DNA of 64,000 nucleotides from an uncultured Chloroflexia bacterium (GCA_963706695.1 CAVPNC010000013.1:16348-80347), one strand, 5' to 3'; positions 1-64,000 are shown, counted from the stretch's first letter. Program-made: numbers and translations. The notes: a model not told the origin generated them from the letters alone.

Positions 1-2
1 CC

Positions 3-1988
<1,986 letters not shown>

Positions 1989-2003
1989 GCCACACGGAGA
2001 CGG

Positions 2004-3062
2004 ATGGAGTATCGCGATTACTACGCCACGCTCGGCGTAAGCAAGGACGCCACGCAGGCCGACATCAAGAAGGCCTTTCGTCGCCTTGCCCGCGAGAACC
2101 ATCCCGACGTCAACAAGGGTGATGCCGCCGCCGAGAAGCGCTTCAAGGAGATCAGCGAGGCCAACGAGGTCCTCTCGGATGCCGAGAAGCGCACGGCCTA
2201 CGACCAGCTCGGGGCCAACTGGCAGGCCTACCAGCAGGCCGGGAGCACCGGCGGCGGCAACCCCTTCGCGGGCTACGGCGGCATGGGTGGCTCGGCCGCC
2301 GGCCCAGGGACTCGCTTCGAGTTCCGCGGCACGGCTGAGGACCTGTCCGGCTTCAGCGACTTCTTCCGTACCTTCTTCAGCGGCGGTGGGGCAGGCGGAG
2401 CGAGCGGTGGCGGCCGCAGCCACATCGACATCGACCCGCTCTTCGGCGGCCTCGGCGGGGATAGCGGTGCCGGCTACGCCTCCTCGGGCTTCGGCACCGG
2501 CTCCGCTCGCGGCCGTCGGCCAGCCCCACCGCGAGCGCCCGACGCCAGCGCCGACGCCACCATCAGCCTGGAAGAGGTCGCGCGTGGCACCGAGCGGCAC
2601 CTTGAGGTCGGCGGCAAGACGCTGGAGGTCAGGATCCCCCCGGGCGTACGCGACGGCCAGCGGATCCGCCTCACGGGCAAGGCCGAGGGCGGCGGCAACG
2701 TCTACATCACGGTGCGTGTCAGCAAGCACCCGGTGTTCACGCGTGATGGCGCCGACCTCACCACGGATCTCTCGCTGACCCTGGGTGAGGCGCTGCTGGG
2801 AGCGCAGATCAGCATCCCCACGCTCGCCGGCAAGAAGCTGTTGCTGACCATCCCCGCAGGCACCCAGAACGGCCGCGTCTTCCGGCTCAGCGGCCAGGGA
2901 TTGCCGCGCTTCGGAGCAGAGGGTCGCGGCGACCTGCGCGTGCGCACCAAGGTCGTGCTGCCCACCTTCCTCGACGACGAGGGACGGGAGAAGGCGCAGG
3001 CCTTCATCGACCACATCGAACAGTCCGATCCGCGGCACGAGCCCGGAACCGCAACCCGCTAG
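2004..3062 (+). CDS. cbpA: J-domain co-chaperone, CbpA/class II DnaJ type
   Basis: J domain DYYATLGV...RENHPDVN (HPD), a G/F-rich linker and C-terminal substrate-binding repeats. No CxxCxGxG zinc-finger repeats are present. A GGAG Shine-Dalgarno (SD) sequence lies upstream of the ATG. Confidence 0.88.
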
Positions 3063-3084
3063 CACGACAGGACGTGTACCCGAC

Positions 3085-5826
<2,742 letters not shown>

Positions 5827-5901
5827 GGCGCCGCGCCACGAGGGCTGCTTCGATGGCACGACCGCGCACGCCAGCCGCTCACCGCAGCCGCTCCGGCCGG
5901 C

Positions 5902-6981
5902 GTGGCTGACGATCCTCGCTGGGCCGGCAGTGAGCCGCGCCTGGTGGAGGTCCTGCGCGAGGAGATCCTGGCCGCGCCGGGGCAGCGCATCACCTTCGCG
6001 CGCTTCATGGAGCGTGCCCTGACCGAGCCTGGGCTGGGCTACTACGCCACGAGCGCGCTGCGGCCCACGCGCTCGGGCGACTTCCTCACCGCGCCGGAGC
6101 TGCACCCGTTCTTCGGTCGCTGCCTGGGCCGGCTGCTGCGGGCAGCCTGGGCAGCATCCGCCTCCTCGCCCTTCCGGGTGCTCGAGTACGGGGGCGGGCG
6201 TGGCACCCTGCGTGACGATGCCACGGACGACCTCGGCTTCCCGGTGGTCTGGACGCGCGCCGACCTGCCCGATCGCAGCGACGACGACGGTGCCCCGGTC
6301 GACCTCGTCGTCGCCAACGAGTACCTCGATGCGCTGCCGGTACATCGCCTGCGCTACGACGGCGAGCTGCAGGAGCTGTGGGTCGGCTGGGAGGCGGGCT
6401 GGTTCCGCGAGGTCCCGGCCGCACCCTCCACGCCCGCCCTGGCCGATCACCTCGAGGCCGACGGCATCGAGCTGCGACAGGGCCAGCGCGCGGAGGTCTG
6501 CCTGGCGACGCCCCGCTGGCTGACCACGGCGGCAGCACGTCTCGTGCCGGGCGGGGCCATCCTGGTCATCGACTATGGGCACGATGCCGCCGAGCTCTAC
6601 GGACCCCGGCGCATGGCCGGCACGCTGCTGACCTATCGCGGCCACGCGGTCGGCGACGACCCCTTCGACGCGGTCGGTCGCGCGGACCTCACCGCCCACG
6701 TCGACATCACCGCCCTCGAGCGTGCGGCCGAGGAGGCCGGGCTGGTGCTCATCGGCACGACCACGCAGGGGCCGTTCCTGGCACGGCTGGGCCTGGGCGA
6801 GCTGCTCGCCGAGCTGGGCCGACGACCCGGCACCGACCCACGGGCCTACCTGGAAGCGCGAGCATCGGTCGCGCGCCTGCTCGATCCACGGCAGCTGGGT
6901 GGCTTCCGCGTGCTGGCCTGGGGCCGACCTGCGGACGACGGCTCGGTGGCCACGCTCCCCGGATTCAGCGATAGCCCCTAG
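5902..6981 (+). CDS. SAM-dependent methyltransferase, MidA/NDUFAF7 (DUF185) family
   Basis: ITFARFME..GYYA, GDFLTAPELHPFFG, LEYGGGRGTL, ANEYLDALPVH, VIDYGH, DLTAHVDI. This pattern is typical of the MidA family. GTG start. Confidence 0.8.
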   Translation: MADDPRWAGSEPRLVEVLREEILAAPGQRITFARFMERALTEPGLGYYATSALRPTRSGDFLTAPELHPFFGRCLGRLLRAAWAASASSPFRVLEYGGGRGTLRDDATDDLGFPVVWTRADLPDRSDDDGAPVDLVVANEYLDALPVHRLRYDGELQELWVGWEAGWFREVPAAPSTPALADHLEADGIELRQGQRAEVCLATPRWLTTAAARLVPGGAILVIDYGHDAAELYGPRRMAGTLLTYRGHAVGDDPFDAVGRADLTAHVDITALERAAEEAGLVLIGTTTQGPFLARLGLGELLAELGRRPGTDPRAYLEARASVARLLDPRQLGGFRVLAWGRPADDGSVATLPGFSDSP

Positions 6982-6990
6982 GCTCTGCGA

Positions 6991-7644
6991 GTGCAAATCG
7001 AGACCGTCCGCCGGCGCCTGACCGAGCTGCCCTCCCCCCTGCCTCCGCCTCGACCGGAGATCGACGCGCACATCCTGCGCGAGGGACCGCTGCCACGCGG
7101 TGCGCGACGAGCACTCGACGGTCCTGTGCGTGACGCGGCAGCGCTGGCCCTGCTCTACCCGGACGCCGCTGGCGAGGCCCACATCGTGCTGCAGGTCCGG
7201 CCCTCCGGCGACCACGTCCACGCCGGCCAGGTGGCCCTGCCCGGCGGCAAGCGCGAACCCGGCGACCAGTTCCCCGAGGGCACGGCCCTGCGCGAAGCGG
7301 CCGAGGAGGTCGGGCTCGACGTCGCCGCGGCCGGCGTCACGACCATGGGCGTGCTCGAGACGGTGGATGTGCGCGTCTCCGGCTTCTGGCTGGTGCCCGT
7401 GCTGGCGGTGGCCGAGCGAACACCGGTCTTCACCGCCGATGCGGCCGAGACAGCGGACATCCTGACCGTTCCCGTGCGCCTCTTCCTGCCTGATGCGCCG
7501 GTCGAGATCGTGGAGGAGGACCGTGACGGCTGGGTCTTGCGCTACGGCTGCTACCCGGTCGCCGGCCACCGCGTGTGGGGCGCCACGGGCCGCGCGATCG
7601 CCCAGCTGGGCGCCGTGCTCGGTCCGGACCCCGACCGCCGCTAG
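6991..7644 (+). CDS. Nudix hydrolase, CoA pyrophosphatase-like
   Basis: Nudix box GGKREPGDQFPEGTALREAAEEVGL, preceded by the NuCoA-like stretch VLQVRPSGDHVHAGQVALPGG. Confidence 0.8.
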   Translation: MQIETVRRRLTELPSPLPPPRPEIDAHILREGPLPRGARRALDGPVRDAAALALLYPDAAGEAHIVLQVRPSGDHVHAGQVALPGGKREPGDQFPEGTALREAAEEVGLDVAAAGVTTMGVLETVDVRVSGFWLVPVLAVAERTPVFTADAAETADILTVPVRLFLPDAPVEIVEEDRDGWVLRYGCYPVAGHRVWGATGRAIAQLGAVLGPDPDRR

Positions 7645-7654
7645 AGCTTGCCGG

Positions 7655-8110
7655 TCACCAGGGCTCGCCTTCGGAGGGGTCGTGCTCCTCGGGCCGGATA
7701 TCGCGATCGGCCAGGCGGCCGCGGGCAGGCGTCAGGTCGGTGACCGCGGGCGGGTCCAGTCGCCGGGCGGCCTCGCCCACGATGGCCGTATCGGGCACCT
7801 CCACGAGGATCGCTCGCATGGTCGACCCGTCGGTCCAGGCCCCGTGAAGCACGCCCGGAGGCCACTCCACGGCTTCGCCGTGGTCGATGGTCGCGCGCTC
7901 GTCTCCGATCTGCACCCAGCCGCCGCCCGCGACCACGATGAAGAGGCCCAGGTCGGGACTGGTCTGGGGCGCGATCAGGGCGCGGTCGGAGAAGGCCAGC
8001 TCGGTGATGCGGGCTCGAGGGTCGGACCAGATGGTCTGGTCGGCAACCCCCTGGGTGCCCTCGCGGGGGCGGGGGCGGCGGAAGCCGGGACCGAAGCGCA
8101 GGACGTCCAC
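7655..8110 (-). CDS. cupin domain protein
   Basis: 151-aa ORF with a cupin-like beta-barrel core (FIVVAGGGWVQIGDE...HGEAVEWPPGVLHGAW). No specific family recognised. Confidence 0.6.
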   Translation of the reverse strand: MDVLRFGPGFRRPRPREGTQGVADQTIWSDPRARITELAFSDRALIAPQTSPDLGLFIVVAGGGWVQIGDERATIDHGEAVEWPPGVLHGAWTDGSTMRAILVEVPDTAIVGEAARRLDPPAVTDLTPARGRLADRDIRPEEHDPSEGEPW

Positions 8111-8127
8111 GTCACTTCAGTGGCGAG

Positions 8128-8592
8128 TCAGCGCCGCTTCTTCTTCTTGGGCTTGGGCTTGGTCTTGGCACGACCCTTGGTCTTGCTGCGGATGGTCGCG
8201 TCAGCAGAGGCGTACTTCTTCTGGGCCAGGTACTGCTCCCGTCGGAGGATGCTGTTGTAGGCCACGATCAGGGGCGGGAAGCGGACCCAGCGGATCCAGA
8301 TCATGGTGCCCACACCCACGACGATCGTGCCCAGCACGAAGACGAAGTAGAAGGAGAAGATGGAGTACACCAGCAGCAGCCCGAAGACCGACAGGCCCGT
8401 CCAGAAGAGCCACTCGTTGAGGTTGAGCAGCGGCGGGTGGGGCTTCAGCCGACGCGTCTGGACGTTGTAGAGCACGATCGTGCCCACGAGGAAGACGAGG
8501 GCCGCGATGGTGAGCGGGTAGAACAGGTCAGGAAAGCTGTCGGGGTTGAACCCGCCCTCGAGGAAGAGCGAGTCAAGGAAGCTCTGGTTCAC
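8128..8592 (-). CDS. small integral membrane protein with a poly-basic C-terminal tail
   Basis: Three to four hydrophobic helices, then KTKGRAKTKPKPKKKKRR. The GTG at 8592 (VNQSFLD...) is preferred; the ORF is open up to 8670, but that part is Arg/Pro-rich and would crowd the purH promoter. Confidence 0.6.
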   Translation of the reverse strand: MNQSFLDSLFLEGGFNPDSFPDLFYPLTIAALVFLVGTIVLYNVQTRRLKPHPPLLNLNEWLFWTGLSVFGLLLVYSIFSFYFVFVLGTIVVGVGTMIWIRWVRFPPLIVAYNSILRREQYLAQKKYASADATIRSKTKGRAKTKPKPKKKKRR

Positions 8593-8711
8593 ATCCGCGA
8601 GAGTAGCAAGGCGGGGCCCGGCTCGCACAGCCGAGGGGCACGTCGTGGATATACTCGGTCTCCCGCGCACGGCCTCTTGGCTCGCGCGGCAACGAGGGAG
8701 GAGAAGGCCGA

Positions 8712-10259
8712 GTGCGAGCCCTGCTCTCGGTCGCAGATCGTGCCGGCATCGCCGATCTGGCGCGCGAGCTGCTTGACCAGGGGATCGAGGTCTATGCCAC
8801 CGAGGGCACGCGCACAGCGCTGTCCGAGGCCGGTGTGGCGGTTTCGCCTGTCACCGAGCTGACCGACATGCCGGCGCTCATCGGCGACCAGGTCAAGACC
8901 TATCACCCCCAGATCTACGCCGGCATCCTGGCCCGCCGGCACCTGCCGGAAGACCTCGAAAGCCTGGCCCAGCACGGCATCGGTGCCATCGACATCGTGG
9001 TCGTGAGCATCCGCCCGTTCGCGCCCCAGGTGGGCCGGCGCGTCGTGGGCATCGACGAGGCGGTGGAGATGATCGACGCGGGCGGTCTCTCGCTGCTCGG
9101 TGCCGCGTCCCGCAACTTCGGGGGAGTGGCCGCGGTCTGCGATCCCGACGACTACCCCCTGCTGCTCGACGAGATCCGTCAGCATGGAGCGGTCTCGGCA
9201 GAGGTCCGCCAGCGCTTCGCGGCCAAGGCCTTCGGCGCGATCGCTGCGTACCAGGGTGAGGTCGCGGCCTACCTCGACCACATCTGCGGGACGCGCTTCC
9301 CGGAGCAGCTGAGCATCGTCCTGCGCAAGGAGCGGGACCTGCCCTACGGTGAGAACCCCCAGCAACGTGGGGCCTTCTACCACGAGACCACGCACCGCTC
9401 GCGCTCCCTCGCCGACGCCGAGCAGGTGCAGGGCCCGGAGCCGACCTTCAACGACCTCGTCGACCTCGACGCCGCCTACCGCATGGCCTCGGACTTCGCC
9501 TCCCCCACCTGTGCCATCGTCAAGCAGCGCACGCCCGTGGGCCTGGCCTCGCACGATGAGACGCTGACGGCCTACCGGCGAGCCCTCGCAGGCGACCCGG
9601 TGACGGCCTACGGCGCGGTCATCGCCTTCAATCGCGAGATCGACGAGGCCATCGCCCGCGAGATCGTGCTCAACCCGTACGAGGGCGTGGCGGCGCCGGC
9701 CTACTCCCAGGGCGCCGTGGCCCTGCTCGCGGGCCGGCCACAGCTGGCCGCCCTCAAGGTGCCGGCCCCACCGACGGATGGCCTCACCGACTACGGCATC
9801 GCGGAGCTCGACTTCCACCGGATCGAGGGTGGCCTGCTGGTCGAGACCAAGGACTCGCTGGACATCGACCACGCGCAGCTCAACGTGGTCACGCGCCGGC
9901 GGCCCACGCTCGAGGAGCTGACCGACCTGATGTTCGCCTGGCGCGCCGTGCGCCACGTGACCAGCCTGGCGGTGGTGGTGGTGAAGGGCGCCCAGCTGGT
10001 GGGCGTCGGGGCCGGACAGCCCAGCCGCCTGACGGCGACGGAGATCGCCCTGCACCGGGCGTCCGACCGAGCGGCGCGCGCCGTCCTGGCGTCTGATGCC
10101 TACTTCCCCTTCGGTGACGCCATCGCGCTGGCGGCCGAACGAGGGGTGACCGCCATCATCCAGCCGGGCGGTTCGATCCGCGATGAGATGGCCGTGGAGA
10201 TCGCCGATCGCCATCACCTGGCCATGGTCTTCACCGGGCGGCGTCACTTCCGCCACTGA
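8712..10259 (+). CDS. purH: bifunctional AICAR transformylase / IMP cyclohydrolase
   Basis: MGS-like N-domain (ALLSVADRAGI..L...GIEVYATEGT) and an AICARFT C-domain ending in IIQPGGSIRD...FTGRRHFRH. GGGAGGAG SD. Confidence 0.95.
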   Translation: MRALLSVADRAGIADLARELLDQGIEVYATEGTRTALSEAGVAVSPVTELTDMPALIGDQVKTYHPQIYAGILARRHLPEDLESLAQHGIGAIDIVVVSIRPFAPQVGRRVVGIDEAVEMIDAGGLSLLGAASRNFGGVAAVCDPDDYPLLLDEIRQHGAVSAEVRQRFAAKAFGAIAAYQGEVAAYLDHICGTRFPEQLSIVLRKERDLPYGENPQQRGAFYHETTHRSRSLADAEQVQGPEPTFNDLVDLDAAYRMASDFASPTCAIVKQRTPVGLASHDETLTAYRRALAGDPVTAYGAVIAFNREIDEAIAREIVLNPYEGVAAPAYSQGAVALLAGRPQLAALKVPAPPTDGLTDYGIAELDFHRIEGGLLVETKDSLDIDHAQLNVVTRRRPTLEELTDLMFAWRAVRHVTSLAVVVVKGAQLVGVGAGQPSRLTATEIALHRASDRAARAVLASDAYFPFGDAIALAAERGVTAIIQPGGSIRDEMAVEIADRHHLAMVFTGRRHFRH

Positions 10260-10307
10260 GCGCACGCTCACCGGCGCAAGTGCAGACGCTGGGCCATACT
10301 CGCCGCC

Positions 10308-11780
10308 GTGAGCCCCCGCCGACGCACCGCCCGCACCGCCCGCCTGGCCTCTTCCCTGATGCTGGCACTGGCGGTGCTGCTGGTCGTGACCATGTCGACC
10401 ACGGCCCAGAGCGAGCCTGCGCGCCAGCCTGACATCGTGGTCATCTACCTCGACGATGTCGACCCCCATGACGCACGCCTGTGGAAGAACCCCAGGCGCA
10501 CGCCCACGCTGGCGGCGATGTTCGCCAAGGCCGGCGTGCAGTTCACCAGCGCGGTCAGCGAGACCCCGCTGTGCAGCCCGGGCCGGGCGGCCACCCTCAC
10601 CGGCCGGCACACCGTCAACCACGGCGTGGCCGAGAACGTGGCCTCGCCTTTCGACCCGCGGGTGACCATCGCCAGCGAGCTCCAGGCCAGCGGCTACCAG
10701 ACGATCTTCGCGGGCAAGTACCTGAACCAGCTGCGTGACGAGGTCAAGCCCCACCAGCTCAAGCGGCACGCCAGGAGCTGGGACGCGTTCGACATCATCT
10801 ACGAGAACAACGGCAAGTTCTTCGACTACACCATGTGGTCACCCGATGGCGGACGTGAGAAGTTCGGTAGCGGCGCATCCGACCACAGCACGCTCGTGAC
10901 CAAGCGCAAGCTGCTGCAGCGGCTCAGGTCGGCGCCTGACGACCAGCCCCTCTTCGCCTTCGCCAGCATCTTCGACCTGCATCAGCCCAACCTGCCGGCG
11001 CAGAAGCACAAGAACGCCAAGAGCTGCCGCCGGATCAAGGCCTGGACCCCGCCCAGCTTCGACGGCAGCGTCAAGGGCAAGCCCAGGTTCGTACGACAGC
11101 GAAGCAAGCCCTCGACACGCTGGTGGGCCGCCAAGATGCAGACCTACTGCGAGGAGATGCTGGCGGTGGAGGAGCTGACGAAGGCCCTGGTGCGTGAGCA
11201 GAAGCGACGCGGTCGGCACGACGAAACGCTGTACATCCTCACGGCCGACAACGGCGTGGCCTGGGGCATCCACCGGCTCCCGCAGCGCAAGGGCGTGCCC
11301 TACGCCACACCCGTCCCGCTCGTCTTCAGCTGGCCTGCCCGCTGGGGCGACGAGGTCGTGGAGATCGATGAGGTCGTAAGCAACATCGACCTCGCACCCA
11401 CGCTCTGTGCCCTCGCCGGCTGTGAGATGGGCCCCTTCAAGGATGGCTCCGATGGGGCCGACGGACTGTCGCTGCTGCCGCTGCTCGAGGGCGAGTCAGA
11501 CAGCCTCGAGCGCACGCTCGTACGCGAGGAACGCAGCGGCCCCTACGCTGACGCACCGCCGTTCGAGGCCATCCGCACCACCGCCCGGCACCCGCTGGGC
11601 CGGTGGCACTACATCGAGTGGGGCACCGGCGAGCGCGAGCTGTACGACTCGAGCGAGGATCCCTGGGAGCTGACCAACCTGGCCGAGGACCAAGCCTACG
11701 CAGCTGTGCTCGAGCAGCTGGCGGCCGACTTGCAGGCTGAGTTCCGGGGCGTGGCGTCGGAGGAGGCCCCCACGACCTAG
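10308..11780 (+). CDS. secreted Cys-type sulfatase
   Basis: N-terminal signal/TM peptide, DIVVIYLDDV and the sulfatase signature CSPGRAATLTGRH (C-x-P-x-R). 490 aa. Confidence 0.85.
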   Translation: MSPRRRTARTARLASSLMLALAVLLVVTMSTTAQSEPARQPDIVVIYLDDVDPHDARLWKNPRRTPTLAAMFAKAGVQFTSAVSETPLCSPGRAATLTGRHTVNHGVAENVASPFDPRVTIASELQASGYQTIFAGKYLNQLRDEVKPHQLKRHARSWDAFDIIYENNGKFFDYTMWSPDGGREKFGSGASDHSTLVTKRKLLQRLRSAPDDQPLFAFASIFDLHQPNLPAQKHKNAKSCRRIKAWTPPSFDGSVKGKPRFVRQRSKPSTRWWAAKMQTYCEEMLAVEELTKALVREQKRRGRHDETLYILTADNGVAWGIHRLPQRKGVPYATPVPLVFSWPARWGDEVVEIDEVVSNIDLAPTLCALAGCEMGPFKDGSDGADGLSLLPLLEGESDSLERTLVREERSGPYADAPPFEAIRTTARHPLGRWHYIEWGTGERELYDSSEDPWELTNLAEDQAYAAVLEQLAADLQAEFRGVASEEAPTT

Positions 11781-11865
11781 CTCGCCGGCGGTGCCTCGGG
11801 CATCAGCGGTGATGGCCTCGGCTGCCTCCTGCTCTCGCGTGCGGTACGCCTCCTGAGGCTGGCCC

Positions 11866-12474
11866 TCAGCCGAGGTCGCGCCAGCGTGCCTGTCGGTCGT
11901 CCCACTCGGCCAGCGGCTCGACGGCGTCCGGGCCCTCGGCGGCCTCGGCCCGCGCACGCATCGCCTCCACGCTCGCGGTCCAGCCCGGCGGCACCAGCTC
12001 CGGGGCCAGGTCAGCCAGTGGCGCCAGCACGAACGAGCGCTCAGCGGCGGAGGCATGCGGCACATCGAGCCACTGGACCCCGCCCCTGCCCGGGTCGTCG
12101 CTGCGCGTCGCCTGCTCGCGCTCCACGTGGATGCGGGCGTCGCCGAAGAGCACCAGGTCCAGGTCGATCTCGCGTGGGCCCCAGCGTTCGCGTGGGACGC
12201 GACCCATCGCGCGCTCCAGGGCCTTGAGCTCTGCCAGCAGGGCCATGGCGCCGTCCGCGGGCGTGACCCCGGCGGGAGCTCGGAGGGCCACGGCCGCGTT
12301 GAGGAAGTCGCCCTGCTCGACCGGCCCCACGGGCCTCGTGCGATACAGCCGTGACACTCCGGCGAGGGCACACCCGGGCAGGGCGGCGAGCGCCGAGATG
12401 GCCCGTTCGAGCGCCTCACGGGGCTCGCCCACGTTGGCGCCGAGCCCGATATAGGCAAGGACGTGCTGCTGCAT
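11866..12474 (-). CDS. folK: 2-amino-4-hydroxy-6-hydroxymethyldihydropteridine pyrophosphokinase
   Basis: AYIGLGANVGEP...LYRTRPVGPVEQGDFLNA...RWGPREIDLDLVLFGD. The ATG at 12474 (MQQHVLAY) is preferred over the ORF-track start at 12516. Confidence 0.88.
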   Translation of the reverse strand: MQQHVLAYIGLGANVGEPREALERAISALAALPGCALAGVSRLYRTRPVGPVEQGDFLNAAVALRAPAGVTPADGAMALLAELKALERAMGRVPRERWGPREIDLDLVLFGDARIHVEREQATRSDDPGRGGVQWLDVPHASAAERSFVLAPLADLAPELVPPGWTASVEAMRARAEAAEGPDAVEPLAEWDDRQARWRDLG

Positions 12475-12597
12475 CGCCGCAGTGTCACATGAAGAACCGC
12501 GGGGCTGCGGTAACATCCACCCGCGCTCGTTGCCTTTCCCGAAGCGCGACTTCGGGCTACGAGCCTTGTCTGAACGAACGGCTCATGAGGAACCGGA

Positions 12598-12957
12598 TTG
12601 ACCGCACCGCTCTGGTACGTGCTCGGCTTCGTCTTCGCGGGGTTCAGCTTCGTGTTCCTCACGATCGGTCTGGCCTGGTTCATCTCGCACCGGCATCGCG
12701 GTGACGAACACAAGGGCCTGCCGTATGAGTCTGGTATCGACACCTACGGCGATACGCGCGGGCGCTTCGGCCTCTCGTTCTACCTCTACGCCCTGCTCTT
12801 CGTGGCCTTCGACATCGAGGTCCTCTTCATCGCCCTCTGGGCGCTCGTCTTCGACGACGTCCTCACCGGAGGCTTCATGGGCATGCTCGTCTTCGTGGGC
12901 ATCATGGAGCTGTCGGTGCTGTACGCCGCCAGGAAAGGCCTGCTGACATGGAAGTGA
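12598..12957 (+). CDS. nuoA: NADH-quinone oxidoreductase subunit A
   Basis: Three TM helices, PYESGIDTYGDTR and FDIEVLFI. TTG start with a GAGGAA SD. First gene of the nuo cluster. Confidence 0.92.
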   Translation: MTAPLWYVLGFVFAGFSFVFLTIGLAWFISHRHRGDEHKGLPYESGIDTYGDTRGRFGLSFYLYALLFVAFDIEVLFIALWALVFDDVLTGGFMGMLVFVGIMELSVLYAARKGLLTWK

Positions 12958-13631
12958 AGCGACCCGGCGGCAAGGATGGCCTGACCACGACGAAGCACAA
13001 GCGCGGCGCCATCGTCCTGCCCAACACCACCTGGACGCCGGCGGACCCAGAGGCCTACAGCGGCGGCCAGCCCGCCACCATCGATCACCTCAAGGAGCTG
13101 GAGTTCGCGGACAAGGGTGACAACGGCCGCTGGGGTGCGCTCGACGTGGTGCCTGCCAATGCGGACCTGCTGCTCGATTACCTCCGCGCCAACAGCCTCT
13201 GGCCGCTGCTCTCGGGGCTCGCCTGCTGCGCCATGGAGATGATGTCGGCCGCGACCGTGGTCAACGACATGGACCGCTTCAACATGTTCCCCTTCCGTGC
13301 CAGCCCACGGCAGGCTGACGTGCTCATCGTGGCGGGCACGCTCACGACCAAGATGGCCGGGCCGCTCATCCGCCTGTGGGAGCAGATGCCGGAGCCCAAG
13401 TGGGTCGTGGCCATGGGTGACTGCACCTGTTCGGGTGGCCGCTACAAGCGCTCCTACGCCACCGTCGAGGGCATCGACCGCATCATGCCCGTCGACGTCT
13501 ACGTGCCTGGCTGTCCTCCCCGCCCGGAAGGACTCATCTACGGGATGATGAAGCTGCAGCAGCTCGTGCTCGAGCGACGCGGCCAGTGGAAGGACCGCAA
13601 GGTCGGCCCCACCGTCCCCGAGGGCGTCTGA
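12948..13631 (+). CDS. nuoB: NADH-quinone oxidoreductase subunit B (N2 cluster subunit), N-terminally extended
   Basis: [10 protein letters not shown] ... MGDCTCSGG ... VPGCPPRPE cluster N2 ligands. Carries a roughly 60-aa N-terminal extension. Confidence 0.95.
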
Positions 13632-13660
13632 TCAGAAGGAGTCGAACCACGGACACGCGC

Positions 13661-14290
13661 ATGCTGGCCCAGCTCGATGATCGCCTTGGTGAGCGTCTGG
13701 TCGTGCCTGCCGAAGGGATGGGTGACACCATCGAGCTGGTCGTCCGTCCAGCCGACCTGACGTTCGTCATGCGCACGCTGCGCGAGGATGGCGACCTGCG
13801 CTTCGAGCTGCTGGCTGACCTCTGCGGCGTGGACACCGGTGTGACCATGCAGGTCGTGTACCACCTCTGGTCCCCGCTCTCGGCCGACTGGGTGCGGGTC
13901 ATCGCCGACGGCCTGTCCCGTGATGACCCGCGCGTGCCCTCGGTCACGCAGCTGTGGCCGGGCGCGGAGTGGGCCGAGCGTGAGGCCTACGACATGTTCG
14001 GCATCGAGTTCGAGGGCAACCGCGACCTGCGCCGCATCTACATGCCGCCCGACTACCTGGCCTTCCCGCTGCGCAAGGACTTCGCCATGCCCGATGACGC
14101 CTCGCGCGGTCCGGGTGAAGGCATCCGCCACATGGAGACGCCGGTGACTCCGGCCGACATCCGGGAGCAGCCGGTCATCCGCACCAGCGCCGGTGCTGGT
14201 GCCCTCCTGGGGGCTGACGGGGAGCTGCTGGCTGTCGGCGCCGGAACGCTCGCGGATGAGGCGCTCGAGCGTGGCGAGGAGCCGGCATGA
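13661..14290 (+). CDS. nuoC: NADH-quinone oxidoreductase subunit C (30 kDa)
   Basis: DLCGVD, WPGAEWAEREAYDMFGIEFEGN. The ATG at 13661 is preferred; the track start at 13586 would overlap nuoB by 46 nt. Has a C-terminal Ala/Gly-rich tail. Confidence 0.9.
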   Translation: MLAQLDDRLGERLVVPAEGMGDTIELVVRPADLTFVMRTLREDGDLRFELLADLCGVDTGVTMQVVYHLWSPLSADWVRVIADGLSRDDPRVPSVTQLWPGAEWAEREAYDMFGIEFEGNRDLRRIYMPPDYLAFPLRKDFAMPDDASRGPGEGIRHMETPVTPADIREQPVIRTSAGAGALLGADGELLAVGAGTLADEALERGEEPA

Positions 14291-15510
14291 GCAACGATCG
14301 CGAGCAGGTCCGCTCCCTGGACGATCCCCACATCATGGTGCAGACGCCGGGCACCATCTACGACGCCATCCCGCCCCTGACCCCCCGCACCGAGCGTGAA
14401 GCCGAGTTCTACCAGCTCGAGGACGGGGAGATGTTCCTCAACCTCGGGCCGCAGCACCCCTCGACCCACGGCGTGCTGCGGGTGGTCATGAAGATCGACG
14501 GCGAGCGCATCGTCGACATCGACCCCGTCCTGGGCTACCTCCATCGCGGCGTCGAGAAGATCTGCGAGCACGGCGATTGGCACCACGCCATCAGCAACAC
14601 CGACCCGCTCGAGTACGCGGCCTCGATGTTCAGCGAATCGCTGCCGGTGCTGGCCGCCGAGCACCTGCTCGAGCTGGAGGTACCGCGCCGAGCCGACTAC
14701 ATCCGGGTGCTGGCCTGGGAGCTCAATCGCATCAGCAGCCACGCCCTCTTCATCGGCTGGCTGGCCCTGGACCTGGGTGGCATCACGCCCATCCTCTACG
14801 GCTTCGGCGAACGCGATGAGATCGTGGAGATGCTGGCCGCCCTCACGGGCCAGAAGCTGCTCTTCAACTACATGCGCATCGGCGGCGTCAACGGCGACCT
14901 CAACCACGAGTTCCTGAGCCGCCTCGGCGACTGGATGGGGCGCGCCGGTGCCCGCATCAACGACCAGGCCACGCTCATGAACGAGAACGAGATCTTCGTC
15001 AACCGCACCAAGGGCCTGGGCGTGATCGACCGCGAGATGGCGCTGCGCCTGGGCATGTCCGGGCCCCCCTTGCGAGCCACGGGTGTGCCCTATGACGTTC
15101 GTCGGGCACATCCCTACAGCGTCTACTCCGAGCTCGAGTTCGACATCCCCACGCGCACCGATGGCGACTCCTACGCCCGCTACCTGCTGCACATCGACGA
15201 GATCAAGCAGTCGATCCGCATCATCGACCAGGTGCTGCACGAGATGCCTGACGGCCCGGTCATGGCCAAGCTGCCACGCCTGCTGCGCATCCCGCCGGCC
15301 CGCGCCTTCGCGGCACTCGAGTCGCCGCGTGGCCAGTACGCGGCCTACGCCGTGAGCGACGGCTCGGACCAGCCCTTCCGCTTCCGCATCCACGACCCCT
15401 CGTTCTTCAACCTGCAGGCCGTGGGCCCGCTGTCGAAGGGCCAGGTGCTGGCTGACATCATGGCCATCATGGCCAGCCTCGACCCCATCATGGGCGGGAT
15501 CGACAAGTGA
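14287..15510 (+). CDS. nuoD: NADH-quinone oxidoreductase subunit D (49 kDa)
   Basis: NLGPQHPSTHGVLR, LGYLHRGVEK, SHALFIGW and C-terminal DPIMGGIDK. ATGA overlap with nuoC. Confidence 0.95.
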   Translation: MSNDREQVRSLDDPHIMVQTPGTIYDAIPPLTPRTEREAEFYQLEDGEMFLNLGPQHPSTHGVLRVVMKIDGERIVDIDPVLGYLHRGVEKICEHGDWHHAISNTDPLEYAASMFSESLPVLAAEHLLELEVPRRADYIRVLAWELNRISSHALFIGWLALDLGGITPILYGFGERDEIVEMLAALTGQKLLFNYMRIGGVNGDLNHEFLSRLGDWMGRAGARINDQATLMNENEIFVNRTKGLGVIDREMALRLGMSGPPLRATGVPYDVRRAHPYSVYSELEFDIPTRTDGDSYARYLLHIDEIKQSIRIIDQVLHEMPDGPVMAKLPRLLRIPPARAFAALESPRGQYAAYAVSDGSDQPFRFRIHDPSFFNLQAVGPLSKGQVLADIMAIMASLDPIMGGIDK

Positions 15511-16904
15511 GCGCCGCGACGGGCCCGGCACCCGCAGGCGTGTCGGCCCTGGGCAAGGTCGTGCTCGGGCTGATCGCCCTCATCGTGGTGGCCAGCGTCG
15601 GCTTCGCCCTGCTCTGGATCACCGGGCTCGGCCCCGACCTGACCGAGTGGGTCCTCGACACCGGCTCGGCCAATATCGAGATCCTGCGCTTCCTCGCGGC
15701 CGCCACGGGGGTGCTCCTGTTCACGGTGCCGGCGGCCTTCGTGATCATCTACATGGAGCTCAAGATCATCGCCCAGATGAACCTGCGCGTCGGTCCTGAC
15801 CGCACCGGGCCCTGGGGCTCGCTGGCCTCGCTGATGGCCGGCCTGAAGGTGCTCTCCAAGGAGGACTACACGCCCCGCGGTGTGGACGTGCCGGTCTACA
15901 CCCTGGCCCCGGCGGTCACGTTCCTGGCCTCGGTCCTGACGCTGCTGGTCATCCCCTTCGCGCCGGGCATGATCGGCTACGAGATGGAGCTGGGGCTGAT
16001 CTACTTCTTCGCAGCCTCGGGCATCGGCGTGGTAGGCCTGATGATGGCCGGCTGGTCCAGCTTCAACAAGTACTCGCTGCTGGGCGGCATCCGCGCCGCA
16101 GCCGCCGTCATCAGCTACGAGCTGCCGCTCATCCTGGGCACCTTCGGCGTGGTCCTGCTGGCGGGCACGCTGAACCTGGGCACGATCGTGGAGAACCAGG
16201 CGGGCTGGGTCTGGAACTGGTACGCCTTCCAGCAGCCGCTGGCCCTGATCATCTTCTTCATCGCCGCCACGGCCGAAGCCGGCCGCACGCCCTTCGACTA
16301 CACCGAGGCGGACTCGGAGCTGGTGGCCGGCTTCGCCACCGAGTACAGCGGCATGCGCTTCGGCTTCTTCTTCTTCGCCGAGTACGTCAACGTCTTCATC
16401 CTCAGCGCCCTCACGGTCACGCTCTTCCTGGGCGGGTACCACCTGGGCGTGGACATCGATCCGGTCCTCTCGTGGGTCGGCATCGAGACGCCGGTGCAGC
16501 TGTCGAACATCGACCCCGGCTCGCTGGGCGCGTGGCTGCTGGCCATCCCGCTGCTGGTGCCGCCCGTGCTCACGCTGGTGCTCGCCGGCCTGCTGTGGAT
16601 GCTCAAGTCGTCGTGGGGCTTCCTGAAGTCCCTGCTCGTGGGCTTCGTCCTGGCCAACCTGCTGGTCGGCGGCCTCATCAGCCTGTGGGCCATCTTCAGC
16701 TTCGAGGCCCTGCTGGGCGTGCTCGTCTTCTTCGGCAAGTCGTTCCTGCTGGTGGCCTTGTTCGTGATGATGCGGGCGACCTACCCCCGCGTGCGCATCG
16801 ACCAGATGATGAACTTCGCCTGGAAGTGGCTGATGCCCGCAGCCCTGCTCAACATCTTCGTCACCGCCGGCGCCATCATCATCATCACGGAGTACTTCTC
16901 GTGA
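15507..16904 (+). CDS. nuoH: NADH-quinone oxidoreductase subunit H (ND1), enlarged
   Basis: MELKIIAQMNLRVGPDRTGPWG, GFATEYSGMRF, FFAEYVN, RATYPRVRIDQ. At 465 aa it has an extra N-terminal TM and a roughly 70-aa hydrophobic insert before the last helices. Confidence 0.93.
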   Translation: MSAATGPAPAGVSALGKVVLGLIALIVVASVGFALLWITGLGPDLTEWVLDTGSANIEILRFLAAATGVLLFTVPAAFVIIYMELKIIAQMNLRVGPDRTGPWGSLASLMAGLKVLSKEDYTPRGVDVPVYTLAPAVTFLASVLTLLVIPFAPGMIGYEMELGLIYFFAASGIGVVGLMMAGWSSFNKYSLLGGIRAAAAVISYELPLILGTFGVVLLAGTLNLGTIVENQAGWVWNWYAFQQPLALIIFFIAATAEAGRTPFDYTEADSELVAGFATEYSGMRFGFFFFAEYVNVFILSALTVTLFLGGYHLGVDIDPVLSWVGIETPVQLSNIDPGSLGAWLLAIPLLVPPVLTLVLAGLLWMLKSSWGFLKSLLVGFVLANLLVGGLISLWAIFSFEALLGVLVFFGKSFLLVALFVMMRATYPRVRIDQMMNFAWKWLMPAALLNIFVTAGAIIIITEYFS

Positions 16905-17740
16905 GGACCGACCGCATCCCCGGCCTGGCCATCGTGAAGGGCATGCTCTTCGCCGTGCGCCAGGTCTTCCGTCCTGGGCTCACGGTGCGCTATCCGGAAG
17001 AGCAGAACCCCATCAGCCCGCGCCACCGCGGCCGGCTCCTCCTGGTCTACGACGAAGCGGGCACGCTCAAGTGCGAGACCTGCTTCCAGTGCGCGCAGGC
17101 CTGTCCCATCGAGTGTATCGACATGGGCGGCGTGGATACGCGCAACCGCTATCACGTGCACTGGGGCGCAGCCGAGCAGTACGCCGAGCGCCGCGAGGAG
17201 TCAGCCCTGCGCCGCTCCGGCCGACCCGTGCCCGATCGCACCTTCGATCCCTTCGAGACCATCGACCTGCGGCCGGTCGACGAGATCCTTGCTGCCGGCA
17301 AGTACAAGCCCAGCCGCTCGCTGGCCATGCTCGAAGCGGTGCAGGGCGCCTACGGCCACCTGCCCGTGGCGGCCCTGCAGCACATCGCCCACCAGACCGG
17401 TGCCAACTACGCCGAGCTCTATGGCATGGCCACCTCCTACCCGCACCTGCACTTCGAGCCGCCGGTCGGCCACGTCGTGCGCGTCTGCCGCTGTGCGCAG
17501 TGCACCCTGCTCGGCGGCGGCCGCGTGCTGGCAGCCTTCCGCGAGCATCTGAGCACCGACGTCGGCGGCGTGAGCCCCGATGGTGCGGTCCGCCTCGCGG
17601 TCACCGAGTGCGGCGGGTCCTCCCACGGCAGCGCGTACGTCGAGGTGGACGGGGAGCCGCTGCCCAAGTCCAGCCCCGAGGACGCGGCCACCATCGCCGC
17701 TGCGCTGCGTGCCACCGTGCCGCAGGGGGAGGCCGCATGA
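16901..17740 (+). CDS. fusion protein: NuoI N-terminal half (single 4Fe-4S motif) + NuoE-like thioredoxin-fold domain
   Basis: The GTG at 16901 overlaps the nuoH stop (GTGA). TVRYPEE..PRHRGR..KCETCFQCAQACPIECI is NuoI-like; SLAMLEAVQGAYGHLP...VCRCAQC...TECGGSSHG is NuoE-like. The 5' part of track ORF 16472.. is an out-of-frame read-through of nuoH. Confidence 0.8.
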   Translation: MRTDRIPGLAIVKGMLFAVRQVFRPGLTVRYPEEQNPISPRHRGRLLLVYDEAGTLKCETCFQCAQACPIECIDMGGVDTRNRYHVHWGAAEQYAERREESALRRSGRPVPDRTFDPFETIDLRPVDEILAAGKYKPSRSLAMLEAVQGAYGHLPVAALQHIAHQTGANYAELYGMATSYPHLHFEPPVGHVVRVCRCAQCTLLGGGRVLAAFREHLSTDVGGVSPDGAVRLAVTECGGSSHGSAYVEVDGEPLPKSSPEDAATIAAALRATVPQGEAA

Positions 17741-19059
17741 GCCTGCCCGTGCTGGCCGGGGCCAAGGACTGGCCGCAGGTGCTGCTGGCCCGAGCCGCGG
17801 ACGCGGCCGTCGCCGACATCGCCGAGGCGGAGGCCGGCGGGGCCTGGACGGCCTTCAGGCGCGCCACCGCTGAGCTGTCGCCTGAAGCGGTCATCCACAC
17901 CGTCACCGAGTCGGGCCTGCGCGGGCTCGGCGGAGCCGGCTATGCCACCGGCGCCAAGTGGCGCGACTGCGTCTCCCAGGCCGATCCGGTCCACTACGTC
18001 GTGGCCAACGGCTTCGAGGCCGATCCAGGCGCCCAGCTCGACCGCTCGCTCATGGAACGGGATCCGCACCTGGTGGTCGAGGGCGTGGCCATCACCGCCT
18101 GGGCGGTCGGAGCCGAGACCGCCATCATCGCCGTCTCCTCCGCTGCCCCCGTGGCCGCGGAGCGCCTGCGCACCGCGATCGACGAAGCCGTCGAGGCCGG
18201 CTACATCGGCCGCTCCGCCGACGGCCGCAGCCTCCAGCTCGAGGTCCGCGAGGTCACCGGCTCCTTCGTGGTCGGCGAGGAGACGGTGCTGCTGCGAGCC
18301 CTCGAGGGCAAGCGCGCCCAACCGGACCAGCGCCCGCCGTTCCCCAGCCGCGAAGGCCTGTGGGGCAAGCCCACGGTGGTCAACAACGTCAAGACGCTCG
18401 CAGCCGTGCCCTGGATCGTGGCTCACGGCGCCGGCGCCTATGCCTCGCTGGGCCTGCCCGAAGCCCCCGGCACCACGCTCGTCCAGCTGGGTGGCGCGGT
18501 CAAGAAGCCCGGTGTCGTGGAGGTGCCCTTCGGGACCACGCTGCGGCAGATCCTCGACGGCCCCGGCGGCAAGACCACGGGCTCGCTCAAGGCCGTGCTG
18601 GTGGGTGGCCCGAGCGGCGGCTTCCTGCCGCCCGACGCACTCGATACGCCCCTGACCTACGAGGCCCTGCGGGAGGCGGGGGCGCTGGCCGGCTCGGGTA
18701 CGCTGCTGGCCCTCGACGAGAGCGCCTGCATCGTGGACGTGGCCACGCTCATGACGCGCTATCTCAATGACAACGCCTGCGGCAAGACCATCCCCTGTCG
18801 CATCGGAACCCGGCGCATGGCCGAGCTGGGCAGCGCCATCTGCTCGGGGCACGTGCGGCCCACTGACGCGGCGCTGCTGGGTGACCTCGCCGCGGACGTG
18901 CGAGCAGCGGCCCTCTGCGGCCTGGAAGCTGACGCTGCCAACCCTCTCCTGAGCGGGATGCGATACTTCGCGCCTGAGTTCGAAGCCCACACCGAGCGTG
19001 GTGAATGCCCGGCCGGTGTGTGCCAACCCATTCGTCTAGCCGGTGCCGTGCTGTCATGA
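17737..19059 (+). CDS. nuoF: NuoF-like (51 kDa) subunit, divergent cofactor motifs
   Basis: ATGA overlap at 17737. GLRGLGGAGYATGAKW, GEETVLLRALEGKRAQP, PPFPSREGLWGKPTVVNNV and the cluster region NACGKTIPCRIG...ALCGLE. Confidence 0.8.
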   Translation: MSLPVLAGAKDWPQVLLARAADAAVADIAEAEAGGAWTAFRRATAELSPEAVIHTVTESGLRGLGGAGYATGAKWRDCVSQADPVHYVVANGFEADPGAQLDRSLMERDPHLVVEGVAITAWAVGAETAIIAVSSAAPVAAERLRTAIDEAVEAGYIGRSADGRSLQLEVREVTGSFVVGEETVLLRALEGKRAQPDQRPPFPSREGLWGKPTVVNNVKTLAAVPWIVAHGAGAYASLGLPEAPGTTLVQLGGAVKKPGVVEVPFGTTLRQILDGPGGKTTGSLKAVLVGGPSGGFLPPDALDTPLTYEALREAGALAGSGTLLALDESACIVDVATLMTRYLNDNACGKTIPCRIGTRRMAELGSAICSGHVRPTDAALLGDLAADVRAAALCGLEADAANPLLSGMRYFAPEFEAHTERGECPAGVCQPIRLAGAVLS

Positions 19060-21668
19060 CCGACACGCTCCCTGAGATCATCCAGCAGCAGCCGGGCCCG
19101 TCACCCGACGAGGCCACCGAGCGGCTGCTCACGACCCAGTCGCCGCAGCGGCCGCAGACATCCGCGGCCTTCGAGATCGAGATCGACGGCCGCACCCTGA
19201 CCGCCCGCGAGGGCCAGACCATCCTCGAGGTCTGCCGCGACGCCGGCATCGAGGTGCCCACGCTCTGCTACGAGCCCAAGCTGCCCGGCTTCGGTGCCTG
19301 CCGCATGTGCGTGGTCGAGGTCGAGGGTGAGGACACTCCGCCCATCTCGTGCTCGCGCGAGGCTGAAGCGGGCATGGTCGTGCAGACGCAGACCCAGCGG
19401 CTGCGGGAGATCCGCAAGACCAACCTGGAGCTGATCTTCAGCGACCACAACGCCTACTGCCTGCCGCCCTGCCAGAACAAGTGCCCCAGCCACATCGACA
19501 TCCCCGGCTTCCTCAAGGCCAACACCGAGGGTGACTTCGTCGAGTCCACGCGCATCTTCAAGCGCACCATCCCCTTCCCCTCGACGCTCGGGCGGGTGTG
19601 CCCAGCGCCGTGCGAGGAGCACTGTCGCCGCGACGAGGTCGAGGAAGCCATCGCCATCCGCGACAGCCACCGCTACGCCGGCGACCAGGTGCTCAAGGCC
19701 CAGGCTGAGGGCGTCAAGCCGCCCCTGCCCTTCGACCAGCAGCCGTCCACGGGCAAGCGCGTGGCCGTCATCGGCTCCGGGCCTACGGGCATGTCAGCTG
19801 CCTACTACCTCTCGCTCAGCGGCCACGAGGTCACCGTCTACGAACGCGACCCGGAGGCCGGCGGCATGCTGCGCTACGGCATCCCCGAGTACCGCCTGCC
19901 CAAGGAACGTGTCCTCGAGCCCGAGTACGAGGCCGTGTGGGAGCTCGGCGCCAGGCTCGTGACGGGCGCGGAGCTGGGCGTGGACTTCACCATCGACGAC
20001 CTCCAGAACCAGGGCTTCGATGCGGTGCTGGTGGCCATCGGCTGCTACGACACCAACAAGCTGGGCATCCCGGGCGAGGACGCGGACGGGGTCATCGACG
20101 GCCTCGAATACCTCCGCGTCGCCACGCTCGGACTGCCCTACCCCGAGCACAAGGGCAAGCGCGTCGTGGTCATCGGCGGCGGCTTCACCTCCATGGACTG
20201 CTCGCGCACCTCGGTGCGCCAGGGCTGCACGGAGACGACCCTGGTCTACCGCCGCGACATGAAGGACATGCCCGCTGCGGACGAGGTGCACGAGATGCTC
20301 GAAGAGGGCGCGCGCGCCATCTTCCAGGCCTCGCCCACGCGCGTCGTCACGGACAAGGACGACAAGGTCACCGGGGTCGAGTTCCAGCGCATGGCACTGG
20401 GCGAGCCGGACGCCTCCGGCCGGCGCCGACCACAGCCGGTCGAGGGCACCGAGTTCATCATCGACTGCGACCGCGTGCTCCTGGCCATCGGCCAGGGTCC
20501 CAAGCTGGACTGGCTTGAGCACGGCGCCGAGGGCATCGAGAAGACCAAGCGCTGGCGACTGGATGCGGACGCGGTCACCTTCGGTACCGGGCGCGCAGGC
20601 GTCTTCGGGGCCGGGGACGTGCGCACGGGCGCTGCCACGGTGGTGGAGGCCATCGCCGAGGGGCGACGCGCGAGCTACGCCATCGATGCCTATCTGCAGG
20701 GCCAGGACCTCGACGAGATCCGCACGCGCCAGACGCTCGCGGAGCCGCAGCCCGAGTTCCTCTCCATCGTGCCCTACACCAGCGAGGTCAAGGAGCCGCG
20801 CATCCGCCTGAAGGCCATGCCGGCCGAGGAGCGCAACAGCTCGTATGTCGAGTACGAGATCCCTTACACCGCCGAAGAGGCCATGTCCGAGTCAGCACGC
20901 TGCCTCCAGTGCACCTGCGAGGCCATCGGCTATTGCGACCTCCGTCGGCAGGGCATCGAGTACGGCACCACGCTGCAGACGCTTGAGCCCAAGCGCACCG
21001 GCCTCTCCTTCCGCAGCGTGAGCGAGAACCGCTTCACCGGCACCAACCACGACTACATCCGCGACGACAGCCACTCCTTCATCCTGCGCGAACCCTCGCG
21101 CTGCATCGACTGCGGCCGCTGCGCCAACGTCTGCCGCGAGGTCGTGGGTGCGGCCTGCTACGACTTCATGCGCACCGGCTTCGACACGCTCGTGACGACG
21201 CCGCTGGACATGAGCCTCAACACCACGCCCTGCGTCTCCTGTGGCCGCTGTGCCGAGACCTGTCCCACGGGCGCGCTCATGCCCAAGCCACGCGTGCTCG
21301 AGAAGTACGAGGTGGACGAGTCTCGCTGCATCCTCTGCGGCATCTGCGTCGATGCCTGCCCCTACGACGCGCTCCGCTGCGGACCGGACTTCGAGCTCGC
21401 ACACGAGTCGCGCGCGGAGCCGCAGATCGACCTCATCGCCCTCGCTGCGATGGACCGTGACTCGGAGATGAGCTACGTCCGCCGCGAACGCGACTGGCTC
21501 AGCCGCGCCCAGGCTGATGGTCGCGACATCCCGCACGAGCGGCTGCTGCCCATGCTGCCGCCGGGACTGGCCGGGAGCAGCGGCAACGGGAACGGTAGAA
21601 CCAGCACCGTCGCTGACTCCACCACCGGCGCAGCCGGGGGTGGCGCAGCGTCGGTCCACCACAAGTAG
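19056..21668 (+). CDS. chimeric Fe-S flavoprotein: NuoG-type [2Fe-2S] + inserted GltD-like NAD(P)H/FAD module + NuoG-type 4Fe-4S motifs + NuoI-like C-terminus; no molybdopterin-like domain
   Basis: ATGA overlap at 19056. LCYEPKLPGFGACRMCVVEV..ISCS; CLPPCQNKCPSHIDIP..GRVCPAPCEEHC; VIGSGPTGMSAAYYL; VVIGGGFTSMDCSRT; GVFGAGDV; CIDCGRCANVC; CVSCGRCAETCP; CILCGICVDACPYDALRCGPDFELAHE. Confidence 0.8.
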   Translation: MTDTLPEIIQQQPGPSPDEATERLLTTQSPQRPQTSAAFEIEIDGRTLTAREGQTILEVCRDAGIEVPTLCYEPKLPGFGACRMCVVEVEGEDTPPISCSREAEAGMVVQTQTQRLREIRKTNLELIFSDHNAYCLPPCQNKCPSHIDIPGFLKANTEGDFVESTRIFKRTIPFPSTLGRVCPAPCEEHCRRDEVEEAIAIRDSHRYAGDQVLKAQAEGVKPPLPFDQQPSTGKRVAVIGSGPTGMSAAYYLSLSGHEVTVYERDPEAGGMLRYGIPEYRLPKERVLEPEYEAVWELGARLVTGAELGVDFTIDDLQNQGFDAVLVAIGCYDTNKLGIPGEDADGVIDGLEYLRVATLGLPYPEHKGKRVVVIGGGFTSMDCSRTSVRQGCTETTLVYRRDMKDMPAADEVHEMLEEGARAIFQASPTRVVTDKDDKVTGVEFQRMALGEPDASGRRRPQPVEGTEFIIDCDRVLLAIGQGPKLDWLEHGAEGIEKTKRWRLDADAVTFGTGRAGVFGAGDVRTGAATVVEAIAEGRRASYAIDAYLQGQDLDEIRTRQTLAEPQPEFLSIVPYTSEVKEPRIRLKAMPAEERNSSYVEYEIPYTAEEAMSESARCLQCTCEAIGYCDLRRQGIEYGTTLQTLEPKRTGLSFRSVSENRFTGTNHDYIRDDSHSFILREPSRCIDCGRCANVCREVVGAACYDFMRTGFDTLVTTPLDMSLNTTPCVSCGRCAETCPTGALMPKPRVLEKYEVDESRCILCGICVDACPYDALRCGPDFELAHESRAEPQIDLIALAAMDRDSEMSYVRRERDWLSRAQADGRDIPHERLLPMLPPGLAGSSGNGNGRTSTVADSTTGAAGGGAASVHHK

Positions 21669-21692
21669 TCGACAGGGGGTTCGGAAGAGGGA

Positions 21693-22274
21693 GTGGAGCT
21701 ACCGGGGACGGTCCCGTATCTCGACTGGCGCTGGGATGACCTGATCTTCCTGCTGCTGGCCGGCGTGATGCTGGGCTCCGCGCTGCTCGTCGTGCTCGGC
21801 CGGGACATCATCCGGTCCGCGCTCTGGCTCATCCTGTCCTTCGCCGCCCTCGCGGGCGTGTACGGCCTGCTCGGCAGCGCCTTCCTGGCCATCAGCCAGG
21901 TGCTCACCTACGTGGGTGCCATCGCGGTGCTCATCCTCTTCGCGGTCATGATCACGCAGTCCAAGCGCGGTCCCAGCGAGCTCGTCTTCAACCGCCAGTG
22001 GTGGGCCGGCGCCATCGCCGCCATCGTGCTGGTCGGGCTCATGATCATCAGCATCCTGCTCACGGAGTGGGACGTGACCAGCGAGGTGCAGGTGGCCGAG
22101 GCGCGCGAGATCGCGCTGACCATCTACCAGGAGTACATGTTCGCCTTCCTCGCCCTGGGCGTGCTGCTGCTGGCCGGCGTCATCGGCGGGCTCTACCTGG
22201 CCAAGCGTGACGACGACATGCCCGAGACCAACATCCAGGCCCGCACCATGCCTGACGAGGAGGAGGGCGCGTGA
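21693..22274 (+). CDS. nuoJ: NADH-quinone oxidoreductase subunit J (ND6)
   Basis: Five TM helices, AISQVLTYVGAIAVLILFAVM. Position between the input genes and nuoK. GTG start. Confidence 0.88.
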   Translation: MELPGTVPYLDWRWDDLIFLLLAGVMLGSALLVVLGRDIIRSALWLILSFAALAGVYGLLGSAFLAISQVLTYVGAIAVLILFAVMITQSKRGPSELVFNRQWWAGAIAAIVLVGLMIISILLTEWDVTSEVQVAEAREIALTIYQEYMFAFLALGVLLLAGVIGGLYLAKRDDDMPETNIQARTMPDEEEGA

Positions 22275-22582
22275 GCCAGTCGCTCGAGGCCTACCTCATC
22301 CTCGCGGTCCTGCTCTTCGGCATCGGCGCCTTCGGCTTCCTCGCCAAGCGCAACGCCATCGCCATGCTCATGTCCATCGAGCTCATGCTCAACTCGGTCA
22401 ACCTGGCCATCATCGCCTTCGGGGCCTTCACGCCGGAGTTCGCGGCGCAGGCGTCGACCATCGCCCTCTTCGTCATCGCGGTGGCTGCCGGTGAGGCCAC
22501 CGTGGGCCTGGCCATCGTCATCGCCATCTACCGCAACCGCAGGACGCCGCTCGTCGACGAGTACGCGTCGATGAAGGAGTAG
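22271..22582 (+). CDS. nuoK: NADH-quinone oxidoreductase subunit K (ND4L)
   Basis: 103 aa, three TM helices, SIELMLNSVNLAIIAF and AAGEATVGLAIVIAIYR. GTGA overlap with nuoJ. Confidence 0.93.
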   Translation: MSQSLEAYLILAVLLFGIGAFGFLAKRNAIAMLMSIELMLNSVNLAIIAFGAFTPEFAAQASTIALFVIAVAAGEATVGLAIVIAIYRNRRTPLVDEYASMKE

Positions 22583-22588
22583 GCGGCG

Positions 22589-24646
22589 ATGGACCTGGTC
22601 TTCAACGCGGAGGAGGGCGGCCTGCTCTTCATCCCGCCCGAGCCCGCGGGCGAGCTCGAGACGTTCCTCATCCTGCTCGTGCTGGCCCTGCCCCTCGCCG
22701 GCTTCCTGCTCACCGGTCTGGTCGGCCGTCGCTTGTCACGGCCGTGGGTCATCTCGGTCGCAGCCATCGTGGCCGCCACGCTGGTGGCTACCTACCTCGC
22801 CTTCGGGCAGCTGTCGGGCGCCTACGGCGAACATGGCATCCAGCACATGTTCTACACCTGGATCGGCGTCGCCGACCTGCAGGTGGAGTTCGGCTTCGTG
22901 CTCGACAACCTCTCGGCGCTGATGCTCATCGTGGTCACCTGGATCGGGGCCCTGGTGCACATCTACAGCATCGGCTACATGGAGCACGACCCGTCGAAGT
23001 GGCGCTTCTTCGCGTACCTCAACCTGTTCATGTTCTCGATGCTGCTGCTGGTGCTCGCGAGCAGCTACCTGGTGGTCTTCGGCGCGTGGGAGCTGGTGGG
23101 CCTGTCCTCCTACCTGCTCATCGGCTTCTGGTACACCAAGCGAGCGCCGGCGCTGGCCTCCAAGAAGGCCTTCCTCGTCAACCGCGTCGCCGACCACGGC
23201 TTCCTCGTCGGCATCATCGGCGTCTTCCTGATCACCGGAACGATGGACATCTTCACGTCCTTCGGCGCCTGGAACACGGCCACGGTGGACCCGCTCGTAC
23301 GCAACACCGTGGCCTTGCTGCTGTTCGTGGGTGCGGCCGGCAAGAGCGCCCAGTTCCCCTTCCACGTCTGGCTGCCGGACGCGATGGAGGGCCCCACGCC
23401 GGTTTCCGCGCTCATCCATGCCGCGACCATGGTCAACGCCGGTGTCTACTTCATCGCCCGCACCACGCCCATCTTCGCCTCCGCGCCGGAGGCGCTGCTG
23501 GTGGTGGCGCTGCTGGGCACGTTCACGGCAGTCCTGGCCGCGACCATCGCGCTGACCCAGAAGGACATCAAGCGCGTCCTGGCCTACTCCACCCTGAGCC
23601 AGCTGGGCTACATGTTCATGGCCCTGGGTGTGGGTGCCTGGCTGGCGGCCATCTTCCACCTCATGGCCCACGGCTTCACCAAGGGCCTGCTCTTCCTCGG
23701 CTCCGGCTCGGTCATCCACGCGATGCACGAGGAGCAGGACATGACCAAGATGGGCGGGCTCTGGCGCAAGATCCCGTGGACCCACGCGACCTTCCTCATC
23801 GGCGCCCTGTCGCTCGCGGGGATCCCGCTCTTCGCCGGCTTCTTCTCGAAGGACCTGATCCTCGACGAGGCCTTCGTCCTCGGCTGGTGGCCGGTGTTCA
23901 TCGTGGGCATCATCGTGGCCGCGCTGACCGGCTTCTACATGTTCCGGCTCATGGGCCTGACCTTCTACGGCAAGAGCCGCGTGGACCCGGAGGTCGAGCC
24001 CAAGATCCATGAATCACCGCCCTCGATGGTGGCCCCGCTGGTCCTGCTCTCCATCCCGACCATGTTCCTGGGCCTGGTCATCGGGACCGGACTCTTCGTC
24101 AACGACAGTGGCAAGGTCGCCTTCGACCCGGGCGGACCGGTGCTCGGGATCTCGCCCATCAAGAAGTGGCTGGAACCGGTCTTCCATCCGGGCGAGGTCA
24201 TCCTCGGCATCACCTTCCCCGAGTACGAGTTCTTCGGCCTCAACGGCACGTTGCTGGTCATCTCGGTGGCGATGGCAGCCCTGGGCATCGGCGCGGCCAT
24301 CTGGCTCTTCGGTGTCTTCAACTCGCGCGCTCGCCTCGAGACCGTGGACAGCCTGACCCAGCGCAACCGGGTCAGCCGCTTCCTCTACACCGCGTCGCTC
24401 AACAAGTGGTACTTCGATGACCTCAACCACTACCTCTTCTACGTCATCGGCGGGCGCGTGGCCAACGGCGTGATGTGGTTCGACGTCAGGATCATCGACG
24501 GAGTGGTCAACGGCGTCGGCGCCGTGACCCAGCGCATCGGTGACGACGTTCGCCAGATCCAGACGGGCCGCGTGCAGAACTACGCTCTCGGCATCGCCAT
24601 CGGCCTCATCGTCATCGCCACGCTCTTCATGCTGATGGCCCGCTGA
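22589..24646 (+). CDS. nuoL: NADH-quinone oxidoreductase subunit L (ND5)
   Basis: WELVGLSSYLLIGFWY, GKSAQFPFHVWLPDAMEGPTPVSALIHAATMV and a long C-terminal lateral-helix region. 685 aa. Confidence 0.95.
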   Translation: MDLVFNAEEGGLLFIPPEPAGELETFLILLVLALPLAGFLLTGLVGRRLSRPWVISVAAIVAATLVATYLAFGQLSGAYGEHGIQHMFYTWIGVADLQVEFGFVLDNLSALMLIVVTWIGALVHIYSIGYMEHDPSKWRFFAYLNLFMFSMLLLVLASSYLVVFGAWELVGLSSYLLIGFWYTKRAPALASKKAFLVNRVADHGFLVGIIGVFLITGTMDIFTSFGAWNTATVDPLVRNTVALLLFVGAAGKSAQFPFHVWLPDAMEGPTPVSALIHAATMVNAGVYFIARTTPIFASAPEALLVVALLGTFTAVLAATIALTQKDIKRVLAYSTLSQLGYMFMALGVGAWLAAIFHLMAHGFTKGLLFLGSGSVIHAMHEEQDMTKMGGLWRKIPWTHATFLIGALSLAGIPLFAGFFSKDLILDEAFVLGWWPVFIVGIIVAALTGFYMFRLMGLTFYGKSRVDPEVEPKIHESPPSMVAPLVLLSIPTMFLGLVIGTGLFVNDSGKVAFDPGGPVLGISPIKKWLEPVFHPGEVILGITFPEYEFFGLNGTLLVISVAMAALGIGAAIWLFGVFNSRARLETVDSLTQRNRVSRFLYTASLNKWYFDDLNHYLFYVIGGRVANGVMWFDVRIIDGVVNGVGAVTQRIGDDVRQIQTGRVQNYALGIAIGLIVIATLFMLMAR

Positions 24647-26199
24647 TGACCGACTTCCTCGAACGTCCCGACCTGCTCACGCTGCTGATCCTCACGCCGC
24701 TCATCGGCGCGCTGATCCTGCTCTTCGTGCCCGGAAGGCGTGAGGACATCCATCGCTGGGGCGCCTTCGCCATCTCGCTGGTGGCCGTGGGCATCTCGCT
24801 GCTCATCGCGCTCAGCTTCGACAACGAGCGCGAGGGCTTCCAGCTCGTGCAGGAGGTCGACTGGATCGGCTTCTTCGGCATCCAGTACAAGGTCGGCGTG
24901 GACGGCATCAGCCTGGTCCTGGTGCTGCTCACGACGCTCCTGACGTCGATCAGCATCCTGGCCTCGTTCGGTCCCATCAAGACGCGCGTGAAGGAATACA
25001 TGATCGCCTTCCTCGTGCTGGAGGTGGGCATGCTGGGCGTGTTCCTGAGCCTTGACCTCTTCCTCTTCTACGTCTTCTGGGAAGTGGTGCTCGTGCCCAT
25101 GTACCTGATCATCGGTATCTGGGGCGGGGCCAACCGCATCTACGCCACCATCAAGTTCGTCATCTACACGCTGGTGGGCTCGCTCCTGATGCTGGTCGCC
25201 ATCCTGGCCATCGCGTGGACGTACGCACAGGAGACCGGCTCGTGGGTGGGTGCCTTCGACTACACCACGCTGGTCGAGTTCGGCTTCGACCCGACCCTGC
25301 AGTTCTGGGCCTTCCTGGGCTTCTTCCTGGCCTTCGCCATCAAGATCCCGATGTGGCCCCTGCACACGTGGCTGCCCGATGCCCACACCGAAGCCCCCAC
25401 GGCCGGTTCGGTCATCCTCGCGGGTGTCCTGCTCAAGCTCGGCGGGTATGGGCTCATCCGCATGAACCTGCCGCTCTTCCCCGACGCCACGCAGGACCTG
25501 GCCCCGTTCGTCATCGCGCTCTCGATCGTGGGCATGCTCTACGGCGCCATCGTGGCCATCCGTCAGACCGACCTCAAACGCCTCATCGCCTACTCGTCGG
25601 TCAGCCACATGGGCTTCGTCACGCTGGGCATCTTCGTGCTCAACGAACAGGGCGTGCAGGGCGCCATCTTCCAGATGGTCGGCCACGGCGTCATCACGGG
25701 TGCGCTCTTCCTCCTCGTGGGCGTCATCTACGAGCGCACCCACGACCGCACCATCGCCAAGATGGGTGGCCTGGGCCAGCGCGTGCCGGTCTTCGCCACG
25801 CTGATGGTCTTCTTCAGCCTGGCCTCGGCGGGCCTGCCTGGCCTGGCCGGCTTCGTGGGGGAGTTCCTGGTCATCCTGGGCGCCGTGACGTGGGAGCCCT
25901 GGGTCGGCTACGTGGCCGCCTTCACCATCATCTTCGCGGCGGTCTACCTGCTCTACATGGTCCAGAACATCATCATGGGCGACGTCACCGACTTCCTCAA
26001 GGGCCTGGGTGACAAGCTCACCGACGTCAGCCGCGTCGAGGTCGCCACGCTGGCGCCGCTGGTGCTGCTAACGGTGGTGCTGGGCCTCTTCCCGGCGCTC
26101 GTGCTGGACATCACGGCCATGCCGGTCGACCTCATCCTCGAGGTCGTGGCCAACGCCGCTGATGCCGCTGCCGAGTCGACCGCGGGGCTGCTGCCATGA
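24646..26199 (+). CDS. nuoM: NADH-quinone oxidoreductase subunit M (ND4)
   Basis: FYVFWEVVLVPMYLIIGIWGG, KIPMWPLHTWLPDAHTEAPTAGSVILAGVLLKLGGYG. Confidence 0.95.
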   Translation: MTDFLERPDLLTLLILTPLIGALILLFVPGRREDIHRWGAFAISLVAVGISLLIALSFDNEREGFQLVQEVDWIGFFGIQYKVGVDGISLVLVLLTTLLTSISILASFGPIKTRVKEYMIAFLVLEVGMLGVFLSLDLFLFYVFWEVVLVPMYLIIGIWGGANRIYATIKFVIYTLVGSLLMLVAILAIAWTYAQETGSWVGAFDYTTLVEFGFDPTLQFWAFLGFFLAFAIKIPMWPLHTWLPDAHTEAPTAGSVILAGVLLKLGGYGLIRMNLPLFPDATQDLAPFVIALSIVGMLYGAIVAIRQTDLKRLIAYSSVSHMGFVTLGIFVLNEQGVQGAIFQMVGHGVITGALFLLVGVIYERTHDRTIAKMGGLGQRVPVFATLMVFFSLASAGLPGLAGFVGEFLVILGAVTWEPWVGYVAAFTIIFAAVYLLYMVQNIIMGDVTDFLKGLGDKLTDVSRVEVATLAPLVLLTVVLGLFPALVLDITAMPVDLILEVVANAADAAAESTAGLLP

Positions 26200-27725
26200 G
26201 CGACGACGTGCTGACCCTGCTGCCGTTCGTGCTCGTGGTGGCCACGGCCCTGCTGGTCATCCTGGTGGATCTCTTCTGGCCCCGGCGCAACGAGCTGGTC
26301 ATGGCGGTCGGGCTGGGCGGTCTCAGCGCGGCCCTCGTGGCCACGCTGCTCATCGGGCCCATGCCCTGGGACTTCGCCAGCCTGAGCGAGGCTTCGTCCT
26401 TCGGTGACCCCGCGCTCTACACGCGAGACCTGCTGACGTCGCTGCTCGACTTCACCCTCATCGCCATCGGCATCCTGACGCTGCTCTTCGCCCCCGACTA
26501 CCTCACCCCGCGCAAGCTGCCCCTGGCCGAGTTCACCGCCACACTCATCTTCGCCGTCAGCGGCGGCATGCTCATCGCCGGCGGCCAGGACATGCTGGTG
26601 CTCTTCATCGGGCTCGAGCTGCTGGTGCTGCCGGGCTACCTGCTGGCGGGCTTCGCCAAGCGTGACGGGCTCTCCACCGAGGGCGCCATCAAGTACTTCC
26701 TGCTGGGCTCCTTCTCCAGCGCCATCCTGCTGTTCGGCCTGGCCTTCGTCATCGGCTACACCGGCAACACCCAGCTCGCCGGCATCGCCGAGGCGCTCTC
26801 GGGCGTGCTCGACGGGAACGCGGCCCTGCCGTTGGCGCTGGCCATGGGCCTGGCCCTGCTGGCGGTGGGCGTGCTGTTCAAGATCGCCGCGGTGCCCTTC
26901 CACTACTGGACGCCGGACGCCTACCAGGGCTCGCCCACGCCTGTCACCGGCTACCTCTCGGTCGGTCCCAAGATCGCCGCCTTCGCGCTCATCCTGCGCA
27001 TCTTCGTGGAGGCCCTGGGGCCACTCCGCGGCGAGTGGGCCCTCATCGTGGGCGTGCTCGCCGGCCTGACCATGACCGTGGGCAACCTGGCGGCCCTGGG
27101 CCAGGACAACATCAAGCGCATGTTGGCCTACTCGTCCATCGCCCACACCGGCTACATCATGGTCGGTCTCGTGGTCTTCGCCACGGCTGAGAACCGTGAC
27201 GCAGCCGCGGCTGGCGTGCAAGCCGTGCTCTTCTACGCGGTGGCCTACGCCTTCATGAACCTCGGTGCCTTCGCGGTCGTGGCCGCGCTGCAGCGGCGCC
27301 CCGGCATCACCAGCCAGATCTCCACCTTCGCTGGCCTCGGCTATCGCGCCCCGGTGCTGGCCCTGGCCATGACCGTCTTCCTGCTCTCCCTGGTGGGCAT
27401 CCCGCCGCTGGCCGGCTTCTTCGCCAAGATGACCGTGGTGCTGTCGGCCCTCGAGGTCGGCGGGCCCATGACCCTGCTGGCGGTGCTGATGATGCTGAAC
27501 GCAGCCATGGCCGCCTTCTACTACCTGCGCGTGGTCGTCTACATGTACATGCGCAAGCCGGAGGGCGCCGCCGCCGAGGTGAGCGTGGGCACGGTCACCC
27601 GCGTCGGGCTCATCGTGGCCGCGGCTGCAGTCATCGTGATCGGCCTCGTGCCACCGGTGACCGGCGCCATCCTGGACTGGACGGAGGCGGCCGCGCAGAG
27701 CCTCGTGCTCCTCATCGACTTCTAG
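26196..27725 (+). CDS. nuoN: NADH-quinone oxidoreductase subunit N (ND2)
   Basis: GLELLVLPGYLL, KIAAVPFHYWTPDAYQGSPTPVTGYLS. Last gene of the operon; ATGA overlap with nuoM. Confidence 0.95.
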   Translation: MSDDVLTLLPFVLVVATALLVILVDLFWPRRNELVMAVGLGGLSAALVATLLIGPMPWDFASLSEASSFGDPALYTRDLLTSLLDFTLIAIGILTLLFAPDYLTPRKLPLAEFTATLIFAVSGGMLIAGGQDMLVLFIGLELLVLPGYLLAGFAKRDGLSTEGAIKYFLLGSFSSAILLFGLAFVIGYTGNTQLAGIAEALSGVLDGNAALPLALAMGLALLAVGVLFKIAAVPFHYWTPDAYQGSPTPVTGYLSVGPKIAAFALILRIFVEALGPLRGEWALIVGVLAGLTMTVGNLAALGQDNIKRMLAYSSIAHTGYIMVGLVVFATAENRDAAAAGVQAVLFYAVAYAFMNLGAFAVVAALQRRPGITSQISTFAGLGYRAPVLALAMTVFLLSLVGIPPLAGFFAKMTVVLSALEVGGPMTLLAVLMMLNAAMAAFYYLRVVVYMYMRKPEGAAAEVSVGTVTRVGLIVAAAAVIVIGLVPPVTGAILDWTEAAAQSLVLLIDF

Positions 27726-28689
27726 CGCCTCGGCGGCGAGCACCCCGCAGCGCCTCCGGGCGGCGCTCTTCGCCCCGGGATCCCCGTTCACGCGCCAGGC
27801 GGGAGAGGAAGCGGGCACTCTCGTCGGCCTCGCCGAACACGAGGTCGGCCCGCCGCGCCATCTCCCGGGTGTCCGCGGCCGGGCTGGCCACGGCGATAGC
27901 CAAGCCCTCGATCCGGCCCTGCTGGCGCAAGCTGCGGAGCGCATCGAAGGCCTCGGCGTCGTGCTTGTCGTCACCCATCATCACCACCGTCTCCGGCTGG
28001 TGCTGCTCGATGAGTCGCGCCAGGGTGCGGGCCTTGGTCGTGGCGCCACGCGGTCGCAGCTCCCACGCTCGCCGGCCGCCGGGCTGGTCGAGGAGGCCTT
28101 CACGATCGACCGCGTCGACAGCCTCGCGCACCCGGGCCCGAGCCGCTGCGATGTCCGGTGCACGCCGGAAGTGGAAGGTCACGGCCGGGCCCTTGTCCTC
28201 GACCACGAGCCACTCGCGATCGACGCGGCGCGGGACCTCCGCCTTGAGTCGCTCAGCCATGGCCACGGTCGCGGGGGGCACTGGCTCGTGCTCGATGACC
28301 AGGCGCTCCGGCCTCGATCCGCGGCGGGCGAGGGCCCACTCCGCGCCGTGGTCGCCGTGGTAGCTGGCGCCGCCCACCCGCACCCGTGGCGCGAGGTCGG
28401 CCACGGTCCGCCCGGAGATGAAGGCCACGTTGGTGTCAGGCGCGGCGGCCATCCGGCGCAGCGCACGCTGTGCCGCAGGGATGACGAGCACGGCCCACAT
28501 GTCCATCGAGAGGCGCGAGATGGTGCCATCGAAGTCGGTCGCCACCAACAGCCTGCCTGCCAGGTTCGGGCGGAGACGCGCGAGGGCCTCACCCGCGGAC
28601 GTCAGCACCACGTCGGAGTCGGCCGAGCCTTCAGAAACCAGCGAGGACCTCCTCGTCAGAGCCGACCGAGGCACCCGCGCGCCGCTCAC
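27712..28689 (-). CDS. otsB: trehalose-6-phosphate phosphatase (HAD family)
   Basis: HAD motif I LLVATDFDGTIS, ISGRTVADL and motif III VMMGDDKHDAEAFDAL. The 5' end is uncertain: the listed start overlaps the upstream MFS gene by 59 nt. The 3' end overlaps nuoN convergently by 14 nt. Confidence 0.8.
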   Translation of the reverse strand: MSGARVPRSALTRRSSLVSEGSADSDVVLTSAGEALARLRPNLAGRLLVATDFDGTISRLSMDMWAVLVIPAAQRALRRMAAAPDTNVAFISGRTVADLAPRVRVGGASYHGDHGAEWALARRGSRPERLVIEHEPVPPATVAMAERLKAEVPRRVDREWLVVEDKGPAVTFHFRRAPDIAAARARVREAVDAVDREGLLDQPGGRRAWELRPRGATTKARTLARLIEQHQPETVVMMGDDKHDAEAFDALRSLRQQGRIEGLAIAVASPAADTREMARRADLVFGEADESARFLSRLARERGSRGEERRPEALRGARRRGARSR

Positions 28690-30217
28690 GCATGAACCAG
28701 GCCGGCACCGCCGCGATGACGAGCACGATGGCCGCCACCACGAAGAGCGAGCCCAGCACCTCCGCCGCCTCGGCCGAGGCCCAGCGCTCGATGGCGTCGA
28801 GGACCAAGGGATCCGCCAGCGGCTGTCCCACCAGGTCCGGCGGCAGGATGGCGTCGCGATAGGCCTGGTCGTCGAGGGCCTTGGTGGTCTGGTCGATGCG
28901 GGTCGTTCCGAAGGCCGTGAGCACGGCCATGCCGATGGCCATGCCCGCCATGCGCGCCACCGTCACGGCGGCGCTGGCCGCCCCGAACGCGTCGCGTCCG
29001 GCCGCCTCCACCGCCGCCATCGAGCGCGGCGTCACGGTCAAGCCGAAGCCGAGGCCGAAGAGCGAGAGCGACACCACCGGGATCCACAGCGGGGTGTCGA
29101 TGCGCGTGGTCGAGAGCCAAAGCAGGCCGGCCACGCTGGCCGCGAGGCCCACGAGGGTCACGGCCGTGGCGTCGAAGCGCCGCATGAGGAACCCGGAGAC
29201 GAAGGCGCCGACGGCCATGAACAGGGCCATGGATCCCAGCACCACGGCCTGCTCGTCGGGACCAGCGAAACGGACGCGGTCGATGAAGGCGGCCATGCCC
29301 ACGATGGCGGTGGCCAGGGCATAGCCGGTGAGCAGGCTCACCAGCACCGCGCCGCTGAAGATCCTGTCGGCGAACAGGCGCAGATCCAGGAAGGGCTCGG
29401 GAACGCGCAGCATGCGTCGGATGGCGAGGCTGCCCGTGATCATCGCCACCACGCTGGCGATGGGGATGACCGGCAGGTCACCGGGCTCGTCTCCGATGAG
29501 CGTGACCGCCAGCAGCGCGCTGGTGAGGGCCACGCTGAAGAGCACGGCGCCGACCGCGTCCATGCGTGAGCTGCCCGGCTTCACATCCCAGCCAGGCGCG
29601 GCCGCCCAGACGTAGATGGCGGCCAGGCCGGCCAGGGGCACCGTCACGTAGAAGACCCAGCGCCAGGCCGGGGTGAGCAGGTCGACCGCCGTGCCGGCCC
29701 AGACGTCGATCGAGGCGAGCGCGTCGCGCAGGTCGAGGTACTCGAGGATGAGCGCGCCCAGCACCGGACCGATGGCCATGCCCAGGAAGGTCGCGGCGCC
29801 GATGAGGCCGAGGGCCCGCGAGCGGCTGTGCCCGCCGTAGAGATGGCTGGCACCGGCCGTGGCCACGGGCAGGATGGCACCGGCGCCGGCGCCCTGGATG
29901 ACCCGCCCAAGCACGAGCACCTCCAGCGTGCCCGCGGCCCCGCACACGAGCGAGCCGGCGGCGAACACGAGCAGGGCCAGGATCATCAGGTTGGGCAGGC
30001 CGAAGCGATCGGCCGCTCGCCCGGCCAGGGGCATGGCCGCGATGTAGGCCACGAGGTAGGCCGTGACGATCCACGAGGCACGTCGCAGCTCGGTCCAGCC
30101 GGACAGGTCAAGGAAGATCTCGGGCAGCGCCACGGCGGTGATGAAGAGCTCGATGCCGACGAGCAGGACACCCAGGCACAGGGCGGCCAGCATCACCGCG
30201 CGCGACGCGCGACTCAC
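28631..30217 (-). CDS. MFS transporter, DHA2-like (14 TM)
   Basis: About 14 hydrophobic helices and MFS motif A PLAGRAADRFG. GTG start at 30217. Confidence 0.88.
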   Translation of the reverse strand: MSRASRAVMLAALCLGVLLVGIELFITAVALPEIFLDLSGWTELRRASWIVTAYLVAYIAAMPLAGRAADRFGLPNLMILALLVFAAGSLVCGAAGTLEVLVLGRVIQGAGAGAILPVATAGASHLYGGHSRSRALGLIGAATFLGMAIGPVLGALILEYLDLRDALASIDVWAGTAVDLLTPAWRWVFYVTVPLAGLAAIYVWAAAPGWDVKPGSSRMDAVGAVLFSVALTSALLAVTLIGDEPGDLPVIPIASVVAMITGSLAIRRMLRVPEPFLDLRLFADRIFSGAVLVSLLTGYALATAIVGMAAFIDRVRFAGPDEQAVVLGSMALFMAVGAFVSGFLMRRFDATAVTLVGLAASVAGLLWLSTTRIDTPLWIPVVSLSLFGLGFGLTVTPRSMAAVEAAGRDAFGAASAAVTVARMAGMAIGMAVLTAFGTTRIDQTTKALDDQAYRDAILPPDLVGQPLADPLVLDAIERWASAEAAEVLGSLFVVAAIVLVIAAVPAWFMRERRAGASVGSDEEVLAGF

Positions 30218-30358
30218 ACGCGGACCCCGTGGCGGGCGGCGATCGCACCCTCACAGCCGAGGGCGGTACGGGACGAGGCGACCATGGCGGCATCATGGGC
30301 CAGCGGTCAAGAGTGCGCACGTGCTACGCGCCCCTTCGCGTCTGCCTGCCGGCCGCGC

Positions 30359-30419
30359 TTGACAAGGTGCAGTCGCGCGCTCTAGCATCAACAACGCCTT
30401 ATATAAAGGCTAGTTGTTG
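30359..30419 (+). promoter_or_regulatory. candidate sigma-70-type promoter (TTGACA-18-TAGCAT) with an abutting nested inverted repeat, a putative ArsR-family operator
   Basis: TTGACA at 30359-64 and TAGCAT at 30383-88. The palindrome is CAACAAC-GCCTT-atata-AAGGC-ta-GTTGTTG (30389-30419), in the only AT-rich patch of the MFS/arsR divergent spacer. Confidence 0.45.
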
Positions 30420-30448
30420 TTTCGAGCCGAGCGCCTGGAGGAGGGAGC

Positions 30449-30781
30449 TTGCCCAGTCCGGCACGCGTCCGCTCGACCATCGCCGCGGTCACCGATCCGC
30501 CCCCGGATCTGAAGGACGTGGCGCTGGTCCACAAGGCCCTTGCCGACCCCACCCGGCTGCGCATCCTCCAGCGCCTCGCGGAAGGGGACGGCACCGTCAC
30601 CGACCTCATGCGCCACGTCGACCTGAGCCAGCCGCTCGTGTCGTGGCATCTGCGCCGACTGCGCACTGCCGGTCTCGTCGAGACCCGTCGCCAGGGTCGA
30701 GAAACCATCTGCAGCCTCGGTCGCGAGGCCCTGCTGCAGTTCCACGCACAGGAGCTCGCGCTCCTGGGGATCGAGGGGTAG
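30449..30781 (+). CDS. ArsR/SmtB-family transcriptional regulator
   Basis: Winged HTH LADPTRLRILQRLAEGDGTVTDLMRHVDLSQPLVSWHLRRLRTAGLV. No ELCVCDL-type metal site. TTG start with a GGAGGAGGGA SD. Confidence 0.88.
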   Translation: MPSPARVRSTIAAVTDPPPDLKDVALVHKALADPTRLRILQRLAEGDGTVTDLMRHVDLSQPLVSWHLRRLRTAGLVETRRQGRETICSLGREALLQFHAQELALLGIEG

Positions 30782-30783
30782 TC

Positions 30784-31449
30784 GTGGGCAAGGGATCGTT
30801 CATCTCACCGGAGCAGCGCTCCGGCATCCGCGCCAAGGTCGAGCCCATCGCCTTGGCCATGTCTCGAGCAGGGCTCACGCCCAATATGCTCACGCTCATC
30901 GGCTTCGGCATCGCCTCGCTGGGTGGCGTGCTGGCCGCTGTCGAATGGTGGTTGCTCGCCGGCATCGTGGCCACGGCCGGTGCGGGCTTCGACATGTTCG
31001 ATGGGGCGGTCGCGCGCGCCACTGGGCAGGTAAGCAAGCTCGGCGCCTTCATGGACAGCACCTTCGACCGTTGGGGAGAGGGGATCGTCTATCTGGGCAT
31101 CGTCATCGGCTCCACGCGAGCAGGCTTCGATCTCGGAGCCTGGCTGGCGTCCGCAGCGCTGGTCTCGGCCTTCATGGTCAGCTACACCCGCGCCAAGAGC
31201 GAGTCGCTCGGCTTCTCCAGTGGTACCGGCATGGCCGCGATCGGATTCGCTCCGCGCGAGGTCCGCACGGTCATCCTCGGCATCGCTGTCGTCGTCGCCG
31301 GCATCTTCGGCGTCACGCCGGAGCTGTCGGACCCCGGCAGCCTCAGCCTCGCGATCGGCCTCGGCCTCATCGCCCTGCTGGCCACCATCACGGTGATCCA
31401 GCGCATCCGCTTCGTGACCTCGCAACCACCCAACCCGGGCAACGACTGA
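30784..31449 (+). CDS. pgsA1: CDP-alcohol phosphatidyltransferase, phosphatidylinositol-phosphate synthase-like (PgsA1-like)
   Basis: Signature D-x2-DG-x2-AR-x8-G-x3-D-x3-D, read as FDMFDGAVARATGQVSKLGAFMDSTFDRWGE. About 6 TM helices. The GTG at 30784 lies 3 nt after the arsR stop. Neighbours are ino1, acyltransferases and pimA. Confidence 0.8.
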   Translation: MGKGSFISPEQRSGIRAKVEPIALAMSRAGLTPNMLTLIGFGIASLGGVLAAVEWWLLAGIVATAGAGFDMFDGAVARATGQVSKLGAFMDSTFDRWGEGIVYLGIVIGSTRAGFDLGAWLASAALVSAFMVSYTRAKSESLGFSSGTGMAAIGFAPREVRTVILGIAVVVAGIFGVTPELSDPGSLSLAIGLGLIALLATITVIQRIRFVTSQPPNPGND

Positions 31450-31476
31450 TACCGGACAAGGCAGGAGACATCCCCC

Positions 31477-32646
31477 ATGAGCAACCAGGTTCGCGTCGCC
31501 ATCGTCGGCGTCGGCAACTGCGCCAGCAGCCTCATCCAGGGCCGCTACTACTACGAGAACGCCAATGAGGACGAGTTCGTCCCCGGCCTGATGCACGTCA
31601 AGCTCGGCGACTACCACGTGCGCGACATCGAGTTCGTGGCCGCCTTCGACGTCAACGCCAACAAGGTGGGCAAGGACCTGGGCGAAGCCATCTACGCCAA
31701 GCCCAACAACACCATCAGGTTCATGGACGTGCCACAGGTCGGCGTGACCGTGCAGCGCGGCCCCACGATGGATGGCATCGGCCGGTACGTCGCCGCCGTG
31801 GTGCCCGAGTCCCCCGCTGAGCCAGTCGATGTCGTGGCCGCCCTCAAGGCCGCTGACGTGGACGTGCTCGTCTCCTACCTGCCCGTGGGCAGCGAGGACG
31901 CCACCCGCTGGTACGCCGAGCAGGCCATCGAGGCCGGCGTCGCGTTCGTCAACGCCATTCCCGTCTTCATCGGCCGCGAGCCCGAGTGGCAGGCCAAGTT
32001 CGCCGCGGCCGGGCTGCCCATCATCGGCGACGACATCAAGAGCCAGGTGGGCGCCACCATCACCCATCGCGTGCTGACCCGCCTCTTCGACGATCGAGGC
32101 GTACAGGTCGACCGGACCTACCAGCTGAACTTCGGCGGCAACACGGACTTCCAGAACATGCTCGAGCGTGATCGTCTCGAGTCCAAGAAGATCAGCAAGA
32201 CCAACGCGGTCACCTCGCAGCTCGACTACGAGCTCGAGGAGGGTGCCGTGCACGTCGGGCCCTCGGACCACGTGCCGTGGCTGGAGGACCGGAAGTTCTG
32301 CCACATCCGCATCGAGGGCACGACCTACGGTGACGTGCCCCTCCTGGCCGAGCTCAAGCTCGAGGTCTGGGACAGCCCCAACAGCGCCGGTGTCATCACC
32401 GATGCCATCCGCTGCGCCAAGATCGGGCTTGACCGAGGTCTGGCGGGCACGCTCGTGGCTCCCTCGGCATACTTCATGAAGAGCCCGCCCGAGCAGCTGC
32501 ACGATGACGTCGCCCGCAAGCGCGTCGAGGCCTTCATCAGTGGCGAGGACAACGCGACCCTGACCGGCGCTGAGCCGGACGCGGTCGAAGAGGCCGAGGC
32601 GGTCCTGGCGGCCGCGTCGGAGCAGGAGGCGGTCACGATCGCCTGA
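31477..32646 (+). CDS. ino1: myo-inositol-1-phosphate synthase
   Basis: [19 protein letters not shown]-binding N-terminus, [28 protein letters not shown]. 389-aa short bacterial/archaeal type. Confidence 0.92.
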
Positions 32647-32656
32647 CAGGAGGGAC

Positions 32657-33670
32657 GTGTCCGGCGTCGACTACGCACCCCACCGCCGCACTGACCGGGG
32701 ACGGCTCCTGCGAGCCGTTTCGCGGGCCTGGGAGCGGATGGTGGTCACCGTCTTCCGCGCCGCGTCCTTCGTGCTGGTGCGCGTGCCGCTGCGCATCAGC
32801 GAGCCGATCGCGAAGATCGGTTTCATGGCCGGCTACTACCTCTGGCCGGCCAAGCGCGACATCGTCAAGCGCAACGCTGCCCACGTGCTGGGCCTGCCCG
32901 TCTCACACAAGGACGTGGCCGGCCTGGCACGCGGCGTCTTCGGCACCTACGCCCGCTTCGCCATCGAAGTCATGCGCATGCCTGGTCTGCCGGCCGACGA
33001 ACCGGTGCGCCTGATGCGCCGGGAAGGTGAGCAGCACGACCGCTTCCTGGCCCTGTGCCGCCAGTGCCAAGCGGATGGCCGCGGCATCATCGCGGTCTCC
33101 GGCCACATCGGCAGCATCGAGGTCTTTGCCGGGGCCTATGCGCGAGAGGGGCTGCCGACCTACGGCCTGGCCGACGACTCGGCCTTTCCAGAGCTCTTCG
33201 AGCTGCTCAACCGCAGCCGTGCACGCTGGGGCGTGACCATCATCCCCTGGAAGCGGCTGCGCGAGATCTTCAGGGTCATGCGCACGCCAGCCATCCTGGG
33301 CATGGTCGTGGACTGGGGCTACCGCGCGGATGACCTGCCCGTGCAGCTCTTCGGCTCGTGGACCACCCTGCCGGCCGGACCGGCCACGCTCGCAGCGCGG
33401 ACCGGCGCGGTGGTGCTGCCGGTCGTGGCACGCCGCCTCGACGACGGGGGCTACAGGCCCATCATGTTCGACCCGATCGAGGTCGCCGACTCCTCCCCTG
33501 CCACCCTTGCCGCAGCCACGCAGTCGATCGCCCACGCGCTCGAGGCCATGATCGCCGAGGCGCCCGAGCAGTGGTATACCTTCAAGCCCATGTGGCCCGC
33601 GAGCCAGGCCGAGCAGGCCGAGCTCGCGCGTCGCGCCGCCGCCACCGAGGGGGATGGTGCCCATGTCTGA
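32657..33670 (+). CDS. HtrB/LpxL-type lipid acyltransferase (PatA-like) 1
   Basis: N-terminal TM, catalytic H-x4-E (SGHIGSIEV) and downstream GPATLAARTGAVVLP. AGGAGGGA SD. Confidence 0.8.
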   Translation: MSGVDYAPHRRTDRGRLLRAVSRAWERMVVTVFRAASFVLVRVPLRISEPIAKIGFMAGYYLWPAKRDIVKRNAAHVLGLPVSHKDVAGLARGVFGTYARFAIEVMRMPGLPADEPVRLMRREGEQHDRFLALCRQCQADGRGIIAVSGHIGSIEVFAGAYAREGLPTYGLADDSAFPELFELLNRSRARWGVTIIPWKRLREIFRVMRTPAILGMVVDWGYRADDLPVQLFGSWTTLPAGPATLAARTGAVVLPVVARRLDDGGYRPIMFDPIEVADSSPATLAAATQSIAHALEAMIAEAPEQWYTFKPMWPASQAEQAELARRAAATEGDGAHV

Positions 33671-34643
33671 GACCGAGCGAACGCCGCCAGGGACCCCGCT
33701 GGGCGCCGCGGGGAGGGTCGTCTTCGCGACGCTGATGTTCGGACTGTGGCTGGCGCGCCGGCTGCCCGATCGTCCGCTCTACCGCGCCGCGTACGCCATC
33801 GGCGCCGGCCTCTACGTGCTCTTGCCTGGGCGACGAGCCCTCGTGCGCTCCAACCTCAAGCGTGTCGTGGACTGGCTGGTCGAACACGATCAAGCCAGCC
33901 CGAGGGTGCGTCGCGCCGCGGCCGACCCGCGCTCGCTCGACAGGCTGGTTCGAGAGTGCTTCGGCCACTGGGTCGTGACCTACGTGGAAGCGGCCCTGGC
34001 GCCGCGCTACAGCGCAGCCGAGCTCGAGCGCCGCTTCGCGCGAGCCGACCCTGAGGCCTCGGCGGAAGCGCTGACCGTGCCGCCACCGGGTCAGCCCGGA
34101 CCCATCCACATGGCCATGCACTTCGGCTCGGTCGATCTCTCCGCGCTCTATGGGGCACGCGTCGGCCGGCTACCGCTGACCGGGCCCATGGAGTTCCTGG
34201 AGACGCCCCTTGCTCGAGCCTACTTCGAGCGTGTGCGCACCGACCTCGACGTAACCATCGTGCCGCTCGGGAACGCCGCCAGCGCGCTCACCGAGGCGCT
34301 CGTGCGCGGGGAGGCCGTGGGCATCGTGGCCGACCGCAACATCGTCGGCCGCGGCACGCTGGTGGAGCTCTTCGGCGCTCCCATGCGGCTGCCCATCGGG
34401 CCGGCCATGCTCTCGCTACAGACGGGCGCACCGCTCTACCTGGAGGCCATCGAACGGCGCGAGCCGGGCTGCTGGCTGGGGCACACGATCCCCCTGCGCC
34501 CGGAGCCCGGTGCGCCTCGGCGGGAAGCCATGCGCCAGCTCATCGAGCAGGAGGTCCGGGCCATGGAGCGCGTCATCGCACGCGCTCCGGAGCAATGGAC
34601 CACACTGTTCTTTCCGATCTGGGAAGACGAGAGGGAAGTGTGA
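33654..34643 (+). CDS. HtrB/LpxL-type lipid acyltransferase (PatA-like) 2
   Basis: Paralogue of the preceding gene: H-x4-D (AMHFGSVDL) and GPAMLSLQTGAPLYL. Overlaps the upstream gene; ATG at 33654 or 33663. Confidence 0.8.
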   Translation: MVPMSETERTPPGTPLGAAGRVVFATLMFGLWLARRLPDRPLYRAAYAIGAGLYVLLPGRRALVRSNLKRVVDWLVEHDQASPRVRRAAADPRSLDRLVRECFGHWVVTYVEAALAPRYSAAELERRFARADPEASAEALTVPPPGQPGPIHMAMHFGSVDLSALYGARVGRLPLTGPMEFLETPLARAYFERVRTDLDVTIVPLGNAASALTEALVRGEAVGIVADRNIVGRGTLVELFGAPMRLPIGPAMLSLQTGAPLYLEAIERREPGCWLGHTIPLRPEPGAPRREAMRQLIEQEVRAMERVIARAPEQWTTLFFPIWEDEREV

Positions 34644-35515
34644 CCGACGAGGCTCCCGAGCAGCTCCCGGCCGACGCGGCAGGACAGCTCCTGCGGATCG
34701 ATCCGCACGTGCACACCCTGGCCTCCGATGGCATCCACGATGTGGAGACGGTGATCCACGCGGCCATGGCCGTGGGCCTGGACGCGGTCGCCATCGCCGA
34801 CCACGAACGCATGGACGCCGCCGTCGCCGGTCGAGCCATGGCCCAGCACCGTGGCTGGCCCATCGAGGTCATCGTGGCCGAAGAGATCTCGACCCGTGGC
34901 GGCCACCTCCTCGGTCTCTACCTGAAGCAGCGCATCCGGCCCTGGTACTCGCTCAAGGACTCGATCGCGCGGATCCACGAGCAGGGTGGCCTGGCCATCA
35001 TCGCCCACCCCCTGCCGCCCTACCCGCTCTGTGCGAGCGAGCGCACCATCCGCAAGCTCATGGACGAGGCCGACCCCATCTACCACCCCGACGGCATGGA
35101 GGGCTTCAACCCCACGACCGCCGGGCCTGCCCTGCGCCGCTGGAGCCGTCGTGCGCCGGCCTTGGCGGAGGAGCTGGGCATCGCCGCCACGGGCGGGTCG
35201 GACGCGCACAAGGCGGAGAACGTGGGCACGACCCACACGCTCGTGCGGCGGCGAGGCACGCTCGAAGCGAGCCTGCGCCAGGCCCTCGAGGAACGGGACA
35301 CGCGCTGGCAGGGCGAGGGCTACAGCTGGCGCGGGCAGGTGGGCATGTTCAGCCAGCAGACTCGCAAGAACCTCGCCGCCCTCGCGGCCGAGATCAACGG
35401 CAAGGTGCGCCGCAATGGCACCGGACGAGACCTCGGCTATCCTGGCGGACGCCAGCGACCGGTGGCCTTCGACCGCGAGGCCGCAGGGTTGCCGCCTGAC
35501 GGTCACCGGCGATGA
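34640..35515 (+). CDS. PHP-domain metal-dependent phosphoesterase
   Basis: PHP motifs RIDPHVHTLASDG, AIADHE, IIAHP, GGSDAH. The GTG at 34640 overlaps the upstream stop (GTGTGA), and the stop overlaps the pimA ATG (ATGA). Confidence 0.82.
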   Translation: MTDEAPEQLPADAAGQLLRIDPHVHTLASDGIHDVETVIHAAMAVGLDAVAIADHERMDAAVAGRAMAQHRGWPIEVIVAEEISTRGGHLLGLYLKQRIRPWYSLKDSIARIHEQGGLAIIAHPLPPYPLCASERTIRKLMDEADPIYHPDGMEGFNPTTAGPALRRWSRRAPALAEELGIAATGGSDAHKAENVGTTHTLVRRRGTLEASLRQALEERDTRWQGEGYSWRGQVGMFSQQTRKNLAALAAEINGKVRRNGTGRDLGYPGGRQRPVAFDREAAGLPPDGHRR

Positions 35516-36771
35516 AGATCGGCCTCGTCACGCCCTACATCTACCCGCTCCCGGGCGGCGTCAACGCCCACGTGGGCTACCTCTACGAGAACCTCGTCAA
35601 GCGCGGTCATGACGTGCGCATCATCAGCGCCACGCACGGGCCCCAGCGCTCGAGCGAGGGCGACATCATCCGCCTCGGCTACGGCTGGTCCGTGCCCACC
35701 AACGGCTCCGTGGGCACGCTCACCGTCTCACATCGCTACCCGCATCTGGTGCAGGAGATGCTCGAGCGTGAGCGCTTCGATGTGATCCACTTCCACGAGC
35801 CGTTCGTGCCCTTCCTCTCGCTGGTGATCCTGCGCTACTCCAAGGCGGTCAACATCGCCACCTTCCACGCCTACTCCGGCTTCAGCCCCTCGTACGAGTT
35901 CGGCAGACGCTTCATGAGCACACCCGCACGCCGGCTCCATGGCCGTATCGCGGTCAGCGCCGCGGCCATGCACTTCATCAAGCGCTACTTCCCGGGCGAC
36001 TACAAGGTCATCCCCAACGGCGTGGACATCTCGCAGTTCGACGACGTGCCGCCGTTCGCACGCTGGAACGACGGCGTGCCCAACATCCTCTTCGTCGGTC
36101 GCTTCGAGCAGCGCAAGGGGCTGATGTATCTGCTGCGCGCGTACTACCAGCTGCGCCTCGAAGGGCTCGGCTGCCGCTTGCTGGTGGTGGGTAACGGTCC
36201 CCAAGCGGCGGAGGCGCGCCGCTACATCCAGTCACGCCGCCTCGGAGGCGTGGAGATGCTGGGGCGCCTCTCGGACCACGACAAGGCCCGGGCCTTCGCC
36301 ACCGCCGACATCTACGCCGGGCCCGCCACGGGGCAGGAGTCCTTCGGGATCGTCCTGCTCGAAGCCATGGCTTCCGGCACGCCCATCGTGTGCAGCGACA
36401 TCCACGGCTACAAGGGAGTCGTCCGGCGCAACGAGCAGGCCGTGCTGGTGCCGCCACGTGACGTGGAGGCGCTGGCGGCAGCACTGGGGACCCTGCTGCG
36501 CGATCCGCTCCTGCGCCAGCGCATGGGCGAGTCCGGTCGCGAGCGCGTGGTGCAGTACGGCTGGGAGAACATCACGGCCAAGGTCGAGGACTACTACGGC
36601 TTCGTCATCCGACGCCTGGAGGCGAGAGGTGGCCTGCCCGCGGGCTTCGACGCGGAGATCCCGCCAGCTCCCAGTCGGGCGCCGGGCCTGTGGAGCCAGG
36701 CGGATGGCCTCGAGGACGAGGCGGGCGAGGAGTCACTGGCCACGATCGAGGCTTCTGAAGCCGGGGTCTAG
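35512..36771 (+). CDS. pimA: GT4 glycosyltransferase, phosphatidylinositol alpha-mannosyltransferase-like
   Basis: N-terminus MKIGLVTPYIYPLPGGVNAHV (compare the PimA N-terminus) and E-x7-E ESFGIVLLEAMASGTPIV. Synteny with the PIP synthase and acyltransferases. Confidence 0.82.
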   Translation: MKIGLVTPYIYPLPGGVNAHVGYLYENLVKRGHDVRIISATHGPQRSSEGDIIRLGYGWSVPTNGSVGTLTVSHRYPHLVQEMLERERFDVIHFHEPFVPFLSLVILRYSKAVNIATFHAYSGFSPSYEFGRRFMSTPARRLHGRIAVSAAAMHFIKRYFPGDYKVIPNGVDISQFDDVPPFARWNDGVPNILFVGRFEQRKGLMYLLRAYYQLRLEGLGCRLLVVGNGPQAAEARRYIQSRRLGGVEMLGRLSDHDKARAFATADIYAGPATGQESFGIVLLEAMASGTPIVCSDIHGYKGVVRRNEQAVLVPPRDVEALAAALGTLLRDPLLRQRMGESGRERVVQYGWENITAKVEDYYGFVIRRLEARGGLPAGFDAEIPPAPSRAPGLWSQADGLEDEAGEESLATIEASEAGV

Positions 36772-39700
36772 CCTCGCGGATCGGGGGTGTGCCCGGCGTC
36801 AGCGCCCCAGCGCCGGGCGGCGACGGCCACCGCCAGCACGAACAGCACCGTGACCCCGCCGAGCACGAGCATGGCCGGCTCGAAGATGCCGTCGTCGCTG
36901 GCCGGGTCGGTGTTGACCGAGAACTGGAAGTCCCAGTTCCAGGTCGGCAGCAGCCCCTGATAGAGGTGGGCCAGGTCCGCTGGCAGCGGCAGGCCGGCGA
37001 TGTTGGGGTACCACAGCAGCAGCCAGATCCCCGCCGCAGCGAGGATGCCCACCACCAGGCGCCGTGGATCACGGGCCCGCAGCACGGCGGCTGCCGGCAG
37101 GGCCAGCACGATCAGGCCCAGCAGGGCCAGCACGTCCGAGCTCAAGGTCACCCCCGCCGTGGAGGCGGTGTCGAGCGCAAGCAGCGCCCCGACCACGCCC
37201 GTGAGCGTGGCCAGGGCCACGGCCACGAGCGCCACCACCCACCGGCCCTGCCTGCCGGGATCCGCACGGGAGGCACGCCAGCCGATGAGCCCGGCCATGG
37301 CCGCTCCGGCGCCGACCACGAAGAGGGCCGCGACACCACCTTCGCTGAGCTGGGCGGTGCGCGTGACCTGACTGGCGCAGGCCACCCCGTCGGGATGGGC
37401 CACGGCCGTCCCGGAGATGATGCACAGGGGGGTGCGCAGCAACCACAGCAAGGGGATGGCGACGATGGCCGATGCCGCCGAGGCCCGCGCCAGGAACCAG
37501 ACCCGCCACGACGGCCCGTGCCAGAGCTCGCCCAGGAAGTAGGCCAGGGCCAGGAGCATGAAGGGCAGGCTGGCATAGACGTGATACTGGAAAGCGGCAC
37601 GGTCCACGCGAGCCCAGGGCAACCACATCGCCGCCCACATCAGCACCACCATGGTGAGCGCCAGGCTGCGCCGTCGCCACGCCGCCCAGGCGCTGAAGCC
37701 GATGCCGGCGATACCCAGCCAGAAGATGACGAGGTTGCCGGTGTCGTAGATGAGCCCGGTGGTGCCGTCGCTGTAGCGTCCCTGGAAGAACCACACCGGC
37801 TTGAGGTCGAGCGGCCAGGCCCACCAGGGTGAAGAGGCCGCGTGCTCGGCGCGCAGGTTGTCGTGATACTGGTACATGGACTCCGTGAGGGCCGCGATCG
37901 TGCGGCCGCCCTCGGTGCCCTCTGCCAGGAAGGGCAGGCTGCCCAGCAGGGGCACGCCCCAGTCGTTGCCCAGCTCGACCCAGGGCGAATAGGTCACCAG
38001 GTAGACGATCACGGGCAGCACCGTGAGGGCGGCCATGGTCAGCAGCCAGGGCAGCACGTGCACCGGTCCGGGCCGCAACCACGCGCTCGTGCCGGGGGCC
38101 GGACCGCGCGCGCCGACAGCCCACGGTCCATGGCCGGCCATGGCCGCGATCAGGGCCACGACCGCGACGGCCACGCCGATCACCATGGAGAGGCCGCCGA
38201 GGACAGCTAGCTGCAGCAGCCACAGGGCCACGCCGGCGGCCAGGGGCAGGGCCACGGCCAGGATCACCTCCACCTTGGTCCAGGGGATGGGTCGACGGAT
38301 GATCCCGGCCGTCAGCAGGCCGGTGAGCACGAGCATGAGCACGAGGAAGACCCAGTTGCGTACGACCTCCGACCCGGCCTCGGGTCGGATGGCCATCGTG
38401 CCCAGGACGGCGGTCATGCCCACCATCACCAGCAACGCCAGGGCACGACCCAGGGCTGAGCGCAGGAGCACCAGCAGGCCCAGCCCCCCGATGGCGTAGA
38501 GCGCGACCCACTTCGAGGCCAGAGCGAGCCCCAGGGCCACGCCCGCCCCGGCCACCAGCCCGGCCGCGGTCCAGGGTCGACGCGGTGCCAGGTAGAGCGG
38601 CGCCAGCAGCAGCACCGCCAGCAGCACGAAGGCGGTGACGTAGACGTCGTTCATGGCGATGCGGGCGTTGGCGAAGAGCATGCCCTCGCCAAGCACCAGT
38701 CCCGCTGTGATGAGCCCGATGCTTCGCCTGGCGAAGAGCACTCGGGCAAGCAGGTATGCGAGCGCGGCCGTGAGCGCCCCCAGCAGGACGCCTGGCACTC
38801 GCCAGCCGAAGGCGTTGCCGCCGATATCGATGCCGGCCACGCGTCCATCGCCGGCGATCGCCAGCAGCTCGCTGCGGTCGGCGTCAGGCCGCTCGGAGAG
38901 CGAATCCGCGAGCAGGATCCGGGGCTGGTGCGGGAGGGGCACATCGATGAAGACGGAGCGGCCCTTGGGCTCGACCACGTAGACGGTGGGGCCGCCGCTC
39001 GGGGCCACCCCGAGGGCGTGCATCAGCTCGGCGGATCCGTTCCAGACGAGGCCTTCCACCGCGCCGGGCATCCAGACCGACTCGGGCAGGGCCAGGCCGT
39101 CGTCGCTGACCGAGATGGTCTCGAGCGCGGGGCCTGCGGCCACGTAGAGCGTGGGCTCGTCGCTGTCGGGCTCGGCCAGCGCGAGCGCCCGCGCCGGCTC
39201 GTCCGTGGGGATGGTGTCGAGCGGATCCAGGCTCCACACATCGAGGATGTCGACGCCTGCCGCGTCGGCCACCGCCAGTAGCGGCGCCGACTCCAGCTCT
39301 GCGCCGGGCAGCCGACCGTCTTCGATGAACGCCGACAGGCCCTCGACGGTGTCGGCGTCAGGCCAGGCCAGGATGGTCACGAAGCCGTCGCGCGCGAGCA
39401 GCTCGGTGAGTCGACCGGGGTCGTCGTCGAGCACGCTCGCGAGCAGGTCCGCGGTCGCCTTGCGGTCGGGCAGCGCTCTGGTGTCGACGATGAGCCGTTC
39501 GGCCCAGGGCAGCTCGACCACGTCCTCGACGCCCACGGCCAGTCGCTCCGAGAGCAGCTCACCGGTGTCGGTGTCGAAGCTGGCGATGGATCCCAGGGTG
39601 ACCGCCACGAGGGCCGTGTCAGTGACCAGCAGTCGCTGCACCGGTGCGCCTGGCCCGAACGAGAACGGGATGGCGGCATCGACGATGGCGGCAGGGTCGG

Positions 39701-41870
39701 CGTCCGCGCCGAACCGCTGCGCATCGAACCACGTGGTATCGAAGCGGTAGAGGCGACCGGCAGGATCGGCCGCGTAGAGGAGGTGATCGTCGCCGTCCAC
39801 GGCCACGGCAGAAGCAGCCAGGGGCAGCTCCTCGAGCAGCTCGCGTGTGGCCAGGTCGTAGACGCCCAGGCGGTCGCCAGCGGCCACGTAGAGGCGATCG
39901 CCGTTGCGGCGACCTTCGTCGTCGTCAGGGGCCCAGCGCGCCTCGATGGCGGCGTCCTCGGCGTTCATGCCCAGATCGGCCGTACCGGTGACCTCGTTGC
40001 CACCGGCAAGGCGGATGCCCCAGGCCATGGCGTACTTGGCCAGGTGTGGATGGGTGAACTCGTAGATATCGTGCGGCTGGCCGTACTCCCACTGCTGCAG
40101 GAACTCGGCGGCGGTGCGCGCGTGGTAGACCTCGTCGAAGTACATGCGCGTCGGCTGGTCCAGCCGGAAGCCACGCAGCGTCAGCGTCAGCACCACCAGC
40201 ACCACCAGCACCAGCAGGTCCAGCCGGTCGATACGCCCACCGGGCTCGAAGCGCAGGAGCTCGCTGCGATCTCGGCGCAGCGAGCCCCATGAGAGACGGG
40301 CCACGAGATGGTCGAGCAGGCTGAGCTGCGCCGGTGTCGGCGGTGCCGGGGCGGGAGCCGCAGGATAGGCCGACGGCGGGACCGGGGCGGTGGCCCCCGC
40401 GGGGCCGGGCGGGACCGGGGCAGGAGCCTGAACCGGGCGTCCTGCGGCGTCCGGTGCGGCGCGAGCATGGAAGGCATCGGGGCTGGTGCGCAGTCCGGGA
40501 CGCAGCTGCAGGGCCACCCACAGGCCCACACCCGTCTGCAGCAGGGCTGAGAGCGTGATCAGCGGCTGCGTCCGGAACCACTCACCGAGGGGCAGGGTCT
40601 CGACGTTGGCGGTGCCGTAGAGCGGGAGCGTGAGGATGGCGTGGAGGTTGATGAAGGCCCCCACGCTCAGCAACAGCAGCGCCACCGCCCAGCGGCCGCT
40701 GACGACGGCCAGGAGGGGCATCAGGGCCACGGCCGGGAAGATGTAGCGCTCGTGGACGCGCGTGGGCAGGATGAAGAAGGCGATGGCCAGGAAGGTCACC
40801 GCCACGATGAGCGTCCAGCGGTCGTCGCGAACCGCGCCGCGGAACACGCCCCAGGCGAAGCCGACCGCCAGCAGCGCGGCCCCGATGGCCACTCCCGGGA
40901 TGGGGCCCAGGAGACCAACGGTGTCGTCGCTCCAGCGCAGGGCGGCGGCCAGCGAGGGCTCGCCACCAGCGCCCACCAGGGCCCAGCCGTTGAAGGCGTT
41001 GACGCTGAGGTAGCCGTAGCCGCCGGCCGTGCCGAACATGCGCTCGAGGTACTCGAGCGGCCCCATGCCGAAGGGCAGGGCGATGACGAAGAACGCGGCC
41101 CAGGCCGCAACCAGCGCCGTCAGCAGGCGGATCGGCCCCTGATGCGTGGAAAGCCAGGCCGCCAGTCGTCGCGGCGCCCAGGGCTCGTGCCGCGGGCCCG
41201 ACCCCGATCGCAGGAGGTGGCGCTTGATGAGCACCGCCGCCACGATGGGGATGAGCACGACCCCGAACTGGGGCTTGACCAGCGCGGCCGTGGCGGCGAA
41301 GGCGGCCGCGCCCTCGCTGTTGCCACGGATGAGGGCAGCCAGGCCCAGCAGGATCACCAGCGCGCCGGCGGCATCGGTCTGGCCCCACAGGGCCGAGTCG
41401 TAGAAGGAGACGGGGTTGAAGACGTAGAGCGCGGCTGCCGCCAGGGCCAGCGCTTCGCTGCGGGAGCCCGGCCAGGTCCAGCCCCGGACGAGACGGTAGA
41501 GCACGTAGCCGACGGCGACATCGAGCAGGATGGGTGGAAGCTTGATCAGCTCGGTGGCGCTGACCGCTGCGCCCGAGAGCGTGCCCACCAGCCACAGCGC
41601 GTAGAGGTAGGCCGGCGGATAGTCGGCGAAGCCGGCGTTGGCGTAGAAGCCGGCCGGCCCGTGCTCCGCCATCGAGCCGGCCCACGAGGCGTACGACGAG
41701 AGGTCCGACTCGAAGCCAGAACCGGGGAACAGCACATAGGCGATGACCAGCCGCAGCGCCAGGCCTGCGAGCAGCAGGACCACGATGGCGGGGCTCAGGG
41801 CGAGCGCGGACAGGGGGCGGACCGGCTCTCCGGGGCTACGGCCGACCCCACCCACCGGGGTAGAAGTCAC
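36768..41870 (-). CDS. 1700-aa polytopic membrane protein with two GT-C-type glycosyltransferase modules (N-terminal DUF2029/PIG-V-like; C-terminal PMT/GT39-like with a large repeat-rich insert)
   Basis: N-module: FESDLSSYASWAG...FADYPPAYLYALW plus about 10 TM helices. A Pro-rich linker follows. C-module: MYFDEVYHARTA..THPHLAKY, an insert of about 430 aa, then GNAFGWRVPG and a PMT C-terminal signature HAASSPWWAWPLDLKPVWF. Confidence 0.75.
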   Translation of the reverse strand: MTSTPVGGVGRSPGEPVRPLSALALSPAIVVLLLAGLALRLVIAYVLFPGSGFESDLSSYASWAGSMAEHGPAGFYANAGFADYPPAYLYALWLVGTLSGAAVSATELIKLPPILLDVAVGYVLYRLVRGWTWPGSRSEALALAAAALYVFNPVSFYDSALWGQTDAAGALVILLGLAALIRGNSEGAAAFAATAALVKPQFGVVLIPIVAAVLIKRHLLRSGSGPRHEPWAPRRLAAWLSTHQGPIRLLTALVAAWAAFFVIALPFGMGPLEYLERMFGTAGGYGYLSVNAFNGWALVGAGGEPSLAAALRWSDDTVGLLGPIPGVAIGAALLAVGFAWGVFRGAVRDDRWTLIVAVTFLAIAFFILPTRVHERYIFPAVALMPLLAVVSGRWAVALLLLSVGAFINLHAILTLPLYGTANVETLPLGEWFRTQPLITLSALLQTGVGLWVALQLRPGLRTSPDAFHARAAPDAAGRPVQAPAPVPPGPAGATAPVPPSAYPAAPAPAPPTPAQLSLLDHLVARLSWGSLRRDRSELLRFEPGGRIDRLDLLVLVVLVVLTLTLRGFRLDQPTRMYFDEVYHARTAAEFLQQWEYGQPHDIYEFTHPHLAKYAMAWGIRLAGGNEVTGTADLGMNAEDAAIEARWAPDDDEGRRNGDRLYVAAGDRLGVYDLATRELLEELPLAASAVAVDGDDHLLYAADPAGRLYRFDTTWFDAQRFGADADPAAIVDAAIPFSFGPGAPVQRLLVTDTALVAVTLGSIASFDTDTGELLSERLAVGVEDVVELPWAERLIVDTRALPDRKATADLLASVLDDDPGRLTELLARDGFVTILAWPDADTVEGLSAFIEDGRLPGAELESAPLLAVADAAGVDILDVWSLDPLDTIPTDEPARALALAEPDSDEPTLYVAAGPALETISVSDDGLALPESVWMPGAVEGLVWNGSAELMHALGVAPSGGPTVYVVEPKGRSVFIDVPLPHQPRILLADSLSERPDADRSELLAIAGDGRVAGIDIGGNAFGWRVPGVLLGALTAALAYLLARVLFARRSIGLITAGLVLGEGMLFANARIAMNDVYVTAFVLLAVLLLAPLYLAPRRPWTAAGLVAGAGVALGLALASKWVALYAIGGLGLLVLLRSALGRALALLVMVGMTAVLGTMAIRPEAGSEVVRNWVFLVLMLVLTGLLTAGIIRRPIPWTKVEVILAVALPLAAGVALWLLQLAVLGGLSMVIGVAVAVVALIAAMAGHGPWAVGARGPAPGTSAWLRPGPVHVLPWLLTMAALTVLPVIVYLVTYSPWVELGNDWGVPLLGSLPFLAEGTEGGRTIAALTESMYQYHDNLRAEHAASSPWWAWPLDLKPVWFFQGRYSDGTTGLIYDTGNLVIFWLGIAGIGFSAWAAWRRRSLALTMVVLMWAAMWLPWARVDRAAFQYHVYASLPFMLLALAYFLGELWHGPSWRVWFLARASAASAIVAIPLLWLLRTPLCIISGTAVAHPDGVACASQVTRTAQLSEGGVAALFVVGAGAAMAGLIGWRASRADPGRQGRWVVALVAVALATLTGVVGALLALDTASTAGVTLSSDVLALLGLIVLALPAAAVLRARDPRRLVVGILAAAGIWLLLWYPNIAGLPLPADLAHLYQGLLPTWNWDFQFSVNTDPASDDGIFEPAMLVLGGVTVLFVLAVAVAARRWGADAGHTPDPRG

Positions 41871-41973
41871 CGACGACGTCCTGCCTCCTGGGAAAGCGTG
41901 GAAGTGGCGCCGAGTATATCAACGGACCTCGGGAGCACCCTCGTTGCGCCCGGTACGGTAGTTTGGCGCGAGC

Positions 41974-43347
41974 ATGCTCACCGACGCCGCGCCTGAAGCA
42001 CCGCCCCTCGAGACCGGTCCCGGTGCTCGGCTGGAGTCGCTCTTGTGGCGGGTCGACCCGGTGTGGGTCTCGGTGGCACTCTTCGGTCTCGCGCTCGTCG
42101 TCTATCTCGGCTCCAACCCGGTCCGCAACGACTTCTACGACCACTTCGTGTGGCAGGCCGACGCCTTCCTCCAGGGCCGCGCGGAGATCGAGTACCCGGT
42201 CGTCGAGGGCCCCTTCCAGAACGGCCACTTCCAGGATGTGCTGCCGGTGGCCCCCGACCGCGCCCAGATCCCGTTCCCGCCCCTGCCAGCGGTGGTGCTC
42301 ATGCCCTTCGTGGCCGTGTGGGGCCTGGGCACCAATGGCGCGGCGGTGGCGGCCGTGCTCGGGGCGCTCAACGTGGTCCTCTGCTGGGTCATGCTCCTGG
42401 GCGTGACGCCGCGCCGGTCGGCGGCGCTGCTGGGCACGCTCTTCTACGCCTTCGGCACGGTGGCCTGGTACGCGGCCATGCTGGGCACGACCTGGTTCCT
42501 GGCGCATGTGGTGGCCTCGACCTTCCTCTTCATCGCCATCGCCACAGCCGTACGCGCCGACACCGCCGCGATGCGCGCCCAGGCCGTCGGTGGTGGACAT
42601 GCGGCCGGCCGTCAGCTGGCGGCCGGCCTTGCCTTCGGGGCGGCCGTGACCGCGCGCCTGACCACCATCGTGGCCGCGCCCTTCTTCGTCTTCGTCGGTG
42701 GTGGACGTGGCTGGTTCGGGCGCGCCCTTGCGGCCGGGGTCGGCGCGCTCATGCCCGTGCTGCTGCTGCTGGGCTACAACCTCGTCACGACCGGCGAGCT
42801 CTTCCATCCGGCCTACGACTACCTCTACGAGGTCGAGTACCGCCCCAGACCAGAGCTGGTGAACCCGGATTGGGCAGCGGAGGACCCCCGCTACATCCCC
42901 CAGAACATCGGCATCATGCTGGGCGCGCTGCCGGTCTCACCCTTGCTTGACGATCCCGCCTGCGCTCTCCAGCCGTTGACGCTGGGCTCGCTCTTCGACC
43001 GCGCTTGTCCGATCCTGCAGCCGGACCCGCTGGGCATGAGCCTCCTGCTGACGAGCCCGGCCTACCTCCTGGCCCTGCCGGTCCTGCTCTCCGACTGGCG
43101 GCGACGACTGGTGGCCGGGGCGGCGCTGGCGGTGCTGGCCGTGGCCCTCGCGGACCTCATGCACTTCAGCCAGGGCTGGGTCCAGTTCGGCTATCGCTTC
43201 AGCAACGACTTCGCGCCCTTCGCGACGGTGCTGGTGGCGCTCGGCATCGCCCGCCTGCGTTCGGGCTGGCTCCCGATCGCGCTCGTGGTCGCCTCCATCG
43301 TGGTCAACGCCTGGGGTGTCACCTGGGGCGTCACGCTGGGGTGGTAG
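41974..43347 (+). CDS. GT-C-fold membrane glycosyltransferase (ArnT/PMT-like, family uncertain)
   Basis: 457 aa, about 11 TM helices. The first periplasmic loop carries acidic/aromatic residues (NDFYDHFVWQADAFLQG). Divergent from the giant GT-C gene. Confidence 0.6.
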   Translation: MLTDAAPEAPPLETGPGARLESLLWRVDPVWVSVALFGLALVVYLGSNPVRNDFYDHFVWQADAFLQGRAEIEYPVVEGPFQNGHFQDVLPVAPDRAQIPFPPLPAVVLMPFVAVWGLGTNGAAVAAVLGALNVVLCWVMLLGVTPRRSAALLGTLFYAFGTVAWYAAMLGTTWFLAHVVASTFLFIAIATAVRADTAAMRAQAVGGGHAAGRQLAAGLAFGAAVTARLTTIVAAPFFVFVGGGRGWFGRALAAGVGALMPVLLLLGYNLVTTGELFHPAYDYLYEVEYRPRPELVNPDWAAEDPRYIPQNIGIMLGALPVSPLLDDPACALQPLTLGSLFDRACPILQPDPLGMSLLLTSPAYLLALPVLLSDWRRRLVAGAALAVLAVALADLMHFSQGWVQFGYRFSNDFAPFATVLVALGIARLRSGWLPIALVVASIVVNAWGVTWGVTLGW

Positions 43348-44882
43348 CCACCGAGGCTCCGGGCGCACGCGCGTCCGACTACGCACTCGCGGCCCTGCCG
43401 GTGATGATGGGTGCCCTCGCGCTCTACATGTCGACCCTGTTGCCCGACGTGGGCGTGTGGGACACGGCCGAGTTCCAGGCCTTGGGTCCGGTGCTGGGCA
43501 CCGCGCACCCCACCGGCTACCCCACCTACACCCTGCTCCTGTGGCTGGCCTCGGTGGTGCTGCAGCCCCTGGGCAACGAGGCCTACCGGGCTGACCTGCT
43601 CTCGGCCCTGCTCATGGCCGGTGCGTCCGCCCTGCTGGCGGTGCGCGTCGTCATGGCCACGAGGCGCTGGGCCCTGGGCCTCGCCACGGGCGCGATCTTC
43701 GCCCTCACACCGGTGGCCTGGACGTGGGGGCTACGGGCCGATCCGCACGCCCTCCACGTCTTCGTGGCCGCGTTGCTGCTGGTCCTGCTCGGTGTGTGGC
43801 AGGCACGGGAGGGCCGCGCCCCGGGCGACGGCGCTCGCTGGCTGCTGGCGGCGGCCGTGGTCTATGGACTGGCCCTGGGCAACCACGCCCTGACCCTGCT
43901 GCTGGCGCCCGGCATCGCGGTCTACGTCCTGCTGGTGTCGCCGCGCATCCTGCGGCGTCAGTGGCGGCTCGTGCTCGCCTGCGCGGCCGCGCTGCTGCTG
44001 GCGGCGGCATCGGTCTACCTCTACCTGCCCCTGCGCTCGGCCATGGACCCGGCACTCGACTACGCCGACCCCCAGACCTGGGAGCGCTTCTGGTACGTGG
44101 TCCTGGGCGAGCAGTTCCAGGGCTCCTACGGACCGCTACCGGCGCTGGCGGAGCTGCTCGGCGGTGTCTGGGACGAGCTCGTGCGTAACGTCGGCCTGCT
44201 GGCCAGCCTGGCGCTGGCCGGAGCCCTGCTGGGCCTGTTGCGCCACCCGCGCCTGACGGTGTTGGCGCTGCTCTGGTTCGGGGGCACCTGGCTCTTCGCC
44301 GTGGGCTACCCCAACGCCGCCATCGAGCGCTACTACCTGGTGCCCCTCCTGACCGCTGCGCTGGCGGTGGGGCTGGCGGCCGACGCGGTCTGGGACGCCC
44401 TGCGCGACCTGCTGGCGCGAAGCGGTCACGCGCTCGGCTACCGCCTGGCCACGAGCGCCCTCGTGCTGCTGCTGCTGGGCCTGGCCGTCGCGCCCGCCCT
44501 CGAGCGCCGTGAGGCCATCGACGCGAGCGGCGACAGCTGGGGCCGGCAGATCCTCGAGTCCACCTTCGAGGTGGTCGAGCCGAAAGCCGTGATCATCTCG
44601 TGGTGGTCGTACTCGACACCGCTGTGGTACGGCCAGCACGTGGAGGGGCGCCGTCCTGACGTGACCGTCATCGATGACCGCGACATCCTCGATGACGGAT
44701 ACGGCGATGTGACCGCTGCCATCGAGGCCCACCTCGGTGAGCGCCCGGTCTATGTCATCCGCCTCGACCGTGACCTGCAGGCCCTGCGCGAGTCCTACAG
44801 GCTGGAGCCAGTGATGGGCGTGCCCTTGGAGATGTACAGGGTGGAGGCGGGGCGCACGGACGCCGGAGGTCCGGCCGACTAG
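43341..44882 (+). CDS. DUF2723/TMEM260-like GT-C glycosyltransferase
   Basis: DVGVWDTAEFQALGPVLGTAHPTGYPTYTLLLW matches the DUF2723 signature (D..E......G.aHPpGYP). Multi-TM N-half and soluble C-half. The GTG at 43341 overlaps the upstream stop; the 5' part of the track ORF (43005..) is a shadow frame. Confidence 0.72.
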   Translation: MVATEAPGARASDYALAALPVMMGALALYMSTLLPDVGVWDTAEFQALGPVLGTAHPTGYPTYTLLLWLASVVLQPLGNEAYRADLLSALLMAGASALLAVRVVMATRRWALGLATGAIFALTPVAWTWGLRADPHALHVFVAALLLVLLGVWQAREGRAPGDGARWLLAAAVVYGLALGNHALTLLLAPGIAVYVLLVSPRILRRQWRLVLACAAALLLAAASVYLYLPLRSAMDPALDYADPQTWERFWYVVLGEQFQGSYGPLPALAELLGGVWDELVRNVGLLASLALAGALLGLLRHPRLTVLALLWFGGTWLFAVGYPNAAIERYYLVPLLTAALAVGLAADAVWDALRDLLARSGHALGYRLATSALVLLLLGLAVAPALERREAIDASGDSWGRQILESTFEVVEPKAVIISWWSYSTPLWYGQHVEGRRPDVTVIDDRDILDDGYGDVTAAIEAHLGERPVYVIRLDRDLQALRESYRLEPVMGVPLEMYRVEAGRTDAGGPAD

Positions 44883-44891
44883 GATTGGAAC

Positions 44892-45708
44892 GTGGCCGAC
44901 CCCAACACCGCCCCCGACCCAGCGCCGAACGCGCACGTCGAGGCCCTGAGCTACTTCTTCCCCGCGCACGACGAGGCCGAGAACATCGAAGCCCTGGTGG
45001 AGGAGGCCCTGGTGGACCTCGGGCCCATCGCGGAGCGGTTCGAGATCATCGCCGTGGACGACGGCAGCACCGACGGCACCGACCGAGATCGCCGATCGGC
45101 TCGCCGCGCTGCACCCCGATGTCGTACGTGTCGTGCACCATCCCCGCAACCAGGGCTACGGGGCGGCCGTACGATCCGGCCTGGCCGCTGCTCGCTATCC
45201 GCTGGTCTGCTTCACCGACGGCGATCGCCAGTTCCGCGTCGCTGACCTGGCCCGGCTGACCGCACGTCTCGACGAGACGGACCGGGATGGACGCACCCCC
45301 GACGTCGTGGCCGGCTACCGCATCAAGCGCGCCGACCCTGCCGTCCGCCTGGCCTACGCCCGCACCTACCGGGCCATGCTGCGCCTCTTCTTCGGCCTGC
45401 GCGTGCGCGACCCCGACTGCGCCTGCAAGCTCTTTCGACGAGACGCGCTCGAAGGCGTGGCCGTCGAGTCTGGTGGCGCCTTCCTGTCGGCGGAGCTGCT
45501 CATCAAGATCGGCGCCCGCGGCCAGATCATCGTGGAGCAGGGCGTGCCCCACTACCCGCGCACAGCGGGGCGCGCGTCAGGCGCGGACCCGCGCGTGGTC
45601 TTGCGAGCGGTCCGCGACTTCTGGTCTCTGCGCCTGCGCCTGTGGGCCGACAAGGACAAGGCGCTCGAGCGCGGCGAGCCCGTCATCGGAGAGGCCGGCG
45701 AAGGCTAG
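44892..45708 (+). pseudogene. GT2 polyprenol-phosphate glycosyl(mannosyl)transferase (Ppm1/DPM1-like) interrupted by a +1 frameshift near 45081
   Basis: Frame 0 gives SYFFPAHDEAENI...IIAVDDGSTDGT and then nonsense. Frame +1, from 45082, gives TEIADRLAALHPDVVRVVHHPRNQGYGAAVRSGL...FTDGDRQF...CACKLFRR. A single extra base lies in ggcacc-g-accgag. Confidence 0.7.
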
Positions 45709-45768
45709 CGCGTGTCTTCGGGCCCCTCACCGAGTCGATCGTCGAGCGGGCGGTCATCGTCAGCGACC

Positions 45769-46308
45769 TCAGGCTCCGACTCGTCGGGCAGGGAGCGTGT
45801 CGGAGGGGCTGGGCGGACGTGAGCCACCCTCGGGCGGATCGCTCTCGAGCGAGTTCACGAACTCGCGGAAGACGCTCAGCTTCTCGTCCTCGTCAGCCTC
45901 GGGCATGACCCCGGCGCGATCCAGCACCGCCTCGGTGGCGAAGATGGGCGCCGCCGTGCGCACGGCGAGCGCGATGGCATCGCTGGGCCGAGAGTCGATC
46001 TCGAAGTCGTCGCCACCCTGAACCAGCACGATGCGGGCACGGAAGGTCTCGTCGGCCAGGTCGGAGACGATGATGTGGCGCACGCTCACGCCCAGGTCGT
46101 CAAGCATGGTCGCGAGCAGGTCGTGGGTGAGCGGTCGCTCGGCCTCCACGCCCTGCAGGCGCATGGCGATGGACTGCGCCTCCCACGAGCCGATCCAGAT
46201 CGGCAGGTAGCGCTGGGCGTCAGCCTCGCGCAGGATGACTACGTGCTGCGAGGAGAGCATGTGGACCCTGACGCTCTCGACGACCATCTCTCGTGCTGCC
46301 TGCGGCAT
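45769..46308 (-). CDS. bifunctional nuclease family protein (DUF151/BFN)
   Basis: VVILRE...RYLPIWIGSWEAQSIA...RPLTHDLL...IDSRPSDAIALAVR, typical of the BFN domain. Confidence 0.8.
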   Translation of the reverse strand: MPQAAREMVVESVRVHMLSSQHVVILREADAQRYLPIWIGSWEAQSIAMRLQGVEAERPLTHDLLATMLDDLGVSVRHIIVSDLADETFRARIVLVQGGDDFEIDSRPSDAIALAVRTAAPIFATEAVLDRAGVMPEADEDEKLSVFREFVNSLESDPPEGGSRPPSPSDTLPARRVGA

Positions 46309-46350
46309 GGGCTGATTCTAGCGGCGGCGGCCGGGTACGGCGGCTCCGAC

Positions 46351-48471
46351 CTACCCCCCGACCGCGAGGGTCGTCTTGTAGATACCCTCAGGCGTGATCC
46401 ACACCAGCTGATCGTTCTTGCGCTTCGTCTGCTTCTTGTTGAGGCCGCCTTCGATGACGTACATGCCGCGCACGTCCTCCATCTGCGTCCCGCCGTTGGC
46501 AGGCCGCCACTGCCCGATGTAGCTGCCGTCGGACTTGTCGAAGGCGACGATGCGGCCGTGCTTGGCGTCGTAGAGGTAGGCCCGCCCGAGCGTGCCCTCG
46601 GAGCCGGATCCGTCGACCATGCGGTACTCGTGGCCCGGACGCAGGTCGCCGTCGTCGGGCAGCTCGTCGAGCGAGAAGTTGCCGTCCCACTTGCCGAACT
46701 CGTAGCGGCGCAGGGTGTCGTTGAAGAGCGTGTACACGTCGAAGTCGATATAGATCTGGTCGATGTCGGCGACCTCGGAGCTGGGCGAGGAGAGCCACGG
46801 GCCGGGTGCCGCGAAGGAGCTGCCATCGAAGTCCTGGGTGTACTTCATGATCTGGTTGAGCGAGGGCTCGGCCACGTAGATGCGGTAGTTGCCGACCGGC
46901 GGGTCGTAGGCCTCGATGTCGCCGTGGCCCTCCTCGAAGCCGGTGCGACCGCGCAGGTTGATCTTGGCGAGGGTGCCGGCGCCGGCCGAGTTGGAGGGGC
47001 TCCAGCGGAAGGGGCGGCCCTTGTCGTCCACGACGATGACGTAGTCGGCCACGGCCAGCTGGGTGGGCGTGTCGATGGTCTTGCCACCACTGGCCTTGTC
47101 CCCGGCCTTGACGATGCTGGCCACGTTGCCCGTCTTGGTGTTGGCGCGGTAGACCGTGCCGTCGTTGCGGTCAAGGTAGACGGCACCGCCTCGGTCGTCA
47201 TCGACGAGATAGGCGGGATCGGGGTTCTTGGGCAGCCTGGCCAGGCGCTCGACGGCCACCTCGTGCGCGTCGTAGAGCCCGTCGAGGCCGCTGGTCACCC
47301 GTGCTTCGAGATCGTCGAGCGCGGCGGCGCTGAGGCCGGTCGCGCGGGCGCGCTCGATCTCCGACCAGGCGTCACGGTAATACTGCAGGGCCGTGCCAGG
47401 CTCCGTGCCCACGAGGTTGTCAGCGCGGTTGGCAGCATCGAGAGCAGCGCCCAGGGCCGTGTCGCTGCCGGCGACCTGGCCGACCTCGCGCACGTCAGCG
47501 CCGCGGGGCACGAGGGCGAGCACCACGCCCACCACCAGGATCACGGCCACCAGGGCCAGCAGGCCCATGGCCGCTCGTCGGCGCGTCTCGGCACGAGAGT
47601 GCACGGCCGTGACCTCGTGGGCGCGAGCGTGTCGATGGGGCATGGCTTCCCAGAAGCGGTCCCGCAGCCCATCGAGGCCGTCGCGCATGCCCAGCATGGC
47701 TGAGCCGACAGCGCCGCCCACCGGCTCCGGCAAGGCTCCCGGCAGATCGCCGTAGGCGTCGCCCACCGCGGCCGTGGCGCGAGCCTGGACGCGAGAGGTC
47801 TGTTCCTTGGCTTCCACCGCGAGGAGGCCGTCCGAGCCGGCCCCACCGGCGGCCACGAAGAGATGGTGCAGGTGCTCGACGGCAGCCTGCGGGTGCAGCG
47901 TGAGGACAGCGCTCTTGAGCTCTTCGGTGCCGACCGTCTCGGTCATGTTGCGCGCCACCAGCAGGAGGGCGTCGCCCACGCTCAGCTCACCGCGCCAGAC
48001 GTCGATCGACAGGCTGTCGTTGCCGGGCAGGCCGGCCGCGGCATTGCGGTCGGGCATGAGCAGGCGCGCCGCGCGTACGAGGTAGGCCTCCGTGCCGCCG
48101 AGGGTGGCGAGGTAGAGCTCGTTGTTGCGGATCACAGCAGCAGCCACACCGAGCGACCCTGGAGGAAGCCCGGCACCCTCGCGGCTGCTGCGCAACCGGC
48201 GATCGGCGGCCTTGATGGCCTTCTCCAGGCAGACCGGCACGCCGGCCGACTCGTCGTAGTAGTACTCGTGGCGGATGGTCTCGGCCACGAGCTTGGTAGC
48301 CTCCCGGGCCCGAGGTCCGGGAATGGCCGAGCCGACGACGATGAAGAGCACGCCCTTGGAGCGTGTCTTCGATCCCGTCGACGGCCGAGTAACGCTGACG
48401 GTGTCGGCTGAGGTCGATAGCCGGTCCCGCTCGCTGATCAATCCATGCTGGATCTCGAGTCGGGTAGCCAT
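46351..48471 (-). CDS. single-pass membrane protein: degenerate PP2C-like cytoplasmic domain + extracytoplasmic repeat domain
   Basis: N-terminal PPM-like fold (VLFIVVGSA...ELYLATLGGTEAYLV...GDALLLVARN...) without the DGMGG metal motif. TM helix AMGLLALVAVILVVGVVLALV. The C-terminal domain is about 390 aa. Confidence 0.55.
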   Translation of the reverse strand: MATRLEIQHGLISERDRLSTSADTVSVTRPSTGSKTRSKGVLFIVVGSAIPGPRAREATKLVAETIRHEYYYDESAGVPVCLEKAIKAADRRLRSSREGAGLPPGSLGVAAAVIRNNELYLATLGGTEAYLVRAARLLMPDRNAAAGLPGNDSLSIDVWRGELSVGDALLLVARNMTETVGTEELKSAVLTLHPQAAVEHLHHLFVAAGGAGSDGLLAVEAKEQTSRVQARATAAVGDAYGDLPGALPEPVGGAVGSAMLGMRDGLDGLRDRFWEAMPHRHARAHEVTAVHSRAETRRRAAMGLLALVAVILVVGVVLALVPRGADVREVGQVAGSDTALGAALDAANRADNLVGTEPGTALQYYRDAWSEIERARATGLSAAALDDLEARVTSGLDGLYDAHEVAVERLARLPKNPDPAYLVDDDRGGAVYLDRNDGTVYRANTKTGNVASIVKAGDKASGGKTIDTPTQLAVADYVIVVDDKGRPFRWSPSNSAGAGTLAKINLRGRTGFEEGHGDIEAYDPPVGNYRIYVAEPSLNQIMKYTQDFDGSSFAAPGPWLSSPSSEVADIDQIYIDFDVYTLFNDTLRRYEFGKWDGNFSLDELPDDGDLRPGHEYRMVDGSGSEGTLGRAYLYDAKHGRIVAFDKSDGSYIGQWRPANGGTQMEDVRGMYVIEGGLNKKQTKRKNDQLVWITPEGIYKTTLAVGG

Positions 48472-48483
48472 GGGCGGCCTAGT

Positions 48484-48828
48484 CTAGCGCGGCTCGGCAG
48501 AATCCCCGGCCGGCGGCCTTCGCACCACCACCTGTAGCTCTCGCAGGCGCTGTCCGCCGGGCGCGGAGGCGAAGGCCTCGAGGAGCTCGCTGGAGTGAAG
48601 GCGAAGCTCCTGCGCGGTCGGAGCGTCGTCGGCCGAGACGATGAGCAGTGGCGGTCGCACCTCCAACAGGCGTGAGGCACCCGCAGCGGCCGGTACCAGC
48701 TCCTCCACCATTCGCGTCCACGAGGCAAGGCCCCGAGCCGCCTCCAGCTCGTCGTCGAGGCCGAGCTGGGTGGCCAAGCCCGGCAGGAGGTCGCCGAGGC
48801 GGTGGACAGGACGCTTGCGGCTGCTCAC
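48484..48828 (-). CDS. DUF721 (DciA-like) protein
   Basis: RPVHRLGDLLPGLATQLGLDDELEAARGLASW...LLIVSADDAPTAQELRL. The GTG at 48828 overlaps the recF stop (GTGA). Conserved position after recF. Confidence 0.75.
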   Translation of the reverse strand: MSSRKRPVHRLGDLLPGLATQLGLDDELEAARGLASWTRMVEELVPAAAGASRLLEVRPPLLIVSADDAPTAQELRLHSSELLEAFASAPGGQRLRELQVVVRRPPAGDSAEPR

Positions 48829-49955
48829 GAGGCGGGCTCGTCGAGGTCGACGCTGCCCGGTTCCACGTGCCACAGGGTGGAGGCGGAGACGAGCGCCGGG
48901 TCGAGGTCATGGGGTGTGGTCGTGGTCACGATGGTCTGCGGCAGGTCTCCGATGCGACGGACGAGGTGGGCCCGCCGCTCGGGGTCCAGCTCACTGAAGA
49001 CATCGTCGAGCAGCAACAGCGGCGGCTGGCCATCGAGCAACGTGAGCACGTCCAGCTCGGCCAGCTTGAGGGCGAGGATGGCTGTGCGCTGCTGCCCGCG
49101 GGAGGCGAACTCGGTCAGCTGGCGCTCCCCGGAGACGAAGAGGAGATCATCCCGGTGGGGGCCGACGAGCGTGGCGCCGTTCCAGACCTCCTTGTCGACC
49201 GTCTCACGCAGCCGGCGGCGGAGCGCGGCCTCGTTGCCCTCGCCTGGTCCGGGCTCGACGTTGGAACTGTAGCGCAAGCGCAGGTCGGACTCGTCGGGCG
49301 CGATCTCGCGGTGGGCCTCGGCCAGCGGCTGCGCCATGGCCTGCAGCGTCTCGTGGCGCCAGTCGAGGATGCGGGCGCCGTTCTCGATGATGGCCTCCGT
49401 CCAGTACGAGAGCTCGGCGCGATCGGCCTCCTCTTCACGGATCCGACGCAAGAGGGAGTTGCGCTGGGTGAGCGTGCGCTGATAGGTCGACATGACCGCC
49501 GCCGCGGTCGGCTCGCGCTGTGCCACGAGAGCATCGAGCAGGTTCCGCCGCAGCGCGGGCGAGCCCACGATGAGAAGCATGTCCTCGGGCGCAAAGAGCA
49601 CCGTGCGCAGGACGGGCCGGAGGGCGCTGGCGCGCCGGTTCACGCCGTTGACGCGGACACGCTTGCGGGCGCCAGGGCCGGCGCCCCTGGCATGGACCAC
49701 GACCTCCAGCTCCTCGCTGCGTCCACCGCTCTCGACCGTGGCCGCTGAGCGGGCGAAGGCGGCGCCCCAACGCACCATCTCAGGGTCCGCGCTGCTGCGA
49801 TGCGAGCGGCCGGTCGAGAGCAGGACCACGGCTTCGACGAGGTTGGTCTTGCCCGCAGCGTTGCGCCCCACGACCACGTGCGGTCCGTCGCCGAAGACGA
49901 TCTCGAGATGCTCGTAGCTCCGGAACCCATCGAGCCTGAGCGTGCGGACGGGCAT
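48825..49955 (-). CDS. recF: DNA replication and repair protein RecF
   Basis: Walker A GRNAAGKTNLVEA, ASRGQQRT signature and Walker B LLLLDDVFSELD. Confidence 0.95.
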   Translation of the reverse strand: MPVRTLRLDGFRSYEHLEIVFGDGPHVVVGRNAAGKTNLVEAVVLLSTGRSHRSSADPEMVRWGAAFARSAATVESGGRSEELEVVVHARGAGPGARKRVRVNGVNRRASALRPVLRTVLFAPEDMLLIVGSPALRRNLLDALVAQREPTAAAVMSTYQRTLTQRNSLLRRIREEEADRAELSYWTEAIIENGARILDWRHETLQAMAQPLAEAHREIAPDESDLRLRYSSNVEPGPGEGNEAALRRRLRETVDKEVWNGATLVGPHRDDLLFVSGERQLTEFASRGQQRTAILALKLAELDVLTLLDGQPPLLLLDDVFSELDPERRAHLVRRIGDLPQTIVTTTTPHDLDPALVSASTLWHVEPGSVDLDEPAS

Positions 49956-49981
49956 CTAGCGGGCCCTGCCGCGCGGCGCGA

Positions 49982-51103
49982 TCAGGAGGGCGTTCGCACC
50001 GGCATGATCACATGCACGTAGGCGGGGTCGTCCACGGGCTTGAGCACACCGGGGGCCAGCGGGCCACTGAGCTCGACCGCCAGCTGCTCCGCCTCCATGT
50101 TCTGGAGCGCCTCCACCATGTAGCGGGCGTTGAAGGCGATGGTCACGGGGTCACCCTCGAGCTGTGCTTCGACCTGCCCTTCGGCATCGCCGATGTCCGC
50201 CTTGGCGTTGACAGAGATCGACCCGGGATGCTCCTCCTCCCCGAAGCCCAGGCGCACGACGTTGGCCGAGGACGAAGCGATGAGCGCGGTCAGGCGCACG
50301 GCCTTGAGCAGCTCGTCGCGATCGACGAGGGCGCGCGTGCTGTGGGACGTGGGCAGGACGGACTGGTAGTTGGGGAACTGTCCGTCGATGAGCCGGCTCA
50401 CGACCTCCGTGGTGTCGACCTTGAAGATGACCTGACTCTTGGCCTGGGCCAGGATGATGTCGACCGGGTCCTCCGTGTCACCGAGCACGCGCATGAGCTC
50501 GGTATACGAGCGGGCGGGGATGACCACGCTGGTCTCCTCCACCGACTGCATCAGCTCGAGGGTCTTGACCGCGATGCGGTAGTTGTCCGCGGCGGCCAGC
50601 GTCAGGACCTCGCCGGCGAACTGCGTCAGGACGCCGGTCAGGATGGGTCGGGTCTCATCTGCGGCGGCGGCGAAGGTGACCTCCGAGAGGGCGCGCTTGA
50701 GCGCCTTCTGGCTGACCTGCGTGGTGGGCCGGTCGCCGGCACCGGGGATGACCGGGAACTCCTCGGCGTCGATACCGCGGAGGTGGGTCCGGTAGCTGCC
50801 GGCCCGGATGAGGAGCGTGTCTTCGCTCTCCATCTCCAGGTCGACGCGTTCGCCCCCGGGCAGGCCGCTCACGACATCGGTGATGAGGCGAGCGGGCACG
50901 GTCATGGTGCCGTCATTCTCGATCTTGCCCGGGACCCACACGGAGATGCCGATCTCGAGGTTGGTGGCAGTCAGGCGGAGTCCGCCATCCTGCGTCTTCA
51001 GCAGGACGTTGGCGAGAACCGGCAGCGTCGCACGACTGCTGACGGCGCGACTGACGAGGGACAGGCCCCGTGCCAGGTTCTCCTGCATCAAGGACAGCTT
51101 CAC
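49982..51103 (-). CDS. dnaN: DNA polymerase III beta sliding clamp
   Basis: 373 aa with the three-domain clamp pattern (MKLSLMQENL..., LPVLANVLL..., RLIDGQFPNYQSVLP). GTG start. Downstream of dnaA. Confidence 0.95.
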   Translation of the reverse strand: MKLSLMQENLARGLSLVSRAVSSRATLPVLANVLLKTQDGGLRLTATNLEIGISVWVPGKIENDGTMTVPARLITDVVSGLPGGERVDLEMESEDTLLIRAGSYRTHLRGIDAEEFPVIPGAGDRPTTQVSQKALKRALSEVTFAAAADETRPILTGVLTQFAGEVLTLAAADNYRIAVKTLELMQSVEETSVVIPARSYTELMRVLGDTEDPVDIILAQAKSQVIFKVDTTEVVSRLIDGQFPNYQSVLPTSHSTRALVDRDELLKAVRLTALIASSSANVVRLGFGEEEHPGSISVNAKADIGDAEGQVEAQLEGDPVTIAFNARYMVEALQNMEAEQLAVELSGPLAPGVLKPVDDPAYVHVIMPVRTPS

Positions 51104-51518
51104 GAGCGGTCGAGCTCCCTACGAGATGTACATGGGTCGTTCTAATCTTCTCATCTCACAGTCATCTTCATGCTGTGGATTCTGATGATGACCCATGGGC
51201 GCCACGGTGCGCTCACGCTGCACTCGGGCGCTCCGGGCCGGTGGACAACCTGCGCGCGAGACGTGTACGCCCCTCGGGGGTCTGTGGATGACTGCCGCAG
51301 ATACCCACGCACCGCCCCGGTCTACCCACGACCGCCACCCACGGTACCGCGCCCGGCACCACGCTCGGCGGACGGGTTCTCCACAAGGGTTCCCACAGAC
51401 ACCGCTGGCCTCGTGGGCGAGGCGCAAGGTCCGGTACGGGCGCAGTCGCGACCATCACGTGGCCATGGACGGCCACCGCGAGCACCCGGAGTCGGACGGG
51501 GCCCCAGGAGGACGGGGC
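51104..51518. other. candidate oriC (dnaA-dnaN spacer): DnaA-box-like 9-mers plus an AT-rich unwinding patch
   Basis: Boxes: 51240-48 (rc TTGTCCACC), 51283-91 (rc TCATCCACA), 51377-85 (TTCTCCACA), 51174-82 (rc GAATCCACA). AT-rich stretch at 51121-51200. Three ACCCACG repeats at 51303-51343. Gene orientation switches around this locus. Confidence 0.6.
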
Positions 51519-52898
51519 CTAGGAGTCGCTAAAGATGGACTCGCGGACCGCGGCCAGCTCCCGGCGAAGCTCCTCGTTGCGCGCGGCCTCCCGGTCGATC
51601 TTCTTGCAGGCATGCAGCACGGTGGAGTGGTCACGGCCGCCCAGCTCGGCCCCGATGCGCAGCAGCGAGACGTCGGTCTCCTCGCGCATGAGGTACATGG
51701 CGATCTGGCGTGGCACGACCACGGCGCGGTCGCGCTTCTTGCCGCGCAGGGCCTCCATGTCCACGTCGTAGTACTCGGACACCGCGATGGCGATGCGCTC
51801 GGGCGTGACCGCGCGCTTGCGCGGGCTGTAGAGCACGTTGCTGAGCACGGCCTGCGCCATGTCGACGTTGATGGGCATGCCCTGCATGGAGGCGTAGGCC
51901 ACGATGCGGTTGAGCGCACCCTCGAGCTCGCGGATGTTGGAGACGACCTTGCGCGCGATGAACTCCAGGGCCTCGTGGTCGACGCGTACGCCCTGCTCCT
52001 CCGACTTGGTCCGCAGGATGGCGATGCGGGTCTCGAGGTCGGGCGCGGTGAGGTCGGCGATGAGACCCCATTCGAAGCGGCTGCGGAGGCGCTCCTCGAG
52101 CGTCACGATCTGCTTGGGTGGTCGGTCGCTGGAGAGGACGAGCTGCTTGCCGTCCTCGTGGATCGCATTGAAGGTGTGGAAGAACTCCTCCTGCGTGCGC
52201 TCCTTGTCGGCGATGAACTGGATGTCGTCGATGAGCAGGACGTCGATCTGGCGGTAGCGGGCACGGAAGTCGTCGATGCGGCCCTGCTGGATGGAGGTGA
52301 TGAAGTCGTTGGTGAACTTCTCGCTGGTGGCGTAGACGACCTTCTTGCGCGGGAAGCGCTGCACCACGGCATTGCCCACCGCGTGCATCAGGTGTGTCTT
52401 GCCCAGGCCGACGCCCCCGTACAGGAAGAGCGGGTTGTAGGCCTCGCCGGGTCGCTCCGCCACTGACAGGCTGGCCGCATGCGCGAGGCGGTTCGCGCTC
52501 CCGACGATGAAGGTGCGGAAGGTGTAGCGGGAGTTGAGGTTGACACCGCCTCCCCCGGTCGCGCCGACGCGTCCGGGCTCCAGGCGGACCTTGGGGCTGT
52601 CCGCTCGAGCCGCCTCCTCCTGCGACTCCACCTCGAGCGGCGCCTCCTGGTCAAGCTCGCGAACCACGAACTCCACGTTCACGCTGTAGCCGACCACGCG
52701 CGCCAGGGTCTGGGCGATCAACGAGCGGTAGCGGTTCTCCAGCCAATCCTTCGCGAACCCGTTCGGTGCGGCGACGCGAAAGCGGTCCTCGTCCACATCG
52801 ACGAGCTGCGTGTCCTTCAGCCAGGTCTCGTAGTTGGCCGGGGACAGCGATACCTGAAGCTCACCGAGGGCGGCTCTCCAGACCTGTTTCGCGTCCAT
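51519..52898 (-). CDS. dnaA: chromosomal replication initiator DnaA
   Basis: Walker [19 protein letters not shown] and the C-terminal DNA-binding domain ...[16 protein letters not shown]. The ATG at 52898 (MDAKQVW) is preferred; the track start at 52907 is a TTG three codons upstream. Confidence 0.95.
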
Positions 52899-53303
52899 CG
52901 ATGGCAACGTGACCCGTACTACAGCGACCTATCCGCGCGTCCTCTCGGAGTGACGTCCCGACACCCAGGGCAGAGGCGCGATCGACATCCCATCGGAGGA
53001 ACCGGGCCGACCCCCCTCGGGCCGTCACGACGGTGGCTCCAGCTTGGGTTTCCGGCACCTGCTCTCGGGGGCCGGGGCGCCAAACCTTAGCACCGGGTTT
53101 CGGGACTGCGCAACGTCTGTCTGATATACCCCCAGGGAGTATTCCCTCCCCCGCGTGCCTCGCCACGCCGCAGGGTGCCGAGCGGCCGTCCGGGACGCGC
53201 TGTTGCGGGCCCACGCGGGCCGGCGAGTGGTGGCCGAACGCACCACCTGAGGGTACTGGGGACACCAGCCGGACCGCTCCGAACCGCACCCCACCACCCC
53301 GCA

Positions 53304-53684
53304 CTACCCGATCCGCTGCCCGGGCTCGGCACGCTCGTCCACGCTGAGCAGGGGGACCTCGCCCTCGGGCGCAAGCGCACCCAGCACCAGCACCTCGCTA
53401 CGAACGCTGCCCACCTGTCGAGGGGGCAGGTTGACCACCGCCACCACGAGGCGGCCGACCAGGGCCTCGGGGTTGGGGTACGTGCGCGTGAGCTGGGCCG
53501 AGGACCGCTTGCGGCCACCGGGGCCGAAGTCGATCTCGAGCCGGTAGGCAGGTCGGCGGGCACCCTCGAGCGTCCGCGCCGAGACGATGCGGCCGACGCG
53601 CAGGTCCAGGGCCTCGAAGTCCGCGAGGGTGGCACTTCCCGGCTCGAGCAGGCGCGGCACCGCGGCCGGCAGATCTGGTGACAT
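53304..53684 (-). CDS. tRNA-binding domain protein (CsaA/YgjH-like)
   Basis: FEALDLRVGRIVSA...RPAYRLEIDFG...QLT.....LVGRLVVAVVNLPPRQV OB-fold tRNA-binding pattern. ATG at 53684 with a GGAGGA SD. The upstream part of the 244-aa track ORF overlaps rpmH and is rejected. Confidence 0.78.
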   Translation of the reverse strand: MSPDLPAAVPRLLEPGSATLADFEALDLRVGRIVSARTLEGARRPAYRLEIDFGPGGRKRSSAQLTRTYPNPEALVGRLVVAVVNLPPRQVGSVRSEVLVLGALAPEGEVPLLSVDERAEPGQRIG

Positions 53685-53717
53685 CTCGATTCCTCCCGGT
53701 ATCGGGTGAGGCTCGCG

Positions 53718-53723
53718 TATAAT
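53718..53723 (+). promoter_or_regulatory. perfect TATAAT -10 hexamer upstream of rpmH (candidate promoter)
   Basis: cgcgTATAATccg sits about 145 nt upstream of the rpmH GTG. There is no good -35. A DnaA-box-like ACATCCACA lies at 53797-53805. Confidence 0.3.
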
Positions 53724-53865
53724 CCGCTCGACATCGATGCGCATCGGTGCCGGGACGGCCACAAGTGGTCTACCGCATCGCGGGGACGTATCGCTCACAT
53801 CCACATCGGCAGGCCGGTCCACGAATGATGGTCCTGACCGTCTGCCCGAAGGAGCCCAGACCCCA

Positions 53866-54003
53866 GTGACGAAGCAAACGTACCAGCCCAAGAAGCGCCA
53901 TCGCGCCAAGGAACACGGCTTCCGCAAGCGCATGAAGACCCGCAGTGGCCGCAAGGTGCTCGCCACCCGGCGGGCGCGTGGCCGCAAGAAGCTCACCGCC
54001 TGA
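53866..54003 (+). CDS. rpmH: 50S ribosomal protein L34
   Basis: (V)[47 protein letters not shown] start with a GAAGGAG SD. Confidence 0.95.
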
Positions 54004-54028
54004 GCGCCGGCTGACCCGGAAGGGGGCC

Positions 54029-54367
54029 GTGCCGACACTCCGTGCTCGCGAGGACTTCGCGCTCATCAGCGAGAAGGGCCGCACGCGCTCGGACCGACTC
54101 ATGGTCGTCCGCTTCGTACCCAATGGCCGCGATCACGACCGCTATGGCATCTCGACTGGACGCCACCTTGGAGGGGCCGTCCAGCGTAATCGTGTGCGCC
54201 GGCGCGTCCGCGAGATCCTGCGCCGCGTCCCCAACGAGACCGGCCACGGCTGGGACATCCTCGTGATCGTGCGCCCGCCGGCCGTCGGTGCCTCGTTCGA
54301 CGATCTCCGCTCCGCGCTCGAGCGGCTCCTCGGCCTGGTCCGTCGTTCGGTGAAGGCCACTTCGTGA
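54029..54367 (+). CDS. rnpA: RNase P protein component
   Basis: LRAREDFALI..., basic RNR motif AVQRNRVRRRVREILR. Follows rpmH. GTG at 54029. Confidence 0.9.
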   Translation: MPTLRAREDFALISEKGRTRSDRLMVVRFVPNGRDHDRYGISTGRHLGGAVQRNRVRRRVREILRRVPNETGHGWDILVIVRPPAVGASFDDLRSALERLLGLVRRSVKATS

Positions 54368-54594
54368 ACTCCCTCAGCCGTGCCGGCCGACGTATCGGCA
54401 TCGGCTTCATCCACGCCTACCGCAAGGTGCTTTCCCCGCTCTTCGCCGGTTCGTGTCGATATGAACCCTCCTGTTCGATGTACACCGAGCAGGCCATCAA
54501 CAAGTACGGGCTGCTGAAGGGCAGCTGGATGGGTGCCAAGCGCATCGCCAGCTGCGGCCCCTGGCGTCCCGGCGGCTATGACCCGGTGAAGTGA
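54364..54594 (+). CDS. yidD: membrane protein insertion efficiency factor YidD
   Basis: YRKVLSPL..GSCRYEPSCSMYTEQAI...GAKRIASCGPWRPGGYDPV. Confidence 0.93.
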   Translation: MNSLSRAGRRIGIGFIHAYRKVLSPLFAGSCRYEPSCSMYTEQAINKYGLLKGSWMGAKRIASCGPWRPGGYDPVK

Positions 54595-56075
54595 TGAACA
54601 TCCGCTCCGCGCTCGCAGCGCCCTTCCGCCTGTCCTTCCTTGACCTCATGGCCGCGGTGGCCATCGCCATCCTCGCGTTCGGCATGGCCATCGGCCCGGT
54701 CATGGGGCAGGACGCCAGCCCTTCGACGCAGCCCTCGGCCAGCATCGAGGCCAGCGCCGAGACCACGCCCGACGCCGAGACCACGCCCGACGCGGAGACC
54801 ACGCCCGACGCGGAGACCACGCCCGACGCGGAGACCACGCCCGACGCGCAGGCCAGCGTCGAGCCGTCGGCCTCGCTCGACCCGGAGGGATCCGCGGCAC
54901 CGGATGCGGAGGCGGAGACGGACCCGTGCGCGCCCGCGGCCACGCAGGACCCCAACGTCTCGCCTGACCCGGACGCTACCGATGCCCCACCGGAGAACCT
55001 CTGCCCGGCGCAGCCCAGCAGCAATCCCCTGGACCTGCTGGCCTGGCTCTTCACGCCCATCTTCCAGATCATCTTCATCGGCCTCGCCGAGATCTACGAC
55101 ATCACCGGTGACATCGGCATCAGCATCATCCTGCTGACGATCATCATCCGCATCCTGCTCATCCCGGTGTTCCGCGCGCAGATCGTGTCGCAGCGGCGGA
55201 TGCAGATGCTGCAGCCGGAGCTGCGGGCCATCCAGGCCAAGTACAAGGGCGACCGCCAGAAGATCTCCGAAGAGCAGATGAAGCTGTACAAGGACCGTGG
55301 CGTGAACCCGGCCTCCGGCTGCCTGCCTGCGGTGCTGCAGCTCTTCCTGCTGCTGCCCATGTACCAGGTCTTCATGCGCGGCCTGAACGCCCCGGACATC
55401 ACCTCGATGCTGAGCGTCAAGATCCCCTTCACCGACACCGAGGTCCAGGTCGTGGACGTCGCCTGCTACAACCCGACGGACCCGTACGCGCCCTGCATCA
55501 ACCCTGATATCCCCTGGCTGGCCTGGCTGCCCAAGATCGACAACGGCCTCGTGTTCCCCGGCTATCCCGGCGGCCTGCCCGCGAACGAGCCGGAGATCTT
55601 CATCATGGTCTTCGGCGGCCTTGGCCTCGGCCTCTCGCTGCTGGCCCTGGTGTCGGCCGCGGTGCAGCTCGTCCAGTCGCGGATGATGATGAACCGCAAC
55701 ATCGCCCCGGGCGACACCACCGCCAGCACCACCAACCGCATGATGCTGCTGCTGCCGCTGTTCTCGATCGTCTACGGCGCGATCCTGCCGGCGGGTCTGT
55801 TCATCTACTGGATCACGACCTCGGTCTTCAGCGTCGTGCAGCAGTTCCTGATCAACGGCTTCGGCGGCCTCTTCCCGCTCTTTGGCTGGACCCCGCGTTT
55901 CGCAAGGGACTTCGAGGCGCCGTTCCCGGTGAGCATGCCGCAGCCCAAGCCCGCTGATCCTGCCAAGGACAGTGGCCAGTCCACCACGACCACCAAGCGC
56001 TCCGCCAAGGAGAGCGCCGCGGGAACCATCAAGCCGGCACGGCGTCGCAGCCGTCGCCGAGGGAGACGACGATGA
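54591..56075 (+). CDS. yidC: membrane protein insertase YidC with an acidic repeat-containing N-terminal region
   Basis: Insertase core QIVSQRRMQMLQPELRAIQAKYKGD...NPASGCLPAVLQLFLLLPMY. The N-terminal TM is followed by an (ETTPDA)x5 repeat. Basic C-tail RRRSRRRGRRR. Confidence 0.92.
   Translation: MMNIRSALAAPFRLSFLDLMAAVAIAILAFGMAIGPVMGQDASPSTQPSASIEASAETTPDAETTPDAETTPDAETTPDAETTPDAQASVEPSASLDPEGSAAPDAEAETDPCAPAATQDPNVSPDPDATDAPPENLCPAQPSSNPLDLLAWLFTPIFQIIFIGLAEIYDITGDIGISIILLTIIIRILLIPVFRAQIVSQRRMQMLQPELRAIQAKYKGDRQKISEEQMKLYKDRGVNPASGCLPAVLQLFLLLPMYQVFMRGLNAPDITSMLSVKIPFTDTEVQVVDVACYNPTDPYAPCINPDIPWLAWLPKIDNGLVFPGYPGGLPANEPEIFIMVFGGLGLGLSLLALVSAAVQLVQSRMMMNRNIAPGDTTASTTNRMMLLLPLFSIVYGAILPAGLFIYWITTSVFSVVQQFLINGFGGLFPLFGWTPRFARDFEAPFPVSMPQPKPADPAKDSGQSTTTTKRSAKESAAGTIKPARRRSRRRGRRR
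54759..54848 (+). repeat. tandem 18-bp repeat x5 (gagaccacgcccgacgcS) inside yidC, encoding (ETTPDA)5
   Basis: Five head-to-tail copies. Copies 2-5 are identical and copy 1 differs at its last base. Confidence 0.95.
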
Positions 56076-57022
56076 GCGAATACCAGGAGTTCACGGGCAA
56101 GACCGTCGAGGAGGCGCTGAAGAACGCGCGTGAGGAGTTCGGGGTCAGCGGGCTCTCGGACCTCGACTTCGAGATCTTGACCCAGGGCAGCCGAGGCGTG
56201 CTGGGCATGGGCGCAGAGCCCGCCCGCATCATCGCGGCTCCCAAGTCGGCGCTCGGTGGCGCCACGCCCAGGAAGGAAGTGGCCCAGAAGGCCGCACCGC
56301 CGGTCGAGGCCGCACCCGCGGTCGAGGCCGCACCACCGGTCGAGCCTGCCCCGCGCCCGGACGACGGCCCCTCCGAGCCCAGGCCACGTCGGCGCCGCGA
56401 GCGCGACGGCGAGGGCGGCGAGCGCAAGCGTGGTCGCAGCAGCAGCCGGGGCAAGGAGACCTCCAAGGTCGGCGATGCTGCCACGGCGGAGGTCGCGGCC
56501 GCGGTCGCGGCCGGCTCGTCGGCCAAGGCCAAGCCTGAGCCCAGTGACGACGAGATCACTCCGGAGGCCCTGGAGGCAGGCAAGGAGATCCTCGAGCAGC
56601 TGGTCGAGATGATGGGCTACGACGCCGCCGTGGAGGTGACCACCGGCGCCACCGCCAAGCTGACCGTCTATGGCGCTGACGAGGAGGAGAAGGAAGCCCT
56701 GGGCGCGCTGATCGGCCGCAAGGGCGAGCGCCTCTCCGCGCTGCAGCACCTCGTGAACCTCATGCTCAGCCGCAAGATGGGCACCTGGACACGCGTGCTC
56801 GTGGACGTCGAGGACTACCGCGGTCGCCGGGAGCAGCAGCTGGTGGAGGTGGCCACCCGTGCTGCCGAGCGCGTCTCCGAGACCGGTCAGATGCTGCAGC
56901 TCGAGCCCATGTCCGCGCTCGAGCGCCGCTGGGTCCACATCGCCCTGCGTGATGTGGACGGCGTTACCACGCAGTCCATCGGCGAGGAGCCGATGCGGCG
57001 GGTGGTGGTCATCAAGGCCTAG
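56072..57022 (+). CDS. jag: Jag/KhpB-like RNA-binding protein (Jag_N + KH + R3H)
   Basis: N-terminus EFTGKTVEEALKNAREEFG, a low-complexity PVEAAP linker, KH-like GRKGERLSALQHLVN and R3H LEPMSALERRWVHIAL. Follows yidC. Confidence 0.88.
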   Translation: MSEYQEFTGKTVEEALKNAREEFGVSGLSDLDFEILTQGSRGVLGMGAEPARIIAAPKSALGGATPRKEVAQKAAPPVEAAPAVEAAPPVEPAPRPDDGPSEPRPRRRRERDGEGGERKRGRSSSRGKETSKVGDAATAEVAAAVAAGSSAKAKPEPSDDEITPEALEAGKEILEQLVEMMGYDAAVEVTTGATAKLTVYGADEEEKEALGALIGRKGERLSALQHLVNLMLSRKMGTWTRVLVDVEDYRGRREQQLVEVATRAAERVSETGQMLQLEPMSALERRWVHIALRDVDGVTTQSIGEEPMRRVVVIKA

Positions 57023-57060
57023 CGCGCAGCCCCAGGGGCCCCGGCGCCCGCATCCAAGAC

Positions 57061-57084
57061 GACCCCGTCAGTGCTGACGGGGTC
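57061..57084. terminator. perfect 10-bp stem hairpin between convergent jag and ssrA (bidirectional terminator candidate)
   Basis: GACCCCGTCA-gtgc-TGACGGGGTC. It lies 39 nt after the jag stop and 18 nt beyond the tmRNA 3' CCA. Confidence 0.6.
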
Positions 57085-57101
57085 GTGCTGTGTCTGCGAG
57101 T

Positions 57102-57477
57102 TGGTGGAGATGGGGGAGAGTCGAACTCCCCGTCCAGAACCTTCTGCCGAAGACCACTACGAGCGTATCCGATGATTTGTCGTCGACCTGCCGTCCCGGC
57201 ATCGGCACCGTGGCGTCAGGTCCAGTCACGTCCCCTTTCGGGCTTGACTCCGGGCTACGTGACGCTTACCTGGAGCGCATCCCCGCTGAATGATGCTTCC
57301 ACAGCCCGCGGGGACGAGACTGCTTCCACACTCACCTTACGGCCTAGGCCGCGAGGGCGAGAGTCGGCTGGCGGTTGTTGCCAGTTACTTCGTTTTTGCC
57401 ACCTGATTAACGAGGCCCGATGGCAACCTCGACTCGCGTTCTTCGGGGTTCGGGCCCTGTCGAGACCACGCATCCCC
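57102..57477 (-). ncRNA. ssrA: tmRNA (SsrA)
   Basis: The minus strand reads 5' GGGGAUGCGUGGUCUCGAC... and 3' ...GGGAGUUCGACUCUCCCCCAUCUCCACCA. The acceptor stem carries G3:U. The internal tag frame GGC AAA AAC GAA GUA ACU GGC AAC AAC CGC CAG CCG ACU CUC GCC CUC GCG GCC UAG encodes (G)KNEVTGNNRQPTLALAA*. Confidence 0.95.
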
Positions 57478-57610
57478 ATGGACCACATAGTGTAATCCGG
57501 CGGAGGGAGCCGCGCCAGTGGCATTCCCGTGCGACAAGCCAGTCCGACGCGCCTCGTCCGGCTCGAGCGTCGGGTCTGCCTGGGCCTCGGGCCATCCGGC
57601 CGCCGGTCGG

Positions 57611-58072
57611 CTAGCGGCCGCGCATGGCGTCCGCCACCTCGCGCTCCATGTCGCGCCTGGACTGGCGGTCGGCGATGTCGCGTCGGTGGTCATAGTGCTT
57701 CTTGCCCTTGGCCAACCCGACCTCGATCTTGGCTTTGCCGCGGTCGTTGAAGTACATCGAGAGCGGCACCAGGGTCAGGCCCTTGGCCTTGGTGCGGCCG
57801 ACCAGCTGATCGATCTGCGTGCGATGCAGGAGCAGCTTGCGGTCGCGCATGGGCTCATGGTTGTAGCGGTTGCCGCCGGCCCACGGCGCGATGCGGGCGC
57901 CGACCAGCCAGGCCTCGCCGCCCTCGATACGGGCGTACGCGTCCTGCAGGTTCACCGAACCATCACGCACTGACTTGATCTCCGTGCCGGTAAGGACGAT
58001 ACCGGCCTCGAACGAGTCCTCGATGGAGTAGAGGTGGCGGGCTTTGCGGTTGGTCGCGACGGTCTTGCCCAT
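57611..58072 (-). CDS. smpB: SsrA-binding protein SmpB
   Basis: NRKARHLYSIEDSFEAGIVLTGTEIKSVR...LLLHR.QI and a basic C-tail. Immediately upstream of ssrA. Confidence 0.95.
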   Translation of the reverse strand: MGKTVATNRKARHLYSIEDSFEAGIVLTGTEIKSVRDGSVNLQDAYARIEGGEAWLVGARIAPWAGGNRYNHEPMRDRKLLLHRTQIDQLVGRTKAKGLTLVPLSMYFNDRGKAKIEVGLAKGKKHYDHRRDIADRQSRRDMEREVADAMRGR

Positions 58073-58139
58073 CTGCGGGGCTCCTTGAGTGTCGATCGGC
58101 GTTGGCGGCGGCCCCTAAGGGTCGCACAGGCACACGAAC

Positions 58140-58159
58140 GCCGGCCCAGCTGGGCCGGC
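58140..58159. terminator. 20-nt perfect palindrome GCCGGCCCAGCTGGGCCGGC downstream of the S41 protease gene
   Basis: Sits in the 233-nt spacer between the protease stop (58306) and the smpB start (58072). No U-tract, so its function is uncertain. Confidence 0.35.
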
Positions 58160-58305
58160 GTCCCTGCGGCTTGCACCACTCGTCGGAACGACTAGCGTCG
58201 AACCTCCGAGGCGGTGCTGCTACTTAAACGACTATGCATTACACACCACCTCCTTTCGTTCGAGGGAACGGTACCTGACCTGTCAAGCCCGTGCCACGAG
58301 GGACG

Positions 58306-59643
58306 CTAGGGCGAGGCGCCAGGTGTCGCCGCAGGCGCTGGCCATGGCTCGTCAAGCAGCAGGGCCACGGCTGCTGCGACCTGTTCGTCGAGGCTGGGGT
58401 CAGCAGCGCTGTCGCCGGCCCAGTAGCGCTCGCGCTCGAGGCCCACGGTCACATCCGGGGTCAGGCCCTCGCCGTGGATCCAGGTCTTGTCCCGGGTCAG
58501 CCACTTGGCGATCGAGAGCCGATAGCCACCGTTCTCGCCCGGCAGCTCGCTCCACTCCTGCACGGTGCCCTTGCCGAAGGTGGGTTCGCCTACTAGCTGA
58601 GCCCGTCCGGCATCCTGCAGGGCCCCAGCGAGGATCTCGCTGGCCGAGGCCGAGCCGCCGTTGACCAGCAGCACAAGCTCGATGCGGGGGTCGGTAGCGA
58701 TCCCCTCACCGGTGACGCTGATGGCCACCTGCGTGCCGTCGGCGTCTTCCTCCCAGAACACCGCACCCTCCTCGATGAACTGGCTGCTGATCTCGACGGT
58801 CGCGTCGACGAAGCCGCCGGGGTCGTCGCGCACGTCGATGATGAGCTTGTCCAGGCCGGCATCAAGGTGTGCCTGCAGGTCTGCCTCGAAGTCATCCGCG
58901 GCGTTGCTGCTGAAGTTGTCGATGGAGATGTAGCCGATGCGACCATCGGCCAGGGTGGCGCTGCGGACGTCGTCGGCGACGACGGTGTCACGGGTGATGG
59001 GGATCTCCAGCTCCTGGCCCACCCGGTCCACGGTCAGGGCGACCTCGCTCCCGCGCGGGCCGCGGATGAGCCACACCGACTCGTCGATGGTGCTGCCCTC
59101 CAGCAGCTCACCGTCGACACCCGTGACCACGTCGCCGGCCAGCAGCCCCGCTCCCTCCGCGGGGGCACCACGCAGCACCTGCACGACCCGCAGGCGGCAC
59201 TGGTCGTCGATGACCTCGCAGCGCGCACCGGTGTCGTCGGTCGTGTCCATCACCGCGCCGATGCCCTCGAACTCACCCATGGCATCGTCGAGCGCGGCAT
59301 CGTACGCATCCGGCGGCATGTAGGCCGAGTAGGGGTCTTCGAGCACGTCGAACATGCCCTCGAGCGCGCCTCCGAGCACCTCCTCCGGCACGGGCGTGCC
59401 GATGTAGCGATCAGCGATGTCCTGGTAGGTGCGGGTGAAGGCTTCGATGGCGGCACGCTCATCGGCGTTGCGGCCCGTCGTGGCCCCGCCCAGGGTCATG
59501 CCGGCCCAGAAGATGGCGGCAGCGCCCATGGCCAGCAGCACGACGGCCGTGAGCGTGACCGAGGGTCCGTCCCCGCCGGGCGTCGGGGCGTCCGGTCCCG
59601 TGGCGGGCGGAGGGGCTGAAGGGCTGCCGTGGGGCGCGCTCAT
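58306..59643 (-). CDS. S41 family C-terminal processing peptidase
   Basis: N-terminal TM, PDZ (GAPAEGAGLLAGDVVTGVDG), catalytic region LVNGGSASASEILAGAL and TFGKGTVQ. Confidence 0.9.
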   Translation of the reverse strand: MSAPHGSPSAPPPATGPDAPTPGGDGPSVTLTAVVLLAMGAAAIFWAGMTLGGATTGRNADERAAIEAFTRTYQDIADRYIGTPVPEEVLGGALEGMFDVLEDPYSAYMPPDAYDAALDDAMGEFEGIGAVMDTTDDTGARCEVIDDQCRLRVVQVLRGAPAEGAGLLAGDVVTGVDGELLEGSTIDESVWLIRGPRGSEVALTVDRVGQELEIPITRDTVVADDVRSATLADGRIGYISIDNFSSNAADDFEADLQAHLDAGLDKLIIDVRDDPGGFVDATVEISSQFIEEGAVFWEEDADGTQVAISVTGEGIATDPRIELVLLVNGGSASASEILAGALQDAGRAQLVGEPTFGKGTVQEWSELPGENGGYRLSIAKWLTRDKTWIHGEGLTPDVTVGLERERYWAGDSAADPSLDEQVAAAVALLLDEPWPAPAATPGASP

Positions 59644-59659
59644 GGGCGTGGTCCGGAAC

Positions 59660-60547
59660 CTAGCGCAGGTACGTGCGCACGCTGATCCAGGCGCCCACGC
59701 CGCCGAGGCCCAACCCGGCCACGAGCGTGATGAGCGAGATCTGGTAGGTCAGTGACTGGTCGAAGCCCAGGGGTACGGAGCCCGCGATGTCGCTGGCGAT
59801 GTCGCTGATGGCGGGTGATGCCAGCAGCAACAACAGCAGGGTGATGAACGCTCCCGCCAGACCGATGAAGACACCCTCGAGGATGAAGGGCCAGCGCACG
59901 TAGCGATCCGATGCTCCCACCAGGCGCATGATCTCGATCTCCTGGGCCCTGGCCATGAGCGCCATGCGGATGCTGTTGACGACGATGAGCAGCACGGTCA
60001 GGGCCACGAAGCTGAGCACGATGAAACCCAGGTTGCGCAACTGCGCGGTGAGCTCGACGAGGCGGTCGATGCCGGTCTGTTGTCCCAGCACGCGCTGGAC
60101 GATGCTCGTCTGGTCCTCCAGCATGACCACCACGGCGCGCGACTGACGGGGGTCGCTCAGCTCGATGGAGTAGTAGGCGTTGAAGGGGTTGAAGCCGGCG
60201 TAGGCCGCGGTGATGTCGGTGTCGCCCTGTTCGGCCCGGTCGGCCGTGAAGCGCTCGAGGGCCTCCTCCTTGCTCACGTACGTGACGGTGGCCACGTCGG
60301 GGCGCTCCTGCAGGGCCTGCTGGAAGGCCAGCACCTGGTCGGCCGTGAGCCCCGCGTGCACCTCGGCTCGAACCTCCACGCGCGACTCCACGTAGGCCAG
60401 GCCGGCCTCGACCCCGTTGACGACGATGACCAACGCGCTCAAGAGGATGAGCATCAGGATCATGGTGAAGGTGGCCGCGAAGGTCATCACGCTATTGCGC
60501 CACAGGCCCTGCAGCGCCTGCCGGACGGAGAAGCGGAGGAAGTGCAT
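59660..60547 (-). CDS. ftsX: cell division permease-like protein FtsX
   Basis: Four TM helices with a large first extracytoplasmic loop. C-terminus EIEIMRLVGASDRYVRWPF. Follows ftsE. Confidence 0.9.
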   Translation of the reverse strand: MHFLRFSVRQALQGLWRNSVMTFAATFTMILMLILLSALVIVVNGVEAGLAYVESRVEVRAEVHAGLTADQVLAFQQALQERPDVATVTYVSKEEALERFTADRAEQGDTDITAAYAGFNPFNAYYSIELSDPRQSRAVVVMLEDQTSIVQRVLGQQTGIDRLVELTAQLRNLGFIVLSFVALTVLLIVVNSIRMALMARAQEIEIMRLVGASDRYVRWPFILEGVFIGLAGAFITLLLLLLASPAISDIASDIAGSVPLGFDQSLTYQISLITLVAGLGLGGVGAWISVRTYLR

Positions 60548-60559
60548 CAGCAGACCGCC

Positions 60560-61390
60560 CTAGTACTCACGGTGATAGCCGCCGACCTCGTCCCGCACCA
60601 CGCGGCCGTCTTCAAGCGCGACCACGCGCCGGCGCAAGGCGGTCACGACCTCCGCGTCGTGGGTGGCCATGAGCACGGTCGTGCCCATCTCGTTGATGCG
60701 CAGCAGCAGCTGGATGATCTCCCAGCTGATGAGGGGGTCCAGGTTGCCGGTGGGCTCGTCGGCGATGATGAGGCGCGGGTCATGGACCATGGCCCGGGCG
60801 ATGGCCGTGCGTTGCTGCTCGCCACCGGAGAGCTGGTCCGGACGCTGCTTGGCCTGCTCGGTGAGCCCGACGAGGGCGAGCGCGCGCTTCACAGCCGGCT
60901 CCATCAGCCGCTTGGGCGTGCCCGTGACGTCGAGCGCGAAGGCCACGTTCTCGTAGACGGTCTTGCGCGGCAGCAGGCGGAAGTCCTGGAAGACGATGCC
61001 GATCTTGCGCCGCAACAGCGGCACTTCCTTCCTCTTCATGCGACCGAGGTCGTGGCCGGCGACCTCCACGCTGCCCTCGCTGGCCTTCTCGTCACGCACG
61101 AGCAGCTTGATGAGGGTGGACTTGCCCGCACCCGAGGGGCCCACGAGGAAGATGAAGTCACCCTCGGGGATGACCAGGTCGACGTCGATGAGCGCTTCCT
61201 TGCCCGTGCCGTAGGTCTTGCTCACGCCCGCCAGGCGCACCGAATCGGGCCGTTCTGCCGGAGGCAGCGGCTGACCGGGCATGGCGGGTCCGGGCTGTCC
61301 ATATCCGGGCGCCACTGGGGTAGGCACCTGATCGGACCGGGGTACTCCTGGCGGTGGCCCGGCGACAGCCCGGGAAACGGCGTCGCTCAT
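60560..61390 (-). CDS. ftsE: cell division ATP-binding protein FtsE (Pro-rich N-terminal extension)
   Basis: Walker A GPSGAGKSTL, signature LSGGEQQR and Walker B LIIADEPTGNLD. The ATG at 61390 is preferred; the track ORF start (61483) would overlap the upstream gene. Confidence 0.9.
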   Translation of the reverse strand: MSDAVSRAVAGPPPGVPRSDQVPTPVAPGYGQPGPAMPGQPLPPAERPDSVRLAGVSKTYGTGKEALIDVDLVIPEGDFIFLVGPSGAGKSTLIKLLVRDEKASEGSVEVAGHDLGRMKRKEVPLLRRKIGIVFQDFRLLPRKTVYENVAFALDVTGTPKRLMEPAVKRALALVGLTEQAKQRPDQLSGGEQQRTAIARAMVHDPRLIIADEPTGNLDPLISWEIIQLLLRINEMGTTVLMATHDAEVVTALRRRVVALEDGRVVRDEVGGYHREY

Positions 61391-61427
61391 CGGCCGGGAG
61401 CGTAGCACAGGGTTCGGCGTCGACCCG

Positions 61428-62267
61428 TCAGCGGGGCTCCGCGCGAGCCAGGCGTGCGAGCACACGATCGTGGAGCAGGCCATTGGTCGCGAGCACGCCC
61501 TGAGCGGGCATGTCGGAGCCGCCCCGGATGTCCGTCACGCGCGCGCCCGCGTGCTCCAACACCGCTCGAGGACCGGCCAGGTCCCAGAGCTTCAGCTCGG
61601 ACTCGACCATGACCTCGGCCGCGCCTTCGGCGACGAGCATGTAGCCGTAGAAGTCGCCCAGCCCGCGGTCGCGCCAGACCTCGCCCAGCATGGGTCCGAA
61701 CCCGGGCGCCCAGCCGGACGCTGCGATGCTGGGGTAGGACGAGTAGACCACGGAGGCCTCCTCGAGGCGGTCGACCGTGGAGACCGAGAGGCGCGCGGCT
61801 GAGTCCCGATCCCACCCGCCGGGGGTCGTCTCGACGGCCCAAGCGCCACCGGCCTGCCAGCTGAACCAGCGTCGGTGCAGGGCAGGGGCGCTGACCGCGC
61901 CGACAGCCAGGACTCCGTCGATCTCGAACCCGATGAGGGTGGCGTAGATGGGCACGCCACGCATGTAGTTGTGGGTGCCGTCGATGGGGTCGATGATCCA
62001 GCGCCGCCCGCCCGCCGCGTCGGCCACGCCGTACTCCTCGCCCACCAGGCCGTGATCGGGGAAGCGATCCGCGATGCGCTCGCGGATCGCTCGCTCCACG
62101 GCCGTATCGGCCTCGGTCACGAAGGAGGCGTCGGGCTTGGCCTCGATGCGGATGGCGCGACGGAACGAGGCCAGGGAGAGGGCGTCGGCCTCATCGCAGG
62201 CTGCCAGCGCCACCTCCACGGCGGCGCCGATCTCGGTGTTGGGGTCAGGCAGGGTGAATCGTGTCAT
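61428..62267 (-). CDS. inositol monophosphatase family protein (HisN/ImpA-like)
   Basis: IEAKPDASFVTEADTAVE, GEEYG, WIIDPIDGTHNYMRG, WDLAGPRAVLEHAG. I cannot tell histidinol-phosphatase from IMPase by eye. Confidence 0.85.
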   Translation of the reverse strand: MTRFTLPDPNTEIGAAVEVALAACDEADALSLASFRRAIRIEAKPDASFVTEADTAVERAIRERIADRFPDHGLVGEEYGVADAAGGRRWIIDPIDGTHNYMRGVPIYATLIGFEIDGVLAVGAVSAPALHRRWFSWQAGGAWAVETTPGGWDRDSAARLSVSTVDRLEEASVVYSSYPSIAASGWAPGFGPMLGEVWRDRGLGDFYGYMLVAEGAAEVMVESELKLWDLAGPRAVLEHAGARVTDIRGGSDMPAQGVLATNGLLHDRVLARLARAEPR

Positions 62268-62284
62268 CGGTCCTCCAGCTGCGC

Positions 62285-63157
62285 CTACAGGAGCGCGAAG
62301 CTCATGGGCATGTAGCGGTCGAAGCGGGGCCCCGGGCCCTGTGCGCAGTGGACGGCAGGAGTGCCGTCGATGCGCAGGCCCGCGGCCAGCAACGGGACCA
62401 GTGCGGTCGCGGCCGGTCCCGGCACGACCAGCTGCCGACCCTCGAGCACGTCGGTCAGTCGCACGAGATAGCCGATGAACCCGGGCAGGTACTCGGGCTC
62501 CACCGCCGCCACCGGCCCGATGCGTCCGCTGGGATGAGCGTAGCCGTAGCCCAGCACGGCCCCGGCAGCGTCGGTGAAGAGGGCGCCGGTCCGCTCGCGG
62601 GCCCAGAAGGTGTGGTCGGCAGGGCGCTCGTAGCCCAGCAGCGCACGATCGAGCGCCGCCACCGCCTCAGCCTGCAGTGGCCGTCGCTGCACGTCCAGGG
62701 GCACCGAGGGCAGGGCTTCATCGGGGAGGGTCCCCCGGATGAGATAGAGCGGCGTTCGAGGGGCCATGCCCATCCTGGCGTAGAGACCCGTGGAGACCGG
62801 CTGGTTGGCCTCGGCACAGGTGGACAACCGCTCCACGCCCTCCCCTGCCCCCGCCACGCAGGCGTCGAGCACGGCCCGCCCGATGCGCCGGCCCTGCCAC
62901 GCGGGCTCCACGAAGAGGAACGAGAGAAAGGCTTCCACGCCACGGCGCATGACGATCCCGAAGGCCATCACCCGGCCGTGGTCGTCGGCCACGTAGCAGG
63001 ACTGCGGGTCGGTCCCGAGCAGGTGCCCGAAGTGCATCTCCAGCGGCGCCGCATTGCGCGGCGGGAGCGGCTGGCCCCGCTGCCGGTCGAGGTCCTCGAT
63101 CGCGTGGAAGAAGACCTCCAGCATGGCCGGGATGTCGGCGGCCGTGGCGACCCGCAA
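62285..63157 (-). CDS. GNAT family N-acetyltransferase (two-domain)
   Basis: LRVATAADIPAMLEVF...FLFVEPAWQGRRIGRAVLD acetyl-CoA site. A TTG start at 63157, 1 nt after the prfB stop, is proposed; the alternative is the ATG at 63124. The upstream part of the track ORF overlaps prfB. Confidence 0.75.
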   Translation of the reverse strand: MRVATAADIPAMLEVFFHAIEDLDRQRGQPLPPRNAAPLEMHFGHLLGTDPQSCYVADDHGRVMAFGIVMRRGVEAFLSFLFVEPAWQGRRIGRAVLDACVAGAGEGVERLSTCAEANQPVSTGLYARMGMAPRTPLYLIRGTLPDEALPSVPLDVQRRPLQAEAVAALDRALLGYERPADHTFWARERTGALFTDAAGAVLGYGYAHPSGRIGPVAAVEPEYLPGFIGYLVRLTDVLEGRQLVVPGPAATALVPLLAAGLRIDGTPAVHCAQGPGPRFDRYMPMSFALL

Positions 63158-63158
63158 C

Positions 63159-64000
63159 TCAGGCAGTGCCGCCCTCCCGCTCGGTGGCGACTCGCTCCAG
63201 CTCGGCCACCATGAAGGCGTCGAGATCGCCGTCGAGCACGGCCGTGGTGTTGCCCGTCTCGTGCTCGGTGCGGTGGTCCTTGACCATCTGGTATGGGTGC
63301 AGCACATAGGAACGGATCTGGTTGCCCCAGCCCGCGTCGACGTGCTCGCCCTTCAGCTCGCGGATCTCCGCCTCACGCTCCTCGAGACGTCGCTCCAGCA
63401 GCCGCGCCCGCAGGATCTTCATGGCGGCCTCGCGGTTCTGGTGCTGCGAGCGCTCGTTCTGGCTTTGGGCCACGATGCCGGTGGGGATGTGGGTCAGGCG
63501 CACGGCCGAGTCGGTCTTGTTGACGTGCTGCCCGCCGGCGCCCTGGGCGCGGTAGGTGTCGACCTTCAGCTCGTCGTCGGGGATCTCCTCGACCTCCGCG
63601 GCCTCCGCCACCTCCGGCAGGATCTCCACCTGCACGAAGGTCGTGTGCCGCCGCGACTGGGAGTCGTACGGGCTGATGCGGACCAGACGGTGGACACCAG
63701 CCTCCGCTCGCAGCCAGCCGTAGGCGCGTCGACCCTGGACCGAGACGGTCGCGCTCTTGATGCCGGTCTCCTCGCCCTCGAGGCGATCCACGATCTCGGT
63801 GCCGAAGCCGCGTCGTTCACACCAGCGCAAGTACATGCGCAGCAGCATCTCGGCCCAGTCGGTGGCCTCCGTGCCGCCAGCCCCGGCGCTGATGCTGATG
63901 AAGGCGTCGGAGTCGTCGTACTCGCCCGAGAAGAGCAGGCTCGTGCGCATCCGCTGGTAGTCGGCCTCGATGCCCTTGAACTCGGCCTCCAGCTCAGCCT
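63159..64000 (-). CDS. prfB: peptide chain release factor 2 (5' end beyond window)
   Basis: AGAGGTEATDWAEML, RISPYDSQSRRHTTF (SPF-type motif), GAGGQHVNKTDSAVRLTHIPTG (GGQ). The frame stays open to the window end. Confidence 0.93.
   Translation of the reverse strand, partial: AELEAEFKGIEADYQRMRTSLLFSGEYDDSDAFISISAGAGGTEATDWAEMLLRMYLRWCERRGFGTEIVDRLEGEETGIKSATVSVQGRRAYGWLRAEAGVHRLVRISPYDSQSRRHTTFVQVEILPEVAEAAEVEEIPDDELKVDTYRAQGAGGQHVNKTDSAVRLTHIPTGIVAQSQNERSQHQNREAAMKILRARLLERRLEEREAEIRELKGEHVDAGWGNQIRSYVLHPYQMVKDHRTEHETGNTTAVLDGDLDAFMVAELERVATEREGGTA

Follow-up and report, generated by a model that had tools for sequence, protein, structure and literature searches.

We asked what the 1700-aa reading frame on the minus strand of this DNA from an uncultured Chloroflexia bacterium encodes: one protein that joins two different GT-C glycosyltransferase modules, the second split by a large repeat-rich insert, as in the original prediction, or two genes run together by error. 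The window, the whole stretch of DNA analyzed, is 64,000 nucleotides long. The coding sequence (CDS) divides as follows.

36768..41870, minus strand: whole CDS, 1700 aa plus stop
40506..41870, minus strand: module 1, aa 1-455, a 12-TM GT-C module, predicted N-in/C-in, with a PimE/ALG6-like fold
40251..40505, minus strand: linker, aa 456-540, Pro/Ala-rich, disordered, and variable among homologues
39993..40250, minus strand: first part of the PMT module, aa 541-626, with TM1, the start of external loop 1 (EL1) with D579-E580 (YFDEVYH), and the THPHLAK helix
38826..39992, minus strand: seven-bladed beta-propeller, aa 627-1015, inserted in EL1 of the PMT module
39303..39485, minus strand: alpha/beta sub-insert in the propeller, aa ~796-856, with helices and a strand at sub-sequence positions 263-310
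37434..38825, minus strand: PMT core, aa 1016-1479, with TM2 from R1024, more TM helices, the EL4 hairpin, R1424-x2-F1427, and PMT_4TMC
36771..37433, minus strand: C-terminal region, aa 1480-1700, with five more predicted TM helices and no family match

Integrity and relatives of the reading frame

The CDS translates without internal stops from a GTG at 41870, which has AGGAGG 13 nt upstream, and the N terminus read from this start (VTSTPVGG..) aligns with homologues from residue 1. At the other end, bases 36768-36771 read CTAG and are common to the stops of two convergent genes, with the TAG of a plus-strand GT4 gene at 36769-36771 and that of the minus-strand frame at 36768-36770. An intact 1700-aa frame with this stop overlap had been proposed, and the translation and the bases bear it out. 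All the motifs originally quoted were found in the translation, among them FESDLSSY (aa 51-60), FADYPP (81-86), YFDEVYH (577-583), THPHLAK (606-612), and FGWR (1021-1024).

At least 120 full-length homologues are listed (1540-1913 aa, 44-83% identity; a few are contig truncated), and species-representative genomes yield at least 480 relatives, of which the top 80 all come from Chloroflexota/Limnocylindria MAGs. In six of these 80 loci (L014, L044, L064, L066, L077, and L078) the N-module and the PMT part lie out of frame or in separate ORFs, and the linker is Pro-rich and GC-rich, a kind of sequence prone to error; both facts would suit an assembly or frameshift artefact that fused two separate genes. 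We regard such an artefact as exceedingly improbable, because 72 of these 80 species-level loci, which are independent assemblies, have both modules in a single ORF. The homologues, moreover, come from different sources and are nearly all full length, and independent Logan contigs are identical across the linker (40020-40633; 0 differences, 0 frame-breaking indels). The gene thus encodes a real membrane protein of 1700 residues that is widely conserved in uncultured Chloroflexota (Limnocylindria). The N-module also exists as a stand-alone gene with PMT absent nearby, and it is joined to non-PMT partners in P0173 and P0249.

Two different GT-C modules are indeed present in the one protein, the second assigned to PMT/GT39 by Pfam and the first to GT-C by its fold and a PIG-U match, and in HMM searches no one known family accounted for the full length. 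The AF2 models described below each cover a portion of the chain.

The N-terminal GT-C module

Module 1 was modeled with a pLDDT of 88.3, and 12 helices were parsed, with both ends predicted to be inside, rather than the roughly 10 TM helices first proposed. Foldseek returned ALG6, PIG-U, PimE, and ALG3 as the best matches, and GPI-MT-I was also matched. ALG6 (6snh) came first (E 1e-6, TM 0.59/0.63), PIG-U chains occupied ranks 2-4, and PimE (9dm7_A) matched with an E value of 2e-4 and a target-normalized TM-score (TMt) of 0.63. ALG6, the best fold match, is an enzyme that transfers glucose.

Sequence families gave a sparser picture. The module reaches no Pfam glycosyltransferase family threshold, and a profile built from it had no sequence match in the PDB. 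Scanned in isolation, it matched Pfam PIG-U (PF06728) at 30.5 bits against a threshold of 24.5, over profile positions 58-194 of 378 only; a Pfam scan of the whole protein did not report PIG-U. Alg6_Alg8 (PF03155) stayed below its gathering score of 25 bits both in the isolated module (12.4 bits) and in its stand-alone relatives (17.6-19.9 bits). GT87/PimE (DUF2029) HMMs matched neither module 1, at E values up to 10, nor the stand-alone relatives, and GT76/PIG-V (Gpi18) gave no Pfam match to module 1. The DUF2029/PIG-V-like first loop proposed for this module at the outset finds no support in any HMM test; judged by fold, PimE/ALG6-like is the better name. Homologues carry the automatic JGI label "Gpi18-like mannosyltransferase."

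The conserved features of the module are D56 (with Y60) on the first external helix, DYPP (83-86), YDSALWGQTD (157-166), KPQ (199-201), and LPTRVHERY (368-376). D56 is present in 26 of 26 aligned stand-alone and fused sequences, and an alignment of 106 fused homologues has it in at least 90%; neither alignment shows any variation at K199, Q164, or the HERY motif. D56, Y60, Q164, K199, and H373, all invariant or nearly so, may mirror D58, Y62, Q163, K195, and H322 of PimE, a correspondence drawn by chain position only. Those PimE residues are essential.

These residues bear on whether one module might be inactive and serve as a scaffold or substrate-binding subunit, for which PIG-U in the GPI transamidase is a precedent. 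Among Pfam families, PIG-U alone passes its threshold in the N-module, and it ranks high in the fold search, but its match covers only part of the profile, and the positions that the N-module keeps are those that in PimE bind the donor phosphate or serve as catalytic base. We consider an inactive module improbable.

The PMT module and its beta-propeller

The PMT/GT39-like nature of the second module was borne out by two Pfam families above threshold. PMT (PF02366) scored 53.6 bits against a gathering score of 22.7 in two stretches, profile positions 2-61 and 80-199, which are separated by ~390 residues in the protein (the second stretch is aa 1018-1137), and PMT_4TMC (PF16192) scored 39.2 bits against 32.4 over aa 1327-1479. 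The NCBIfam equivalog for actinobacterial Pmt (PrMnsylTfPmt) remained far below its cutoff (22.9 bits against 800). Pmt4 (9i5k_A) was among the Foldseek matches that support the PMT core.

D579-E580 is invariant in 106 sequences and aligns to D77-E78 of yeast Pmt1. R1024, at the start of TM2, is likewise invariant and aligns in the 6p25 alignment to Pmt1 R138, an arginine essential in that enzyme. R1424-x2-F1427 in EL5 is invariant, and the model places the strands of an EL4 C-terminal beta-hairpin (aa ~1360-1375) at sub-sequence positions 820-825 and 830-835. All GT39 enzymes characterized so far are, to our knowledge, protein O-mannosyltransferases. Descriptions of MtPMT and ScPmt1 include both the EL4 C-terminal hairpin and the EL5 Rx2[YF] motif, and the hairpin, the Rx2F motif, and the DE motif are PMT hallmarks linked to peptide acceptor binding (PMC12331936). 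By its sequence, module 2 is a true PMT/GT39 member, and transfer of mannose to Ser/Thr is predicted for it.

Where the canonical PMT core has 11 TM helices, the model has more than 11 helices plus five after PMT_4TMC. The C-terminal region contains an invariant Cys1483/Cys1498 loop and a conserved WYPN..GLPLP..YQGLLPTWNWDF segment, and its last segment aligns weakly to the C-terminal tail of Pmt1, at 2.4 bits only.

The repeat-rich insert had been read as a beta-propeller, and the AF2 model (pLDDT 91, pTM 0.90) confirms this with 28 strands forming seven four-stranded blades and a velcro-type closure in which one blade is built from two N-terminal and two C-terminal strands. Its Foldseek matches are seven-bladed WD40 propellers with TMt values of 0.65-0.75 (5yzv_B 0.75, Cdh1 0.74), and its profile matches are YVTN/Tako8/YncE propellers. 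Membership of the WD40 or PQQ_2 sequence families was not reached in Pfam, where the only hit was to PQQ_2 (13.4 bits against 27.6). At the sequence level, the sub-insert within the propeller weakly resembles the N-terminal pedestal segment of class B penicillin-binding proteins (SpoVD 7rcz, E 7e-4; 4ovd, E 8e-3). That a large insert splits the PMT module holds, while the size first given, about 430 aa, was slightly high, because K612 and R1024 are 411 residues apart (403-453 in 105 homologues) and the folded insert is 389 aa.

On which side of the membrane would the propeller lie? In PMTs, EL1 with its catalytic Asp is lumenal or periplasmic (PMC12331936). Because the propeller is inserted in EL1 beside the catalytic Asp, it is most likely extracytoplasmic, and the Arg-rich flanks, which lie on the opposite side from the propeller loop, agree with this external placement. 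The linker (P18, A18, and R9 of 85 residues; pLDDT below 50 at aa 481-520 in the AF2 model) ends in an Arg-rich stretch, RRDRSELLR, that precedes the next TM helix, and it is probably cytoplasmic.

Propellers bind many ligand types, the neighborhood is rich in lipid-glycan genes, and the extra TM helices and C-terminal region are not found in canonical PMTs. The PMT-like module might accordingly modify a glycolipid or wall polymer instead of proteins, with the propeller binding that polymer or another envelope component. We judge a nonprotein acceptor unlikely, because all the hallmarks of peptide acceptor binding (DE motif, EL4 C-terminal hairpin, and EL5 Rx2F) are present and the characterized GT39 enzymes act on proteins.

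Gene neighborhood, proposed function, and known systems

Gene order around the fusion gene is conserved on both sides in most of 80 related loci.

30229..36771, plus strand: convergent PI/PIM-type operon that adjoins the gene, present in 57-71 of the 80 related loci
41974..45690, plus strand: divergent operon, present in 59-62 of the 80

The convergent operon, which is not co-transcribed with the fusion gene, encodes a PIP-synthase-like CDP-alcohol transferase, Ino1 (inositol-3-phosphate synthase), two PIM-acyltransferase-like proteins, a PHP metallohydrolase, and the GT4. The name pimA first given to the last is plausible from context, but HMMs identify it only as a generic GT4. This operon is missing beside some relatives (e.g., L002, L012, and L019). 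The divergent operon encodes a 457-aa membrane protein (a putative GT-C with a weak match to LA_3751/LA_3752 putative glycosyltransferases), a second GT-C that is TMEM260-like, and a polyprenyl-phosphate-sugar synthase-type GT2, which occurs there in 62 of the 80 loci. In the window, this GT2 is frame-broken near 45081.

Taking the evidence as a whole, we think it rather likely that the gene encodes a single polytopic protein with two GT-C modules, both predicted to be active. The donor of both would be a polyprenyl-phosphate sugar, with polyprenyl-phosphate-mannose the most likely one, and both would work on the outside of the cytoplasmic membrane. The GT39 module at the C-terminal end would start protein O-mannosylation; its EL1, with the catalytic Asp-Glu pair, appears to have gained the seven-bladed propeller, which would sit beside the active site and whose most likely task is to select or hold the acceptor protein. 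The N-module most likely adds mannose to the fresh O-mannose, to the phosphatidylinositol glycolipids of the adjacent operon, or to both.

It is possible, if doubtful, that the modules have unrelated acceptors, the N-module acting on PI glycolipids only and the PMT on proteins only, so that joining them does no more than bring together two enzymes that draw on the same lipid-linked donor. Strong synteny with the PIP synthase/Ino1/acyltransferase/GT4 operon fits that arrangement, as do the stand-alone N-modules and those with non-PMT partners. However, the PIM operon is absent beside some fused genes, and 72 of 80 species retain the fusion across 38-80% identity, which suggests functional coupling over chance. 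In mycobacteria, PimE acts in PIM synthesis and also carries out the elongation step of protein O-mannosylation; since it serves both pathways, this arrangement and the coupled two-module reading overlap.

We speculate, tentatively and with less than even confidence, that the coupled protein is a self-contained Limnocylindria O-mannosylation machine in which the propeller recognizes the acceptor, the PMT installs mannose, and the PimE-like module extends it and elaborates PIM-like glycolipids. If this were true, an envelope chemistry of PIM and protein O-mannose that has so far been held to be actinobacterial would be placed in Chloroflexota, and the EL1 propeller would have arrived independently at the acceptor selection that the MIR domain performs in eukaryotic PMTs. 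The layout seems to be undescribed, though assembled from known parts.

Among those parts, the GT39 PMTs (yeast Pmt1/Pmt2/Pmt4 and Mycobacterium tuberculosis Rv1002c/MtPMT) share with the protein the PMT and PMT_4TMC domains, the Asp-Glu and the Arg that open EL1 and TM2, respectively, the EL4 C-terminal hairpin, EL5 Rx2[FY], and the expected donor, polyprenyl-phosphate-mannose. The protein described here differs by the 389-aa EL1 propeller, the extra TM helices, the 220-aa C-terminal region, and the second GT-C. The EL4 of eukaryotic PMTs houses an MIR domain of beta-trefoil fold, and the bacterial PMTs known so far have no soluble domain (PMC12331936); we propose by analogy that the propeller could play a role comparable to that of the MIR domain, although loop and fold differ.

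PimE (GT87), the mycobacterial PPM-dependent alpha-1,2-mannosyltransferase, resembles the N-module in fold (TM-score 0.63 on target), in its 12 TM helices, with N and C termini both in the cytoplasm, in the Asp that the first juxtamembrane helix carries four positions ahead of an aromatic residue, and in Gln, Lys, and His at similar chain positions. The setting is also alike, in that the N-module's gene adjoins a PI/PIM-type operon and PimE also elongates protein O-mannose. The two differ in that no GT87/DUF2029 HMM matches and identity is ~15%, and PimE is a separate protein whereas the N-module is fused to a PMT. ALG6/ALG8 (GT57), ER dolichyl-phosphate-glucose transferases, share with the N-module the fold (best match ALG6), a weak Pfam similarity over the HERY-motif region, and DYPP in the first loop. 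The N-module nevertheless falls short of the Pfam threshold (12-20 bits, with the cutoff at 25), is bacterial, and has 12 helices; ALG6 has 14. PIG-U, the GPI transamidase subunit, matches the isolated module by PF06728 and by fold, but the profile coverage is partial, and no catalytic activity is known for PIG-U, whereas the N-module keeps catalytic-type residues. The GT-C O-mannosyltransferases TMTC1-4 and TMEM260, finally, follow a common design with this protein, a GT-C core plus an extracytoplasmic repeat domain (TPR in TMTC), with the domain appended C-terminally there and the propeller set inside EL1 here; a TMEM260-like gene is a conserved neighbor of the fusion gene.

Integrity and distribution of the gene

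The 1700-aa protein comprises an N-module (module 1, aa 1 to 455), a Pro/Ala-rich linker (aa 456 to 540), and a PMT-like module 2 (from aa 541), whose first external loop (EL1) carries a large insert. The feature that encodes it is as follows.

36768-41870, minus strand: whole gene, GTG start, 1700 aa, from a mechanical ORF list; translation free of stops

The GTG is preceded, at a distance of 13 nt, by an AGGAGG motif, and this start is credible because homologues align from residue 1. The gene region has a G+C content of ~71% and a positive AT skew, as expected for a minus-strand membrane-protein gene. Bases 36768 to 36771 read CTAG, a tetranucleotide in which this gene and the plus-strand GT4 gene converging on it have overlapping stop codons, as had been proposed from the sequence; the motifs quoted in the original prediction were likewise all found at their positions in the protein.

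A search of 5.8 billion proteins with the gene product returned 736 matches. The best 120 of the 736, described here, are 1540 to 1913 aa long with 44 to 83% identity and are nearly all full length, a few being truncated by contig ends. They come from metagenome-assembled genomes (MAGs) of Chloroflexota/Candidatus Limnocylindria and bear automatic names only, such as “phospholipid carrier-dependent glycosyltransferase” and “Gpi18-like mannosyltransferase/...PMT.” We also scanned one genome per GTDB species. Of the relatives detected, which number at least 480, the best 80 all come from Chloroflexota MAGs and were analyzed as related loci.

A single uninterrupted ORF encodes both N-module and PMT core in 72 of these 80 loci. 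They are adjacent in a different frame or ORF in six (L014, L044, L064, L066, L077, and L078), and in two loci on short contigs the N-module is absent or lies past the contig end. The breaks, in L044, L064, and L066 as well as in L014, L077, and L078, fall in or near the Pro-rich linker; either the genes are truly split there or the assemblies contain frameshifts. A sediment metagenome (run X1), which contains 93% of the sampled words, supplied independent Logan contigs; being contigs, they cannot exclude variants. They show zero differences across the linker region (40020 to 40633) and no frame-breaking indels across the whole gene, within which variants may still exist. Because the ORF is intact in 72/80 loci and the Logan contigs are free of such indels, the proposed fusion withstands the tests set for it, and it is very improbable that the long ORF is an artifact. 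Metatranscriptome contigs with 90 to 99% identity cover scattered parts of the gene, which is weak evidence for expression by relatives. A depth spike at 39911 to 40257 was rejected as a biological signal; it is present in all runs and reflects cross-mapping onto the most conserved segment, from the DE motif to HPHLAK.

Two GT-C modules

In isolation, the N-module matched Pfam PIG-U (30.5 bits; cutoff, 24.5) with partial coverage and Alg6_Alg8 weakly, and no HMM supported the “DUF2029/PIG-V-like” label first attached to it. Its structural model (pLDDT, 88.3; pTM, 0.87) has ALG6 as the best fold match (6snh; E, 1e-6; TM, 0.59/0.63), followed by PIG-U, PimE (9dm7; TMt, 0.63), ALG3, and GPI mannosyltransferase I. 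The PimE chain spans the membrane with twelve TM helices, keeps both termini in the cytoplasm, and carries its catalytic D58 on juxtamembrane helix 1 (PMC12041525); the helix count and loop layout of the N-module model are the same. The aspartate D56, with Y60 four residues on, occurs in 26 of 26 sequences of a stand-alone alignment and in ≥90% of 106 fused homologues, while Q164, K199, and H373 (in LPTRVHERY) do not vary in either alignment. Along the chain, and by position only, D56, Y60, Q164, K199, and H373 mirror the essential PimE residues D58, Y62, Q163, K195, and H322 (PMC12041525). The model thus describes a predicted PimE/ALG6-like GT-C whose link to ALG6 and PimE is by fold only, because the N-module family profile (A3) gave no meaningful match among all PDB sequences. 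We dropped the idea that the module is a GT-C_B, which would make the protein an “A+B fusion,” since ALG6, PimE, ArnT, and PglB are all placed in subclass GT-C_A (PMC12041525).

With the N-module alone as query, an exhaustive search at E up to 1e-3 found 3912 representative proteins. Some are complete stand-alone genes of 440 to 510 aa without a PMT next to them, named by automatic labels only. Among more distant relatives, P0169 (2390 aa) is extended by ~900 residues that separate the N-module from the PMT part, and in P0173 and P0249 the N-module is joined to non-PMT C-terminal regions. These different fusions suggest that the N-module behaves as a mobile unit. Judged by sequence searches, it represents a large GT-C family (~3900 representatives) that the curated glycosyltransferase HMMs in the libraries searched do not cover.

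The second module had been predicted to be PMT-like, and several lines of evidence agree. Pfam PMT (53.6 bits; cutoff, 22.7) matches it in two stretches, a short first one at profile positions 2 to 61 and the main one at 80 to 199, the two being ~390 residues apart in the protein; PMT_4TMC also matches (39.2 bits; cutoff, 32.4). The family profile aligns with yeast Pmt1 (6p25), placing YFDEVYH on VFDEVHF (D77-E78) and R1024 on R138, and D579, E580, T606 to H609, K612, and R1024 do not vary across 106 sequences. An AlphaFold2 model of aa 541 to 1700 (mean pLDDT, 91.1; pTM, 0.90) has Pmt4 (9i5k) among its fold matches and displays the C-terminal beta-hairpin of EL4; R1424-x2-F1427 is invariant. 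In the Mycobacterium tuberculosis PMT and yeast Pmt1, this hairpin and an Rx2F-type motif are linked to acceptor and donor binding (PMC12331936). The NCBIfam Pmt equivalog scored 22.9 bits, far below its cutoff of 800, and on these profile scores module 2 is best described as a divergent member of the PMT group that is not orthologous to the actinobacterial enzyme. Cys1483 and Cys1498 (37375 to 37424, minus strand), in a loop after PMT_4TMC predicted to be external, are invariant in 106/106 aligned homologues and probably form a disulfide.

Residues of catalytic type are thus conserved in both modules. That one of them is catalytically dead seems improbable to us, and we give similarly little weight to a PMT module with a non-protein acceptor.

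The insert in the PMT catalytic loop

The HPHLAK helix and TM2 are separated by 411 residues (403 to 453 in 105 homologues); by the Pmt1 alignment, the whole corresponding loop in the yeast enzyme has only ~60. The model resolves aa 627 to 1015 into 28 strands forming seven four-stranded blades. One blade is built from the first two strands together with the last two, so that the ends of the insert meet; this velcro-like geometry, as modeled, suits a domain inserted in a loop. The top 35 PDB matches of the insert-bearing model in Foldseek were all WD40-type propellers or WD-repeat-containing chains, with target TM-scores of 0.6 to 0.75 for the compact seven-bladed ones. The family profile weakly matched YVTN, Tako8, and YncE propellers, and no propeller Pfam family reached threshold for the insert (PQQ_2, 13.4 bits). 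The strand count and the WD40-type matches bear out the suspected propeller, which the model predicts to be seven-bladed. Between its blades lies one further feature.

39303-39485 (aa ~796-856), minus strand: alpha/beta sub-insert of ~60 residues, from model and profile match

Class B penicillin-binding proteins have an N-terminal pedestal segment to which the sub-insert shows a weak resemblance (SpoVD 7rcz residues 29 to 104, E 7e-4; 4ovd, E 8e-3).

In PMTs, the loop bearing the catalytic Asp lies on the lumenal or periplasmic side (PMC12331936). Here, the segments before TM1 of both modules (the N terminus, and RRDRSELLR before aa 549) are Arg-rich, as are the loops at 221 to 245 and 348 to 351, the start of the linker, and the C-terminal tail. 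This distribution fits an in-out-in parse with 12 helices for module 1. The linker is disordered in the model (pLDDT below 50). We infer that it is cytoplasmic and that EL1, with its propeller, is external.

Conserved neighbors and a proposed role

Two operons flank the gene, a convergent one with inositol-lipid-type genes and a divergent one.

30229-31449, plus strand: CDP-alcohol transferase; best matches archaetidylinositol- and phosphatidylinositol-phosphate synthases
Plus strand: inositol-3-phosphate synthase (Ino1), 580 bits
Plus strand: two genes, best match phosphatidylinositol mannoside (PIM) acyltransferase
34595-35515, plus strand: PHP-family metallohydrolase, between the acyltransferase-like genes and GT4
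35512-36771, plus strand: GT4, convergent on the 1700-aa gene
41974-43347, plus strand: 457-aa membrane protein, no Pfam family; conserved divergent neighbor
43005-44882, plus strand: TMEM260-like (PF11028) GT-C, mechanical ORF
44886-45690, plus strand: GT2, after the TMEM260-like gene

The mechanical ORF of the CDP-alcohol transferase has 406 aa, its domain begins near residue 197, and the homologue in L001 has 234 aa; the real start is probably ~170 codons downstream. We know of no bacterial enzyme assigned to the phosphatidylinositol-phosphate phosphatase step, for which the PHP metallohydrolase is a candidate. Convergent genes are conserved as GT4 in 71/80 loci, PHP in 69/80, the acyltransferases in 64 to 66/80, and Ino1 and the CDP-alcohol transferase in 57/80 each; the operon is missing beside some relatives, e.g., L002. 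Upstream of it, three successive Proton_antipo_M genes (nuoL/M/N-like) occupy 22589 to 27725 (plus strand).

On the divergent side, the 457-aa gene is present in 62/80 loci, the TMEM260-like gene in 59/80, and GT2 in 62/80. The sole match of the 457-aa protein is a weak one to the NCBIfam LA_3751/LA_3752 putative glycosyltransferase family (24 bits; cutoff, 200); BLASTP showed no similarity to the N-module, and a paralogous origin was rejected. The TMEM260-like ORF and the preceding gene share 343 nt, which places the probable true start of the former near 43344; the human member of this family is a protein O-mannosyltransferase. GT2 matches polyprenyl-phosphate-sugar synthases (PpgS, ArnC, and dolichyl-phosphate hexose transferase) and generic GT2 enzymes. 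It is split over two frames near 45081 (..DDGSTDGTD / EIADRLAALHP..), a pattern that the loss of two bases from a Pro codon would produce, and is intact in 62 of the 80 related loci; in the window, either the assembly is in error or the gene is a pseudogene.

Inositol-lipid genes and a GT2 of lipid-sugar-synthase type are thus conserved neighbors of the gene, and this neighborhood points to an envelope program of inositol glycolipids and O-mannosylation. We propose, as the likeliest reading, that GT2 would load a hexose onto polyprenyl phosphate at the cytoplasmic side and that, after flipping, the PMT module would pass the hexose to Ser/Thr of exported proteins, which the propeller may present or select. 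The PimE-like module would then add residues to the protein glycan and/or to PI-anchored glycolipids. An alternative hypothesis, which we regard as less likely, is that the two modules serve unrelated acceptors; the existence of stand-alone N-modules without an adjacent PMT speaks for it, and the joining of the two in one ORF in most loci speaks against it. We propose the extension role for the PimE-like module because of a mycobacterial precedent, in which PimE acts both in PIM synthesis and in elongation of protein O-mannose (PMC12757957).

Sequences of this family are already public under generic names, and each part of the protein belongs to a known kind. None of the literature found by our search described a propeller-bearing PMT, the joining of a PMT to another GT-C, or Limnocylindria with PIM-type pathways. 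This uncultured class is an abundant one of freshwater, soil, and sediment, and the prediction about its envelope chemistry is testable. Being covalent, the link to a PimE/ALG6-like GT-C hints at the enzyme that extends O-mannose or at the glycolipid pathway with which the donor is shared. The bacterial PMTs known so far are membrane enzymes with no soluble domain (PMC12331936); a PMT with a propeller grafted into its catalytic loop would offer a natural handle on how bacterial PMTs select their acceptors.
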